Below the pieces are notes generated by a model. It did no database searches and was not told the DNA's origin. It saw nothing but the letters and a program-made list of their open reading frames with translations. The translations under genes and the position numbers were made by a program. Source: Candidatus Woesearchaeota archaeon (GTDB taxonomy: Archaea; Nanobdellota; Nanobdellia; Woesearchaeales; ARS49). From it: a stretch of DNA of 32,000 nucleotides. The stretch spans positions 29,317 through 61,316 of the forward strand of contig NYZT01000021.1 of NCBI GenBank assembly GCA_002687275.1, in the 5' to 3' direction. This document shows positions 1 to 32,000 of this stretch, piece by piece (position 1 is the first letter of the stretch; every line of letters begins with the position of its first letter).

Positions 1-234
1 CTCGTTGTTGTGTACTGCTCCAAGCTTTGTGGTGTAGAATGCTACCTTGCATCCTTGTTCTGCTGCGGCTTTTGCCAGTCCTAGCGTCCACGTAACACCG
101 CTTGCTTCCACTGCAGCTGTTTGTTTGATTTTTTCTAGTGATATATCCTTTTCGAAGTAGGCTAGCACCATTTGTAGGGCTACCGGTCCGCAATCGTTTG
201 CTTTGTTTTCAAAAAAAGGTACGTCAATCTTCAT
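1..234 (-). CDS. C39-like papain-fold cysteine peptidase domain protein (N-terminal 78 aa only; gene runs off the left edge)
   Basis: Absent from the ORF track because no stop lies in the window. Reverse translation from the ATG at 234 gives MKIDVPFFENKANDCGPVALQMVLAYFEKDISLEKIKQTAAVEASGVTWTLGLAKAAAEQGCKVAFYTTKLGAVHNNE. The NDCGPxALxM context around the Cys is typical of C39-like peptidase domains. Overlaps the ferredoxin stop by 11 nt. Confidence 0.5.
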   Translation of the reverse strand, partial: MKIDVPFFENKANDCGPVALQMVLAYFEKDISLEKIKQTAAVEASGVTWTLGLAKAAAEQGCKVAFYTTKLGAVHNNE

Positions 235-463
235 CTTTCACATGGATGCATTCGGCAGGGCAGGAGTCTGCCGCGTTTTGGTTCTCATCCTCTTCCTCTT
301 TTTTGAGCTTGCGGGTTTCCTTGACGCCTTCCTCGACCTCTTCTCGTTCGCAGTCTTTGAGGTCGGCGTAGCCGTCATCGCTCATCTCCCAGAAATCAGG
401 CGCAACTGCAGCGCAGGCACCACAGCCTATGCACTTCCAGCGCTCGTGTAGAACGATACGCAT
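224..463 (-). CDS. Small single-cluster ferredoxin with an acidic insertion
   Basis: 79 aa. CIGCGAC near the N-terminus plus a distal C-P (SCPAECI) is the classic Cx2Cx2C...CP Fe-S ferredoxin pattern. Its ATG directly abuts the TAG of the upstream Zn-ribbon ORF, with GAGGT 5 nt upstream. Confidence 0.8.
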   Translation of the reverse strand: MRIVLHERWKCIGCGACAAVAPDFWEMSDDGYADLKDCEREEVEEGVKETRKLKKEEEDENQNAADSCPAECIHVKDED

Positions 464-589
464 CTAGACCTCTTCGTAGTCTTCGGCGCAACTTTGCTGG
501 CAGTTCTCGCATAGCGCGACTATTTGGCCTTCAGGGTTCTTCATCTTGTATGGAGCCCCTTCGATGTTGCATATATCGCAGTTATTCAT
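464..589 (-). CDS. 41-aa zinc-ribbon protein (below the ORF-track size cutoff)
   Basis: Reverse translation gives MNNCDICNIEGAPYKMKNPEGQIVALCENCQQSCAEDYEEV, with two CxxC pairs. A GGGGGT Shine-Dalgarno-like run lies 5-6 nt upstream. The start overlaps the adenosyltransferase stop by 8 nt and the stop abuts the ferredoxin ATG. Confidence 0.5.
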   Translation of the reverse strand: MNNCDICNIEGAPYKMKNPEGQIVALCENCQQSCAEDYEEV

Positions 590-1100
590 ATGTTACCCCC
601 ACGTCGCCCTTGTTTGAGGCCCGTGCTAGTATGAATAATAATGTACTGAGCCTATTTAAGTATTGTGGAGTTTGGCCTCTAAAACCTGCACTCCACACGA
701 TGCGTTCTGCTCTCCGACACACCGTCCTGGCGAGGTGCAAAAAACTGGCTTGCTGGCTCCCTCCAGGAAGGATAAACCCCTCCTGTTTGGGCATTTTTGC
801 CTCGTAATAATCAATATGCTCTTCTAACTCTGCTACGTGCTTGAGCTCGATGACTGGCACCTCCACCGTAACGTTTGGTCCTTTTGCCATCTCGGATTGT
901 GCGTGGAACAGCCGGTGCTGGATTGTTTCTAGGACTTTTTGTATGTGCCTGTCTTTTGCAAAACTGGCGGCAACGCCGATGGCAGAGTTTAGTTCATCAA
1001 TGGTTCCTACCGCATGGATGACAGGGTCTTGCTTTTTGACGCGCTTGCCCCCATACAAGGACGTCTTTCCCTCATCCCCACCTCGCGTGTAGAGTGTCAT
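582..1100 (-). CDS. ATP:cob(I)alamin adenosyltransferase, PduO type
   Basis: The N-terminus MTLYTRGGDEGKTSLYGGKRVKKQDPVIHAVGTIDELNSAIG matches the PduO/MMAB signature (TRxGDxGxTSL ... GxxDELN). I prefer the ATG at 1100 over the GTG at 1115 because TTTTAAAG lies about 28 nt upstream. Confidence 0.85.
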   Translation of the reverse strand: MTLYTRGGDEGKTSLYGGKRVKKQDPVIHAVGTIDELNSAIGVAASFAKDRHIQKVLETIQHRLFHAQSEMAKGPNVTVEVPVIELKHVAELEEHIDYYEAKMPKQEGFILPGGSQQASFLHLARTVCRRAERIVWSAGFRGQTPQYLNRLSTLLFILARASNKGDVGVTYE

Positions 1101-1122
1101 GCATCTACCATGCACAGATCCT

Positions 1123-1758
1123 TTAAAAGGAAGTCTGTAAGTTCATGATAAAGGGCATGCCGACTTCGCCGCACATGCATTCGAGGCCTACCTCAAACGT
1201 TCCTTGTTCTATGCCCATGGGGATGACGATGTGTCCGTCTCTTTCTGCCTCTTCACAGAGTTTGTGGTTCTCTCCGCGCGCAAGGCTGTCTGGTGGTGCG
1301 AACAGCAGCCAAGGTACGTATTCCTGGTGTGGCGCGAAGAACTCGTGGAAGCCACGAAGCACTTTCTGGGCGTGCTGTCTGCGCAGGTAGCCCACTCCTT
1401 TGGAGGATTTTGCCTCGCCAGCAAACACATAACCGTTTGCGAGAAACAACGCGTCTGTCTCGAGCACGACTCCCTCTTGCGAGTCATCAATCTTTGCCGC
1501 TCTGTCGTAATGCGACAGCCGCCTATACCTTTCGCTGCCGTTGTGTGCCACCTCCCAGTCAATCGTCGCGGTCTTGATGCTGTCGATGACCTGCCAGAGG
1601 TAGACCTCTGCAGCCAAGCCTCGTAAACTCGTGAAGGTTTGTGGAGGATCATCGAGGCCGCGGCTAAGGAGATAGTCAACGATGCCGTCCCAGTCTGGCG
1701 GAGGCGGAATTTGGCATTCGTTGCGGATAAACAGGACGGTTTCTTGCAAGGATGGCAT
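1123..1758 (-). CDS. Hypothetical protein with a PD-(D/E)xK-like motif
   Basis: 211-aa ORF. The segment ETDALFLANGYVFAGEAKSSKG fits D-x13-E-x-K of restriction-endonuclease-fold proteins, but the motif is weak and no family was recognised. It has its own TATA-like CTTTTATAC about 28 nt upstream of the ATG. Confidence 0.6.
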   Translation of the reverse strand: MPSLQETVLFIRNECQIPPPPDWDGIVDYLLSRGLDDPPQTFTSLRGLAAEVYLWQVIDSIKTATIDWEVAHNGSERYRRLSHYDRAAKIDDSQEGVVLETDALFLANGYVFAGEAKSSKGVGYLRRQHAQKVLRGFHEFFAPHQEYVPWLLFAPPDSLARGENHKLCEEAERDGHIVIPMGIEQGTFEVGLECMCGEVGMPFIMNLQTSF

Positions 1759-1789
1759 AGTATAGAAATCTTATACGGGTATAAAAGTT

Positions 1790-4741
1790 TTAGCTGCATC
1801 CGATGCTGTTGCCGCAGTTGAGGCACTTGTAGCAGGAGCCATTCCTTACGGTGATGTGGCCACAGCTGGGGCAGGAGGGCGCATCCCCCATCATGCCGGA
1901 TAGTTGGTTATCCAGGGCATCTGTTGGCTTTTCCTTGTCTGTCTTTGGCTGGTCTGCCTGGGTGGGCGCTTCGGGCGTGTGGAGGAAGTCTGTCCTTCCA
2001 AGATAGTCTTTGCCTAACAATCTGAACACGAAGTCTACCATGGAGGTGCAGGTTCGGATGTTTTTGTGGTCTGTGAGCCCCATGGGTTCGAAGCGTTGGA
2101 AGGTGAACTTGTTGACGTACTTGTCTAGGGGAACGCCGTGCTGTAGGCCTATGCTTACGGAGATGGCAAAGCAGTTCATCAGGCTTCTGAGGGTTGCGCC
2201 TTGCTTGTACAGGTCAAGGAAGATCTCGCCCAACCTACCATCCTCATACTCTCCGGTTCTGACAAAGACTTTTTGGCCTGCCACTCGGTAGCCGTAGGTT
2301 CTGCCCACTCTTTCTTGTGGCAGGTGTTCTTGCTTGCCTCGGTTGATGGTGGCCTCCTCTTGTTTTGTTTTTGATTGTAGGGGCTGGGATGCCTTGCATC
2401 CGTCTCGGTACAGCGCGATCGCCTTGACTCCTGTCTTCCAGGCTTCCATGTAACAATTGTAGATGTCTTCTACGGTTGCTTCGTGGGGTAGGTTGACTGT
2501 TTTGCTGATCGCTCCTGAGAGGAAGGGTTGGGTTGCTGCCATCATACGAACGTGGCCTAGGGCTTGGATGAAGCGTTGGCCGCCGCCGCACTTGTTGGCG
2601 CAGTCAAACACTGCGTAGTCATCCTGATGTACGTGGGGTGCGCCTTCGATGGTCTGCGCTCCGCCAACGTAGATTGCTGCTTCCTGGATCTGTGCATCGG
2701 ATAATCCCTTGTCTTTCAGCGCTTTTGTTTTTACGTGTGGCGTCCACTCGTCTAGGGATTTCATTTTTGCCACGTAGTCTTGGGCTTCTTTGATCTGTTC
2801 TTCTGTGAAGCCTAGCTCTTTGAGCTGGTCAGGGCTGATGTGCGGTGCGTTGTCAAGCGTGCCATGTCCTAGGATGTACTCGATGATGTCTTTGGTTTGC
2901 TCTTCGGTGTAGCCGAGATTGTGCAGGGCCATGCTGATGCTCTTGTTGACGATCTTGAAGTGGCCGCCGCCTGCTAGTTTTTTCCACTTGACGAGGCTGA
3001 ACTCGGGCTCCACTCCTGTGGTGTCGCAGTCCATGAGTAGTGCGATGGTGCCTGTGGGGGCCAAAACCGTTGTCTGTGAGTTTCTGTAGCCGTGTTTTTC
3101 CCCCATAGAAACGGCGTTGTCCCAGTCTTCTCTGGCTGCGTTGAGGAGGTCTTCTGGGCAGCTTTTTACGTCTAGGGCGTAGGCTGCGTCTCTGTGCTTG
3201 CGCATGACGTTGAGGAAGGGTTCTTTGTTGTCTTTGTATCCGGGGAAGGGGTCTACCGCTCTTGCGAGCTCTGCGCTTGTTGCGTAGGCTGTGCCACACA
3301 TGATTGCGGTGAGTGCTGCTGCGGTGGCTCTTCCTGCATCTGAATCGTAAGGAACGCCATTCACCATGAGGAACGTTCCTAGGTTTGCGAATCCTAGCCC
3401 TAGGGGCCGGTAGTCGTGGGTGTTCTCTGCTATTTTCTTGGTGGGATAGCTGCTTAGGTCAACGATTATTTCTTGTGCTATCAGCATGAGTCTTGCAGTG
3501 TGTCGGTATGCTTCTATGTCTAGCCGGCCGTTTTGGTCGGTGAACTTCATGACGTTTAGGCTTGCAAGGTTGCAGGCGCTGTCATCGAGGAACATGAATT
3601 CTGAGCAGGGGTTGGAGGCGTTTATCCTGTCTGCGTTGGGGCAGGTGTGCCATTCGTTTATCGTGGTGTCGAATTGTATGCCAGGATCGGCGCATTGCCA
3701 GCAGGCATCGCAGATGGTGTTGAAGAGTTCTTTTGCGCGGAATTCCTTGACTTTTTTTCCGGTGGTTCTTTCTACTGTGTGCCAGGTGCTATCGCTTAGC
3801 ACTGCTTTCATGAAGTCATTCGTGACTCGTACGCTGTTGTTGCTGTTTTGGCCGGACACGGTGCCGTACGCTTCGCCGTTAAAGTCTGAGGGGTAGCCTG
3901 CTGATATGAGTGCTCTGGCTTTCTTTTCTTCGTTTGCCTTCCAGGTGACGAACGTGTGGATCTCTGGGTGGTCGACGTTGAGCACGACCATTTTTGCGGC
4001 TCTTCTTGTCGTGCCTCCGCTTTTAATGGATCCTGCTCCCTTGTCAAAGACCTCTAGGAAGCTCATGAGTCCTGAGCTCTGGCCTCCGCCAGAGAGTAGC
4101 TCTCCCTCTCCTCTAAGTTTTGAGAAGTTTGTGCCTGTGCCTGAGCCGTACTTGAAGAGTCTGGCTTCGGTTTTTAGGAGTTCAAAAATGCTGCTTAGGT
4201 CATCCCCTAGGCTTTGGATAAAGCAGGCGCTGCATTGCGGTCTTGTGTACGCGTCGGTTATCGTGGTTATTTTTCCTCTGTCAAAATCCCATGCGTAGTT
4301 CTCGCTGCTTCCTTTGATGCCGTACTCGTGGTACAATCCACAGTTGAACCATACCGGGCTGTTGAAGGCTGCTTTTTGGTTGATTAATATGTGGAGGAGT
4401 TCGTTCTCGAAGGTTTGGGCGTCATCTTTGGTGGCAAAATATCCTTTCTCTTCTCCAAACACGCGGATGGTGTGCGCCACCCTCCAGGTGACTTGTTTCG
4501 CGCTTGTCTCTGCGCCACCGTTGACTCCTGCCTTTCTGCAGTACTTGCTTGATAATATGTCTGTGGCTAGCTGTGACCAGGACGTCGGCACCTCTATGTC
4601 TTGCATCTCAAAAACGACCGTGCCGTCTGGTTCTGTTATGACAGTGCTTCGCTTAACGTACTCTAGCTCCTCAAACGGGTTGGGGGTTGCTAGGAGTGGC
4701 TTAACACGTATGCCTTGTTTAGATCTTAATCTTTGCTCCAT
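1790..4741 (-). CDS. nrdJ: Class II adenosylcobalamin-dependent ribonucleotide reductase
   Basis: 983 aa. Typical NrdJ N-terminus (VPTSWSQLATDILSSKYCRKAG) and core motifs (NPCSEFMFLDDSACNLASLN, TVLAPTGTIA). C-terminal CxxC...CxxC tail (CPSCGHITVRNGSCYKCLNCG) as in archaeal and Thermotoga-type class II enzymes. No intein-sized insertion. Confidence 0.95.
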   Translation of the reverse strand: MEQRLRSKQGIRVKPLLATPNPFEELEYVKRSTVITEPDGTVVFEMQDIEVPTSWSQLATDILSSKYCRKAGVNGGAETSAKQVTWRVAHTIRVFGEEKGYFATKDDAQTFENELLHILINQKAAFNSPVWFNCGLYHEYGIKGSSENYAWDFDRGKITTITDAYTRPQCSACFIQSLGDDLSSIFELLKTEARLFKYGSGTGTNFSKLRGEGELLSGGGQSSGLMSFLEVFDKGAGSIKSGGTTRRAAKMVVLNVDHPEIHTFVTWKANEEKKARALISAGYPSDFNGEAYGTVSGQNSNNSVRVTNDFMKAVLSDSTWHTVERTTGKKVKEFRAKELFNTICDACWQCADPGIQFDTTINEWHTCPNADRINASNPCSEFMFLDDSACNLASLNVMKFTDQNGRLDIEAYRHTARLMLIAQEIIVDLSSYPTKKIAENTHDYRPLGLGFANLGTFLMVNGVPYDSDAGRATAAALTAIMCGTAYATSAELARAVDPFPGYKDNKEPFLNVMRKHRDAAYALDVKSCPEDLLNAAREDWDNAVSMGEKHGYRNSQTTVLAPTGTIALLMDCDTTGVEPEFSLVKWKKLAGGGHFKIVNKSISMALHNLGYTEEQTKDIIEYILGHGTLDNAPHISPDQLKELGFTEEQIKEAQDYVAKMKSLDEWTPHVKTKALKDKGLSDAQIQEAAIYVGGAQTIEGAPHVHQDDYAVFDCANKCGGGQRFIQALGHVRMMAATQPFLSGAISKTVNLPHEATVEDIYNCYMEAWKTGVKAIALYRDGCKASQPLQSKTKQEEATINRGKQEHLPQERVGRTYGYRVAGQKVFVRTGEYEDGRLGEIFLDLYKQGATLRSLMNCFAISVSIGLQHGVPLDKYVNKFTFQRFEPMGLTDHKNIRTCTSMVDFVFRLLGKDYLGRTDFLHTPEAPTQADQPKTDKEKPTDALDNQLSGMMGDAPSCPSCGHITVRNGSCYKCLNCGNSIGCS

Positions 4742-5186
4742 CTTTCTTTAACTCTGTAATCGTCCGGACGAATTGTGTTGGGTCTTTAAACTTTTTGTAT
4801 ACGGAGGCAAAGCGCACGTACGCTACCTCGTCTAGACTTCGTAGTTCTTCCATCACTAACTCTCCGACTGTCTTGCTCTTGATCTGTTGCTTGTTCATGG
4901 CCAGGATCTTGCTTTCGATCCTGTCTGTCGCCTTGTCAATGCGTTCTTGGCTTATCCCTCGTTTTTCTAGGGCTAGCTCCATGCCTTTGAGGATCTTGGA
5001 ACGGTCGAACAACTCTCTTTCGGCCCCTCTCTTGACGATGAAGACGTCGGTTCTTACTATGCGTTCGTAGGTCGTCCATCGTTTTTTGCATGTCAGACAC
5101 TCTCGTCGACGTCTTGTCTCATTGTCTGGCGTGCGCCTGCTCTCTAGAACTTTGGTTTTTTCCTTGAGGCAGTACGGGCAGCGCAT
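4719..5186 (-). CDS. nrdR: NrdR-type transcriptional repressor (Zn ribbon + ATP-cone)
   Basis: MRCPYCLKEKTKVLESRRTPDNETRRRRECLTCKKRWTTYERI is the NrdR zinc-ribbon signature. It is followed by an ATP-cone-like region (VIKRDGxxExFDRxKI type). The 3' end overlaps the nrdJ start by 23 nt. Confidence 0.9.
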   Translation of the reverse strand: MRCPYCLKEKTKVLESRRTPDNETRRRRECLTCKKRWTTYERIVRTDVFIVKRGAERELFDRSKILKGMELALEKRGISQERIDKATDRIESKILAMNKQQIKSKTVGELVMEELRSLDEVAYVRFASVYKKFKDPTQFVRTITELKKDGAKIKI

Positions 5187-5341
5187 TTTGGTCGTTTTAT
5201 CGTCGTAAGCACCACATATGGGGCTTTTTGTCTTCTCGACGACACTAGGACAGAGATCATAACTTCCTTATATAGTTTGCTGTTTTCAAGAAGTGTAATC
5301 GGGAGCACAACCCATTTATACCCCCGACTATTCTTGGCAGT

Positions 5342-5953
5342 ATGAAGAGCGAACGCATCAAGCCCATCGTCGGAAGTGCCCTGCACAAGATTCTTGGCGT
5401 ACACGTCTCCGAGCTAGAGCAGGACGTCAGCGATAGGTTGACCAGGCCTCTTCTTCCTGCGCCCATCGACACGTCGCTGCCCTATCGTGAGGCCAAGCAA
5501 TTATTCCGGAAGGTGTTCTTGACCGCGCTCATCCAGAGACATCTTGGCAACATCAGCGAGGTGGCAGAGGTAGCTGGCGTGAAGCGGGAGACCGTCCACA
5601 GAATGATCAAGCAGTTGAAGATCGAGGTGGATAGCCTACGCAACCACCCAGCAAAGGCGTACGAGCGGGACAACCTCGTCCAAGATGTTGTCCAAAAAAC
5701 CATACGCAAATACGAGCCTGCGCTGAACCCTGCAAAAGTGCGCCTGCTGTACGATAACGTCCCAGACATCAGCAAGCAGTTGGTGAAGGAGTTGCCTGAG
5801 GAATGGGATCTTGAGCACGCAGAGGCAGAATGGGAGAAGGCATTCTTTGCCAAGGCGCTAGACCAGCACGACCACAACGTGAGCAAGACCGCACGAGCCC
5901 TCAAGATAAGGTATGAGACCCTGCACAGGAAGCTGAAGTCTTTAGGAATGTGA
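5342..5953 (+). CDS. DNA-binding protein with two Fis-type (HTH_8-like) helix-turn-helix domains
   Basis: Two internal copies of the NtrC/Fis C-terminal pattern: REAKQLFRKVFLTALIQRHLGNISEVAEVAGVKRETVHRMIKQLKI and HAEAEWEKAFFAKALDQHDHNVSKTARALKIRYETLHRKLKSLGM. ATTTATAC lies 28 nt upstream of the ATG. Confidence 0.8.
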   Translation: MKSERIKPIVGSALHKILGVHVSELEQDVSDRLTRPLLPAPIDTSLPYREAKQLFRKVFLTALIQRHLGNISEVAEVAGVKRETVHRMIKQLKIEVDSLRNHPAKAYERDNLVQDVVQKTIRKYEPALNPAKVRLLYDNVPDISKQLVKELPEEWDLEHAEAEWEKAFFAKALDQHDHNVSKTARALKIRYETLHRKLKSLGM

Positions 5954-5987
5954 ATAGGTTTTTAAGTCGACACCGTATCAATAATTC

Positions 5988-6593
5988 ATGCCTAGGATAA
6001 TCATCCTTGATGTTGATACCGAGATAAGATCCACGTTTCGCGAGGCTCTAGAAAAAGCAGGACACGAGTGCATTAGCGAAGGCATCCCTGGCGACATGAG
6101 CGTGCTAGACATGAATCCCGATCTAGTCATTACCGGAACCAAAATTAGCACCGGCGCTCCAAGAGACAATTCCTATAACATGGCTGTTCCCTACGCAGCA
6201 CAAGGACAAGGCATACCCTACCTCATTGTTTCTACCGATGGCGTAAGACGCCGAGAAGAACATGAAAATATGACGCCCCACATTCTCGACAAACCCATCG
6301 AACCTGACGTACTTATCCAGTGCGTTGAGAACCGCGTCGGCAAGTTCAACGCATTCTACACCGATTCCCTACCTGAAGTACTAGCATGCGACGATTACCA
6401 AGCCAAGCTCGCCCTGGAAAAGGGCCAGATAGCCAGAGTGACCCAGGCAAGAGACATAGGCGAAGCTCGCAACCTTATCAGAAGAGGAGGGTTTACCCTC
6501 TACATTGCAAGTTGTGAAAGCGCGGTGTGGGATCATGAAGAAATTGCACGAGAGGCAGACGTACCTGCCATAATCCACAAAATAAAAAAATAG
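5988..6593 (+). CDS. Receiver-like (CheY-fold) protein with a degenerate phospho-acceptor plus a C-terminal domain paralogous to 7580..8302
   Basis: IIILDVD (acidic pocket), DLVITG where DxxxxD is expected (acceptor Asp replaced), YLIVSTDG and ILDKPIEP (the T/S and K-P positions). The C-terminal RVGKFNAFYTDSLP aligns with RIGQFDTMYESGLP of the 7580 protein. Confidence 0.7.
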   Translation: MPRIIILDVDTEIRSTFREALEKAGHECISEGIPGDMSVLDMNPDLVITGTKISTGAPRDNSYNMAVPYAAQGQGIPYLIVSTDGVRRREEHENMTPHILDKPIEPDVLIQCVENRVGKFNAFYTDSLPEVLACDDYQAKLALEKGQIARVTQARDIGEARNLIRRGGFTLYIASCESAVWDHEEIAREADVPAIIHKIKK

Positions 6594-6598
6594 GGTCG

Positions 6599-6757
6599 CT
6601 AGCCCTCTCCTAATTCCTGCATTTTTTCCTCCACAGCCTTTGATTCGTTCTCTAGCTGGTCTCTGTAGTCCTTCAACATATCTACTCTTTCTTTCTTCGT
6701 GAAGAAAGACCTTTTTCCACAAGGGCTCCTGCACTTTTCTGGGCAACACGTTTCCAT
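6599..6757 (-). CDS. 52-aa Cys-rich plus coiled-coil small protein (not in the ORF track)
   Basis: METCCPEKCRSPCGKRSFFTKKERVDMLKDYRDQLENESKAVEEKMQELGEG. GGAGGTGG lies 6-7 nt upstream of this ATG. The overlapping 126-aa track ORF starts 4 nt upstream, too close to the SD, and runs antisense into the neighbouring gene. The fold is reminiscent of DUF5320-type small proteins; that is from memory and unverified. Confidence 0.5.
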   Translation of the reverse strand: METCCPEKCRSPCGKRSFFTKKERVDMLKDYRDQLENESKAVEEKMQELGEG

Positions 6758-6773
6758 GCATACCACCTCCTAC

Positions 6774-6844
6774 TATCGGGTATACGATAGAAGTATATAA
6801 ATATATCGGTTATGCGATATCCACGTTCTATTGGATACGCGATA
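6774..6844. promoter_or_regulatory. Three TATCG-N6-CGATA inverted-repeat operators in the divergent PadR / small-ORF promoter
   Basis: O1 6774-6789 TATCGGGTATACGATA. O2 6804-6819 TATCGGTTATGCGATA. O3 6829-6844 TATTGGATACGCGATA (one mismatch). They are interleaved with TATA elements at 6792-6806 (minus-strand gene) and 6848-6855 (PadR gene). Confidence 0.55.
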
Positions 6845-6875
6845 CACTTATATATCCCCAAAACATCCCAACCCT

Positions 6876-7172
6876 ATGAAGAAGTGCTGCGACATGAAAG
6901 GCATGCTCAGCTTTCTTTGTCTACGCTTGATCAGCAAGCAAGCGATGTCAGGGGAAGACATCAGAAAAGCGCTAGAGCAGAGAAAGGGATCAAGACCGAG
7001 CCCCGGCACCATCTATCCCGTGCTCAAAAGCCTCCAGAACTCAGGCTGGATCATTATTATTAGCAAAGGTAAAGAGAAAAAGTACGAGCTCACCACCAAG
7101 GGAAAGCTCGCCACCAAAGAAGCCACCAGAAAGTTCGTACGCATGTTCTGCGACATGAAAAGCGAGTTTTAG
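6876..7172 (+). CDS. PadR-family winged-helix transcriptional regulator
   Basis: MKKCCDMKGMLSFLCLRLISKQAMSGEDIRKALEQRKGSRPSPGTIYPVLKSLQNSGWI...KKYELTTKG matches PadR hallmarks (SPGTIYPxLxxLexxGxI, YxLTxKG). I chose the start at 6876 because TTATATAT lies 28 nt upstream and the 6831 ATG sits inside operator O3. Confidence 0.85.
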   Translation: MKKCCDMKGMLSFLCLRLISKQAMSGEDIRKALEQRKGSRPSPGTIYPVLKSLQNSGWIIIISKGKEKKYELTTKGKLATKEATRKFVRMFCDMKSEF

Positions 7173-7206
7173 AAAAGTTTAAGAATAACTTCCCTACACC
7201 AAGCGG

Positions 7207-7557
7207 ATGTCTCGAGTGGCAAAAGTAGTTGTTTTAGATAACGACAAGCAAAGATGCATCGACCTCTCACAGGCCATCCAAAAGCTGGGGCCAGACGTTG
7301 TGAGTGGAGATTTCCAACAAGGCCCAAGAGAGTTTTTGGAAAAAAAAGGAACAGTCGATCTTTTGGTTGTCAGCCTCGACCCATCTGTCAATGTTGAGGA
7401 ACTTCCCGAGGCCATAAAAGACCATCCGGATCCACTCATCTATGTGACTCCAGGAGATGGCCAAGTTTCTGAAGACCAGCTCACCTATGTCAAAGGAGAA
7501 GGCTACGACACCGTGGCAAGAGAGATCGTAAAACAACTAGAAGACCCACCTTTATAA
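7207..7557 (+). CDS. Single-domain CheY-like receiver protein
   Basis: VVVLDND (acidic pocket), VDLLVVSLD (candidate acceptor Asp), LIYVTPGD (T position). The K-P position is not obvious. TTTAAGAATA lies 29 nt upstream of the ATG. Confidence 0.65.
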   Translation: MSRVAKVVVLDNDKQRCIDLSQAIQKLGPDVVSGDFQQGPREFLEKKGTVDLLVVSLDPSVNVEELPEAIKDHPDPLIYVTPGDGQVSEDQLTYVKGEGYDTVAREIVKQLEDPPL

Positions 7558-7579
7558 GGCCACCGTGCATTGAAGACCC

Positions 7580-8302
7580 ATGCCCAAGATTACACTCGTA
7601 GAGGACGATCCAGTCACAAGAACGATTATATCCGCCGCAATATCCACGATTGGCGACGTCCAAATAGTAAGCACAGTACAGGAGGCCATTCCACACGTAG
7701 CTGATAGCGACTTCGTCGTAACCGATTATAACCTTCCAGATGGCAGGGGAACAGAGGTTATCAAAGAAGCAGTAGCCAATCGCGTGCCGTATTTCCTCAC
7801 CTCTGGAGACGGCCTTGATCTCATGCATACCCATCTTGATCTTGCACCCCACACCATTCCAAAGCCTGTGGGCGTGGCGGCACTCAAGGAGATGACAGAA
7901 ACCAGGATAGGTCAGTTTGACACAATGTATGAATCAGGATTGCCGCTCGTGTTCAGCTACAGTAAAAAATCTAAAGACGCGTACGCGGCAAAGATCATGA
8001 TAGAAGGAGCAGGCCTGGCTCGCGTGGTGGCAACGGCAAACGATAACCGGTGGATGGAGCTAGCACGTGACCTAGCCAGAACACCCGCACCCCTAAGCAT
8101 ACTCATCGCAGACGCAGATAGCGATGCAGGTGCACAAGTCATCGAGATGAACGCCACGGAGCTAAGGACAAGCTACATCGTGCTTTGTGGGAAAGACCGT
8201 GAGAACGAGATGAACCATTGCGTATACCCCTTTGAGGGCGACACCTTCCTCGACATGGTAGACTCAAGACTCGCACGTGCCGACCCAGGCGCCAGGATCT
8301 GA
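7580..8302 (+). CDS. Response-regulator receiver protein with a second degenerate receiver-like domain and no recognisable output domain
   Basis: Canonical REC residues are present: ITLVEDD, DFVVTDYNLPDGRG, YFLTSG, IPKPV. The second half (LPLVFSYS...ILIADADSD...IVLCG) looks like a divergent flavodoxin-fold or REC repeat. TTTATAAG lies 29 nt upstream and overlaps the previous stop codon. Confidence 0.8.
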   Translation: MPKITLVEDDPVTRTIISAAISTIGDVQIVSTVQEAIPHVADSDFVVTDYNLPDGRGTEVIKEAVANRVPYFLTSGDGLDLMHTHLDLAPHTIPKPVGVAALKEMTETRIGQFDTMYESGLPLVFSYSKKSKDAYAAKIMIEGAGLARVVATANDNRWMELARDLARTPAPLSILIADADSDAGAQVIEMNATELRTSYIVLCGKDRENEMNHCVYPFEGDTFLDMVDSRLARADPGARI

Positions 8303-8336
8303 ATAAGCTTAAAAACTCTGTTTCTCTAGCAAGCGC

Positions 8337-10673
8337 ATGACAAGATTCTTTCTCGTAGACATCCACTACACCATCGAAGCAGGCAAGGCCATCCTCCGCC
8401 TGTATGGGAGGGATGGGAAAGGCAAGCCAGTCACGCTCAAGGATGAAAACTTTGAGCCATACTTCTACGTGGTGTGCGACGATCCTGCAGGACTAGAAGA
8501 TCTCAAAGAAGACGATTTTCACGTAACAAAAGTAGAAAAAGAAGAAAAGTTGTTGCTAGAAAAGCCCGTCACTGCGTACAAAGTGTACGTCAACCTGCCA
8601 ACAGCAGTACCCGTGCTACGCGAGCTAGCCAAAGACATCGGACAAACACTAGAAGACGACGTGTTGTTTGCAAGAAGATACCTCATCGACAAAGGACTCA
8701 CCCCGCTAGACCTTGTAGAAGCAGAAGTGGAAGGCGACAGCATCAAAACAATAAAAGCAGAAACAGGAACCTACACGCCAAAAGGGTTAGCGTTTGACAT
8801 CGAAACCTACACGCCACCAGACAGGAAAGAGATAGACTACGACAACCCCATCATCATGATAGCCGTCTACGCTCCCGACTATCAGAAAGTCCTTACGTGG
8901 AAAAAAGCAAAAGGGGCAGAGGTCCTCGACAGTGAGAAGGCCATGCTAGAACGCTTTGTTGACGTCGTCAAAGCATACGATCCTGACATTCTTACCGGGT
9001 ACGCCAGCGATGGCTTTGACCTGCCCTACCTACTCGCACGATGCAAAAAGCTGAAAGTGCCGCTAGCGCTCGGAAAGGATGGTAGCAGCGTGATCACAAA
9101 AGGCAGGAGCAGACAGGAGGCAAGAATAACCGGCATCGCCCATGTCGACCTGTACAAGTTCATACGAAGAGTGCTCGGCCGAACCATGAAAACCCAAAGC
9201 TTCTCCTTGAACAACGTAAGCCAAGAGTTACTAGGAGAAAAAAAACAGGAAGTAGACCTGGACAACATAGGCAGCGCGTGGGATGCAGGCAAGATAGACG
9301 AGTTTGTAGAGTACAACCTCCAGGACACAAAGCTCACCTACAACCTCATGCTCAAAGTGTGGCCGTCCCTCCTAGAAATGACAAAGATAGTCGGGCTGCC
9401 ACTATTTGACGCCTCACGATTAAGCTTCTCCCAGTTCGTAGAATGGTACATGATGAAAAAAGCGTTCTCCATGAACGAACTGTTCCCGGCAAAGCCCGGC
9501 TACCGCGAACAGACAAGAAGAATGGGCCAGCGAGCGCAAGGAGGCTACGTCTACGAGCCAGAGCCAGGCGTGTACGACAACATCGCCGTGTACGACTACC
9601 GAAGCCTCTACCCCAGCATCATTGTCTCCCACAACATAAGCCCAGGCACCGTCAACTGCGAGTGCTGCAAAGGAAAGATACCAGAACACGACATGCACTT
9701 TTGCAAGAAAAAACAAGGATTTGTTAGCGGCGTGATCAAAGAACTACTAGACTACCGAACCACCATAAAAAAACAAAGCCAAAAAAACAAAGACGTCGTG
9801 CTAGAAGCAAGAGCGTACGCACTCAAGGTGTTGCTGAACAGCTTCTACGGCTACCTCGGCTTTGCCATGGCAAGATGGTACTCTACACAGTGCGTAGAGG
9901 CCATCACCGCCTACGCAAGACACTACGTGAAGGACGTCATTGCCAAGGCAGAAAAACAAGGCTTTGCCGTCCGCTACGGAGACACAGACTCCTGCATGCT
10001 AGAACTCGGCAAGAAAACAGAAAAAGACGCCAAGAAATTCTTACAACTCGTCAACAAGGGCTTGGCAGACCCCATGGAGCTAGAACTAGAAGACGTGTTC
10101 CCTGCAGGCATCTGGGTGGCCACCAAAGGAACAGCACAAGGCGCCAAGAAAAGGTATGCGTTGCTAGACAAAGAAGGAAATCTGAAAATAAGAGGGTTTG
10201 AGAGCGTACGAAGAAACGCAGCAGTCATCGCAAGAAAAACCCAACAAGAATTGCTCATGATCGTGCTCAAAGACAGAGACAAAGAAAAAGCCGTCAAGTT
10301 AGTCAAGGACACCGTGGATAAGCTCAGAAAGAACGAGCTGCCAATCGAGGACGTCGTCATCACCACCCAAGTCCAAAAAACAACAGACAAGTACGAAAGC
10401 GTGGGGCCGCACGTCGCAGCAGCAAAATTAATGGAAAACAAGGGCAGGACGGTCAAGAAAGGAACCATCGTTGCATATATTGTCAAGAAAGGCGAGGGAA
10501 AGATTCGCGATCGCGTGCAGCTCGCAGAGGACGCCAGGCAAGGCGAGTATGACGGCGAGTACTACATCACCAACAGTCTTGTTCCTGCCGTAGAAAACAT
10601 TCTCAGCGTACTAGGAGTGAGTCCAGAGAGCATCACCGAGGCAACCCAGCAGACGACCTTGGCGGGTTTCTAG
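8337..10673 (+). CDS. polB: Family B DNA polymerase
   Basis: Exo I LAFDIETY, Exo II GYASDGFDLPYL, Exo III YNLQDTKLTYNL, Pol A DYRSLYPSII, Pol B KVLLNSFYGYLG, Pol C RYGDTDS. 778 aa with no intein. Confidence 0.95.
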   Translation: MTRFFLVDIHYTIEAGKAILRLYGRDGKGKPVTLKDENFEPYFYVVCDDPAGLEDLKEDDFHVTKVEKEEKLLLEKPVTAYKVYVNLPTAVPVLRELAKDIGQTLEDDVLFARRYLIDKGLTPLDLVEAEVEGDSIKTIKAETGTYTPKGLAFDIETYTPPDRKEIDYDNPIIMIAVYAPDYQKVLTWKKAKGAEVLDSEKAMLERFVDVVKAYDPDILTGYASDGFDLPYLLARCKKLKVPLALGKDGSSVITKGRSRQEARITGIAHVDLYKFIRRVLGRTMKTQSFSLNNVSQELLGEKKQEVDLDNIGSAWDAGKIDEFVEYNLQDTKLTYNLMLKVWPSLLEMTKIVGLPLFDASRLSFSQFVEWYMMKKAFSMNELFPAKPGYREQTRRMGQRAQGGYVYEPEPGVYDNIAVYDYRSLYPSIIVSHNISPGTVNCECCKGKIPEHDMHFCKKKQGFVSGVIKELLDYRTTIKKQSQKNKDVVLEARAYALKVLLNSFYGYLGFAMARWYSTQCVEAITAYARHYVKDVIAKAEKQGFAVRYGDTDSCMLELGKKTEKDAKKFLQLVNKGLADPMELELEDVFPAGIWVATKGTAQGAKKRYALLDKEGNLKIRGFESVRRNAAVIARKTQQELLMIVLKDRDKEKAVKLVKDTVDKLRKNELPIEDVVITTQVQKTTDKYESVGPHVAAAKLMENKGRTVKKGTIVAYIVKKGEGKIRDRVQLAEDARQGEYDGEYYITNSLVPAVENILSVLGVSPESITEATQQTTLAGF

Positions 10674-11035
10674 GCCCCATCCAAATAGTTTTGGGCCACC
10701 GAAAGGTAGGTCACGCGTAGCTCGCCTAGCTCATATTTCATTGTTGCTATGAGCTCGTGGCTTACCGCATCATCGCCCCAACCATCATCCTCTCCGCCAG
10801 ACTCTTCCCAGATACCCAGTTCTAGACCGCTGAAAACCTCCTCCCCTTCAGCAGGAGAATATCTTCTGCCGGAGACTATCTTGCCAACCACGAGATCATC
10901 CACACGATCTAAGATCTCTAACCCTCGATGCTTAAGCCCCAGGACTACCTGGCTTAATTCAAATCCCTGGGCTCCAGCCGACACAGTAGTATCTCCCTCA
11001 CAGAACCAACGATAAAAACTCGAATACCATAACAT
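10670..11035 (-). CDS. Hypothetical protein (121 aa)
   Basis: ORF co-oriented with, and 32 nt downstream of, the solute-binding protein gene. Its composition looks more protein-like than the Ser/Pro-rich opposite-strand ORF 10749..11015. No family recognised. Confidence 0.4.
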   Translation of the reverse strand: MLWYSSFYRWFCEGDTTVSAGAQGFELSQVVLGLKHRGLEILDRVDDLVVGKIVSGRRYSPAEGEEVFSGLELGIWEESGGEDDGWGDDAVSHELIATMKYELGELRVTYLSVAQNYLDGA

Positions 11036-11067
11036 TCAACAACACGACAACACCCATAATAAAAAGG

Positions 11068-12198
11068 TTAGGGTTCATAAAGAACAAACTCGCCGTTTCT
11101 TACGGTTTTTATTACTAAAGGCTTGGCAACCTCGCCGTACTCGTCAAACGTCGTCACACCAGAGACACCCGGATAGTCCTTGACCTTGTAGAGATAGTTC
11201 TTCATGCAGTCGCTCTCTCCCTTGCAGGCACGCAGGGCCTTTCCAACAAGCATGGCGCCGTCATAGGCCAGGGCGTCAAAGGCAGCGGCCTTCTCACCGT
11301 ATTTTGCTTCGTATTTTGCCTGGAAGGTTGCAACGACAGGATCTGCGCTCTCTGGATCAAACGCAGGATTTGTATACAAGACGCCTTCTGCGTGCTTGCC
11401 AGCAACGGTCAGCATTTCTGGCACCTCAAAACCAAGCGTGCCTAAGATAGGAACGTCCCACTCCATCTCCCTAACTTGCTTGACCACCATCTCTGATTGC
11501 TGGCCTCCAACGTAGAGCACTTCTGGCTTTGATTGCTGCGCCTTGAGAACAGGCGTTCGGTAGTCCGCCTCGCCCTTGTCATATGGCTGGGCGGTGAGCA
11601 CCTTGCCTCCTAACTCCTCAAAGCGCTTGGTGAACGCATCCCGGTATCCCACGCCGTTGTCCTGGTTTATGTATAATATTGCTGCCTTTCGCATGCCCAG
11701 CGTGTCGTACGCGTATTCTGCCATCTGGACGCCATGCGGCCCTCCAGAGACTCGGTTGCGGAAGATGTATTCTCCTGAGTGCTTAAGCCCGGGAGCAGAG
11801 CTTACCGTGGCCATCATGACCGTTCTGTCTTGCTCTGCGATGGGTGCGACAGCCATGGCCGCGCTCGAACACATGGGCCCGATGAGTGCATGGATGTTGT
11901 CCACTGAAACAAGTTTTTGGTAGGCAGCGATTGCTGTAGGAGGATTGCATTTGCCGTCTTCATGCAGCACCCGAATCCTTGCACCAGGTTGGGCGTTTAG
12001 GTCCTCAACGGCTAGGTCAATGCCCTGTCTGACACGGTTAGCAATGGAAGCCATATCACTCGTTAGCGCTTGTATGCTTCCTATCGTGTAGGTTTCTTCT
12101 GCTTGGTTGTTAAGGCTCGTGCCTATCAACCATGCTAGAAAGATAACAACAATGATCAGGAATGCCCAGCCAGCCCATCTCATGCCAAGAAAGAGCAC
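11068..12198 (-). CDS. ABC-transporter substrate-binding protein, branched-chain amino acid (LivJ/K, type I periplasmic-binding fold) family, N-terminally membrane anchored
   Basis: An N-terminal hydrophobic helix (WAGWAFLIIVVIFLAWLIG) is followed by family-typical segments (IGSIQALTSDMASIANRVRQGIDLAVEDLN, ALIGPMCSSAAMAVAPIAEQ, YVGGQQSEMVVKQVREM). The start is either the GTG at 12198 or the ATG at 12183. Confidence 0.8.
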   Translation of the reverse strand: MLFLGMRWAGWAFLIIVVIFLAWLIGTSLNNQAEETYTIGSIQALTSDMASIANRVRQGIDLAVEDLNAQPGARIRVLHEDGKCNPPTAIAAYQKLVSVDNIHALIGPMCSSAAMAVAPIAEQDRTVMMATVSSAPGLKHSGEYIFRNRVSGGPHGVQMAEYAYDTLGMRKAAILYINQDNGVGYRDAFTKRFEELGGKVLTAQPYDKGEADYRTPVLKAQQSKPEVLYVGGQQSEMVVKQVREMEWDVPILGTLGFEVPEMLTVAGKHAEGVLYTNPAFDPESADPVVATFQAKYEAKYGEKAAAFDALAYDGAMLVGKALRACKGESDCMKNYLYKVKDYPGVSGVTTFDEYGEVAKPLVIKTVRNGEFVLYEP

Positions 12199-12230
12199 GG
12201 CAGACCATTAATAGGTTGATATATGCGAAA

Positions 12231-13067
12231 CTATTCTACCGTAACACTGCCGGTCATGCTGGGGTGGATGCCGCACACGTAGCCGAACGTTCCTGGCTCG
12301 TCAGCTAGCACGGTGAACTTACTTCCCGGCGTGATCGTTGGGCTCTCAAAGCCTGCATCTGCACTTACCACGGTGTGGTCAACAGAGTCGTCGTTGACAA
12401 TTTCTATGGTCGTGCCCTTGGCCACGGTGATCGTGGAGGGTACAAACTTCATGTTCTTGATGCTAATCTTAGCATTGCTCGTGTCACCCGGAAGATCTTC
12501 ATCGTCCCCGAAATCAACATCGTCAAAGTCAAAGTTTCCCAGGTCTAGACCGTCATCCAGCCCGCCAAGGTCTAGCTCCTCATCCAATCCCAATCCTACA
12601 TCTGCATCAAGGTCATCGGTCAACTCAGCGATAGGCTCCTCGTCAGGAATTGGCTTTACAGGAGGAGGGATCTCTTCCTTCTTAACCAAAGGCGTGGTGC
12701 TCAGCTCGTCATCGCTAATGCCACCAAGCGGCAGATCATCCGAATCGGCTTGCTCATCGTCGGGCTCATCCGGCATCTCAAACGTGGCTTCGGAACCTGA
12801 ACTTAAATCTTCGCGAGTTGGTCGGTCGTCAAAAACAATCTCAGGAGGGGAGGAGGTAAACGCGTTCATGACAAAGAAAATGCCTGCTCCTGCGAATAGC
12901 AAGCACACTATGAGCAAGCACAAGAGTAGGGCAATCGTGTGGTTTGGCTTCAGCGCTTTCTTGACATCCTCCTCAGGGTAGTATTGAGAAAGGAAAGTTT
13001 GGAGCTGGTCAGGACTGTAGCCCTCTTTCAAGCGAGCGGCGATGTAGTCCTTCAACGGGTCACCCAT
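12231..13067 (-). CDS. Membrane-anchored type-1 copper (cupredoxin/plastocyanin-like) protein with a long acidic linker
   Basis: The C-terminal domain ISIKNMKFVPSTITVAKGTTIEIVNDDSVDHTVV...GTFGYVCGIHPSMTGSVTVE carries the H...C-x2-H-x2-M blue-copper ligand pattern. There is one TM helix (IALLLCLLIVCLLFAGAGIFFV) and a D/E/L/G-rich linker. Confidence 0.8.
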   Translation of the reverse strand: MGDPLKDYIAARLKEGYSPDQLQTFLSQYYPEEDVKKALKPNHTIALLLCLLIVCLLFAGAGIFFVMNAFTSSPPEIVFDDRPTREDLSSGSEATFEMPDEPDDEQADSDDLPLGGISDDELSTTPLVKKEEIPPPVKPIPDEEPIAELTDDLDADVGLGLDEELDLGGLDDGLDLGNFDFDDVDFGDDEDLPGDTSNAKISIKNMKFVPSTITVAKGTTIEIVNDDSVDHTVVSADAGFESPTITPGSKFTVLADEPGTFGYVCGIHPSMTGSVTVE

Positions 13068-13099
13068 ACACGAAATCCAAGACTTCCAGTATAAAATGG

Positions 13100-13140
13100 T
13101 TTCTTTTATAAAAAGAAAAAAATCCTCGCCTAGACGAGGA
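13100..13140 (-). terminator. Hairpin plus T-tract downstream of the 13130..13546 gene
   Basis: TCCTCG (13123-13128) pairs with CGAGGA (13135-13140) around the stop codon. On the minus strand this is followed by TTTTTTTCTTTTTAT. Confidence 0.4.
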
Positions 13141-13546
13141 AATTATGTACGAGCATCTTACGAGTGTACTCACAGTGCTTGGCACGGTGTTCCAGAACAT
13201 CCGCGTGCAGGTCACCCGTCTCAGGGTTAGTGTACGGAACGTTTATGGTATCCTCGCGATAGCCTGCAGCCTCTAGGACAGCTCTAGCGCCATCTTGACA
13301 CGTTATGTGCAACTCTCCTTGTTCGTTCACAAACGCAAACGTTCCGTTGTTGTAATCATAACAACCTCGGATAAAATCAGCGTTGTGGTTGGTCGTGACA
13401 ACTTCAGGAACGTCATACTGCGTGCGATTTGTCTCTATGTGATCTCCTGCGAGACAGACAGTTTCTAACTCAACATCTTGTACAGCTACCTCAGGCTCTT
13501 CCCCTCGGGCGTACTTGTTGTTGTACTGTGTTGTTCGTTGTTTCAT
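13130..13546 (-). CDS. Hypothetical protein (138 aa)
   Basis: ORF with a strong AAGGAGGA 7 nt upstream of the ATG at 13546 (MKQRTTQYNNKY...). No family recognised. Confidence 0.65.
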   Translation of the reverse strand: MKQRTTQYNNKYARGEEPEVAVQDVELETVCLAGDHIETNRTQYDVPEVVTTNHNADFIRGCYDYNNGTFAFVNEQGELHITCQDGARAVLEAAGYREDTINVPYTNPETGDLHADVLEHRAKHCEYTRKMLVHNFLV

Positions 13547-13564
13547 TCTAATCCTCCTTAGCAT

Positions 13565-13590
13565 AACTAGGGGCCCTAGGCCCCATAGTT
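13565..13590 (-). other. GC-rich intercistronic hairpin
   Basis: GGGGCC-CTA-GGCCCC (13570-13584), extended by AACTA/TAGTT with one bulge. It lies between the 13598..13792 and 13130..13546 ORFs. Confidence 0.4.
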
Positions 13591-13597
13591 GTTTAGT

Positions 13598-13792
13598 CTA
13601 TATTATATATACACGATTCTCCAGTTCCAACTGTTCGACATGCTGATCGTACCTCTGATCGATCTCCTGGTCACGCTGTTTTTGGCGGTCCAGATGTTGC
13701 TTACAGATCCGATTCATTTGTACGTGATCCTCGACAAAATGCAGCACGTTGTCTACTAAGTTGTACAGTCTTTGCACTCGTTGGTTTACCAT
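13598..13792 (-). CDS. Hypothetical 64-aa coiled-coil protein
   Basis: MVNQRVQRLYNLVDNVLHFVEDHVQMNRICKQHLDRQKQRDQEIDQRYDQHVEQLELENRVYII. GAGGTGA lies 5 nt upstream of this ATG. The track start at 13801 is a GTG inside the SD. Confidence 0.5.
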   Translation of the reverse strand: MVNQRVQRLYNLVDNVLHFVEDHVQMNRICKQHLDRQKQRDQEIDQRYDQHVEQLELENRVYII

Positions 13793-13896
13793 TGTCTTCA
13801 CCTCATGTGTAGAAGGAGTTTGGGAGCCATATACTATCTGTTCATATAATATATATTTCAGTAAAGCTTTTATACCTCGAAGACTGCCGTGCCGTC

Positions 13897-14751
13897 ATGA
13901 AGCGGAAACTCGTCCAACTAGGGCCAACCAGCCTAGCCATGACGCTGCCAAAAAAGTGGATAGACAAGTTCCACCTCACCCAAGGAAAAGAGGTAGACGT
14001 GGAGGAAAAGGACAAGATACTCGTGGTGAGCACCGAAGCCACAGGACCCAAAGAAACAACCAATTTCGACTTTTCAGGCCTCACCCCCACCATCATGCGC
14101 TTGATGTTGAGCGCGGCATACAAACAAGGACTCCCCGACATCACACTCACCAACGTCAACAAACAACAAAAAAAGGACATCGAGAAGGCTATCAATATCC
14201 TTGTCGGGTATGAACGCCTAGACCAAGGACCGAAAAGCGTGCGACTGGTGGACGTGAGCAGACCCGCAGAAGAGCTCATCGACAAGGCACAGCAACAAAT
14301 GCTGTGGAAGATCCTGAACATGATTGACGAGATCATCGCAGGCATCCACCCAGAAGATCTGCAGGCTCTCGACCTAGAGATCAACAGAGTGAGCTGGTTC
14401 TTACAACGAACCATAGCCGTGTATTACGCAAGAAGCCAAGAACTCTTCCTGATGTTTGAGGAAGCAGGCATCCTAGAGGCACTAGGAGACGGGCTGAAGG
14501 ACTACAACAAGGAAACACGCACAAAACCAAAAGCACACAAAGTATTACTTGGCGAGATCAAACAAGCGATTGAGGATTTGCAAAGCTTCCGCTCGAAGCC
14601 AAACATGGAGCGCATGCTCTCCACGAGAGATAGCATAAAAAAGATAAAGAAAAAAATGAAGGCCCACCCTCTTGCACAGGTCGTGCAGAAGGTGGACGAC
14701 CTCTACGAGGCCGTGGTTGCCCTAAAGATCAACGACCTAAGTACTTCCTGA
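13897..14751 (+). CDS. AbrB/SpoVT-domain plus PhoU-like domain regulator (archaeal phosphate-uptake-regulator-like)
   Basis: The N-terminus MKRKLVQLGPTSLAMTLPKKWIDKFHLTQGKEVDVEEKDKILVV is a swapped-hairpin AbrB/SpoVT-type domain. The helical remainder resembles PhoU repeats. TTTTATAC lies 29 nt upstream of the ATG. Confidence 0.75.
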   Translation: MKRKLVQLGPTSLAMTLPKKWIDKFHLTQGKEVDVEEKDKILVVSTEATGPKETTNFDFSGLTPTIMRLMLSAAYKQGLPDITLTNVNKQQKKDIEKAINILVGYERLDQGPKSVRLVDVSRPAEELIDKAQQQMLWKILNMIDEIIAGIHPEDLQALDLEINRVSWFLQRTIAVYYARSQELFLMFEEAGILEALGDGLKDYNKETRTKPKAHKVLLGEIKQAIEDLQSFRSKPNMERMLSTRDSIKKIKKKMKAHPLAQVVQKVDDLYEAVVALKINDLSTS

Positions 14752-15685
14752 TCTTCTGCTTCTGACGAACTTCCAGATCAAAACCGTACTTGCCTCTTCC
14801 TACCTCTTTGTAAGCCATTGCGTTGGGGACGCCATATCTTACGGTATCCTCAAGACCTACGTCAAAGGTGTGACCCAAGCCCATGTAGTGGCACAGCTCG
14901 TGCACGACGGTTCTTGTCTTACGCTTGACCACCATGTCAAGATCGGCAGCTAGCTCTTGCTCGTTCTTAACACGAATACCAGGCTTGAACACAGGGACCT
15001 TGTAGTCAAGGTCGCCATCTATTTTAGTGGCTGCCAAGACCTTTCTCAGGTCTCCAAACGCGTCATAGTTTGGATCCCTAACCGTGATGCCTGTGCGCCC
15101 CATCTTGGCCAACATACCATCCACGAGGTAGACGTTCTCTCCGGTTTGGATACCGGCAAGCGTCCATGCCGCAGCGTGCATGTCATGCCTGATGCCCAAC
15201 TTTTGCTTGTAAAGTTGCGCGTGGATGTTGGTCAGACGTTGGAACTGGTTGAGCAATCTTTGTCCATGACGGACGTACCGCTCATCGCCAATCATCCTTC
15301 GAACGTTCTTTCTCGCCTCGTCAACCTTTGCCATCTTGGCCTCGATCCTCTTCTTCGCTGGCGCGTAGACTCGTTCGTTTACCTCTTTAGGTTTGAGTTC
15401 TACCACCCTTACACGATCGTTTTCTGGGAGATCTTGCTCTCTTTCGTAAAAGTCAAAATCTACTTCGATGCCTACCTCTTCTTTGAAGTACTGTTTAGCA
15501 AGATTGAAGATTCTTTCTTGGTTTTCCTTGAAAATCCCCTCTTTGAGCACGACGTCGCACTCTAATCGGTATTCTAATGCTTGCTCAGCGCGTGCTGTCG
15601 CAGGTGCCACTATGGGTGGCGTGACTACTGCAGCCGCTCCTACGAGCAATGCCTTCAGTATGTTTCTTCGGGTTATATTCATCAT
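14729..15685 (-). CDS. Tat-exported zinc metalloprotease (metzincin-type HExxHxxGxxH)
   Basis: Twin-arginine signal (MMNITRRNILKALLVGAAAVV...ARAEQ) and VVHELCHYMGLGHTFD. AGGTGA lies upstream of the ATG pair. The 3' end overlaps the convergent PhoU-like gene by 23 nt. Confidence 0.8.
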   Translation of the reverse strand: MMNITRRNILKALLVGAAAVVTPPIVAPATARAEQALEYRLECDVVLKEGIFKENQERIFNLAKQYFKEEVGIEVDFDFYEREQDLPENDRVRVVELKPKEVNERVYAPAKKRIEAKMAKVDEARKNVRRMIGDERYVRHGQRLLNQFQRLTNIHAQLYKQKLGIRHDMHAAAWTLAGIQTGENVYLVDGMLAKMGRTGITVRDPNYDAFGDLRKVLAATKIDGDLDYKVPVFKPGIRVKNEQELAADLDMVVKRKTRTVVHELCHYMGLGHTFDVGLEDTVRYGVPNAMAYKEVGRGKYGFDLEVRQKQKIRKYLGR

Positions 15686-15747
15686 AATCACCTAAGAGTA
15701 GTAGCACGGTCAGACGTTTCAATTTAAGTATAAATTATATATACTTA

Positions 15748-16170
15748 CTACGGTTTTAGCCTATAGCGCACCTCCTCAGGCCCTTCGCCCTCTTCGTTGA
15801 CCCATGCCACAGTTATGACGCCGTCCTCCACCGCCAAGGCCACTCGGTTGTAGCCCCACAGGTCCTTTCTGTCCTCGCTCTGGTCGCGTTGGTGCCGAGT
15901 GATTATGTGTGGGCTGCTGCAGGCAGCGAACTCCGGATCTCCCCGCACCCTATGATACACGGTTACCCAGTCTGTCCATTCTACGCCATAGCGTCTGAAC
16001 TGGTGGTAGCGTTGGTGCCATCGCGCAGCAACAATCTCATGCGTCTCTGTCTGCACAAACCCCACGTCTTGGACGCCTGCTCTTTGACTCTCCACCTTGT
16101 CTCCCCACTCTTGGGGTCGTAAGTAATCTTCAATTCCCTCTACCTCTTGGCAGAGTTGTTGCGTGTCCAT
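15748..16170 (-). CDS. Hypothetical protein (140 aa)
   Basis: ORF with GGAGA 6 nt upstream of the ATG. No family recognised. Confidence 0.6.
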   Translation of the reverse strand: MDTQQLCQEVEGIEDYLRPQEWGDKVESQRAGVQDVGFVQTETHEIVAARWHQRYHQFRRYGVEWTDWVTVYHRVRGDPEFAACSSPHIITRHQRDQSEDRKDLWGYNRVALAVEDGVITVAWVNEEGEGPEEVRYRLKP

Positions 16171-16348
16171 TTTCGTCTCCTAGAGTTACCTCTAGAAGAG
16201 TATAGGGGGAGTCTGCACCCATAACGATTGGTATGAATAATATATACACAAAGTACGAACAAAACGTTTAAATACTCACCACTCGTCCTATCACCATGCG
16301 AGTTGATTGTCTTCATTGAGGCTCAAAAACTTCTTCTAACTAGTCCAT

Positions 16349-16420
16349 GGTGGCTGTGGCGTAATGGTAGCGTAGAGGCTTGTGGAGCCTCTGGCCCGGG
16401 TTCGATTCCCGGCAGCCGCC
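16349..16420 (+). tRNA. tRNA-His (anticodon GTG) with genomically encoded G-1; no encoded CCA
   Basis: Folded by hand. Acceptor GTGGCTG/CAGCCGC. D arm GCGT-AATGGTA-GCGT (two G-U pairs). Anticodon arm GAGGC-TTGTGGA-GCCTC. 4-nt variable loop. T arm CCGGG-TTCGATT-CCCGG. Discriminator C16420 can pair with the extra 5' G16349, which is a His-specific feature. Confidence 0.9.
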
Positions 16421-16433
16421 TTCGAGGTGCAAA

Positions 16434-17678
16434 ATGCCAAAAGGAATGAAGGATTACTATCCAGAGGAAAAGGCAGTACGCGAAAAAATGTACGCGACCT
16501 TCAAAGCCAGAGCAAAAGCGTACGGCTTCCAAGAGGTAGAAATGCCGGTCATGGAAACCGTAGAAAACCTCACCGCAAAATCTGGCCCAGACAAGAAAGA
16601 GCAAATCTTTTTGCTAGAAAAAAGAAGCAACGAACAGCTAGGACTGCGGTTTGACCTCACCATACCCATGACCAGACTCTTCGTGGCCAAACAAAAAGAG
16701 CTACCCAAACCCGTCAAATGGTTCTGCGTGGACAAGAACTGGCGTTACGAAGCACCCCAAAAAGGAAGACTACGAGAGTTCTACCAGTTCGGCGTAGAAG
16801 TCTTTGGCTCTGAGAGCCCAAGAGTGGACGCAGAGGTCATCAACCTCGTCATAGACTGCATGCAAGCCTTTGGACTAACCGAAAAAGAAGTCATCATGAA
16901 GGTCAACAGCAGAAAACTCCTAGAAGGATTGCTCGCCTCTTACGTCTCACCCAAACAAATGGTAGACGTCATCCGCGCCATCGACAGAGCGGCAGGCGAA
17001 GACCAGGAAACCCTCAAAAAAGAGCTCAAAGGCATAGGCATTGAGAACGACGAGGTCGTCAAGCTCGCCCAGATCAAAGGAAGCATGCAAGAGGTAGCAT
17101 CACAGATAGCAAACTGCGACATAACCGAAGAAGGAAAGGAAGAGCTAGAAAAATTGAAGCAAGCCTGCGCCTTACTACCCAAAGCATGGGTCGAGGTAGA
17201 CCTCGGACTAGCAAGAGGACTGGACTACTACACCGGCATCGTGTTCGAGGCCTTTGACAGAGCAGGCGAGCTACGAGCGCTAGCAGGCGGCGGAAGATAC
17301 GACGCCCTGACCTCGTTGCTCGGCGGCGAAGACACACCCGCAACAGGCTTCGGCTTCGGCATACTCCCCTTCAGCATCTACTTAGAAGAAAAAGGGTTGG
17401 TGCCAAAAACAGGCTTTGTCATCGAATACTTTGTCGCACCCGTAGACGAGGCAGTCGTGCCAGAAGCCTTCCGCATCACAGAAAAACTACGAAAAAAGTT
17501 CAACGTCGAGGTAGACCTAGCCGGCAGAAAACTCAGCAAACAATTTGAGTACGCAGCATCCATCGGAGCAAAAAAAGTCATCGTGGTAGGCTCACGAGAC
17601 CTAGAAAAGGGCCTCGTCACCGTCCGAGACCTTGCCAAGGGCAAGGAAGAGCAGGTCAAGGTTGAAGACCTAGGTTAG
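16434..17678 (+). CDS. hisS: Histidine--tRNA ligase
   Basis: MPKGMKDYYPEE start, motif 2 region WRYEAPQKGRLREFYQFGVEVFG and motif 3 region LAGGGRYD. GAGGTG lies 5 nt upstream of the ATG at 16434. The track's 16380 start would overlap the tRNA. Confidence 0.95.
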   Translation: MPKGMKDYYPEEKAVREKMYATFKARAKAYGFQEVEMPVMETVENLTAKSGPDKKEQIFLLEKRSNEQLGLRFDLTIPMTRLFVAKQKELPKPVKWFCVDKNWRYEAPQKGRLREFYQFGVEVFGSESPRVDAEVINLVIDCMQAFGLTEKEVIMKVNSRKLLEGLLASYVSPKQMVDVIRAIDRAAGEDQETLKKELKGIGIENDEVVKLAQIKGSMQEVASQIANCDITEEGKEELEKLKQACALLPKAWVEVDLGLARGLDYYTGIVFEAFDRAGELRALAGGGRYDALTSLLGGEDTPATGFGFGILPFSIYLEEKGLVPKTGFVIEYFVAPVDEAVVPEAFRITEKLRKKFNVEVDLAGRKLSKQFEYAASIGAKKVIVVGSRDLEKGLVTVRDLAKGKEEQVKVEDLG

Positions 17679-17709
17679 GTTATTAAACCCTGCACCATTA
17701 CCTAATACT

Positions 17710-18261
17710 ATGTTGCGAGGATTATACACAACAGTGTTCACCTTGGCAGTGGCTTCATTATTCGGCTGCAAGGGAGCAAGTGTTGTAGAAAAACCCGTGT
17801 CGCAACCTAAACCAGCAACCCCTTCAACCTTGGCGCAAAGCGTGTTGGACTTTAAGGGCGAAAAGAAAGTAGAGCCCTTTCGTAACGGCACAGAGCACAC
17901 CATCCCTGAATCAGAATTTTCTAGGTTTACCTTTACCGCCGTGCACACCCCGGGAGGCCCTGTAACCTACAGAGACCAGAATCCTGCGGGTTGGAGTCCT
18001 GGAGACCGTTTGCAGTATTCAGTCCAGCATGCTCCAGGTCCTGGAGATGGTTCTTGGTTTAGAAAGTACCAAGACGAGTGTCAGCCTGACGGAAGCACAC
18101 GCACGAAGACTAGCGATAGAAACTACGGCATGTGGTGGAACCTCAGTCGCCTTTTGGAAACCCGCCCATCAGATTTCCAGCACATCGCACGCCACCACCA
18201 AGATGCGCGAACATTCAACCAAAGAGCTATTGAGTCCCAACCTTCTCCAGAACCGCAATAA
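17710..18261 (+). CDS. Putative secreted lipoprotein, function unknown
   Basis: The signal peptide ends in a lipobox-like ASLFGC. TTATTAAA lies 30 nt upstream of the ATG. Confidence 0.6.
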   Translation: MLRGLYTTVFTLAVASLFGCKGASVVEKPVSQPKPATPSTLAQSVLDFKGEKKVEPFRNGTEHTIPESEFSRFTFTAVHTPGGPVTYRDQNPAGWSPGDRLQYSVQHAPGPGDGSWFRKYQDECQPDGSTRTKTSDRNYGMWWNLSRLLETRPSDFQHIARHHQDARTFNQRAIESQPSPEPQ

Positions 18262-18289
18262 GACGTTTTCTGCATTACTAAATTGTGCT

Positions 18290-18328
18290 CGGAAATCTTC
18301 CGGAATTTCTTAGCAAACTCATATAAAA
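18290..18328 (+). promoter_or_regulatory. Shared promoter module copy 1: CGGAAATCTTCCGGAA-N14-CATATAAAA
   Basis: 16-mer at 18290-18305, TATA at 18320-18328, exact 14-nt gap. Upstream of the TumE-like gene. Confidence 0.55.
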
Positions 18329-18411
18329 CGATCAGCTGACTTGTTTCTAAGCGAAACATTTAAATTATGGTACTGCATACCCTATGGTATGCAATACCCG
18401 AGAAAACCATC

Positions 18412-18678
18412 ATGGAAATTCCACGGTATGAAAAACAGTGGATTGGGGAGGGCCTCTTTGTGGAGATGACGCTCTATCCTACTGCCTCAGGACCCAAGTT
18501 TAGCTTGGTGCTCATCGACCACGGAAAAAGAGTTGTGGGAATTGACAATCATGAGAACAAACCACCACACAAACATGTGGGCGCAAGAGAACTGCCATAC
18601 CCTTTCATCACACTCGATAAGTTGTTTACAGACTTTTGGCAGCTCGTTGTGGAATACTTGGAGAAAAAAAATGGCTAA
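18412..18678 (+). CDS. TumE/DUF6516-like putative toxin component
   Basis: LFVEMTLYP...FSLVLIDHGKRVVGIDNHENKPPHKHVGARELPYPFITLDKLFTDFWQLV fits my recollection of the family pattern (GYDNxxG..HxH...E.Y.F.....L..DF). An alternative in-frame ATG lies at 18367. I prefer 18412 because 18374-18393 is a perfect palindrome, which looks more like an operator or UTR. Confidence 0.65.
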   Translation: MEIPRYEKQWIGEGLFVEMTLYPTASGPKFSLVLIDHGKRVVGIDNHENKPPHKHVGARELPYPFITLDKLFTDFWQLVVEYLEKKNG

Positions 18679-19063
18679 AACACTCATCATACAAGTCCGC
18701 AGCATTTGGGAATCCTTTAAGGAATTCCGTCATGAGTACGAAAATGCAAAAAAGGGCAAAATGAAGGGCGGCTATTATCTGACTTTCGCCAACATGGCCT
18801 TGTTCCGTAAGACGATTACGCCGAAGAGGCTAGAGCTAGTGCATGTCATCGCTTCCAAAAAGCCTTCTTCTGTTAGGCAACTAGCCGCACTAGTAAGCCG
18901 TGATTACAAAAGCGTCAGCCAGGACCTCGCCATCCTCGAGGACAACGGCCTGGTAACGTTTTCTTCTCACAAAGGCCGAAAAATTCCTCAAGCAGCATAC
19001 GACAACCTCCACATAAAGATTCCGTTAGTGGCCACCCAGCGAGTAAACAATCCACCCCCCTAA
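18671..19063 (+). CDS. Winged-helix DNA-binding protein, TumA-like putative antitoxin/regulator
   Basis: MAKTLIIQVRSIWESFKEF...ITPKRLELVHVIASKKPSSVRQLAALVSRDYKSVSQDLAILEDNGLV is a MarR/ArsR-like wHTH. Its ATG overlaps the upstream stop (ATGGCTAA, 8-nt overlap). Confidence 0.7.
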   Translation: MAKTLIIQVRSIWESFKEFRHEYENAKKGKMKGGYYLTFANMALFRKTITPKRLELVHVIASKKPSSVRQLAALVSRDYKSVSQDLAILEDNGLVTFSSHKGRKIPQAAYDNLHIKIPLVATQRVNNPPP

Positions 19064-19096
19064 AAAGCAGGTGTTGTTAGTCTTGGGATCTCACAG

Positions 19097-19119
19097 GTAA
19101 ATAATCAGATGATTGTTTA
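19097..19119. repeat. 23-bp palindromic repeat, copy A (GTAAATAATCAGATGATTGTTTA)
   Basis: 20 of 23 positions match copy B. Arms are TAAATAATCA / TGATTGTTTA (9 of 10 complementary). Overlaps the stop codon of the 19117..19785 gene. Confidence 0.6.
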
Positions 19120-19785
19120 GTCGCTATGACATTTTTCGATTCCAATCACATATATCATGTTGTCGTCCAATGTGTTCAATTCGAAGAGTCCATTCTTGTC
19201 GTGTAAACGCATACCGTCCGAACTCTCCCCCAGAGGCCGAAGGTCTCTGGAGCGTAACGTTTCTTCACTAACCGATTCAATTCTCTTTCCGTCTGCATCA
19301 TGGAGGGTCACACCCACTTCAGGAACCTTAAGAAAAACAGGTACCTTATCTGCATCATTGTTTGGCGCATGGGCTTCTGTTCTTACGCGCATCATGGTCA
19401 CATAGTCAGCGGATGATCCTGAGATTAGATAATTGTGTAGGCTCAGATGAGCTTGCATATTTGGTATTGTGCAACTTGCATAACTTGCCACAGAGGGACC
19501 AGAAGCCCTTGCGTCCGCGATCTCGGAAGGGTCTAGGTCTGCGTATCCATCCTTCACGAAACTGAGAGGAAACGTAAAACGGAAATCCGCGATTATACTT
19601 TCGACTTTTTCGGCCGCCCATGAACGTCCATTGGCGATCCGGATCTGATCCACTTCGAAATCCAAATCAAATTCTTCCCTGCTGTCTTGACGTAAAGAAC
19701 TCATCAGCCTCTCGTAGAAGTTCCCATACATCTCTGTGTTGCTAATGCGCGACAGCCCCATATTCTGTGACTGGATTGATCTCAT
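19117..19785 (-). CDS. Hypothetical protein (222 aa), second gene of a two-gene cassette
   Basis: ORF with AGGGAG 8 nt upstream of the ATG, 21 nt downstream of the 109-aa ORF. No family recognised. Confidence 0.65.
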   Translation of the reverse strand: MRSIQSQNMGLSRISNTEMYGNFYERLMSSLRQDSREEFDLDFEVDQIRIANGRSWAAEKVESIIADFRFTFPLSFVKDGYADLDPSEIADARASGPSVASYASCTIPNMQAHLSLHNYLISGSSADYVTMMRVRTEAHAPNNDADKVPVFLKVPEVGVTLHDADGKRIESVSEETLRSRDLRPLGESSDGMRLHDKNGLFELNTLDDNMIYVIGIEKCHSD

Positions 19786-19806
19786 GATTCGTTTTCTCCC
19801 TTGTAA

Positions 19807-20136
19807 CTATCTTAGGTTTTGTCTTTGTTGTTCCAGATTGTCGGCTTCCTGATCTTCTTGCGTGAAGTCTTGTTCAAGCGTATTCTCGAGTATTTCTTCA
19901 TCATCTTTCGGCTTGGTTTCAGCGTCGAATTTGGTTAGCAAAGTATCCATTTGTTGATGATCTGTAAGTGGAACAGCTCTTGCGTACTGCGTTGCTTCAT
20001 TTTCATAAGTGACCTTGTAGATATCGCGTGGTCCACGTACTAAGTATTTGACTCCATCTTCAACGAATACCCATGCGGCGTCGGTGCTTCCTCGGACATT
20101 TCCGGTTTCACCATCGTAATTGTCAATATGTGTCAT
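19807..20136 (-). CDS. Hypothetical protein (109 aa) with an acidic C-terminal tail, first gene of a two-gene cassette
   Basis: ORF with GGGGGAG upstream of the ATG and TTTATATAG about 60 nt upstream. The C-terminus KPKDDEEILENTLEQDFTQEDQEADNLEQQ is highly acidic. Confidence 0.65.
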   Translation of the reverse strand: MTHIDNYDGETGNVRGSTDAAWVFVEDGVKYLVRGPRDIYKVTYENEATQYARAVPLTDHQQMDTLLTKFDAETKPKDDEEILENTLEQDFTQEDQEADNLEQQRQNLR

Positions 20137-20261
20137 GTTTTCTCCCCCGTAGCGATGTGCTACTTTATGCGTAGAATGGTATAGTATTGAACTATATAAA
20201 CCTGCCGGTTAATTGTGACTTGAAAGGGACGACACAATAGATTACGTGCCCGAGGGCAAGA

Positions 20262-20284
20262 GTAAACAATCAAGTGATTGTTTA
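20262..20284. repeat. 23-bp palindromic repeat, copy B (GTAAACAATCAAGTGATTGTTTA)
   Basis: Perfect 10+2+10 palindrome TAAACAATCA-AG-TGATTGTTTA. It lies 3 nt upstream of promoter-module copy 2 and upstream of the divergent cassette operon. Confidence 0.6.
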
Positions 20285-20287
20285 TCC

Positions 20288-20326
20288 CGGAAATCTTCCG
20301 GAACGGAATGCATAACGCATATAAAG
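20288..20326 (+). promoter_or_regulatory. Shared promoter module copy 2: CGGAAATCTTCCGGAA-N14-CATATAAAG
   Basis: The 16-mer at 20288-20303 is identical to copy 1. TATA at 20318-20326, 14-nt gap. The ATG at 20348 lies 30 nt from the TATA edge, which is leaderless-type spacing. Confidence 0.55.
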
Positions 20327-20347
20327 GGATGATGCTCAAAGAGCTCT

Positions 20348-20614
20348 ATGAGACATCGCGAAAGTGCGTGGCACTACCTGTTCTACTTTTCCTTAGGTGT
20401 TCTAACCGTGTGGACTATTTTGAAGGTGGTAGGCGTCATCAACTCACCAGCGTGGCTGGAGGTGGGCCTTCCTGCAGCACTCATACTTTCCGCTCTTTCT
20501 CTATATCAAAACCTGCTGGACAAATTTCATGTCGTGCTGGTCGAGCTTGGCAAGGTCCAGATAAGAGTAGACCATGTAGAAGAAGACGTTAAAGAAATAA
20601 AAATTACTTCTTAA
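20348..20614 (+). CDS. Small membrane protein (88 aa, two predicted TM helices)
   Basis: WHYLFYFSLGVLTVWTILKVVGV and WLEVGLPAALILSALSLY are hydrophobic spans. The TATA spacing supports this start over the overlapping 20278..20592 frame. Confidence 0.6.
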   Translation: MRHRESAWHYLFYFSLGVLTVWTILKVVGVINSPAWLEVGLPAALILSALSLYQNLLDKFHVVLVELGKVQIRVDHVEEDVKEIKITS

Positions 20615-20639
20615 ATTCTTCATAAAGAAAAGAAAAATA

Positions 20640-20653
20640 GAGGCTTAAGCCTC
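20640..20653. terminator. Perfect 14-bp palindrome between convergent genes
   Basis: GAGGCTTAAGCCTC. On the minus strand it is followed by CTATTTTTCTTTTCTTT, a T-rich run consistent with termination of ftsZ. Confidence 0.45.
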
Positions 20654-20668
20654 GAATTGGTTGTGTCA

Positions 20669-21736
20669 TCACAACATGTCTATGCCTAACTCGTCACTAA
20701 ACACTTTAGTGCGAGGCGTTGCCTGACTAGGGTTAGCCTTGCCCAAGATCCACGGACTCTTGACCCCTGTCACGATGGTCATCACCATGAGCTTGGTCTT
20801 CATCTCTTCCATGATTCTGGCTCCCCAGATCACGTTAGAGTCCTCGTCCATCTGTTGGGTAACTAACTCTCCAACCGTGTTAATCTCATCAAGGGTTAGG
20901 TCGGGACCTCCAACAACCTGGATTAGTGCACCGGTAGCTCCAGTGTACTCGATGTCCAAGAGCGGATTGCTTAGCGCGCCTTTGACGGCTTCCTCCACTC
21001 GGTTGTTTGTGTCACTCACACCCACACCGATGGCAGCTACGCCGCCGTTAGTCATGATGGCCTTGACATCTGCGTAGTCAAGATTCACCAGGCTAGGTAT
21101 GGCTATGGTTTCAACAATACCCTTGATCATGGTGGCAACTAATTCGTTTGCTACGGCAAAGGCTTGTTGTACTGGCAGGTTGCCAGCGATCTTTACCAAG
21201 CGGTTGTTGTCAACCACGATGACTGTGTCTGCAACGTTTCTTAGCTGTTGTAGACCAAATTCGGCTTTGTCAATGCGTGCTCGTTCGATGTTGAACGGCA
21301 TGGTCACAGTGCCAATGACTATGGCACCGTTTTCCTTCACCACTTGCGCTATCACAGGTGCAGCGCCAGTTCCGGTTCCACCTCCCATTCCCGCACATAC
21401 AAATACCATATCACTCCCACGTAACACCTCTCGTAGCTGCATTAAGCTCTCTTGCGCAGCTTCTGTTCCCTTGTTGGGAAAACCGCCGCACCCAAGACCG
21501 CGGGTGATCTCTCTGCCGAGTAGAATTTTCTTATCAGCTTCAGTGATGTCCAGATGTTGCTTGTCTGTGTTGCAGGCGATAACTTCTGCACCACGAATAC
21601 CTTTCTTATACAACCAACTTACCATGTTGTTGCCGCCGCCTCCGACGCCAACGACCTTTATGTTTGCATGACCGAACTCGGTCGCCTCTTGAGCTTGTTG
21701 CTCTTGCTCCAACGCGTTTTCAACTATTAAATCCAT
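20669..21736 (-). CDS. ftsZ: Cell division GTPase FtsZ
   Basis: IKVVGVGGGGNNMV, the tubulin signature GMGGGTGTGAAPV, and NxDxAD (NLDYADV). I chose the start at 21736 (MDLIVENALEQ) because GAGGAGGA lies 8 nt upstream. The track start at 21853 adds a non-FtsZ-like extension. Confidence 0.95.
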   Translation of the reverse strand: MDLIVENALEQEQQAQEATEFGHANIKVVGVGGGGNNMVSWLYKKGIRGAEVIACNTDKQHLDITEADKKILLGREITRGLGCGGFPNKGTEAAQESLMQLREVLRGSDMVFVCAGMGGGTGTGAAPVIAQVVKENGAIVIGTVTMPFNIERARIDKAEFGLQQLRNVADTVIVVDNNRLVKIAGNLPVQQAFAVANELVATMIKGIVETIAIPSLVNLDYADVKAIMTNGGVAAIGVGVSDTNNRVEEAVKGALSNPLLDIEYTGATGALIQVVGGPDLTLDEINTVGELVTQQMDEDSNVIWGARIMEEMKTKLMVMTIVTGVKSPWILGKANPSQATPRTKVFSDELGIDML

Positions 21737-21828
21737 GCTCTGATTCCTCCTCTTTTGTGAGCGTAAAAGGGCTCTCCAGTTTTGGATGGGGGTTTGGTAG
21801 AAACAACGTGGAGAGCCTGTGAGCATCA

Positions 21829-21848
21829 ATTGCGTCTTGCGACGCAAT
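21829..21848 (-). other. Stable hairpin with a GNRA loop in the ftsZ upstream region
   Basis: The minus strand reads ATTGCGTC-GCAA-GACGCAAT (8-bp stem, GCAA tetraloop), about 95 nt upstream of the ftsZ ATG. A second hairpin GTGTG-N7-CACAC lies at 21874-21890. Confidence 0.35.
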
Positions 21849-21949
21849 GTCACCAGTATAGTAGTGTGGTAATATCACACTTCCGTATACTGATACATGG
21901 GATGACCCCACTCATATTTAAACGTTTCGATTTTTAAAGGGAACACTAG

Positions 21950-22012
21950 CCATCATGGAAAAGTGGTGGTAACCTGGTCTCAACCACCAGGAGTGGTGGT
22001 TCGTTTTGATGG
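21950..22012 (+). promoter_or_regulatory. Attenuator-like leader: 5-codon uORF (MEKWW) plus mutually exclusive hairpins and a T-tract
   Basis: ATG GAA AAG TGG TGG TAA at 21955-21972. AGTGGTGGT occurs at 21962-21970 and again at 21992-22000, and both copies are complementary to ACCACCA at 21983-21989. The second hairpin is followed by TCGTTTT. TATA-like elements lie at 21914-21922 and 21931-21939. Confidence 0.25.
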
Positions 22013-22060
22013 AGACAGGCACAAAACATTATATACAGCGAGCATATTCTCTCATCTAGT

Positions 22061-22456
22061 ATGGTTATCCTGTTCGATCGCTTTAACCTGCCACCGGATG
22101 TTTTCGAGCTAATCTTTGCCACAGAGCAGCAGATCATCGTGGCCAAGGAACTCATCAAGTATATAATAGCAAACAAGGGCGAGATCACCAAAACCGAGAT
22201 GAGTGTTTTTGCCACAAAGCTCCACGAGGGCAAGTACGAGAGCGTGCTAGATCGCGGCCAGTACAAAGGAAAAGAAGTCAAGCTGTCATACAACAAACGC
22301 CAATTCTATGACAGGATATTAACACCCATGAAAGCCATGGGCCTTGTAGAATATGATCTCTACAAAAAGACGTACAAGATTAGCGTTCATTTCCAAGCAG
22401 ACATGATGAAGATAGGCATCATGTGGAAAGAAGCGTTACGAAGACTAGGAGTATGA
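22061..22456 (+). CDS. Hypothetical protein (131 aa), possible winged-helix fold
   Basis: ORF with TTATATAC 32 nt upstream. The C-terminal half (SYNKRQFYDRILTPMKAMGLVEYDLYKKTYKIS) resembles a recognition helix plus wing. This is a weak call. Confidence 0.55.
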   Translation: MVILFDRFNLPPDVFELIFATEQQIIVAKELIKYIIANKGEITKTEMSVFATKLHEGKYESVLDRGQYKGKEVKLSYNKRQFYDRILTPMKAMGLVEYDLYKKTYKISVHFQADMMKIGIMWKEALRRLGV

Positions 22457-22550
22457 CTACTCTTCGTCTTCCGGTTCCCAATCTTCTTCACCGGGCATGA
22501 TCATCACCCCGACGATAGAATAAGAGCGTAGTATTTATGTTTTATGGATC

Positions 22551-22589
22551 CAGAAGATTTCCGGAACAACTACCGAAACACATATAAAA
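22551..22589 (+). promoter_or_regulatory. Shared promoter module copy 3: CAGAAGATTTCCGGAA-N14-CATATAAAA
   Basis: 16-mer at 22551-22566. It matches 12 of 16 positions directly, and 15 of 17 as the reverse complement TCCGGAAATCTTCTGGA. TATA at 22581-22589, exact 14-nt gap. Upstream of vapB. Confidence 0.5.
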
Positions 22590-22626
22590 GAAATCCACCT
22601 ATTAATGTTAAACAAGGAGTTATACA

Positions 22627-22818
22627 ATGGTTGTGGTAACAACAAAAAAGATTGGTGGAAGCCTCATGGTAGTCATACCAAGAGACGTGGTCAAAGAAAA
22701 AGACATAGGCCCAGATGAGACCGTGGATGTGGAAGTGAAGAAAGTGAGAAAGAGCTATCTAGGCGTGTTGAAGGGCATGGGAAGACTCACCAAGGAGGAT
22801 AAGTACGACATTGACTAA
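22627..22818 (+). CDS. vapB: AbrB/SpoVT-type antitoxin (VapB-like)
   Basis: MVVVTTKKIGGSLMVVIPRDVVKEKDIGPDETVDVEV is a swapped-hairpin AbrB-type N-terminus. AAGGAG lies 7 nt upstream. It overlaps the PIN gene by 8 nt. Confidence 0.8.
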   Translation: MVVVTTKKIGGSLMVVIPRDVVKEKDIGPDETVDVEVKKVRKSYLGVLKGMGRLTKEDKYDID

Positions 22819-23206
22819 GCTTGTTGTAGATGCTTGGTGCTGGGTCGAGTATCTCATTGGAGGGCCGCTAGCACCTATAATTGAAACAATGCTAGACAAG
22901 CACGAGTGCTACACCAGCGCTGTAAGCCTGGCAGAGACAGCGAGCAGGGCCCGGCGAATGGGAAAGGATGAGGCCCTCGCTGTTGAAGCCATCATGCAAA
23001 GATCACGCTTGGTGACGGTAGACGCCAACCTGGCACTAGAAGCGGGAATACTTCACTCTACAGAAAAGAAGCGCAACAGGCACTTTGGCCTAGGTGATGC
23101 TTTCGTACTCAGCACCTCCAAAAGCATAAAGGGAAGAATACTCACCAACGACAAGGATTTTGCACACCTTACTAACGTTTGGATGCTCGATAGACTGAAA
23201 AAATAA
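22811..23206 (+). CDS. vapC: PIN-domain ribonuclease toxin (VapC-like)
   Basis: LVVDAWCWVEYL (first Asp), SLAETASR (Glu), GDAFVLSTS (Asp) and ILTNDKDF (Asp) give the PIN acidic quartet. TTG start with no in-frame ATG nearby. Confidence 0.85.
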   Translation: MTKLVVDAWCWVEYLIGGPLAPIIETMLDKHECYTSAVSLAETASRARRMGKDEALAVEAIMQRSRLVTVDANLALEAGILHSTEKKRNRHFGLGDAFVLSTSKSIKGRILTNDKDFAHLTNVWMLDRLKK

Positions 23207-23219
23207 GAAGGGAAGGCTT

Positions 23220-23378
23220 TTACGCCTTGCCCAAGATTTTATACATAGTGCAGTCGCACTTTGTGCATACGCCCTTTGCTGCTTTCATCTTGACTTTGCC
23301 CTTCATAATTACTTCTTTCACGTCTTTCATCTTGCGATTGGTCTTGCATCGCATGCATCTTCCTTCTATATCGGCCAT
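23220..23378 (-). CDS. 52-aa zinc-ribbon protein, DUF5679-like (not in the ORF track)
   Basis: MADIEGRCMRCKTNRKMKDVKEVIMKGKVKMKAAKGVCTKCDCTMYKILGKA: CxxC...CxxC with the K-rich pattern I associate with DUF5679. GAGGTGG lies 7 nt upstream. Confidence 0.65.
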   Translation of the reverse strand: MADIEGRCMRCKTNRKMKDVKEVIMKGKVKMKAAKGVCTKCDCTMYKILGKA

Positions 23379-23450
23379 GTTATAACCACCTCAAGTCTTA
23401 ACCTAGACTAAGACTATTTAAAATTAACGCTTATTTAGTCGTTAGTAAGT

Positions 23451-23897
23451 CTAATCAGGACAAAGAGAACTTGTTAGGAAAGGCGAACGATCACGGTATT
23501 CTGGCAAGGGGATTCGCATGCCTTCGGACATCTCCAGACCTACAGGAAGTTTAACTATCTCCCACGCCACACCAGAACATGGCGCAAGCTCTACTTCATC
23601 GCGCGGAGGAGCACCTAAGGCTAAAGCTACTTTCTCTACGCCCCCTCGCATTTTTTCCCATGAGGCTGCGTCGGAAGCACCACCAACAATTTGCAGATAT
23701 TTTCCAGAAGGACGCGATTGCACGGTGGCCGTTATTCCTTCGGGCATCTCAGGAACATCATCTTTATCCCACTGAATCCTTCTCCCAAAATTACCTCCAC
23801 TTTCGCCTACGAAACCGTACACGTCGCTCATACAGTCACCAGGGAAGAGATGGTGGCTAGGCCCAAAAGCAATGGTGCGACTTAAGTCTGGACTCAT
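23451..23897 (-). CDS. Hypothetical protein (148 aa, or 126 aa from the internal Met)
   Basis: ORF co-oriented with, and 31 nt downstream of, the DUF655 gene. No family recognised. Confidence 0.55.
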   Translation of the reverse strand: MSPDLSRTIAFGPSHHLFPGDCMSDVYGFVGESGGNFGRRIQWDKDDVPEMPEGITATVQSRPSGKYLQIVGGASDAASWEKMRGGVEKVALALGAPPRDEVELAPCSGVAWEIVKLPVGLEMSEGMRIPLPEYRDRSPFLTSSLCPD

Positions 23898-23928
23898 ACC
23901 TAGGAAGAGTTATGGATAGTATTTAAAC

Positions 23929-24498
23929 CTACTCAGGACTATTAACGAACACGTTGTGCTTCTCATCGCCCCAGAGCTCGCTGAGCACGCGCTTTACCAC
24001 TATCTTCTCAGGGTCTGGCATCAGGTGTACTCTCTGGCGTAGGTCAGCAAAGTTTGCGAACTCCTTGTCGTCTCGTTCCTGGATTATCGCCCACATGTGC
24101 TTTTTTCCAAGGCCAGGTAATAGCTCTAGCTGGTGCATCCTCGTGGTTAGCGGTTGTGCGGTGTTGAAAAAGCTAACAAACCGTTCCTGGCCTTTCTGCA
24201 CCATGTCTTGGACTACAAACTCTACCTCTTTTCTTCCGCTGGCCGTGAGCTTGTCAGCGTCTAGCTTGCCCACTATGTGCTGGACCTTGTCTCTTTTTCC
24301 CTCTCCAAGATAGATTTCTTCTAAGGGTTGCAAGAACGAGTCTTTCTTCGCAGTCAGCTCAAGAAGGGTGAAATGCTTTTTTCCTATCGCTTGGATTATG
24401 GCCTGCTTTCTGTGACTAGGAGTGGGATCGTTTGGGTAGCCGTTCGGCAAGAAGTCTAGTACTATAGCCGTTTCTTCCCTTGCTGGTTTCTCTTCCAT
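23929..24498 (-). CDS. DUF655 (COG1491) family archaeal protein
   Basis: AIVLDFLPNGYP...AIIQAIGKKHFTLLEL and MHQLELLPGLGKKHMWAIIQERDDKEFANFADLRQRV match the conserved DUF655 pattern (an OB-like N-terminus plus a helix-hairpin-helix-like C-terminus). Confidence 0.85.
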   Translation of the reverse strand: MEEKPAREETAIVLDFLPNGYPNDPTPSHRKQAIIQAIGKKHFTLLELTAKKDSFLQPLEEIYLGEGKRDKVQHIVGKLDADKLTASGRKEVEFVVQDMVQKGQERFVSFFNTAQPLTTRMHQLELLPGLGKKHMWAIIQERDDKEFANFADLRQRVHLMPDPEKIVVKRVLSELWGDEKHNVFVNSPE

Positions 24499-24606
24499 AC
24501 CCCATACTCCTATTCATGTTGTTATTCATAAGTGTTAATACCTGCTTGTATATAAACGTGTCGATAGATCACCCTTATAAGCCTGTGGTTACTTACCAAT
24601 CACGTA

Positions 24607-25140
24607 ATGAGAACTATTCCCGAGATAGAGAGCCCTATCCAAATCCAGGCCACGGTGGACGCCAGCCACAATATGAAAAAAGATGATTTGGTGGTCATCC
24701 CTGAACTGGGCGACGTGCGAGTTCCTGAGGGCACGGCAGTTTTTGTCCCTGATAAACTCGTTCTTAATACCAAACCCGTGCTGTTGTGCGTGTACGTGCA
24801 CCCGAGATTGGCAAAGGCACCCAGTGATTCAGATCAGGTTTGCGTTCCTATCCGCTCCTTACCCTCTTTAGACCACGAAAGTATGGCCGAACAGACGCTT
24901 GCCATGCATGCGAAAGGTTATCATGGCTGCATGTTCACCGTGCCCGATTTTGAGTATCCTGAGTATCGACAAGTGCGCGACATCAAGGGTGCTGCAGAGG
25001 TGGTGCCCACGAGTTACGTGCATGCCACCTTAGAATCTTTGTGTAAAACCCGACCGTCGTTGAGACAGCCGCTTCTCCAACTACAGCTATATGACGGTGA
25101 GGTTCCCATGATCGATGACATCGCTGCAGCGGGACACTGA
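24607..25140 (+). CDS. Hypothetical protein (177 aa)
   Basis: ORF with CTTATAAG 32 nt upstream. No family recognised. The 3' end overlaps the convergent 25087..26190 gene by 54 nt. Confidence 0.55.
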   Translation: MRTIPEIESPIQIQATVDASHNMKKDDLVVIPELGDVRVPEGTAVFVPDKLVLNTKPVLLCVYVHPRLAKAPSDSDQVCVPIRSLPSLDHESMAEQTLAMHAKGYHGCMFTVPDFEYPEYRQVRDIKGAAEVVPTSYVHATLESLCKTRPSLRQPLLQLQLYDGEVPMIDDIAAAGH

Positions 25141-26190
25141 GATGGGATGCCCCTGGGCTTGCAACTCTGCGATGACCTTCACAATCACGTGATCAGCAGT
25201 GAGCACGCGGGTGGGCTGCGGACTTCTTGCCAGCGCAGTATGCAAAATCAAGCCATCAGCCATTTTTTTCACCTCATCCCAAGAAGGATCTTTAGCACCA
25301 CGATTGCCATTCCAAAGTTGTTTCAACAGGGCTTCTGCATTCGCGGTGCGCTGTCTCTCGTTAAAGGGAAACACTCCACCGCCACTTTCTACGGCTATCT
25401 TTTCCCACATGGAACGGTAAGAAGCACCTAACAGAGCGCTTTTCTTAGACTTCTTTGGATTTGCCAGCTCATCCATGACCGACTTGGGAATCAACATTGT
25501 CGGAGTCTGGACTGCCAACCGGAAACCGCCCCTGTTGTGTTTTCTCACAAATTCATTGCAGTGCTCGTACACGTCTCGTGCAAAGTTGGCGTCCAAAATG
25601 ACAAGAACATTTGCTTGCGCACCTGCCGCACCAAATTCTGCGTCCAGGTTCAACGTTGCCTCTATAGGTTCTGCCAAACCAGACTCAACAGCAGGGATAA
25701 CCACTTTAGTAAAAGATTCTTGGATGTGCGTCAGAATTTCGACTTCTGACTCTTGTATAAGGTGTAACATGACAAAGGCGGTTTCCTGCGTTTCAGGGAC
25801 GTCCAACTCGTTCATTGCTTCATCGCCCTCCTGCTGGCGTGTCACGACAATGTTATTCTCGCCCTTGAGCCTTTCCTCGGCCTCGGCAAAAAGAGCCTCA
25901 ACCTCATCATCCAAGGCCAAGTCTTTGATTCTTTCGCGCAATGTGGAGAGGGCGCGGATGAGTTTAGCGTCAAAGGATGGCGGCTTGCCTGGTCTGCCCA
26001 ACAGCTTATCAATGCTTTGCAGAGCGGTAGCCACCGCTTTTTTCGTATCACTATCACGCTCCCCCTTACCCTTTCTCGTACGCCTGTTTTCAAGTTTCGC
26101 GCCAGCATCTAACAGAAGGGGTCCCACTTCTTTAAGTTCTTGGATTCGTGCTTCCAGAATTTCCACGATATTAAGACACTCGTTCCGCAT
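25087..26190 (-). CDS. 367-aa protein: N-terminal helical/coiled-coil region plus a C-terminal PIN-like nuclease domain
   Basis: The C-terminal part has VLVILDANFARDV, IPKSVMDELANP, MADGLILHTALA and RVLTADHVIV. These resemble the four acidic positions of PIN domains (PhoH-associated/PIN_4-like spacing). The N-terminal 190 aa match no family I recognise. Confidence 0.6.
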   Translation of the reverse strand: MRNECLNIVEILEARIQELKEVGPLLLDAGAKLENRRTRKGKGERDSDTKKAVATALQSIDKLLGRPGKPPSFDAKLIRALSTLRERIKDLALDDEVEALFAEAEERLKGENNIVVTRQQEGDEAMNELDVPETQETAFVMLHLIQESEVEILTHIQESFTKVVIPAVESGLAEPIEATLNLDAEFGAAGAQANVLVILDANFARDVYEHCNEFVRKHNRGGFRLAVQTPTMLIPKSVMDELANPKKSKKSALLGASYRSMWEKIAVESGGGVFPFNERQRTANAEALLKQLWNGNRGAKDPSWDEVKKMADGLILHTALARSPQPTRVLTADHVIVKVIAELQAQGHPISVSRCSDVIDHGNLTVI

Positions 26191-26224
26191 ACCTTCCCGT
26201 GAATTGGTCGCTATAAAAAATTAT

Positions 26225-26569
26225 CTATGCTTTTGGCTTCACGGCAACCACTGCATCTGCTATCTTTTGGGCGTGCTCTTTGGAGAAGGTGACGTTGTAG
26301 CACGATAGCACGGTCTTCACCTGTTCAGGCGTCACAGGGCACGAATCAACAATCTTGTGGGCAAAGACGTCCTTCCATCGAGGGATGCCGATCTTTGCAA
26401 GACTGTCGAGCAACGTTTTGGCCTCTTTGACATTCAACAGGCAAGTCTCTGCGTGCTCTAACGTTTTTTGTGCTCGGAAGTTTAGCTCACCTTGCTTTTG
26501 GACCTTTTCTAGTGCTTCGCGTACAAACGGCAGGCTTACAGGGTCTTCGGATATGATGCTGTCTTTCAT
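26225..26569 (-). CDS. rpoF: DNA-directed RNA polymerase subunit F (Rpo4)
   Basis: 114 aa with the typical pattern (LPFVREALEKV...NFRAQKTLEHAE...AKTLLDSLAKIGIPRWKDVFAHKIVDSCPVTPEQVKTVL). It lies immediately downstream of rpl21e with a 4-nt overlap, as in many archaea. Confidence 0.85.
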   Translation of the reverse strand: MKDSIISEDPVSLPFVREALEKVQKQGELNFRAQKTLEHAETCLLNVKEAKTLLDSLAKIGIPRWKDVFAHKIVDSCPVTPEQVKTVLSCYNVTFSKEHAQKIADAVVAVKPKA

Positions 26570-26856
26570 GCTTTCCTCAAATGTACTGGATGGACTATTA
26601 ACATTTTTGGCTTGTTGAGGTCCTTCACGCTAACCGTGTAGCACTTTCCTCGCTTGCCATTCACCGTGCCCACTCTTCCATGGAATCTGCGATGGTACAG
26701 GCTACCCTGGACGGCAGGCTCTGCCTTCAGCACGACCCTGTCTCCTACCTTAAAGTTGGCGAAGAACCTGGCGATGCTTATCTTGCCACGGTCTCTCACG
26801 TGCTTTCTCAATAGGTGCCGAGTTTTTCTGCGAGAGCCGCCTGTGCGGTTAGCCAT
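26566..26856 (-). CDS. rpl21e: Large-subunit ribosomal protein eL21
   Basis: MANRTGGSRRKTRHLLRKHVRDRGKISIARFFANFKVGDRVVLKAEPAVQGSLYHRRFHGRVGTV is the eL21 signature. Confidence 0.95.
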   Translation of the reverse strand: MANRTGGSRRKTRHLLRKHVRDRGKISIARFFANFKVGDRVVLKAEPAVQGSLYHRRFHGRVGTVNGKRGKCYTVSVKDLNKPKMLIVHPVHLRKA

Positions 26857-26888
26857 GCACTCATAAAAACGGAGCGTGTTTATAAAGC

Positions 26889-27299
26889 TTACCTTGTGGT
26901 CAATCTTCGAGTCGCGCTACTCTCAGGTGGCGGGTACCACTCGCCAGATCCCAATCTTCTTTGGGTAAACGTGCTTCCCCTCTCGATACCACTCATGCGC
27001 TGGACGTACTCACTTCGCTTTTGGAGCCTGGCTCCCTTGTACGTGTACGGCTGGAAGGAAGAGGGTGCAACCTCGCCTATCTCACCTTTAGCCTGGAGAT
27101 CCTTATAGATATACTTGTAAGAGTCACGATTGTCAATGCCGTAGTACGGCGTGCCTACCTGGTTGACATTCTGGCCACCAGGAGCCCGTCTATACGTGTC
27201 CCAGTAGACAAACTTGCCCTCTGTCTCAGAAATAGTGACGAATAACAAGCCCATGCTAGCTATGGCTATAATGCCAAACACGGCCATCAACTGTTTCAT
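26889..27299 (-). CDS. Hypothetical membrane-anchored or secreted protein (136 aa)
   Basis: MKQLMAVFGIIAIASMGLLFVTI is an N-terminal hydrophobic helix. I chose the ATG at 27299 because TTATATAG lies 29 nt upstream. The track start at 27320 is a GTG adjacent to the TATA. Confidence 0.6.
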   Translation of the reverse strand: MKQLMAVFGIIAIASMGLLFVTISETEGKFVYWDTYRRAPGGQNVNQVGTPYYGIDNRDSYKYIYKDLQAKGEIGEVAPSSFQPYTYKGARLQKRSEYVQRMSGIERGSTFTQRRLGSGEWYPPPESSATRRLTTR

Positions 27300-27432
27300 A
27301 CACATTTTCCACACCTTCACCTATATAATAGTTATCACTAGTATACTCTAACAGCCAGGTTCGGGAATACAAAAAATTTATATAGAAAAGCCATTACTAC
27401 CACACAAACAGAACACTTTCGGAGGGTAAGCA

Positions 27433-27837
27433 ATGGGCATTTTTGACACTTTAAAAGACAAACTCGGGGGAAGCAATTTCGACGAGCTCGAGGCAGAAGA
27501 GGGTTACCTAGAGTTAGACAACGCAGGTAACGTTGACAAAGGAAAAATCACGGTTCACCCGTTCCTTTTAGAAGAATTTGACGACATCAAAGGCGTGCTG
27601 GACAGTCTACGAGCTGGCCAGACCATAGCACTCGTCAATATTAAGCCATTAAAAGACAGAGACCTGGTCGAACTAAAGCGCGCGATCAACAAGCTAAAGA
27701 AGACCACGGATGCCATCGAAGGAGAGATCGCAGGGTTTGGCGAGGACTACATCGTCGTAACACCAAACTTTGCCACCATCCACCGAAGCTCACGACAGGT
27801 CAAACAAGTCAAAGAAGACGCTACTGTGGCAGAGTAG
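27433..27837 (+). CDS. sepF: Cell division protein SepF homologue
   Basis: ITVHPFLLEEFDDIKGVLDSLRAGQTIALVNIKPLKDRDLVELKRAINKLKKTTDAIEGEIAGFGEDYIVVTPNFATI fits the SepF/DUF552 core. GGAGGGT lies 5 nt upstream and TTTATATAG about 45 nt upstream. Confidence 0.85.
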   Translation: MGIFDTLKDKLGGSNFDELEAEEGYLELDNAGNVDKGKITVHPFLLEEFDDIKGVLDSLRAGQTIALVNIKPLKDRDLVELKRAINKLKKTTDAIEGEIAGFGEDYIVVTPNFATIHRSSRQVKQVKEDATVAE

Positions 27838-27841
27838 TAGG

Positions 27842-30800
27842 TTATACCATCTTTGGAAGATCGATGTTCCCAGCCTTTATGCGGTTAGGGATAGCACTTT
27901 GCTGAGGCCGATAGAGAATCCCAAAGGCGCGGTCCAAGCGCTGACGAGTGTCTCTGTATTCTCTTCTTAGCATTTTTGGAGTCTTCCCAAACCGGGCCTG
28001 AAGCGCTTGGACAGGCACCGTGCCTCGCCAGTCCCACTCCTCTATCCGTGCATCCCAAACCTCCACTTCCTCCTCAGTAAGTTCCGCAGCTTCGTAGAGT
28101 TCCTGTCGGTTGAGATGTACGGGGCCTAACTCCCCTTCTATCCTATTTGGAGGCACCGGCTTACAAGGAACGTCAAAGATCAAACAGAGAAGTTTACGAT
28201 TGCTAACATAATCACCAGGAGAGTCCAACTTAGGAAGAACGCGTTCGTGAACAAAACGTTTGTTAAGCAGATGTGAAGAAGGATTTCTAACGCCAAAGTG
28301 CCCACCGAAACATCCTTGGTCCTTAAGATCGTGACTTGACAGATACCACGATCCTTTCCTTGTAAACATATCTCCAACGGAATCAAACACTTGGGAGATT
28401 CCCCCTTCCCACTTGCTGTTAGAATAAAGCACCTTGTCAAAAACAATGTCAGGATATGCAAATTTGATCACTTCCGGGAAATTTCCGTCAAAGAATCTCG
28501 CGACCCAGTGTTTAACTCGGCTACTCAAAGAGTTAAAGGTAGGACGGGAGTTGCTGTCGATTTCATAACCGAAATCACGCTCGAGGCAGGTCCGCAACCG
28601 CAATCTTGCATAGCGATCCCAGGGAAGTTTCTTTCCTTGATCAAGTATCCTTTTGGTTTGTGCGGTCACTCGTTCTCCGCCTTTCTCAAAGGCAGGTCGA
28701 TTATGACGAATCGCTTCTAGGAGAACCTTAACCTCTGCAGTTCTCAACTCAGTAGAGTCTACATCTCTCCCCTCAAAAGATTCTTGCAGCGTTCTTCTCT
28801 GGCTATCGCTCAGCGGAGCTGTCTCCACCAAAGAATCTAACACTTCCAGATGTTGTTCTAGTGGCGTCTTACGTTTAGGCAGAAGAATCCTTCGATCATT
28901 GCCCGTCATGCCCGCCAACATCTCCAGCTTCCGATCAGCCCCCGGACCAAACTTGGCGTCTGCCATTTCCTTGTACAATTGGTCCAGACTTCCACCGTTC
29001 TCTATCGCTCGCTTAATAGGATCATAGCGGGTGTTCGTGGTTCGGTCAAAAAATTTAGGGTTTGGCAAGTAGCCTCTTGAGTGGCTCATAAGGTCCCTCA
29101 AGCCATAAGCACAAGAATGATGACTTAGGGAGTCGCTAAGGCTTGCCTTTGCGGCAAAGAGCGCAGTATTTATTTGAGAGAGGAGCATGCCTTCCTCGGC
29201 GGCCATGTCTTTTTGCAACTGCCCGCGTAAATAGCGTACAAGCAAACGGTGTTGGAGACCAGAAAGCTGGTCCAGACCCCTCTTTGCGTCACGGATGATT
29301 CTTGGATACTCCTCTATCTCCGCATCACCCACGAGCCACTGCAGACGCCGAGGATGGAGCTCCAAGCCACCAAGAGCATCTTCCATCAAGCGTTGGAACT
29401 CGTTGTTTTCCGCAGCGCTATCAGGAGAAAGCTCTCTTCCTTTTAAGTTAGTCCAAAAGTAAGAATCTCCTTCATCCTCCACTATTTGGATCATCGATCG
29501 GCCATGAAGTTTGAGCACAGTGTATCTTACTGCTGCCGAAAGGTAGGGAATAGGATTGTCAATTCTCCTGTCCGGATCTCTGAGACTGGCTTGATAGAGA
29601 GACAGGGCAACTGATTGCTGTGCCTCCTCTGCCTGGTGCTGGCTACGCGAGTATTTCAGTCCCATACGAAAGAGAATGTCAAAGATGTTTTCGCCATCAA
29701 CGAGGCCGTTTTCCTGCATGCCGCTAACAATTTCCGCGAGAGTTAACGAGCCACCAACGTCGACAGGCGCGGTGGCCACAGCAAAAGGACTCACTCCCCC
29801 AACATGACGCCCTTCCAGGTCAACGCGAAGTACATGATCTCCCTTTCTAACAAGACAATACTTGTCCGTCTGGTCAGGTCCATGTTCGATAACGAGCGCT
29901 GCCCGGTCAGGCTGGTCAAAGGTCACGCTCTTCGCGAGGTTGCCAGAAACTTGAAATGTCGGAGATAAACCCTGCAAGGTCCACGGTTCTTTTTCAGGAT
30001 CAACATTGAGTAGAGCGATCCACCTCGTGTCTTCCTTCAACAGGGCCATTCCGTGAGTTACAAGACCATAAGGAAAAGTGTGCATTGCCTCCACGCCCTC
30101 ATCGTGCATGAGCAGCGTTCGGCCGAGAATCTCCGCAGATTTAGCCTTGCTTTGTACTTTCACAGGATGTAATGATTCATCCCACAAACTCAGAGACTTG
30201 CCCCCGCGAACGGTAAGTGGTCCGTAAAAAGGCACCAGCTTTGGATGACGGAAATGCTCAGGTTGGGCCATCCATAAGGCGAACAAATTTTCTCGCGCCT
30301 CACCCCTAGCTTGCTGGAATGTCACCTCTGAAGCGTCTCCCAACGCTCTTCTCACCGCGGCACTCTTAGGCAGTGGCTCAAGATAGTCCACTAATAACAC
30401 CTTGCCTTCCAGATCAGAGACGACTGTGTTGGTCTGGCCCCACGGATTCCTAGAACGCAGGAAGGTTATGGCCTCGCCACCACGTCCTAACCCTAGCTGA
30501 TAATTTTTCCCCAGGAGTCTTGTTTTGCCCTGAGGATCCAACCTACGCATGCCCAGGACTTGGTGGTCCGAACCGCCCTTCTTGTCTTCTTTGGCGATAA
30601 ATCCCCTCGCCTTTTTCAAACGGAACGGACGGCCATACTCCTGCCCATCCAACTCAAAGGCAAGGTCTGCCCTTCGAAAACCTCTGATGTTGTAACTCAC
30701 CCTAACCGTCTTACCTATAGCTTCCGAAGGGAGCCCGCCACAGTAGAGCATCTGTCTTTCAACCATGATTCGGGTACAACCCTCGCCGTTAGTGGATCGC

Positions 30801-31678
30801 TCTATCTTTGATGTTACCTCGCCAGAACCCCTAAGAAGCAGATTGGCCTTGTCTGTGCCTTCTGCAACCGTGGACGAACCGAGAAATCTCAGGCCACCAT
30901 GAAGTTCACTAGATTGTAATCGCGTATGCTCACCAAACCCTAGCGTCTGTTGATCTGAGAACACCAAGGGTTGGGTTCCTTGCAGGTTAGAAAAGCCAAC
31001 ACGCAATTCTGATTCTCTAGGCTTGGAACGGTAGAAGAGAAGAGGAGTCTCTTCTTCAGGGGTTTCAGGAAGCTGGAACGCGGCAAGAGGAGTGCCCTCT
31101 GTATCAAAAAAGTGCGTCTCGCCGGCATGAAAAAAAGCGAAAACATGGGAAAGATCATCGTTCACAGCAAAGGGCCTTCCTAACCTCATCAAACCTTTTT
31201 TAGGAGTGAGCAATGCTGCGCCATTAAAGGAACGAACGTCCTGCGCACCCACAGAAGGCATGGCAAAGTAGTGCTTAGCCAGCGGGTGACGGTGGAGAGG
31301 ATCCGGAACCAACGATTTTTGCGAACTAGCCAAAACCTTCCCCTCTAAGCTAGCGATAACTTCAGCATGACGGCCCTCTCGGACGCGTATGTTCAGAGAG
31401 AGCGGGCGGCGACCTGCCAGTTGATGGGATTCCCCAAGACTAAAATGGTGCAGGCCAATAGCGCACCCGTAAAATGATGGCGGATCTTGGGTCACGGCAC
31501 GGTCGTCCAACACCGAAAAACCCCCGTCAAAGAGAACAACGTTTTGAGCGTCCTCTTTTCTCAATCGTAAAAGAACGTCTGCCAGAATCTTCGGGTCGAA
31601 CCCAGCTTGAGGAAGCGTGTAGACCCCGAGGTTGGAAAGCTCTCGGGCCCATGAGAGGTCGCTGGTGCTATCACCCAC
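27842..31678 (-). CDS. Giant orphan protein (1278 aa), no recognisable domain
   Basis: Uninterrupted 3.8-kb ORF. GTG start, with an in-frame TGA two codons upstream and TTTATATA about 40 nt upstream. No signal peptide, TM helix, Walker, HExxH or other motif seen by eye. Confidence 0.85.
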   Translation of the reverse strand: MGDSTSDLSWARELSNLGVYTLPQAGFDPKILADVLLRLRKEDAQNVVLFDGGFSVLDDRAVTQDPPSFYGCAIGLHHFSLGESHQLAGRRPLSLNIRVREGRHAEVIASLEGKVLASSQKSLVPDPLHRHPLAKHYFAMPSVGAQDVRSFNGAALLTPKKGLMRLGRPFAVNDDLSHVFAFFHAGETHFFDTEGTPLAAFQLPETPEEETPLLFYRSKPRESELRVGFSNLQGTQPLVFSDQQTLGFGEHTRLQSSELHGGLRFLGSSTVAEGTDKANLLLRGSGEVTSKIERSTNGEGCTRIMVERQMLYCGGLPSEAIGKTVRVSYNIRGFRRADLAFELDGQEYGRPFRLKKARGFIAKEDKKGGSDHQVLGMRRLDPQGKTRLLGKNYQLGLGRGGEAITFLRSRNPWGQTNTVVSDLEGKVLLVDYLEPLPKSAAVRRALGDASEVTFQQARGEARENLFALWMAQPEHFRHPKLVPFYGPLTVRGGKSLSLWDESLHPVKVQSKAKSAEILGRTLLMHDEGVEAMHTFPYGLVTHGMALLKEDTRWIALLNVDPEKEPWTLQGLSPTFQVSGNLAKSVTFDQPDRAALVIEHGPDQTDKYCLVRKGDHVLRVDLEGRHVGGVSPFAVATAPVDVGGSLTLAEIVSGMQENGLVDGENIFDILFRMGLKYSRSQHQAEEAQQSVALSLYQASLRDPDRRIDNPIPYLSAAVRYTVLKLHGRSMIQIVEDEGDSYFWTNLKGRELSPDSAAENNEFQRLMEDALGGLELHPRRLQWLVGDAEIEEYPRIIRDAKRGLDQLSGLQHRLLVRYLRGQLQKDMAAEEGMLLSQINTALFAAKASLSDSLSHHSCAYGLRDLMSHSRGYLPNPKFFDRTTNTRYDPIKRAIENGGSLDQLYKEMADAKFGPGADRKLEMLAGMTGNDRRILLPKRKTPLEQHLEVLDSLVETAPLSDSQRRTLQESFEGRDVDSTELRTAEVKVLLEAIRHNRPAFEKGGERVTAQTKRILDQGKKLPWDRYARLRLRTCLERDFGYEIDSNSRPTFNSLSSRVKHWVARFFDGNFPEVIKFAYPDIVFDKVLYSNSKWEGGISQVFDSVGDMFTRKGSWYLSSHDLKDQGCFGGHFGVRNPSSHLLNKRFVHERVLPKLDSPGDYVSNRKLLCLIFDVPCKPVPPNRIEGELGPVHLNRQELYEAAELTEEEVEVWDARIEEWDWRGTVPVQALQARFGKTPKMLRREYRDTRQRLDRAFGILYRPQQSAIPNRIKAGNIDLPKMV

Positions 31679-31769
31679 GAAAACTCACCCACATCAGGGA
31701 GGGAATATCTGCGCATATATAAACCTTCAGGACTAAAGTTTTTAAATAGGGAGAGCCCTAGTAAGACTT

Positions 31770-32000
31770 ATGGAAACACTCAAGGACCAGCCGTGTCCGA
31801 TATGCATGGACAAGAAGGGGCTGACCTTAACGCAAGATGATACAGAGGTTCCCTATTTTGGAAAAGTGTTCGTGTTTTCTATGAGCTGCACCAAGTGCAA
31901 GTACAACAAGGCAGACATCGAGGTTGAGGCGCAACGAGAGGGGGCAAAATATACGTTAGAAGTGGCTAGCAAGGAAGATCTTAAGATTCGCGTCATCCGG
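31770..32000 (+). CDS. ZPR1-type zinc-finger protein (N-terminal 77 aa; runs off the right edge)
   Basis: METLKDQPCPICMDKKGLTLTQDDTEVPYFGKVFVFSMSCTKCKYNKADIEVEAQREGAKYTLEVASKEDLKIRVIR matches CPxC...IPYFG...CxxCGY...Y.L.V....DL..RV of ZPR1 domains. TTTAAATA lies 29 nt upstream. Confidence 0.8.
   Translation, partial: METLKDQPCPICMDKKGLTLTQDDTEVPYFGKVFVFSMSCTKCKYNKADIEVEAQREGAKYTLEVASKEDLKIRVIR

Follow-up and report, generated by a model that had tools for sequence, protein, structure and literature searches.

The gene cluster described here lies in a window of 32,000 nucleotides (the whole stretch of DNA that was analysed), and we consider it somewhat more probable than not that it is no single pathway and consists of three juxtaposed units: a receiver-polB unit, a tandem helix-turn-helix protein (HTH2), and a PadR-family regulator with a small ORF, each with the role proposed for it below. 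The strongest signal found is the link to polB, at which the original prediction had hinted. Of the 68 genomes of the family, 31 (from 12 of its 29 genera) have a gene for a REC or REC-REC protein directly in front of polB. The receivers would thus constitute a group of free-standing REC and REC-REC proteins specific to one family of Woesearchaeales, encoded immediately upstream of polB and co-directional with it; in this genus the group appears to have expanded to pREC1, REC2 and possibly sREC.

The source assembly (G000) is a tiny marine woesearchaeotal genome of 1.09 Mb that is 89.5% complete. The archaeal setting originally proposed is borne out by the presence of PolB, PolD, Topo VI and LonB, and by relatives named Woesearchaeota. 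All four ORFs described for the cluster were found at their coordinates (Table 1), but the PadR gene and the small Cys-rich ORF that lie among them had been left unmentioned. The nrdR/nrdJ-polB neighbourhood recurs in the sister genome of the same genus (G001, 98% complete), and in G024 and G007. Scans of the region with sigma-70 and terminator models, which are not applicable to archaea, gave matches at chance level.

Table 1. Features of the region from nrdJ to polB (positions in the window).
Feature	Position	Strand	Characteristics and basis
nrdJ (class II RNR)	1790..4741		Overlapped by nrdR
nrdR	4719..5186	-	Pfam ATP-cone and Zn_ribbon_NrdR; divergent from HTH2; overlaps nrdJ
HTH2, single-chain tandem Fis/NtrC-type HTH_8 DNA-binding protein	5342..5953	+	Pfam HTH_8, AF2, PDB profile
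pREC1, pseudo-receiver paralogue of REC2	5988..6593	+	Acceptor Asp replaced by Gly; shared C-terminal extension
Small Cys-rich ORF (52 aa)	6599..6757	-	Translation; divergent from PadR
Three TATYG-N6-CGATA palindromes and two interleaved TATA-like boxes	6774..6856	.	Divergent promoter region of PadR and small ORF
PadR-family winged-helix regulator	6831..7172 (likely true start ATG 6876)	+	PF03551, 43.8 bits (cutoff 27)
sREC, genus-restricted orphan gene	7207..7557	+	Beta-alpha pattern by eye
REC2, polB-linked receiver	7580..8302	+	Canonical N-terminal REC and genus-specific C-terminal alpha/beta half; AF2, Foldseek, Pfam
polB, family B DNA polymerase	8337..10673	+	Pfam DNA_pol_B (181 bits) and exonuclease domain

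Receiver genes upstream of polB

REC2 is the sole match to a REC profile in G000 and scores 25.5 bits against Pfam REC (PF00072), under the gathering cutoff of 30.2; its polB-linked orthologues in G024, G016, G011 and G012 score above the threshold. In the AF2 model the N-terminal domain has a pLDDT above 90 (residues 1-110 mostly above 85), and Foldseek aligns it with solved receivers at TM 0.7-0.8, with PleD-type REC-REC proteins among the matches. As modelled, this domain has the (beta-alpha)5 receiver fold. The canonical catalytic residues ascribed to REC2 are all seen (D9/D10, D49, T74/S75 and K95-P96), whereas the quintet is incomplete in pREC1 and in the REC2 orthologue of G001, where Gly and Asn, respectively, occupy the acceptor position. 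A second, degenerate REC-like half had also been described for REC2. Its paralogy with the C-terminus of pREC1 stands, but its likeness to receivers lacks statistical support: the C-terminal half of REC2 and pREC1 reaches 1% in hhalign against the REC family, with an AF2 pLDDT of 37-72.

The paralogy of pREC1 and REC2 is evident from BLASTP (E=1e-16, 28% identity over 192 aa), and the acceptor column reads VITG in pREC1 and VVTD in REC2. The loss of the Asp reported for pREC1 is therefore confirmed, though the protein has no match to Pfam REC; a custom REC-family profile detects it at E=1.8e-4. In the sister genome G001 no pREC1 is found between HTH2 and PadR. The assignment of sREC as a CheY-like domain was not confirmed, with no match in Pfam or NCBIfam, an hhalign value of 0.4% against the REC family, and no relatives among 1.84 billion protein representatives beyond itself and one fragment. 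An orthologue with 35% identity is present in G001, and the beta-alpha pattern of sREC, seen by eye, is compatible with a receiver-like fold. Profile-profile comparison and the search of 1.84 billion proteins placed neither sREC nor the C-terminal half of REC2/pREC1, and the PADLOC defence-system models gave no match for the REC proteins.

When only co-directional Pfam-REC matches in the 1.5 kb preceding polB are counted, the pair occurs in 28 of the 68 family genomes (11 of 29 genera), and in 11 of these 28 the match is the only REC of the genome; the custom REC-family profile adds G001, G013 and G023. The gap between the receiver gene and polB is 5-35 bp, and the adjacency would be expected by chance at about 0.002 per genome. 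All 13 polB loci of named Woesearchaeota have REC upstream, in the form of one gene, a tandem pair or a REC-REC fusion, and the remaining neighbours of polB differ between genomes. No pair was found in about 47 genomes of other families: about 38 in which the DNA upstream of polB was scanned with the custom profile, and 9 more. Because the pair is missing from more than half of the genomes of the family and from all sampled other families, PolB does not need REC. Gene linkage suggests that the receivers are functionally tied to PolB; the presence of PolD in G000 speaks against such a tie.

The polB-linked receivers evolve 5-9 times faster than PolB while remaining under purifying selection, with dN/dS of 0.22-0.46 for REC and 0.05-0.08 for PolB. 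REC2 is 41% identical between G000 and G001, whereas neighbouring genes are 85-95% identical. Most polB-linked receivers outside the genus retain the acceptor Asp, which 16 of the 18 aligned members of the receiver family possess; K95 and P96 vary little or not at all. The substitutions by Gly and Asn indicate, at the level of sequence, that the receivers of this genus are losing their phospho-acceptor.

Receivers without a kinase

According to the original prediction the window encodes no histidine kinase, AAA+ domain or output domain. This holds, and extends to the entire G000 assembly. A profile search of the whole 89.5%-complete assembly found no HisKA, and its HATPase_c matches are GyrB and Topo VI-B only, so that we reject a histidine kinase just beyond the window or elsewhere in the assembly. 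Likewise, PF04552 (sigma-54) has no match in G000, with positive results for bacterial control genomes, and Sigma54_activat (PF00158) gives partial matches only, the best frames being the LonB protease and an intein-containing MoxR. A kinase could be hidden in the missing part of G000, but the sister genome argues otherwise, as a histidine kinase is also missing from the 98%-complete G001. The HATPase_c frames of G001, G024, G016 and G011 are topoisomerase-sized only, and the HATPase_c_3 proteins of G001 are of the MORC/Hsp90 type, without a DHp domain. A weak HATPase_c/REC pair in G001 was considered as a two-component system and rejected, since it belongs to an ATPase island of the MORC/Hsp90 type, which G000 lacks. 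Thus, neither G000 nor G001 encodes the cognate HisKA/DHp and HATPase_c domains by which a two-component system is recognized. Within the family HisKA was detected in just 5 of 24 genera; at least eight genomes with the REC-polB pair have no kinase, and HisKA proteins coexist with the pair in G012, G019 and G023.

Given the lack of a kinase and the ongoing loss of the phospho-acceptor, the receivers are most likely phosphorylation-independent protein-protein interaction modules of the pseudo-receiver or adaptor type, and the earlier idea of a pseudo-receiver serving as a phosphate-independent switch holds up in this respect. Their target, judged from gene linkage, would be PolB or the replication/repair machinery. 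We tentatively put forward, as a possibility well short of probable, that they are dedicated regulatory or accessory subunits of PolB in this DPANN lineage, forming a kinase-independent (or small-molecule-charged) switch that gates the use of PolB versus PolD in replication and repair. If this is true, they would provide the first known case of a receiver-domain protein with a DNA polymerase as its direct target.

It is unlikely that the receivers are instead what remains of a two-component system after genome reduction removed its kinases, with their position at polB reflecting inherited synteny without function and their sequences drifting towards loss. Such decay would fit the divergence of REC2 between congeners, the loss of the Asp in two of three genus copies, the absence of kinases, the patchy distribution of the pair and the orphan state of sREC, but at least 31 genomes, from 12 genera, have uninterrupted reading frames, dN/dS is clearly below 1, and K95, P96 and, in most aligned members, the Asp are conserved. 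Moreover, repeated duplication and fusion (tandem genes, REC-REC) points to use and not decay, and the pair is kept as the sole REC in streamlined genomes of ~1 Mb while other polB neighbours shuffle. We also regard as rather improbable that the receivers are true phospho-switches that couple PolB use to metabolic state and obtain their phosphoryl group from a small-molecule donor such as acetyl or carbamoyl phosphate, from a non-cognate kinase or from a kinase of the host. All five catalytic residues are present in REC2 of G000 and in most family members, the N-domain model is that of a standard receiver, and three pair-bearing genomes do contain HisKA proteins; against this, acetate kinase was not found in G000, and kinases are lacking from the pair-bearing genomes counted above. 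Furthermore, with Asn in the only REC2-type protein of G001 and Gly in pREC1, the conserved function cannot depend on phosphorylation in this genus. As most polB-linked receivers outside the genus keep the Asp, these may receive phosphate from small-molecule donors, or from kinases in genomes that have them (G012, G019, G023).

Similar to CheY, Spo0F, DivK, CpdR and the archaeal REC-only response regulators, the polB-linked receivers have a REC fold of about 120 aa and no output domain, with the catalytic residues present in REC2 and binding of a partner protein as the presumed mode of action. In contrast to these regulators, they lack a kinase in G000, evolve very fast, and are often duplicated or fused to REC-REC. 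CpdR, a REC protein that regulates an enzyme machine via direct binding, is closest in logic. Like the pseudo-receivers FrzS, the KaiA N-domain, HP1043, ChxR, the plant PRRs and the degenerate second REC of PleD, pREC1 and the REC2 of G001 keep the scaffold and not the acceptor; however, none of those proteins is known to be linked to a DNA polymerase, and the coexistence of canonical and degenerate copies within this genus shows a transition in progress. A precedent for small proteins that modulate an archaeal family B polymerase is provided by the PolB1-binding proteins PBP1 and PBP2 of Sulfolobus, which are crenarchaeal and not receiver domains, so that the likeness is one of role only and implies no homology. 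Most archaeal response regulators consist of REC alone and are believed to work via protein-protein contacts, and in the 2018 census by Galperin most archaeal REC-only genes had no conserved neighbourhood (PMC5847659), for which reason the partners of these numerous receivers are almost all unknown. In contrast, the polB-linked receivers have a fixed neighbour and hence one specific, biochemically tractable partner candidate in PolB. With the receivers pinned to PolB in streamlined, kinase-less genomes, and canonical and Asp-less copies side by side, the role of a receiver without a kinase and the origin of pseudo-receivers become testable with recombinant proteins.

HTH2 and the PadR unit

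The two HTH_8-like domains described for HTH2 are well supported: Pfam HTH_8 matches two stretches (residues ~60-91 and 165-199) at 47.6 bits (cutoff 22), NCBIfam gives the NtrX C-terminus (E=4e-14), and a PDB profile search returns NtrX, NtrC4 and Fis. With a pLDDT of 82, the AF2 model overlays the DNA-binding domain of NtrC4 at 0.4-0.5 A (rmsd 0.5 A for the C-module), and the C-module is 46% identical to the NtrX DNA-binding domain over 48 columns; in the HTH2 family alignment the mean column identity is 56%. Each module consists of a long helix and an HTH, as in the DNA-binding domains of NtrC, NtrX and NtrC4 and in Fis. Unlike these proteins, HTH2 has two modules in one polypeptide in place of a homodimer, and nothing in them corresponds to its conserved ~45 aa at the N-terminus or to the ~60-aa linker between its modules. 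It also differs from the NtrC family in carrying no REC or AAA+ domain, in a host archaeon without sigma-54. HTH2 would therefore be an independent single-chain 'pseudo-dimer' of two Fis/NtrC-type HTH modules, with a probable role as a sigma-54-independent transcription factor.

HTH2 is confined to the order Woesearchaeales, where it occurs throughout the family and in parts of the order beyond (in 23 of 24 sister genera, and also in several other families), whether or not REC genes are present and with no conserved REC neighbour. This bears on the reading first proposed for the cluster: an NtrC-type pathway taken apart, with REC proteins that bind to the tandem HTH_8 protein and so control transcription, perhaps that of polB, independently of sigma-54. 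In its favour, NtrC-family regulators typically carry HTH_8, pREC1 follows HTH2 on the same strand after 34 nt, and HTH2 precedes the REC-polB unit in G000 and G001 and lies directly upstream of polB in G007. In addition, response regulator and HTH genes often adjoin in the archaeal census, with interaction between them untested there (PMC5847659). Nevertheless, we consider this pathway very improbable. REC follows polB and not HTH2, and pREC1 is dispensed with in the sister genome. Absence of co-occurrence in relatives had been named in advance as counting against the proposal, and since HTH2 adjoins REC genes in this genus only, that is the outcome for the HTH-REC pairing. From the NtrC-type arrangement a C-terminal HTH_8 is present; sigma-54, an AAA+ enhancer-binding protein (PF00158) and co-inheritance of REC and HTH are lacking.

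At least 12 of 21 genomes have a TGAC-N6-GTCA inverted repeat in the HTH2 promoter, and in 8 of 8 genomes examined it also occurs at one conserved small-gene operon. HTH2, with both modules in one chain, plausibly binds this predicted operator, an inverted repeat with a spacer of ~6-7 bp and an A/T-rich centre that presumably resembles Fis/NtrC-type sites. HTH2 would thus be a single-chain, Fis-like regulator of Woesearchaeales with a recognisable candidate operator, a rare handle on transcription control in DPANN. Near REC and polB the motif occurs at chance frequency (7 matches in 226 kb), which further argues against the NtrC-type pathway. Pfam returned nothing significant for the small-gene operon. 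In G000 and G001 the repeat is absent from their own HTH2 promoters. Covariation of this loss with the first recognition helix of HTH2 (KRET versus DRRS) was rejected, since G001 retains the repeat at its small-gene promoter; the three genomes with a changed helix are a single clade. A regulator shared with the toxin-promoter palindrome TCCGGAAATCTTCCGGA of the same window was also rejected, as the motif differs.

Between HTH2 and the receiver-polB pair, PadR and the small Cys-rich ORF may represent an inserted divergent unit that regulates itself through three palindromic operators. PadR is 86% identical in G001, which has conserved the three palindromes and carries a homologous 55-aa ORF at the same place as the small ORF. 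The likely start codon of PadR lies 29 nt behind a TATA-like box at 6847. In each ~34-nt gap of the cluster, too, the next ATG follows a TATA-like box at 27-30 nt, so that the cluster genes may be transcribed singly.

Domain content of the cluster upstream of polB

The window belongs to an assembly of 1.09 Mb in 55 contigs (G000, 89.5% complete), and homologues of its proteins carry the name Candidatus Woesearchaeota. The original prediction saw in the genes ahead of polB a disassembled NtrC-type pathway, with receiver (REC) and HTH_8 parts as separate polypeptides. We compared the cluster with that of a sister genome from the same genus (G001, a marine ETNP MAG, 98% complete) and with those of further relatives.

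Features of the cluster and loci carrying the candidate operator
Feature	Location	Strand	Remark
nrdR-nrdJ	window 1790-5186		divergent, upstream of the HTH2-to-polB cluster
HTH2	window 5342-5953	+	
pREC1	window 5988-6593	+	
52-aa Cys-rich ORF	window 6599-6757	-	divergent from PadR
PadR/Cys-rich ORF region	window 6599-6875		see also L084:1390-1450
PadR	window 6831/6876-7172	+	
sREC	window 7207-7557	+	
REC2	window 7580-8302	+	
polB	window 8337-10673	+	
TATA-like boxes	window 5315, 5959, 6847, 7177, 7551, 8308		
~70-aa/~260-aa operon with TGAC-N6-GTCA	L160:1516-1568 (G010); L142:1516-1568 (G011); L144:1501 (G020); L140:1516 (G018)		
~70-aa/~260-aa operon, further loci	L170 (G001); L169 (G012); L171 (G016); L168 (G007)		

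The reading of HTH2 as a tandem HTH_8 protein is borne out: Pfam HTH_8 matches it in two stretches (47.6 bits), NCBIfam returns the NtrX C-terminus (E=4e-14), and the C-terminal module of its all-helical AF2 model (pLDDT 82) superposes on the NtrC4 DNA-binding domain within 0.4-0.5 A. In an alignment of 32 family members the mean column identity is 56% and both HTH motifs are nearly invariant, and the family profile has NtrX, NtrC4 and Fis among its matches to solved structures. The closest known kind is the Fis/NtrC DNA-binding domain.

REC2, the receiver gene adjacent to polB, is the sole REC-profile match in G000. Its Pfam score is only 25.5 bits; all five catalytic residues are present, as predicted, and its N-terminal domain (AF2 pLDDT >90; Foldseek TM 0.7-0.8 to many solved receivers) is, as modelled, a standard receiver. 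The pseudo-receiver pREC1 is, from sequence comparison, a clear REC2 paralogue (BLASTP 1e-16), and the loss of its acceptor Asp was confirmed, the position being Gly. A second REC-like half had also been described: REC2, the orthologue of REC2 in G001 and pREC1 do share a C-terminal half, in keeping with the paralogy, but its likeness to REC is not supported (hhalign 1%; pLDDT 37-72). For the orphan gene sREC, earlier called CheY-like, the only detectable relatives are the G001 orthologue (35% identical) and one fragment; a beta-alpha pattern is the sole support for that label. The closest known kinds to these receivers are single-domain receivers that bind partners, and pseudo-receivers.

Between PadR and the 52-aa Cys-rich ORF (METCCPEKCRSPCGK…), which is conserved with a 55-aa ORF of G001, three TATYG-N6-CGATA palindromes are interleaved with two TATA-like boxes. 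The arrangement is kept in G001 and points to a self-contained, autoregulated unit of the two genes.

Distribution of HTH2 and a candidate operator

Proposed as the DNA-binding end of the pathway, HTH2 is independent of the receiver genes. A first sampling found it in 23 of 24 sister genera and, outside this family, in 5 of 16 families; a class-wide sample confines it to Woesearchaeales. Its neighbours vary by genome, with no REC gene conserved among them across relatives: HTH2 adjoins receivers in G000 and G001 only, lies directly upstream of polB without a REC gene in G007, and is found ~10 kb away from the REC-polB pair in G024, and the pREC1 gene is absent from G001. The HTH_8-REC pairing is therefore not borne out, as HTH2 occurs regardless of REC; such non-co-occurrence in relatives had been named beforehand as the outcome that would count against it.

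An inverted repeat, TGTGAC-W6-7-RTCA, directly adjoins the HTH2 TATA box in no fewer than 12 of 21 genomes, and is missing from that promoter in G000 and G001. In the five relatives searched, the form with an A/T spacer is rare genome-wide; apart from the HTH2 gene, it is found at the promoter of a conserved operon in which a ~70-aa gene precedes a ~260-aa gene. In G001, G007, G012 and G016 this operon has one or two operators of this kind. No Pfam family was found for either protein, and the small gene is absent from the G000 assembly; the ~70-aa protein reads …EQIGFHKGALTTLAKER…VEQLMQMHxKALKDLG…. HTH2 is the obvious candidate binder, since two HTH modules per chain would fit an inverted repeat with a spacing of about one helical turn. 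Near REC and polB genes the candidate operator occurs at chance frequency, which argues against an HTH2-receiver-polB circuit.

Receiver genes adjacent to polB

The part of the original prediction worth following is its side remark on polB; its observations were mostly right and its main interpretation wrong. We surveyed 77 species-level genomes of the family within Woesearchaeales to which G000 belongs, 68 of which have the polB start assembled. A Pfam-REC match lies within 1.5 kb upstream of polB on the same strand in 28 of these 68 (11 of 29 genera), and in 11 of the 28 it is the only REC match of the genome. A profile built from the polB-linked receivers also picks up degenerate polB-upstream genes in G001, G013 and G023. 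At the polB loci of named MAGs an upstream REC is found in 13 of 13, as a single gene, two tandem genes or a REC-REC fusion, 5-35 bp from polB; four polB-upstream genes pass the Pfam threshold. In G024 a canonical 121-aa REC sits between nrdR and polB. Receiver genes thus track polB, as hinted, and the remaining polB neighbours vary among genomes.

The REC-polB pairing characterises this family. Of ~38 genomes from other Woesearchaeales families, none shows a REC-like frame within 1.2 kb upstream of polB, and in none of nine further other-family genomes does a REC gene adjoin polB. Given a ~1-Mb genome with one or two REC genes, adjacency by chance is expected at ~0.002 per genome. The raw adjacency count is inflated by the relatedness of the genomes; the pair is kept in 12 genera, among which PolB identity is only ~50%.

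The nrdR-nrdJ unit lies beside polB in G000, G001, G024 and G007 (L083, L044), a neighbourhood of dNTP supply and polymerase in at least three genera. G000 encodes PolD in addition to PolB. Open polB frames of ~1250-1320 aa in G014, G060, G064, G205 and G207 suggest PolB inteins. Loci L085-L091, L095 and L096, deposited as 'uncultured Methanosarcinales archaeon', have Woesearchaeota-like PolB and gene order, and their record taxonomy is probably wrong.

Between G000 and G001, NrdR, RNR, HTH2, PadR and PolB are 85-95% identical, compared with 41% for REC2 and 35% for sREC. With dS largely saturated, dN/dS is 0.22-0.46 for the receivers and 0.05-0.08 for the adjacent PolB; the receivers are fast-evolving yet constrained, and hence not pseudogenes. 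In the receiver alignment Lys is invariant, and 16 of the 18 members have Asp in the acceptor column; the other two, with Asn (G001 REC2) and Gly (pREC1), both belong to this genus. One pair of loci, L088 and L089 (REC 2258-2992 and 2264-2992; polB 3001-5403), has a receiver dS (0.44) far below that of polB (2.35), opposite to the pattern elsewhere; the receiver gene may have been transferred or have recombined, or the estimate may be noisy.

Kinases, mode of action and transcription

The lack of a histidine kinase, first noted for the window, extends to the whole G000 assembly: genome-wide searches returned HATPase_c in GyrB and Topo VI-B only, and neither HisKA nor sigma-54. Partial Sigma54_activat matches, considered as an enhancer-binding ATPase, are in fact LonB and MoxR; the MoxR AAA+ ATPase (L011, contig C52) carries a LAGLIDADG-containing intein. 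G000 also yielded no acetate kinase. HisKA is likewise not found in G001, and is present in just 5 of 24 genera of the family. An extra weak HATPase_c match in G001 was rejected as a kinase, as it belongs to a MORC/Hsp90-type ATPase island that has no DHp domain and no G000 counterpart. On this island (L097:140-6176, contig C11), genes for two REC-like proteins, of 198 and 249 aa, lie together with those for two MORC/Hsp90/sacsin-like HATPase_c_3 ATPases, one of them carrying a WLM/metallopeptidase-like tail; the island may serve in defence or stress.

The receiver family is tied to polB by gene linkage, persists without kinases under purifying selection, and in this genus tolerates loss of the acceptor Asp. 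The polB-linked receivers would act through contacts with other proteins and, at least in this genus, without need of phosphorylation, with PolB or the replication/repair apparatus as the presumed target. Such a mode would agree with a census in which archaeal receivers are seen as signalling by protein interaction (PMC5847659). Our literature search found no receiver-PolB link.

In every ~34-nt gap of the cluster an A/T-rich TATA-like box lies 27-30 nt ahead of the following ATG, so that leaderless single-gene transcripts are possible, and REC2 and polB may or may not share a transcript. The layout suggests leaderless transcripts, made gene by gene, as the usual mode here, the 34-nt spacing being promoter-sized rather than operon-type.

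Follow-up and report, generated by a model that had tools for sequence, protein, structure and literature searches.

A 39-bp promoter module, consisting of a 16-bp palindrome, a gap of exactly 14 bp and a CATATAAA TATA box, precedes three gene units of toxin-antitoxin (TA) type in the 32-kb stretch of marine Candidatus Woesearchaeota DNA analysed here (the window), and the same module occurs in many Woesearchaeota and Nanoarchaeia. The best explanation, which we hold to be fairly probable, is a composite promoter specific to these lineages, in which an upstream site for one conserved transcription factor would govern toxin-type cassettes. In the literature searched, we found no earlier description of such a module.

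All three copies lie on the plus strand. Copy 1 (18290..18328) comprises the palindrome CGGAAATCTTCCGGAA at 18290-18305, 14 nt and CATATAAAA at 18320-18328; its TATA box CATATAAA occupies 18320-18327, and a BRE-like GCAAAC is found in the spacer at 18313-18318. Copy 2 (20288..20326) has the same 16-mer CGGAAATCTTCCGGAA at 20288-20303, followed after 14 nt by CATATAAAG at 20318-20326, with the TATA box at 20318-20325. Copy 3 (22551..22589) reads CAGAAGATTTCCGGAA at 22551-22566, then 14 nt and CATATAAAA at 22581-22589, with the TATA box at 22581-22588. Direct reading confirms the original prediction on the positions, on the 14-nt spacers, on the identity of the first two 16-mers and on the three sites forming one module of fixed geometry. 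The prediction had also described copy 3 as the same site in reverse complement. This holds: when copies 1 and 2 are reverse-complemented, copy 3 matches them at 14 of 16 positions. Copy 3 can also be aligned directly, because TTCCGGAA is self-palindromic and all three copies keep the same register to the TATA box; its central triplet is GAT, the complement of ATC.

Chance is excluded as the source of these copies. With up to three mismatches allowed, the 16-mer has 4 matches in the 32-kb window against 0.36 expected. CATATAAA occurs exactly 3 times (0.43 expected), always 14 nt after a 16-mer, and CGGAA-N3-TTCCG occurs twice (0.01 expected). A repeat search of the window recovers a 31-nt family whose spacers are merely 65-74% identical. 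The sole other look-alike (28472-28487, minus strand, two mismatches) is located inside a 1278-aa ORF and lacks CATATAAA, so the earlier claim that the window holds no further intergenic copy stands. Neither the palindrome nor CATATAAA appears in the roughly 35 other gene upstream regions examined in the window. An intrinsic terminator or structured RNA is not supported: hairpins at the module are weak (-1.2 to -5.4 kcal/mol, z-scores -0.6 to -1.8), and an Rfam search of the window matched tRNA-His only and nothing at the module.

A methylation-dependent switch is one alternative. TCCGGA/CCGG within it is a typical restriction-modification target, and its methylation state could modulate the promoter. 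An excess of TTCCGGAA (4 observed, 0.5 expected) and a certain depletion of CCGG in the window (61 observed, 92 expected) are in line with such a switch. However, TCCGGA itself is not depleted (10 observed, 6.5 expected), conservation reaches past the 6-mer to CGGAA-N3, to the ATC/GAT centre and to the constant gap before the TATA box, and no methyltransferase gene was seen in the window region examined. We regard this explanation as very improbable.

The modules look like real promoters of leaderless mRNAs. A BRE-like AA-N-R followed by CATATAAA corresponds to an archaeal BRE/TATA core promoter, and in 19 of 24 instances elsewhere an ATG follows the TATA box at 21-23 nt (binomial p = 2e-21). 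In copy 2, the leaderless ATG of the downstream gene lies 22 nt after the box. Housekeeping promoters in the window share this leaderless geometry but have a different box, TTTATA, and no palindrome; where their box is clear, they read AAAnC-TTTATA(C/A). The module departs from this housekeeping consensus and is a special promoter class. CATATAAA is found in all three window modules and in no other window promoter. It amounts to the usual TTTATAT-type box in reverse complement, and its own reverse complement, TTTATATG, resembles the housekeeping TTTATA(C/A). These features would suit a promoter class read by alternative basal machinery, that is, a paralogous TBP/TFB pair recognizing CATATAAA and the BRE, with the palindrome accessory or fortuitously linked. 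Two points make this improbable in our view. The contacts of TFB are confined to a few base pairs immediately upstream of the TATA box; a palindrome another 14 bp away is out of its reach. In relaxed hits, palindrome and spacing persist next to the variant boxes TTTATTAA, CATAAAAA and TATTTAAA.

Conservation across genomes supports the composite promoter. Scans of public genomes and metagenomes with yCGGAA-N3-TTCCGGAA-N14-CATATAAA gave 24 distinct instances in many Woesearchaeota and Nanoarchaeia. The search patterns forced TTCCGGAA and CATATAAA, so that the conservation of these two elements is partly ascertainment, and independent evidence for them comes from the window copies and the relaxed hits only. 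Spacing was assessed in a genome-collection scan that permitted gaps of 8-20 nt. Hits labelled Woesearchaeota, Nanoarchaeota or Nanoarchaeia had N=14 in eight of nine cases and N=13 in the other, against N=14 in 14 of the 107 remaining hits (Fisher p = 4e-6). In related genomes the gap between site and TATA box stays at 14 nt, as the original prediction required; bacterial matches show no favoured spacing. Positions that the search left free are also retained: CG before GAA (22/24), AA at spacer positions 11-12 (23-24 of 24) and ATC or GAT as the central triplet (17/24). Other spacer positions are variable and the flanks unrelated, in genomes of 29-50% GC. Conserved key positions together with a variable spacer are the signature expected of selection on a binding site, not of recent copying. 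Spacing and unforced positions thus describe a palindromic site kept, apparently by selection, at a fixed distance upstream of the BRE. A recent ‘mobile promoter’ or repeat duplicate was considered and rejected, given the divergent spacers of the window copies and the variable spacers and unrelated flanks elsewhere. The spacer of copy 1 is similar to the TTTCTnnnGCAAA of distant instances in four loci (L077, L147, L157 and L162).

Across about 260 kb of DPANN sequence, almost every exact CGGAA-N3-TTCCG lies between genes and has a TATA box behind it at N13-14, as had been anticipated. Further degenerate copies with the same spacing occur in the examined loci, and shuffled controls contain none. 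On the other hand, about 134 kb of Woesearchaeota loci chosen independently of the motif contain no exact module copy, and a PIN operon among them (L177) has an ordinary promoter without the module. The module is not general to Woesearchaeota TA loci.

The gene calls behind the three window copies agree with Pfam. Copy 1 is positioned to drive a TumE-family toxin gene (18367..18678, plus strand; PF20126, E 6.8e-8, 32.8 bits against a cut-off of 23.4) and a TumA-like winged-HTH antitoxin gene of the HVO_A0114 family (18671..19063, plus strand; PF25212, E 4.8e-23). A TumE (DUF6516) gene next to a gene for a DNA-binding antitoxin, here an overlapping downstream gene for a winged HTH, is the arrangement of TumE-TumA, an experimentally validated TA family (PMC10584680), which makes TumE the predicted toxin. 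The true start of the TumE gene may be the ATG at 18412 instead. The repeat search also revealed a 13-nt inverted repeat, GGTACTGCATACC / GGTATGCAATACC (18369..18398, plus strand), downstream of this operon’s predicted start site. It is a candidate for the private operator of TumA, which is probably the autoregulator of its own operon and not a shared factor.

Copy 3 is likewise placed to drive a VapB-type antitoxin gene of AbrB/MazE fold (22627..22818, plus strand; PF04014, E 2.8e-5), whose score of 24.4 bits falls just short of the Pfam cut-off of 24.7, and a VapC toxin gene with a PIN domain (22811..23206, plus strand; PF01850, E 9.7e-12, 46 bits, above cut-off). The reading frames share 8 nt, as befits a VapBC operon. 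Behind copy 2 lies the gene of an 88-aa protein (20348..20614, plus strand), predicted earlier to have two transmembrane segments. Two hydrophobic segments and a C-terminal helix can be read by eye, and searches returned neither a Pfam family nor a PADLOC match. This protein belongs to a family of small membrane proteins recurrently preceded by the module, with homologues behind modules at 42% identity in L157 (tblastn) and 65% in L170/L171; the resemblance of two more, L138 (37 aa) and L043:5711 (117 aa), is a by-eye judgement.

The association with toxin-type genes is no local accident, since it recurs across Woesearchaeota before unrelated TA families. Genes downstream of modules encode PIN (4 operons), MazE/AbrB (4), PemK/MazF, HicB, DUF2283, TumE/TumA and YhcG nuclease proteins, DUF4258 with a zinc-finger partner and a weak YoeB/ParE (RelE-like) match. 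About eight instances precede small membrane-protein genes. Against the best explanation, some precede non-toxin or uncharacterised genes: CYTH-like ones, one for an 837-aa and one for a 194-aa protein, and possibly a protease gene. A private type II TA operator does not account for the module: the same site stands before AbrB-PIN, AbrB-MazF, HicB, DUF4258/zinc-finger and TumE/TumA pairs, solo PIN genes and membrane-protein genes.

Which protein might bind the shared site? The original prediction proposed two winged-HTH candidates, the first being TumA. Antitoxins normally autoregulate their own operons, and TumA is a winged-HTH protein from a module-driven operon; it, or another module-driven antitoxin, could in principle bind the palindrome and couple the three units. 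However, TumA has no close homologue among 5.8 billion protein clusters, and it is missing from the sister strain L171, where the 88-aa membrane-protein gene keeps its palindrome and TATA box. Moreover, module operons elsewhere encode unrelated antitoxins (AbrB, HicB, zinc-finger) or none (solo PIN, membrane proteins). We therefore reject TumA as the common factor, as it is strain-specific, and such cross-regulation by local antitoxins has very little probability.

The second candidate, which we call p131 (22061..22456, plus strand), was characterized by homologue search, AF2 and Foldseek. It has more than 4100 homologues; among the best 120, identities run from 71 to 100% and a YNKRQFYDRILTPMK helix is invariant. 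Its pI is 9.4, its AF2 model has a pLDDT of 78 and its Foldseek winged-helix matches are weak. Its gene is divergent from ftsZ in every locus examined. The claim of a winged-helix fold stands, and p131 is a core gene; nothing links it specifically to the site, and we put it forward as the shared factor with low confidence. The 7 bp between half-site centres is unusual for winged-HTH dimers and counts against the best explanation.

Comparison with L171 reveals that the cassettes are exchanged between strains. FtsZ is 99% identical between the window and this strain, against 46% for VapB and 42% for VapC. The flanks are about 97% identical as far as GGATCC, the left edge of the copy 3 palindrome, and high identity returns at the VapC stop codon. 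The homology breakpoint coincides with the palindrome’s left edge, so the module travels with exchangeable cassettes, which themselves carry it from strain to strain. Similarly, TumE/TumA is replaced in L171 by a different gene pair, an AbrB-MazF pair with the module occupies the same place beside p131 in L077 in opposite orientation, and a neighbouring cassette has been swapped between two fixed 22-nt palindromes. Sister-strain orthologues of the sites are imperfect. In L170/L171, the promoter of the 88-aa orthologue is kept with the palindrome-TATA spacing 1 nt shorter (the L170 box reads CATAGAAA), and in the L171 VapBC promoter the palindrome is degenerate, agreeing with the window copy at 10/16 positions. 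These sites weigh against the best explanation.

All of these exchanges would also be expected if the palindrome were mainly a 5' exchange junction, site-specific or homology-guided, and if the constant TATA distance merely reflected common descent of a portable promoter. Against this, there is no recombinase gene nearby and the 3' end of the cassette has no counterpart of the module. In addition, spacers differ, yet non-homologous genes in genomes of widely differing GC content have the palindrome, the TATA distance and the leaderless ATG in common; selection for promoter function fits that pattern better, and a breakpoint at the module’s edge is equally expected if the promoter simply belongs to the exchanged gene unit. 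We consider a cassette boundary unlikely as the main role of the palindrome, and it is compatible with the composite promoter, not exclusive of it.

The composite promoter that we favour has three parts: a BRE-like AA-N-R, the TATA box CATATAAA and, 14 bp (rarely 13) further upstream, the palindrome yCGGAA-(ATC or GAT)-TTCCG(GAA), at roughly -47 to -62 from the predicted transcription start. A single trans-acting factor is a plausible reader of the shared site, most likely a dimeric, sequence-specific transcription factor that is conserved and has its gene at another place in the genome. The invariant distance to BRE/TATA makes it probable that TBP/TFB are contacted or recruited by this factor, which would thus be an activator, with a repressor or a dual role also conceivable. 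It would place a small set of unrelated toxin-type cassettes (six or more families of type II TA pairs, and tiny membrane proteins) under one signal. Downstream of the TATA box, each TA pair would retain an antitoxin operator of its own, the shared site being superimposed on autoregulation. A bolder and more doubtful version is a master switch in these ultra-small symbiotic archaea. Here, one factor, possibly the ftsZ-adjacent winged-helix protein, would bind CGGAA-N3-TTCCGGAA at a fixed distance from the special TATA box and co-activate mobile, strain-variable TA pairs and tiny membrane toxins on a single signal, with incoming cassettes ‘plugged into’ host control through the site they bring along.

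TA modules are usually regarded as self-contained and autoregulated. One conserved upstream site in front of six or more unrelated TA families and a family of small membrane proteins would mean that the host lineage can control the transcription of its mobile toxin repertoire in common, and the module points to a putative, undescribed lineage-wide regulator of toxin-type genes. To our knowledge, DPANN archaea are not yet genetically tractable. The module gives them a concrete, testable cis-element, a 39-bp promoter with a defined consensus. It can serve as a handle for isolating the factor and help to spot new toxin-type genes in these genomes, and it offers a regulated promoter that is portable.

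Several known systems resemble the module in part. Canonical type II TA autoregulation involves the same kinds of genes (VapBC, MazEF, HicB, RelE-like, TumEA) and a palindromic promoter element, but a canonical operator is private, lies across the core promoter and serves the cognate antitoxin as its binding site, whereas the module lies upstream of the core promoter, before unrelated antitoxin folds or antitoxin-less genes. The ‘mobile promoters’ of Matus-Garcia et al. (2012), reportedly a case of promoter propagation in prokaryotes, share with it the same promoter before non-homologous genes and a tie to mobile DNA; they are near-identical recent copies within one genome, while the module keeps functional positions only (spacers 65-74% identical) across very divergent genomes. 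The NrpR operator of methanogens, GGAA-N6-TTCC, which represses nitrogen-assimilation genes in Euryarchaeota, also has inverted GGAA/TTCC half-sites in an archaeal promoter region. It differs in its N6 (N3 in the module) and in its location, either at the TATA box or start site or further downstream, and no nitrogen genes are found at the module.

The closest regulatory parallel in bacteria is the SOS response, where LexA boxes precede the toxin genes tisB, symE, hokE, dinJ-yafQ and yafNO. In both, one palindromic box and a single host factor (proposed, for the module) preside over unrelated toxin genes, small membrane toxins and type II TA pairs alike, layered on their own regulation. LexA, unlike the proposed activator, is a repressor whose box overlaps a bacterial promoter, whereas the module’s box is upstream of an archaeal BRE/TATA; LexA is not known from archaea. 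Among archaea, upstream activating sites are bound by Ptr2 (Lrp family) at rb2 and fdxA of Methanocaldococcus jannaschii, by TFB-RF1 in Pyrococcus furiosus and by GvpE in haloarchaea (the GvpE UAS). As in the module, a palindromic or repeated site lies just upstream of BRE/TATA at a fixed distance, and in these systems the factor helps to recruit TBP or TFB. The 5-3-5 layout CGGAA-N3-TTCCG also fits ‘abcdeWWWedcba’, the 13-bp pattern that sites of archaeal Lrp/FFRP proteins typically show. Compared with the Ptr2, TFB-RF1 and GvpE sites, the module differs in sequence, spans a whole DPANN lineage and is found on mobile toxin-type cassettes rather than at metabolic or gas-vesicle genes.

Three copies of a single module, a 16-bp palindrome followed by exactly 14 nt and the TATA box CATATAAA, were read directly in the window, with the positions and spacing of the original prediction. 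Copies 1 and 2 carry the palindrome CGGAAATCTTCCGGAA (18290-18305 and 20288-20303, with CATATAAA from 18320 and 20318), and copy 3 carries CAGAAGATTTCCGGAA (22551-22566, with CATATAAA from 22581). Chance does not explain these modules: with up to three mismatches allowed the 16-mer is found four times in the window against 0.36 expected, CGGAA-N3-TTCCG twice against 0.01 expected, and all three occurrences of CATATAAA in the 32 kb fall inside a module. Because TTCCGGAA is a palindrome in its own right, copy 3 can be aligned to the other two copies in either orientation, direct or reverse complement. The central triplet is ATC in copies 1 and 2 and GAT in copy 3, and identity between the spacers is only 65-74%. 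A fourth site resembling the 16-mer (28472-28487, minus strand), CGGAAATTTCCCGGAA, has two mismatches, is followed after 13 nt by CATATCCT and lies, without CATATAAA, within a 1278-aa ORF; it is probably a chance look-alike, though it may be an internal promoter.

The module promoters can be compared with the ordinary ones by inspecting the 90 nt upstream of each gene in the window. Where a clear box is present, ordinary promoters read AAA-n-C/G, TTTATA(C/A), about 20-22 nt and then ATG, so that most transcripts in the window should be leaderless. The module's TATA box resembles the reverse complement of this usual box and is used by no other promoter in the window. The gene for the 88-aa protein behind copy 2 has the same leaderless geometry, its ATG lying 22 nt past CATATAAA. 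A reading as a terminator or a structured-DNA element was dropped on the folding energy of the 16-mer hairpin, which is not significant, and a search of the window against Rfam returned only tRNA-His, with no RNA family at the module.

To look beyond the window, one genome per species was scanned on both strands with the pattern TTTATATG-N{8,20}-TTCCGGAA-NNN-TTC, which gave at least 116 loci. The fixed distance, proposed as a check in related genomes, is kept there: among the matches listed, nine are labelled Woesearchaeota, Nanoarchaeota or Nanoarchaeia, eight with a palindrome-to-TATA spacing of 14 nt and one of 13 nt, and seven have ATC or GAT as the central triplet. The bacterial matches listed represent all spacings, and the enrichment of the 14-nt spacing in DPANN archaea vs all others is significant among the genome-scan matches listed (Fisher p = 4e-6). 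A metagenome scan at a fixed spacing of 14 nt supplied extra instances, and the two scans together gave 24 distinct ones (at least 24, as the genome-scan matches are those listed), from genomes of 29-50% GC. At positions that the search pattern does not force, C and G precede GAA in 22 of the 24, AA occupies spacer positions 11-12 in 23-24 of them, forming a BRE-like element (the BRE is the archaeal promoter element just upstream of the TATA box), and the start of the spacer is A/T-rich. A relaxed scan of DPANN loci yielded more copies with the same spacing and other TATA variants, and none in shuffled controls; the predicted coupling of palindrome and TATA box was also borne out in these loci, where the exact 13-mer palindrome nearly always comes with a TATA box 13-14 nt after the 16-mer.

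Of the 24 instances, 19 have an ATG 21-23 nt past the TATA box (p = 2e-21), which is strong indirect evidence that they function as promoters and that their mRNAs are leaderless. A leftward promoter read through TTTATATG, which would place the palindrome at a leftward start site, was rejected: a BRE is missing for that direction, conservation is lacking in the left flanks, and it is to the right that the ATG keeps its position. A scan of the IMG/VR viral contigs found no match to the full module and thus no sign of a virus promoter.

The genes behind the window modules are largely of toxin-antitoxin type, and Pfam upheld the calls made from the sequence. Copy 1 precedes TumE (18367-18678, PF20126) and the HVO_A0114-type winged HTH protein TumA (18671-19063, PF25212), members of a validated toxin-antitoxin family (PMC10584680). 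Copy 3 precedes VapB, an AbrB/MazE fold slightly under the cut-off and hence marginal (22627-22818, PF04014), and VapC, a PIN protein (22811-23206, PF01850). The 88-aa protein (20348-20614) shows two hydrophobic segments by eye and no family match; a word-indexed search found a single homologue, and other members were recognised among loci selected for the module. FtsZ (20669-21739, minus strand) is placed between the module units. PADLOC defence-system models matched TumA, with weak Csa3/CasR-type HTH similarity, and no other protein. A 13-nt inverted repeat, GGTACTGCATACC / GGTATGCAATACC (18369-18398), sits at the start annotated for TumE. It is a possible private operator of TumA, and its position suggests that translation of TumE really begins with the ATG at 18412. 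In NCBI the window's proteins are named in a Candidatus Woesearchaeota MAG whose locus tags start with CMO91_, and the same locus is also present on TARA Oceans and other marine contigs.

In other loci from public genomes and metagenomes (L-numbers), the first genes behind the module include AbrB with PemK/MazF (L077), a solo PIN (L105, L132), a 100-aa membrane protein followed by an 83-aa protein and PIN (L034), a weak YoeB/ParE-like match (L123), a 37-aa membrane peptide with HicB (L138), a 102-aa protein with DUF2283 (L147) and a YhcG/DUF1016 nuclease (L131); L160 has two tandem modules, one before DUF4258 and a zinc-finger protein and the next before AbrB. Membrane proteins like the 88-aa protein recur in L157 and in the sister strain L170/L171 (homology by BLAST) and in L138 and L043:5711 (by eye), and other tiny hydrophobic ORFs in L029, L086 and L124/L163. 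In a minority of cases the gene behind the module is unknown or not a toxin gene (an 837-aa protein, a 194-aa protein, CYTH-like paralogues, perhaps a protease). About 9 of 21 module operons outside the window are of toxin-antitoxin type by Pfam, against a background of roughly 5% in loci unselected for the motif, a rough count from precomputed Pfam columns carrying no formal test. The unselected loci were fetched through the core protein p131, the 131-aa winged-helix protein encoded divergently from ftsZ. In seven of them (L172-L178, about 134 kb) the exact module is absent and degenerate copies number only two, and the promoter of a PIN operon in L177 is an ordinary TTTATATA one. The regulon therefore appears to be small, with a few sites per genome; the three copies inside 4.3 kb of the window are unusually clustered. 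Module-like sites also stand back to back and divergent in L072 (3023-3166 and 4485-4522) and L173 (13094-13175), the degenerate L072 copies preceding apparent CYTH-domain paralogues (by eye), which hints that the regulon may extend past toxin genes in some lineages.

Comparison with the sister strain suggests how the module travels. FtsZ is 99% identical between the two, and the flanks of the VapBC pair are 97-99% identical (the left side about 97% as far as GGATCC), while the pair itself (22551-23206 vs L171 10487-11131) is only 46% (VapB) and 42% (VapC) identical. The breakpoints are GGATCC, the left edge of the palindrome, and the VapC stop codon, where high identity restarts; by its alignment, the VapBC cassette is an allelic replacement. 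The original prediction had made conservation in orthologous promoters a test, and the outcome is mixed. The membrane-protein gene keeps its module with a spacing 1 nt shorter; in front of the L171 VapBC allele stand a separate BRE and CATATAAA, with the distance unchanged and the palindrome degenerate, and another gene pair with an ordinary promoter stands in place of TumE/TumA. In L077 a different toxin-antitoxin pair with a module occupies the same place 3' of p131 in the opposite orientation. Together these exchanges indicate that the module is part of exchangeable gene cassettes. The palindrome might be a recombination junction, a reading that is compatible with a regulatory site.

Other palindromes occur in the same region. 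Two of 22 nt, GTAAATAATCAGATGATTGTTTA (19097-19119) and GTAAACAATCAAGTGATTGTTTA (20262-20284), bracket a unit of two minus-strand genes (19117-20136). The same two palindromes in the sister strain (L171 7828-8188; L170 470-850) bracket a different, single plus-strand gene of 90-95 aa, and homology to the window stops exactly at the right-hand palindrome; judged from these alignments, cassettes seem to be swapped here between palindromic boundaries that stay fixed. The order hisS, variable island, ftsZ and p131 is conserved in most related loci, and in the window tRNA-His(GTG) (16349-16421) lies directly upstream of the histidyl-tRNA synthetase gene (16434-17678). Upstream of tRNA-His/hisS, L171 has a perfect palindrome, CGGAAATATTCCGGAA (4833-4848), without a TATA box at 14 nt and with no counterpart in the window.

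Two winged-helix proteins had been put forward as the shared factor. TumA is excluded: no close homologue was found, and it is missing from the sister strain although the membrane-protein module persists there. p131 (22061-22456) has more than 4100 homologues, of which the best 120 are 71-100% identical, most of them 72-78% across Woesearchaeota/Nanoarchaeia, with YNKRQFYDRILTPMK as an invariant stretch ahead of a beta-hairpin. It is basic (pI 9.4), and in all the Woesearchaeota loci examined its gene and ftsZ are divergently oriented. Its AF2 model has a winged-helix layout (pLDDT 78), and Foldseek gave nothing beyond weak matches to winged-helix folds (eS19, the ORC winged-helix domain, MukE, MarR; TM-scores 0.16-0.58). 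It matched no model in the Pfam and NCBIfam libraries searched and has no sequence relative in the PDB; some homologues carry a precomputed PF27297 label. Ribosomal eS19 was rejected as its identity, Pfam giving no S19e match. A conserved factor would suit a conserved site, but such a distribution is to be expected of any core gene, and we therefore consider p131 an unlikely candidate. The 5' region of minus-strand ftsZ contains an inverted repeat, GGCTCTCCA ... TGGAGAGCC (21770-21778 and 21809-21817), conserved in distant L077 (about 6795-6845), which might act as an ftsZ operator or form a structured leader. The ftsZ/p131 intergenic region also holds a 20-nt palindrome, AACCACCAGGAGTGGTGGTT (21982-22001), not conserved in L077, with a further GTGGTGGT repeat close by.

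Tested as a private toxin-antitoxin operator, a general core promoter element, a recent repeat or a structured RNA, the module failed in each case, and no description of it was found in the literature searched. We class it as a cis-regulatory module that spans a lineage of DPANN archaea and is tied there to mobile toxin-type cassettes. The palindrome lies at roughly -47 to -62 from the predicted transcription start. This position upstream of the BRE is rarely used by known archaeal repressors, but it is used by the activators Ptr2, TFB-RF1 and GvpE. Its invariant distance argues for direct contact between the bound factor and TBP/TFB. In the mechanism that we prefer, a conserved dimeric factor would bind the palindrome and modulate, probably stimulate, assembly of the pre-initiation complex at an intrinsically unusual TATA box, while the antitoxins would each retain an operator of their own downstream, for which the repeat in the TumE start region is one candidate. 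On a rough split, an activator is a reasonable possibility short of an even chance and a repressor a rather doubtful one; the remaining weight lies with the rival readings, which besides a recombination junction are an alternative TBP/TFB class, cross-regulation by an antitoxin and a methylation switch. In its way of working, the module comes closest to an archaeal upstream activating site; in its logic, it is like the bacterial SOS box, which couples several toxin genes to LexA.

What the first reader, a model, noticed from the sequence alone, without database searches (positions are those of the whole stretch)
19097..20284. Two-gene cassette of unknown function bracketed by 23-bp palindromic repeats inside a TA-rich neighbourhood
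Seen directly: GTAAATAATCAGATGATTGTTTA (19097-19119) and GTAAACAATCAAGTGATTGTTTA (20262-20284) match at 20 of 23 positions. Copy B is a perfect 10+2+10 palindrome. The two repeats flank exactly one operon on the minus strand: 19807..20136 (109 aa, acidic tail) and 19117..19785 (222 aa). The genes are 21 nt apart, each has an SD, and neither matches any family I recognise.

The cassette sits between a TumE/TumA-like pair and the second shared promoter module.

Inference: the repeats could be remnants of an insertion (att-like or MITE-like ends), or a paired operator/terminator. A small acidic protein followed by a larger protein, in a defence or TA context, makes this a candidate novel two-component toxin-antitoxin or anti-mobile-element module.
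Basis: partly seen in the sequence, partly recalled or inferred. Interest (0 to 1): 0.72.

Follow-up and report, generated by a model that had tools for sequence, protein, structure and literature searches.

The report
Recombinase-site-bracketed orphan gene cassette
Two unknown genes in a marine DPANN archaeon are bracketed by 22-bp palindromes that look like crossover sites of a small serine recombinase family; this points to an undescribed way of swapping gene cassettes in these archaea, but nothing shows the genes are a toxin-antitoxin pair.

Summary
Two near-identical palindromes (19098-19119 and 20263-20284) bracket one minus-strand operon of 109 and 222 aa, and chance expects none. The window is chromosomal DNA of a Woesearchaeote (DPANN). 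The cassette lies in a variable island between the conserved convergent genes FtsZ and HisRS.

Both proteins are orphans. No family, fold or defence model matches them. Only the 109-aa gene has a homolog (79% identity, dN/dS 0.31).

The palindrome is a member of a repeat family in marine Nanoarchaeota-like contigs. The common form is TAAACAATCA-NN-TGATTGTTTA, a 10-2-10 dyad.
- It sits at gene borders.
- The sequences on its two sides reassort between contigs.
- A related site lies 0-620 nt downstream of a Gin-like small serine recombinase gene in 8 of the 9 recombinase-carrying loci that the pattern scan retrieved, and in 9 of 10 lineages then retrieved by protein similarity.
- One contig (L176) carries both of the window's border blocks, with the same central dinucleotides, around a different gene.

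Best reading (0.6): these are serine-recombinase crossover sites that delimit an exchangeable cassette. No recombinase is encoded in the window. The toxin-antitoxin idea is unsupported. I found no description of such a system in the searchable literature.

The parts
19098..19119 (.). Palindrome A. Sequence TAAATAATCA-GA-TGATTGTTTA, a 10-2-10 dyad with one arm mismatch. Read on the minus strand the central dinucleotide is TC. Its last 3 nt are the stop codon of the 222-aa gene.
   Evidence: The same variant outer arm and the same central dinucleotide occur in L176.
20263..20284 (.). Palindrome B. Sequence TAAACAATCA-AG-TGATTGTTTA, a perfect 10-2-10 dyad. The central dinucleotide is CT on the minus strand. 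It lies in the divergent intergenic region, about 60 nt upstream of the geneA TATA box and 33 nt upstream of the p88 TATA box.
   Evidence: Identical 22-mers occur in L103, L115, L177 and L191.
19041..19121 (.). Border block A. It consists of the half-site GAGTAAACAATC (19041-19052), a C6 run with the TumA stop codon, a spacer of about 45 nt, and palindrome A.
   Evidence: 89% identical over 79 nt to L176 1145-1223, while the flanks are unrelated. The 3' flank of the recombinase gene in L218 has the same architecture.
20262..20330 (.). Border block B. It consists of palindrome B, the inverted repeat CCGGAAATCTTCCGG (20287-20301), and the TATA element CATATAAAGG (20318-20327) that drives p88.
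   Evidence: 90% identical over 40 nt to L176 599-638, and the TATA part is also shared. The 16-mer CGGAAATCTTCCGGAA recurs at 18290-18305.
19807..20136 (-). geneA. 109 aa, pI 4.3. The model shows an N-terminal five-stranded beta domain and then a long acidic helix. Function unknown.
   Evidence: Compared with its 79%-identical homolog P0002, dN/dS is 0.31. No family or fold match.
19117..19785 (-). geneB. 222 aa, pI 4.9, predicted mostly beta. It has no credible homolog apart from its own copies.
   Evidence: AlphaFold2 gave pLDDT 35. No family match.
20142..20200 (-). geneA promoter and leader. The TATA box TTTATATA lies at 20193-20200 and the Shine-Dalgarno sequence GGGGGAG at 20142-20148.
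   Evidence: Read from the sequence. The region is conserved in L001.
18367..19063 (+). TumE/TumA-like pair, the left neighbour. The TumA ORF runs into block A and ends inside it.
   Evidence: PF20126 and PF25212, both above the curated cutoffs.
20348..20614 (+). p88, an 88-aa hydrophobic protein (GRAVY 0.51; two membrane helices judged by eye). It is expressed from the block B promoter and its mRNA is probably leaderless.
   Evidence: A 41%-identical relative occurs in L009.

Best explanation
The two palindromes are crossover (att/hix-like) sites of a family of small, Gin-like serine recombinases that circulate on mobile elements of marine Nanoarchaeota (DPANN). The segment between them is an accessory gene cassette placed in, or exchanged into, a variable chromosomal island by site-specific recombination at these sites.

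Shown:
- The site is a 10-2-10 dyad.
- It belongs to a repeat family that sits at gene borders.
- The sequences on the two sides of family members reassort between contigs.
- The site is physically linked to the recombinase gene.
- The window's two border blocks recur in L176 around a different gene.

Inferred:
- A recombinase dimer binds the two 10-bp arms and cuts at the central dinucleotide.
- The window's two sites carry different, non-palindromic centres (CT and TC on the minus strand), so they cannot recombine with each other. The cassette would be stable in cis and could only be replaced by a double crossover with a donor carrying the same pair of sites, or by a trans-acting enzyme.
- No recombinase is encoded in the 32 kb, so the enzyme would have to come from elsewhere in the genome or from an invading element.

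The cargo is a real two-gene operon with its own promoter. Its function is unknown.
For: 1. Geometry. The site has perfect 10-bp inverted arms around 2 variable bases. Where the central bases could be tabulated, family members have non-palindromic centres (CC/GG, CT/AG, TC/GA). From my knowledge of the Hin/Gin systems, not tested here, this is the layout of hix/gix sites (12-2-12), where the central dinucleotide is the cleavage site and the only source of polarity.

2. From site to enzyme. I clustered the ORFs of 48 palindrome-bearing loci chosen by eye from the 120 loci that the palindrome pattern alone retrieved. The largest cross-locus family was a 171-195 aa protein with a Resolvase domain (PF00239, E 1e-41 to 1e-45). 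It occurs in 9 loci, and in 8 of them the palindrome lies 0-250 nt after its stop codon.

3. From enzyme to site. For 10 recombinase lineages retrieved by protein profile, 9 have a related dyad in the 3' flank. Examples are AAAACAATCA-TG-TGATTGTTTA at +62 nt, CAAATAATCA-GG-TGTTTATTTG at +57, TAAATTATCA-TG-TGATTGTTTG at +21, and two that overlap the stop codon. These proteins are only 45-70% identical to the first query sequence, and the downstream genes differ.

4. The closest solved protein is Gin invertase (4m6f, E 2e-36). The Tyr-x-Arg-x-Ser-Thr motif with the active-site serine, the DR-x-GR motif and the GRP motif are invariant in the 8-sequence alignment.

5. Junction behaviour. The same left flank is joined through the palindrome to different right flanks, and the reverse also occurs, in several flank clusters (0, 1, 2, 3, 4, 5, 10 and 20). 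In L103 and L153, tandem genes are each separated by one palindrome, and the upstream stop codon is often the palindrome's own TAA, as for geneB here.

6. L176 has block B (centre CT) and block A (centre TC) in the same order and orientation as the window. They enclose one unrelated 164-aa gene, and the outer flanks are unrelated too.

7. The cassette looks acquired. The six island genes are missing from 19 relatives that keep the FtsZ-HisRS frame, where the gap ranges from 137 bp to about 9 kb. GC3 is 0.37 and 0.48 against 0.55-0.62 for core genes.
Against: - No recombinase gene is present in the window or in the 80 related Woesearchaeota loci.
- The palindrome is absent from about 1.1 Mb of those relatives, so the link to this lineage rests on the window and on L176.
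- The two sites have different central dinucleotides, so they are not the simple attL/attR pair of one integration event.
- One recombinase lineage (L207) has no site, and its homology with L171 ends about 7 nt before the palindrome rather than at its centre.
- In low-GC relatives the palindrome lies at a fixed 5-6 nt from a TATA box. This fits an operator equally well.
- About 22-28 residues follow the GRP motif in most members (up to about 45 in the longest), and no HTH domain was detected, so how the site would be recognised is unknown.
- Many of the 120 metagenome hits are probably chance matches in AT-rich DNA.
- No recombination product, such as a circle junction or an inverted or empty variant of this locus, was observed.
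Confidence: 0.6

Rival explanations
1. The palindrome is a transcription-factor operator. A dimeric regulator, possibly the resolvase-like protein acting as a repressor, the NikA-like ribbon-helix-helix protein, or a host HTH protein such as TumA, binds it to control adjacent promoters. In this reading copy B regulates the divergent geneA and p88 promoters, and copy A with its half-site is a second, looping or relic operator.
For: - In low-GC relatives the palindrome lies at a fixed 5-6 nt upstream of a TTTAAATA TATA box.
- In four elements a NikA-like ribbon-helix-helix gene starts 2-4 nt after it.
- Copy B sits between two divergent promoters.
- From general knowledge, resolvases such as TnpR double as repressors at res.
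Against: - Copy A lies between two convergent gene ends with no promoter to control.
- Flank reassortment at the site and the swapped cargo between conserved blocks are not expected of a plain operator.
- The partner that recurs across lineages is the recombinase, which lies upstream of the site. The downstream genes vary.
- The window has no homolog of the NikA-like protein.
Confidence: 0.2
2. The palindrome is a REP-like intergenic element. Its copies lie after stop codons and act as RNA hairpins for termination or mRNA stability, or as neutral selfish repeats. The bracketing of this operon would be incidental.
For: - Copies often begin exactly at a stop codon and are followed by a T-rich run.
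- There are several copies per few kb in some contigs.
- Copy B would fold at -9 to -12 kcal/mol if it were transcribed.
Against: - Twenty bases are conserved in sequence, not only in pairing, across contigs of 25-50% GC.
- Copy A folds at only -2.7 kcal/mol (z -1.4) on the geneB mRNA strand, and copy B is upstream of both promoters.
- No Y1/RAYT transposase is associated with the site. The associated gene is a serine recombinase.
- No Rfam family matches.
- Only 2 copies occur in 32 kb here, and none in 1.1 Mb of relatives.
Confidence: 0.08
3. One reading: the two genes form a novel toxin-antitoxin or anti-mobile-element module, and the palindromes are its own operator and terminator.
For: - The two-gene operon has a small acidic first gene and lies in an island with TumE/TumA, with VapBC about 2.5 kb away.
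- geneA is conserved, while the start of the downstream gene is unrelated in L001. This resembles the partner swapping seen in some conflict systems.
Against: - No toxin, antitoxin or defence family hit in Pfam, NCBIfam, PADLOC or PHROGs, and no PDB hit.
- The geneA model has no DNA-binding fold and no Foldseek match.
- Both proteins are acidic.
- The palindromes belong to a family that flanks unrelated genes elsewhere, so they are not specific to this operon.
Confidence: 0.07

Closest known systems
Hin/Gin/Cin DNA-invertase systems with hix/gix crossover sites
   Same: The catalytic domain is most similar to Gin (PDB 4m6f, E 2e-36). The site is a short dyad with two variable central bases, and the recombinase gene lies next to a site. 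One relative (L205) has a 3.3-kb segment flanked by inverted repeats of about 58 bp whose outer 10 nt are the arm sequence.
   Different: - The arms are 10 bp, not 12 bp.
- Most of the proteins end about 22-28 residues after the GRP motif (up to about 45 in the longest), and no HTH domain was detected.
- Sites occur in tandem between genes and at reassorting junctions, not as one inverted pair.
- No enhancer or Fis logic was identified.
- The host is archaeal.
Integron gene cassettes (IntI with attC sites), including the integrons reported in Archaea (PMC9668308)
   Same: Single genes or small operons are delimited by recombination sites placed right after the stop codon. Tandem arrays occur, the cargo is orphan or accessory, and the same frame can hold different cargo.
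   Different: - The linked enzyme is a serine recombinase, not a tyrosine recombinase.
- The site is a simple 22-bp duplex dyad, not a 57-141 bp folded attC (attC size from my own knowledge).
- The cassettes carry their own TATA promoters.
- No attI/Pc platform was seen.
pdif (Xer) modules of Acinetobacter plasmids
   Same: Discrete modules, often toxin-antitoxin pairs or accessory genes, are bracketed by short dyad sites. The same modules or frames appear in different contexts. The enzyme is not encoded next to the module.
   Different: pdif sites are 11-6-11 and are used by the tyrosine recombinases XerC/XerD (from my own knowledge). Here the geometry is 10-2-10 and the link is to a serine recombinase.
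Tandem SCC elements mobilised by Ccr large serine recombinases
   Same: Serine recombinase chemistry. The integration site overlaps the 3' end and stop codon of a gene, and successive elements are each bounded by a repeat of the site.
   Different: - Ccr enzymes are large serine recombinases with distinct attB and attP sites.
- SCC elements are tens of kb, not 0.5-1.2 kb.
- SCC elements are bacterial.

Membership tests
Serine-recombinase crossover site (hix/gix/res-site-I type) | Dyad-symmetric site whose two arms flank a 2-bp centre | tested here: met
   The site is 10-2-10. Copy B is perfect and copy A has one arm mismatch. The two central bases vary across the family while the arms are conserved.
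Serine-recombinase crossover site (hix/gix/res-site-I type) | A non-palindromic central dinucleotide gives the site polarity, and partner sites share it | tested here: inconclusive
   Where the central bases could be tabulated, family centres are non-palindromic (CC/GG, CT/AG, TC/GA). The window's two sites differ (CT and TC on the minus strand), although each matches its counterpart in L176.
Serine-recombinase crossover site (hix/gix/res-site-I type) | A cognate serine recombinase with an intact catalytic motif is genetically linked to the site | tested here: inconclusive
   Met for the site family: 8 of 9 loci, then 9 of 10 lineages, PF00239 at E about 1e-44, and invariant active-site motifs (Tyr-x-Arg-x-Ser-Thr, DR-x-GR, GRP). 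Not met in the window itself, where tblastn found no recombinase.
Serine-recombinase crossover site (hix/gix/res-site-I type) | Strand exchange occurs at the site, seen as recombinant junctions or in vitro cleavage | tested here: inconclusive
   Flanks reassort at the palindrome and cargo is swapped between conserved blocks. The breakpoint cannot be placed within the identical arms, and one pair of contigs loses homology about 7 nt outside the palindrome. Biochemical cleavage is not testable with these tools.
Type II toxin-antitoxin module | A toxin domain of a known family, or toxicity that the partner neutralises | tested here: not met
   No hits in Pfam, NCBIfam, PADLOC, PHROGs or PDB for either protein. 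Toxicity is not testable here.
Type II toxin-antitoxin module | An antitoxin with a DNA-binding fold (HTH, ribbon-helix-helix or AbrB) that autoregulates at an operator overlapping its promoter | tested here: not met
   The geneA model (pLDDT 72) is a beta domain plus helices with no Foldseek match. Copy B lies about 60 nt upstream of the TATA box and does not overlap it.
Integron cassette (attC) | An IntI tyrosine recombinase and 57-141 bp attC sites with R''/L''-L'/R' structure (GTTRRRY core); cassettes lack promoters | tested here: not met
   The site is 22 bp, no GTTRRRY core was seen by eye, and the cassette has its own TATA box and Shine-Dalgarno sequence. No integrase was seen by eye among window ORFs of 110 aa or more outside about 9.2-24.4 kb, or in the precomputed Pfam calls for the genes of L002, which covers 9,117-28,378.
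MITE or IS element | Terminal inverted repeats with a target-site duplication; either non-coding and short (MITE) or encoding a transposase (IS) | tested here: not met
   No direct repeat flanks the palindromes (CACAGG on one side, TCCCGG on the other). The 1.1-kb interior holds two genes, at least one of them under purifying selection, and no transposase.
REP/BIME elements with RAYT | Many extragenic copies per genome and an associated Y1 (RAYT) transposase | tested here: inconclusive
   There are several copies per few kb in some contigs, but only 2 in this 32 kb and none in 1.1 Mb of relatives. The associated gene is a serine recombinase, not a Y1 transposase. The whole genome is not available.
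Xer/dif-type site (pdif module) | Two arms of about 11 bp around a 6-8 bp spacer, recognised by tyrosine recombinases | tested here: not met
   Only the 2 central bases vary. The flanking CA and TG are conserved as parts of the arms. No tyrosine recombinase is linked to the site.

The most novel reading that the evidence does not exclude
Marine DPANN archaea and their mobile elements may share an undescribed cassette-exchange system. In it, Gin-like small serine recombinases with no detectable HTH domain move promoter-bearing gene cassettes between 22-bp 10-2-10 sites. Pairs of sites with different central dinucleotides, as in the window and L176, would act as natural heterospecific docking frames, like recombinase-mediated cassette exchange in biotechnology. 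This would give streamlined, recombination-poor episymbionts an integron-like route to accessory genes.
Probability: 0.35. Interest if true: 0.85.

Novelty: new variant of a known kind. Interest (0 to 1): 0.72.

Why it matters
DPANN archaea have tiny genomes, and little is known about how they gain and lose genes. A dedicated system of site plus recombinase that delimits and reshuffles single-gene cassettes would explain how their variable islands are built. The cargo seen here includes orphan genes, pentapeptide-repeat proteins and small membrane proteins.

Such a system would be a serine-recombinase counterpart of integrons in Archaea. It would also offer a compact recombinase of about 170 aa with a 22-bp target, and possibly naturally orthogonal central dinucleotides, as a candidate genome-engineering tool.

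For annotation, the result shows that this palindrome marks module borders, so it can be used to delimit accessory cassettes in metagenomic contigs.

Tried and rejected
- Family searches on both proteins (Pfam, NCBIfam, PADLOC, PHROGs, PDB sequences) found nothing.
- The word-indexed search of 5.8 billion proteins and the exhaustive search of 1.84 billion representatives for geneB found only the protein itself. The other three hits are eukaryote-like or repeat proteins that match a short motif many times, so I judged them spurious.
- AlphaFold2 on geneB alone gave pLDDT 35, which is unusable.
- The geneA model (pLDDT 72) gave no Foldseek hit with E below 0.01 in the PDB or viral libraries.
- Rfam found nothing in 18000-21000.
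- Looking for an empty site with a single palindrome in syntenic relatives: the FtsZ-HisRS gap is variable (137 bp to about 9 kb), but none of the 16 gaps scanned, and none of the 80 related loci, contains the palindrome. No orthologous empty site exists in the data.
- The viral collection held only one exact copy, so the palindrome is not a virus-specific motif.
- The NikA-like ribbon-helix-helix protein as binder: it is present in only 4 of 9 recombinase loci and is absent from the window.
- Mapping a breakpoint at the palindrome centre with L171 against L207: homology ends about 7 nt before the palindrome, so the result is uninformative.
- Terminator reading: copy A forms a weak hairpin on the mRNA strand.
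- Literature searches found no description of this site or system.
Full report
OBSERVATION. GTAAATAATCAGATGATTGTTTA lies at 19097-19119 and GTAAACAATCAAGTGATTGTTTA at 20262-20284, and the two match at 20 of 23 positions. The 22-nt core of copy B (20263-20284) is a perfect 10+2+10 palindrome, and copy A has one arm mismatch. Allowing 3 mismatches, the window holds no other copy, and none appeared in 100 dinucleotide-preserving shuffles. Between the repeats lie two minus-strand ORFs: 19807-20136 (109 aa, "geneA") and 19117-19785 (222 aa, "geneB"). They are 21 nt apart, and each is preceded by a GGGAG-type Shine-Dalgarno sequence. The TAA stop codon of geneB is the last triplet of copy A. Two details were not in the finding. 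The 12-mer GAGTAAACAATC, identical to the left edge of copy B, occurs once more at 19041-19052, inside the last codons of the upstream TumA-like gene and 45 nt from copy A. Copy B is followed directly by the inverted repeat CCGGAAATCTTCCGG and a TATA element that drives the 88-aa hydrophobic protein p88. The same 16-mer and TATA arrangement precede TumE, and a variant precedes VapB.

CONTEXT. The window is chromosomal DNA of a Woesearchaeote (DPANN; Nanoarchaeota in GTDB). Its FtsZ is 89% identical to that of a Woesearchaeota MAG, and 80 further loci from the same group were retrieved. Identical copies of the locus come from Tara Oceans and JGI marine assemblies. In 19 relatives, FtsZ and HisRS form a conserved convergent frame whose gap ranges from 137 bp to about 9 kb. 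In the window the 3-kb gap holds p88, geneA, geneB, TumA, TumE and a 183-aa ORF. None of these is present in the relatives, apart from one distant p88 relative elsewhere in L009. TumE and the HVO_A0114-type TumA pass the Pfam curated cutoffs. GC3 is 0.37 for geneA and 0.48 for geneB, against 0.55-0.62 for RNR, PolB, HisRS and FtsZ. The cassette therefore sits in a variable, probably acquired, island.

THE CARGO. Neither protein matches any Pfam, NCBIfam, PADLOC or PHROGs model, or any PDB sequence. GeneB has no credible homolog other than itself among 5.8 billion clustered proteins or in an exhaustive HMMER pass over 1.84 billion representatives. The few other hits are repeat proteins that match one short motif many times. 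GeneA has one homolog, 79% identical, on a 563-bp contig. Its promoter, leader and Shine-Dalgarno sequence are conserved there, and dN/dS is 0.31, so geneA is a real gene under purifying selection. The first 40 residues of the gene downstream of that homolog are unrelated to geneB. AlphaFold2 failed on geneB (pLDDT 35). For geneA it gave a moderate model (pLDDT 72) with five strands, a helix and a long acidic helix, and this model has no significant Foldseek neighbour in the PDB or viral libraries. Both proteins are acidic, with pI 4.3 and 4.9. Nothing supports or excludes a toxin-antitoxin or defence role. The cargo function is unknown.

THE PALINDROME IS A FAMILY. I scanned metagenome contigs for TAAAYAATCNNNNGATTRTTTA. 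Many single hits in AT-rich DNA are probably chance matches. A coherent marine subset stands out, however. In it the inner CA..TG bases are conserved, so the site is 10-2-10, and several contigs carry 2-4 copies. In these contigs the palindrome lies between genes. The stop codon of the upstream gene is often the palindrome's own TAA, exactly as for geneB. The next gene's TTTAAATA TATA box follows 5-6 nt after the palindrome. The bracketed genes are diverse: pentapeptide-repeat proteins, small membrane or secreted proteins, and orphans. About 1.1 Mb from 80 other Woesearchaeota loci contain no copy, and the viral collection holds a single exact copy. No Rfam family matches the region.

JUNCTION BEHAVIOUR. 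I clustered the 30 nt outside each arm for 104 instances. Flank types reassort across the palindrome. For example, the promoter flank (cluster 0) is joined to at least six different partners. The end of the pentapeptide gene (cluster 1) is joined either to cluster 0 or to cluster 2. Clusters 3, 4, 5, 10 and 20 behave in the same way. Homology between contigs therefore stops at the palindrome.

THE KEY RELATIVE, L176. A 1,485-bp marine contig carries both of the window's border blocks in the same order and orientation. Block A runs from the half-site through the 45-nt spacer to palindrome A (window 19041-19121) and is 89% identical over 79 nt. Block B consists of palindrome B, CCGGAAGATNTCCGG and the TATA element (window 20262-20330) and is 90% identical over 40 nt, with the TATA part also shared. 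Between the blocks L176 has a single unrelated 164-aa gene, whose Gly-His-Ser-Lys-Gly motif I read by eye as a possible hydrolase nucleophile elbow. It lies on the opposite strand, and its stop codon is again the palindrome's TAA. The sequences outside the blocks are unrelated to the window. The central dinucleotides are conserved block by block: CT in B and TC in A, read on the window's minus strand. The frame is conserved and the cargo is swapped.

LINK TO A RECOMBINASE. I clustered all ORFs of 48 palindrome-bearing loci chosen by eye from the 120. The largest cross-locus family was a 171-195 aa protein with a Resolvase catalytic domain (PF00239, E 1e-41 to 1e-45). It occurs in 9 loci, and in 8 of them the palindrome lies 0-250 nt after its stop codon. 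These loci look like mobile elements. They also carry a PrimPol-D5 helicase, a tyrosine integrase and NikA-like ribbon-helix-helix genes, and another locus (L205) has TraC/VirB4 and a type IV secretion system pilin.

I then ran the reverse test. A profile of eight of these proteins retrieved thousands of relatives. The top 120 are all 170-250 aa (all but three under 200 aa) with Resolvase as the only recombinase-type Pfam domain, and two are named as Nanoarchaeota proteins. For ten lineages with retrievable DNA, nine have a related dyad in the 3' flank. Four lie 21-62 nt after the stop codon, two overlap the stop codon, one lies one gene away at +617 nt, one is degenerate, and one lineage has none. 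These proteins are only 45-70% identical to the first query sequence and the downstream genes differ. That argues for a functional tie rather than shared backbone synteny.

In L218 the 3' flank has the same layout as the window's block A: a half-site overlapping the stop codon, a C-rich run, a spacer of about 45 nt, and then the full palindrome. In the window the TumA gene occupies the position that the recombinase gene holds there. The closest solved structure is Gin invertase (E 2e-36). The active-site motifs (Tyr-x-Arg-x-Ser-Thr, DR-x-GR and GRP) are invariant. About 22-28 residues follow the GRP motif in most members (up to about 45 in the longest), and no HTH domain is detected. No member of this family is encoded in the window.

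MECHANISM. The explanation that fits all of this best is that the palindromes are crossover sites for this recombinase family. From established knowledge of Hin/Gin and resolvases, a dimer binds the two arms, cleavage is staggered by 2 nt at the centre, and the central dinucleotide sets polarity and compatibility. This has not been shown here. Under this model, genes bounded by such sites can be integrated, excised, inverted or exchanged. That would produce the tandem arrays of gene and site, the reassorted flanks, and the swapped cargo of L176. In the window the two centres differ, so the pair should not recombine with itself. The cassette would be stable unless it is exchanged by a double crossover with a donor carrying the same heterospecific pair. 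This parallel with recombinase-mediated cassette exchange is my inference. I put confidence in this explanation at 0.6.

Several points weigh against it. There is no recombinase in the window or in close relatives. The two centres are mismatched. One recombinase lineage has no site. One homology break lies about 7 nt outside the palindrome. No recombination product was observed.

RIVALS. An operator role (0.2) fits the fixed spacing to TATA boxes and the ribbon-helix-helix genes that start 2-4 nt after the site. It may well coexist with recombination, as at Tn3 res. It does not explain copy A, which lies between convergent gene ends, or the swapping of cargo and flanks. A REP-like or terminator hairpin (0.08) fits the position after stop codons. 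It does not fit the conservation of sequence rather than pairing, the weak fold of copy A on the mRNA strand (-2.7 kcal/mol), or the position of copy B upstream of both promoters. The toxin-antitoxin or defence reading (0.07 as an explanation of the palindromes) has no positive evidence.

NOVELTY. Four full-text searches found no description of this site, of recombinases of this kind in DPANN archaea, or of serine-recombinase cassettes in Archaea. The principle, short recombination sites that delimit exchangeable cassettes, is known from integrons, pdif modules and invertase systems. I therefore rate this a new variant of a known kind. The finding is of considerable interest, but it rests on comparative inference only.

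Noticed in passing
window 18283-18330, 20287-20327, 22550-22590; L176 78-130 and 598-612: A shared promoter module, the CCGGAA-N3-TTCCGG dyad followed 14-16 nt later by CATATAAA, precedes TumE/TumA and p88. A variant with the inner part inverted precedes VapBC. L176 has two copies. It may be the operator of one regulator controlling the island's accessory operons.
   Followed up: partly
window 17679-20668; loci L004-L071: The convergent FtsZ and HisRS genes form a conserved frame in Woesearchaeota. The gap between them ranges from 137 bp (L026) to about 9 kb and is filled with unrelated genes in each genome, so it is a hotspot for accessory genes.
   Followed up: yes
window 22627-23206: No VapBC homolog is found in the closest relative L004, which keeps p131 and p52 about 800 bp apart. 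VapBC may be a second accessory insertion in this neighbourhood.
   Followed up: partly
L163 605-1120, L171 604-1134, L116 6585-7112; proteins P0007-P0126: A very large family of Resolvase-domain proteins of about 170-195 aa. More than 6,000 hits have E below 1e-20, although that count probably includes ordinary resolvases. They end in a short basic tail (GRPxGSKDKKRRRKSGYxxRW) with no detected HTH domain. How they recognise DNA is unclear.
   Followed up: partly
L205 11834-11895 and 15130-15188: Inverted repeats of about 58 bp, whose outer 10 nt are the palindrome arm (TAAAAAATCA-GG... and ...CC-TGGTTGTTTA), flank a 3.3-kb segment holding a Band_7 gene and two others. The segment lies 1.3 kb from a recombinase on a conjugative-type element. 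It is a candidate invertible segment.
   Followed up: partly
L084 416-625, L106 2346-2520, L116 7156-7365, L167 1055-1220: In four elements a NikA-like ribbon-helix-helix gene (PF21983) starts 2-4 nt after the palindrome, always next to the TGATTATTTA arm. This suggests that the site overlaps the gene's promoter.
   Followed up: partly
window 19040-19053 and 19111-19124: GCGAGTAAACAATC and GATTGTTTAGTCGC form a 13-of-14 inverted repeat that reaches 5 nt beyond the half-site and beyond the arm of copy A. As a single strand, block A is predicted to form a long-range stem (-25.9 kcal/mol, z -3.2).
   Followed up: partly
L001 442-561 versus window 19666-19785: The geneA homolog keeps its promoter, coding sequence and the intergenic Shine-Dalgarno sequence, but the first 40 codons of the downstream gene are unrelated to geneB. 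The second gene of the operon is either replaced or evolves very fast.
   Followed up: partly
L099, L103, L111, L132, L146, L169, L181: Pentapeptide-repeat proteins are the most frequent cargo next to the palindrome in low-GC marine contigs.
   Followed up: no
L176 1247-1268: L176 has a further half-site, GTAAATAATCA-CT, joined to an unrelated right arm 24 nt beyond block A. It looks like a hybrid (attL/attR-like) site.
   Followed up: no

Follow-up and report, generated by a model that had tools for sequence, protein, structure and literature searches.

Sequence evidence for a diverged ECF-type sigma module in a giant, genus-restricted protein of a marine archaeon

The 1278-residue protein P0001, encoded by a tiny marine archaeon of the order Woesearchaeales, consists of three parts: an orphan region spanning residues 1-640, a central pair of sigma region-2-like and region-4-like domains (sigma2 and sigma4), and a helical tail of ~400 residues that harbors a DUF4046-like segment. 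As judged by profile comparison, the centre is a badly eroded sigma-70 module of the ECF type. On balance, we read P0001 as a soluble, fast-evolving, multi-domain protein whose core is a diverged ECF sigma module of bacterial type, with a predicted role in DNA binding or transcription. Archaeal transcription initiation uses TBP and TFB, so that any sigma-type protein maintained in an archaeon presents a puzzle.

The original prediction, made from the window (the whole stretch of 32,000 nucleotides analyzed here), had described P0001 as an orphan with no detectable domain. Residues 1-640 are indeed an orphan region; however, domains were detected in the rest of the protein, namely a diverged sigma2-sigma4 module of the ECF type, which places the centre in the sigma-70/ECF superfamily, and a DUF4046-like segment in the tail, which is part of a small family.

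A single-gene insertion between sepF and ZPR1

The open reading frame encoding P0001 is a real gene, and it was recovered with the length, GTG start and coordinates predicted before (Table 1). Several independent public records contain the identical 1278-residue protein or a version that differs only by M1277I. The GC content of the gene matches that of the genome, and its codon-usage coding score lies at 0.05-0.26, compared to a genome mean of 0.38 +/- 0.15. An in-frame TGA precedes the GTG at 31678 as noted previously, but it lies three codons upstream, as read from the sequence, rather than two. The P0001 gene is flanked only by convergent sepF, from whose stop its own is separated by the expected 4 nt, and by divergent ZPR1, with no anti-sigma gene beside it and no secretion genes found among the neighbours. 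Neither a transmembrane segment nor a signal peptide was found (maximum 19-residue Kyte-Doolittle mean, 1.29), in agreement with the cytoplasmic location suggested earlier.

Table 1. Positions of the P0001 gene, its parts and its borders within the window
Feature	Position	Strand	Remarks
Whole gene	27842..31678	-	1278 aa, GTG start, stop codon 27842-27844; from the ORF list and the sequence
N-terminal orphan region, residues 1-640	29759..31678	-	No homologs; beta-rich in a low-confidence model only
Sigma region-2-like domain (sigma2), residues ~641-726	29501..29758	-	ECF-type module
Sigma region-4-like helix-turn-helix (sigma4), residues ~789-856	29111..29314	-	ECF-type module
C-terminal conserved helical module, residues ~868-1262	27893..29077	-	Common to P0002, P0004, P0005, P0007 and L014
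DUF4046-like segment, residues ~1029-1145	28244..28594	-	Inside the C-terminal module; profile-level match
C-terminal confident helical block, residues ~1190-1256	27911..28111	-	HTH-like by eye
Putative archaeal promoter and RBS	31684..31723	-	TTTATATA box 31716-31723, SD-like GGGTGAG 31684-31690; read directly from the sequence
sepF, left border of the insertion	27433..27837	+	Pfam SepF E 2e-9; 94% identity to the G001 copy
ZPR1-type zinc-ribbon gene, 5' part, right border	31770..32000	+	Pfam Zn_ribbon_ZPR1 E 5e-7; 87% identity to the G001 copy

Comparison with the sister species (G001) identified the P0001 gene as a one-gene insertion specific to the genus, on the strand opposite to sepF and ZPR1. 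DNA homology to G001 ends at 27820 and restarts at 31770, and in 13 of the 28 other genomes of the family sepF and ZPR1 are directly adjacent on the same strand, with ZPR1 downstream. At 1278 aa and restricted to the genus, P0001 fits the earlier description of a very large, lineage-specific protein. A 293-aa ORF between sepF and ZPR1 in a further genome (G024) was considered as a relative and rejected, as it bears no sigma similarity.

The syntenic gene of G001 encodes an intact protein of 952 aa that begins with the sigma module and continues into the tail, lacking the 640-residue head; its tail module is partly duplicated. The two proteins share about 25% identity, confined to the tail (BLASTP E 1e-22), compared to 86-99% for the core neighbours. 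The P0001 gene has been kept intact while diverging far faster than the genes beside it. A single bounded locus with such a contrast in identity, and with a head in one species only, is tractable for identifying binding partners and tracing domain origin. Further fast-evolving islands are present elsewhere in the same window.

The insertion of one gene into a conserved pair in a single genus, the extreme divergence next to well-conserved neighbours, the atypical codon usage and the other islands in the window would suit a gene that arrived between sepF and ZPR1 either as mobile-element or viral cargo or as a player in conflict, on the side of defence or of counter-defence, and that evolves in an arms race. 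Sigma-like factors are moreover common in phages, and PHROG sigma families match P0002 and P0007. However, PHROGs gave no match for P0001 itself, P0001, P0002 and P0007 were all without a PADLOC-DB match at E<=0.01, and no match was found in IMG/VR viral contigs. The insert is not flanked by direct or inverted (att-like) repeats, is not accompanied by an integrase, and does not depart from the GC content of the genome; the two species share its 3' junction with sepF, as would follow from a single old insertion. We regard cargo or conflict as a distinctly unlikely explanation. From the PADLOC, PHROG (P0001) and viral contig searches, the role in host interaction or defence that had been suggested gained no direct support. 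A conflict-type role of some kind would be consistent with the extreme divergence between species.

The centre of P0001 resembles ECF sigma factors

With P0001 alone, the searches revealed little: Pfam returned no family at E<=1 for the whole protein, a PDB sequence search no match, and a word-based search of 5.8 billion clusters nothing. Against 1.84 billion sequences, phmmer recovered P0006 (E 2e-4), aligned over residues 667-868. P0006 is a 250-aa record that comprises the sigma part alone, with the Pfam r2 and r4_2 domains. Alignment of residues 659-852 to a profile free of P0001 by hhalign gave a probability of 96.8% (E 2e-10). Profile A4, searched against PDB sequences, matched Mycobacterium tuberculosis SigE (E 2.4e-8), followed by SigH, RpoE and SigR, with the two domains aligned in the correct order, sigma2 before sigma4, and the best Foldseek matches were nearly all ECF sigmas. 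The ECF layout was also tested directly, which revealed a sigma2 homologous to known sigma factors followed by sigma4, with no region 3 in between. The original prediction had named assignment to a well-known family by profile or structure searches as the result that would count against it, and such an assignment, to the sigma-70/ECF superfamily, was obtained for the centre.

The module is nevertheless badly eroded in sequence. The syntenic protein of G001 exceeds the Pfam Sigma70_r2 threshold, whereas P0001 alone stays below the curated cut-offs, with 11.7 bits versus 24 for Sigma70_r2 and 14 versus 42.9 for TIGR02937. By eye, the region-2 signature D-A-E-D-x-x-Q is matched in part, reading Q-A-E-E-A-Q-Q in P0001. 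Similarly, in the ECF helix WLxxIxxNxxxDxxR, P0001 has Y and K in place of the N and D kept by P0002, P0006 and M. tuberculosis SigE, as compared by eye. Visual inspection of the alignment further indicated that few basic residues remain in the sigma4 recognition helix of P0001.

The tail defines a small new family with a DUF4046-like segment

Among the proteins found, the rare tail module is limited to the gene of the sister species and three metagenomic proteins matched by phmmer (P0004, P0005 and P0007). In P0005 and P0007 an N-terminal ECF-like sigma module precedes the tail; the third represents the tail half of a pair of genes into which sigma and tail are split. Together they define a small new family in which an ECF-like sigma module precedes a tail of ~400 residues holding the DUF4046-like segment. 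The motifs NRKL and R..LY..A.L...W of the tail are conserved in alignments A1 and A2. Scanning of metagenome contigs added a single short contig, L014, and a scan of GTDB genome contigs returned nothing. The word-based search of 5.8 billion clusters with profile A2 returned only P0007 itself, and a tail-module HMM made from alignment A2 gave no match in any other large ORF of the family or order that bears a sigma.

The AF2 model of P0001, computed from an alignment of six sequences, is poor overall (mean pLDDT 53.5) and also across the DUF4046-like segment; in this model the C-terminal half is all-helical, as had been foreseen. Pfam gave no match for the tail alone, and neither P0001 nor the tail alone matched PF13255 (DUF4046), so that the similarity exists at the profile level. 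Profile A2 aligned by hhalign with a probability of 92.6% (E 4e-7) to a tandem-repeat protein of G143 that itself matches PF13255 (E 3e-14). The segment, of ~115 residues, aligns to DUF4046 repeats of a Woesearchaeales protein, with which it has the pattern P-G-x-F-x-x-W-x-F ... W-x-G-E-x-G in common. A literature search for DUF4046 returned no paper mentioning it within the library searched. We also considered additional sigma4-like HTHs within the tail and rejected them; hhalign gave no support, and the sole hint was a weak PHROG sigma match in P0007.

The N-terminal head is a species-specific addition

No relatives of residues 1-640 were found by phmmer among about 1.84 billion cluster representatives, nor at the protein or DNA level in 40 related genomes, and a search of the ESM Atlas with the N-terminal part gave no usable match (best score 0.76). 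The coding score over this region is positive yet low. Since the sister gene, P0005 and P0007 all start with the sigma module and continue into the tail, we take the 640-residue head to be an addition specific to this species. Recurring G-x-x-L/V...G patterns had previously suggested a repeat or propeller fold. Self-BLAST of the region produced no off-diagonal match at E<=50, and ten block-versus-block Smith-Waterman comparisons gave z<=3.0, so that such repeats gained no support. AF2 modelling from the single sequence reached a mean pLDDT of 32.6; the model is unusable, and its confidence is too low to assess a propeller.

A head that has no homolog anywhere and is missing from the sister species could indicate an eroding relic. 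In that case the ancestor of the genus acquired a sigma-derived gene that subsequently lost its sigma function and is now either weakly kept, for example as a scaffold, or drifting to loss, with a recent head of little or no function. The replacement of hallmark sigma2 and sigma4 residues that P0002 and P0006 keep is in line with this scenario, as are the Pfam scores under threshold, the low coding score and the unstable architecture, exemplified by the partly duplicated tail module of G001. However, a stop-free frame of 3.8 kb cannot survive neutrally, and the 952-aa sister gene is likewise intact. Moreover, independent marine data sets contain the protein in virtually unchanged form, and a TATA box and an SD-like element, both putative and read from the sequence, are present. 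A decaying relic appears unlikely.

A putative role on DNA or in transcription

Returning to the reading that we favour, P0001 is probably a cytoplasmic DNA-binding or transcription-associated factor, as far as can be judged from its sequence. We propose that it would act in the cytoplasm on DNA or transcription, using its helical tail together with the HTH of sigma4 type. A partner-binding or regulatory role might fall to the fused head and tail, by analogy with the extensions of bacterial ECF sigmas that have no anti-sigma. It would not be expected to function as a classical promoter-melting sigma, because the host genome encodes archaeal TBP and TFB, and P0001 carries substitutions both at the hallmark positions of sigma2 and at the basic residues of the recognition helix in sigma4.

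The regulation of bacterial ECF sigmas by fused extensions is established (PMC3426412, PMC8999054). Similar to the extended groups ECF41, ECF42 and ECF56 (PMC3426412, PMC8999054, PMC7826278), P0001 has a minimal sigma2-sigma4 core, no cognate anti-sigma gene and a long extension after sigma4. It differs from them in residing in an archaeal host without a bacterial-type transcription system, in possessing an extra N-terminal region of 640 residues, and in the replacement of the hallmark sigma2 residues. In addition, its extension is unrelated to SnoaL, TPR or other known ECF extensions. The ECF reclassification paper does not use the word "archaea" in its main text.

In DPANN archaea, mainly Woesearchaeota, sigma-70 genes without anti-sigmas have been described as family fam00359 (Castelle et al. 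2021, PMC8204110), and P0001 is a cryptic new variant of this already published puzzle. Compared to the published description of fam00359 (PMC8204110), P0001 shares a bacterial-type sigma module, a small DPANN-type genome with TBP and TFB, and the lack of an anti-sigma; large domain-less extensions are also common among the sigma genes of this order. By contrast, the copies examined in the order are RpoD-like (r1.2-r2-r3-r4) and carry the sigma part at the C-terminal end, whereas P0001 is ECF-like, with sigma2 and sigma4 only, located mid-protein. P0001 further departs from the other sigmas of the order in scoring below the Pfam thresholds and in having a distinct tail family of 400 residues.

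In a cell with TBP and TFB no use for a sigma factor is known, and this, together with the fast evolution between species, might indirectly point to an inter-domain effector, namely a protein that imitates a sigma factor and is delivered to, or acts on, bacterial RNA polymerase in a partner or host cell. Against it stand the absence of a signal peptide, transmembrane segment and adjoining secretion genes, and the degraded hallmark residues of sigma2; moreover, the DPANN hosts known so far, to the extent that they are described in PMC8204110, are archaea. Such an effector is extremely improbable. A bolder proposal, which we rate as very unlikely, is that a sigma-derived family was re-purposed in DPANN for a role new to sigmas, either as an alternative or auxiliary factor of initiation that docks onto the clamp of the archaeal RNA polymerase, or as a protein that acts on a partner's bacterial polymerase, with the 640-residue head, which has no detectable ancestor, as a candidate for very recent new protein sequence.

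P0001 shows that the published count of DPANN sigmas is too low, since copies can diverge beyond the reach of Pfam and then be annotated as giant orphans. Within the order, Sigma70_r2 scores above threshold in 81 of 201 genomes, often within large ORFs.

The P0001 gene lies in an uninterrupted frame between sepF and ZPR1

The gene encoding the 1278-residue protein P0001 is intact, and the coordinates bear out the original prediction of a large frame between sepF, with the two stops 4 nt apart, and a divergent ZPR1. The start had been placed no further upstream than the GTG, which is confirmed by the in-frame codons TGA-GTT-TTC-GTG, as the TGA precludes translation from any start further 5′; the first in-frame ATG after the GTG is codon 140. 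The highest 19-residue hydropathy mean of P0001 is only 1.29, so that neither a membrane segment nor a signal peptide is expected, in agreement with the earlier reading. P0001 is on record, identical or with the sole change M1277I, in NCBI/ENA, JGI/IMG, Tara and MetaClust sources, and this recurrence in several independent sources indicates that the frame did not arise through misassembly. Scored by codon usage, the gene's frame is positive for coding over most of its length and weakest at residues 1101-1200, but the values are low, 0.05-0.26 bits per codon, compared with 0.38 ± 0.15 across 510 long ORFs in the host genome. The GC content of the gene equals that of the genome. We consider it unlikely that the gene is an eroding relic.

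Coordinates of the features discussed (window positions unless a locus or protein is named)
Feature	Position	Strand	Description
P0001 gene	27842..31678	minus	single uninterrupted frame, 1278 codons, GTG start
sepF	27433-27837	plus	ends 4 nt from P0001 stop
ZPR1 zinc-ribbon gene	start 31770		divergent from P0001
GGGTGAG element	31684-31690		six bases ahead of P0001 GTG
TTTATATA box	31716-31723		upstream of P0001
Other stretches diverged from sister species	17678-20259, 22772-23909, 24568-26231
Tail helical module	P0001 residues ~868-1262
Adjacent sigma and tail ORFs	L014:2299-3971		metagenome contig SDBV01060898.1
P0002 gene	L004:10104-12962		longest frame overlaps ZPR1 start by ~55 nt
DUF4046-repeat protein	L006:1285-2481		398 aa, genome G143
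ORF in sepF-ZPR1 gap	L062:1913-2791	plus	293 aa, genome G024
Large sigma ORFs of the order	L053:6030-8378, L054:3713-6166, L055:2105-4255, L056:4168-6894, L057:7058-9328, L024:1012-3102, L026:1006-3210, L023:1-2244

Evidence for a sigma module in P0001

A Pfam search of P0001 gave no match at E<=1, and the sole NCBIfam match, sigma70-ECF at residues 671-777, was below threshold. Beyond this match, five further observations argue for a sigma module. Exhaustive phmmer search against 1.84 billion representatives retrieved five proteins, one of which is a fragment of P0001 itself. The 250-aa protein P0006, with Pfam Sigma70_r2 and r4_2 above threshold, aligned to residues 667-868, and the metagenomic relatives P0004, P0005 and P0007 aligned to residues ~883-1200. 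In P0007, Pfam-detectable ECF-type sigma domains precede the tail-matching part. No Pfam sigma domain was found in P0005 at E<=0.1; its N-terminus aligns with the sigma regions of P0007 and is similar to the stand-alone sigma ORF of L014. P0002, the syntenic counterpart in the sister species G001, is above the Pfam Sigma70_r2 threshold.

When three Pfam-positive sigma domains were combined in a profile without P0001, hhalign matched it to residues 659-852 with a probability of 96.8% (E 2e-10). A search of PDB sequences with a profile of the P0001, P0002 and P0006 sigma parts recovered solved ECF sigmas, M. tuberculosis SigE (E 2.4e-8) followed by SigH, RpoE and SigR, with sigma2 and then sigma4 in order. 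The AF2 model of residues 641-1278, built from six sequences, is poor overall (mean pLDDT 53.5) yet has confident blocks, and the top rows of a Foldseek search with it are nearly all ECF sigmas. The original prediction was largely right in what it observed, but these sigma relatives, profile, PDB and fold matches contradict its reading that P0001 has no detectable domain. In the whole host genome, a Sigma70_r2-like signal is present only in the P0001 gene.

As read by eye from the alignments, P0001 has Y and K in place of the N and D in the ECF region-2 helix, and most basic residues of the sigma4 recognition helix are lost; P0002 and P0006 keep all of these. Judged from sequence, these replacements make a classical sigma function look unlikely for P0001. 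The host is an archaeon: its genome (1.09 Mb, 55 contigs, ~90% complete) encodes TBP and two TFB genes, and the window also encodes SepF, ZPR1, RpoF/Rpb4 and DUF655. We propose that P0001 may act in the cytoplasm as a DNA-binding or transcription-associated protein, using its sigma4-type HTH and its helical tail; head and tail would be putative partner or regulatory modules. It is very improbable that P0001, with its altered sigma residues, serves as an effector against the polymerase of a bacterium.

An orphan head and a rare tail

The exhaustive search of the 1.84 billion representatives returned no relative of the head (residues 1-640), and none was seen at the protein or DNA level in 40 related genomes; neither a paralog in its own genome nor internal repeats were found. 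Its AF2 model is useless (pLDDT 32.6), and ESM Atlas gave no usable match. Since P0002, P0005, P0006 and P0007 all have the sigma domain at the very N-terminus, the head is an addition specific to the P0001 species.

The tail family is very rare, seen only in P0001, P0002, P0004, P0005, P0007 and contig L014. It was found in none of 200 genomes of the order besides the host, a survey that left out the sister species, whose copy was found separately; neither viral contigs nor a species-representative genome collection contained it, and a 5.8-billion-cluster search with the tail profile added no members. On L014, an ECF-like sigma of 210 aa is encoded next to a separate ORF for the tail, P0004, whereas P0005 fuses both in one protein; L014 carries the family in either a split or a frameshifted state. 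In P0002 the tail is partly duplicated (residues ~333-523 and 532-961, counted in the stop-to-stop frame), and translation of P0002 probably begins at an internal Met near residue 58.

In a profile-level comparison, about 115 tail residues (~1029-1145) matched tandem DUF4046 repeats in a protein of another genome of the order (hhalign probability 92.6%, E 4e-7), and that protein itself matches PF13255 with E 3e-14. The L006 protein of the same order has about four such repeats and a Cys-rich N-terminal stretch, and adjoins a large surface protein; L012 encodes a second repeat protein, of 300 aa.

Insertion and rapid divergence

DNA similarity to G001 (~80-87%) extends up to 27820 and resumes from 31770, with nothing aligned in between. 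SepF is 94% and ZPR1 87% identical to the G001 proteins and other core neighbours 86-99%, versus 25% for P0001, in the tail only. In 13 of 28 other family genomes, ZPR1 directly follows sepF in the same orientation, a count that takes in two unpublished ones (L067 = G010, L074 = G233), and the pattern stands without both. The alignment break, the adjacency elsewhere and the low identity together identify the P0001 gene as a single-gene, opposite-strand insertion, which occurred in the ancestor of the genus and was followed by very fast divergence. No bracketing repeats surround this insertion, and it is quite unlikely that the gene is mobile-element or conflict cargo.

Two of the three other diverged stretches lack any DNA similarity to G001, and the third has two ORFs just 40-42% identical. 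A 367-aa PIN-like gene and a 177-aa gene are 22-29% identical to G001, against 86-99% for core neighbours. In G024, a genome of the nearest other genus, the sepF-ZPR1 gap holds a 293-aa ORF that does not detectably resemble the sigma profile.

Comparison with known sigma systems

Sigma-70 genes occur in DPANN, particularly in Woesearchaeota, without anti-sigma factors, and their role beside TBP, TFB and TFE was stated as unknown (Castelle et al. 2021, PMC8204110). Of 201 genomes in the order, 81 have a Sigma70_r2 match above threshold (including unpublished G135, G144, G155 and G206), as do 18 of 41 in the family (including unpublished G010, G224 and G233). In the large copies inspected in the order, an N-terminal extension of 450-700 residues with no recognised domain precedes an RpoD-like r1.2-r4 set. 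By contrast, P0001 has an ECF-like two-domain core, placed mid-protein and diverged to below threshold, and also carries the rare tail and the orphan head. Mechanistically, it comes closest to those bacterial ECF sigmas that have a fused regulatory extension and lack an anti-sigma (PMC3426412, PMC8999054). The P0001 gene is a new, cryptic form of the published DPANN sigma puzzle, with an orphan head of 640 residues.

One plan recurs in eight large sigma ORFs of the order: a 340-700-residue extension, then RpoD-like sigma regions at the C-terminus. These extensions have almost no Pfam match, the exceptions being r1.1 in L024 and a weak HTH in L056 (G226), where weak HNH_repeat and HTH_17 matches were found.
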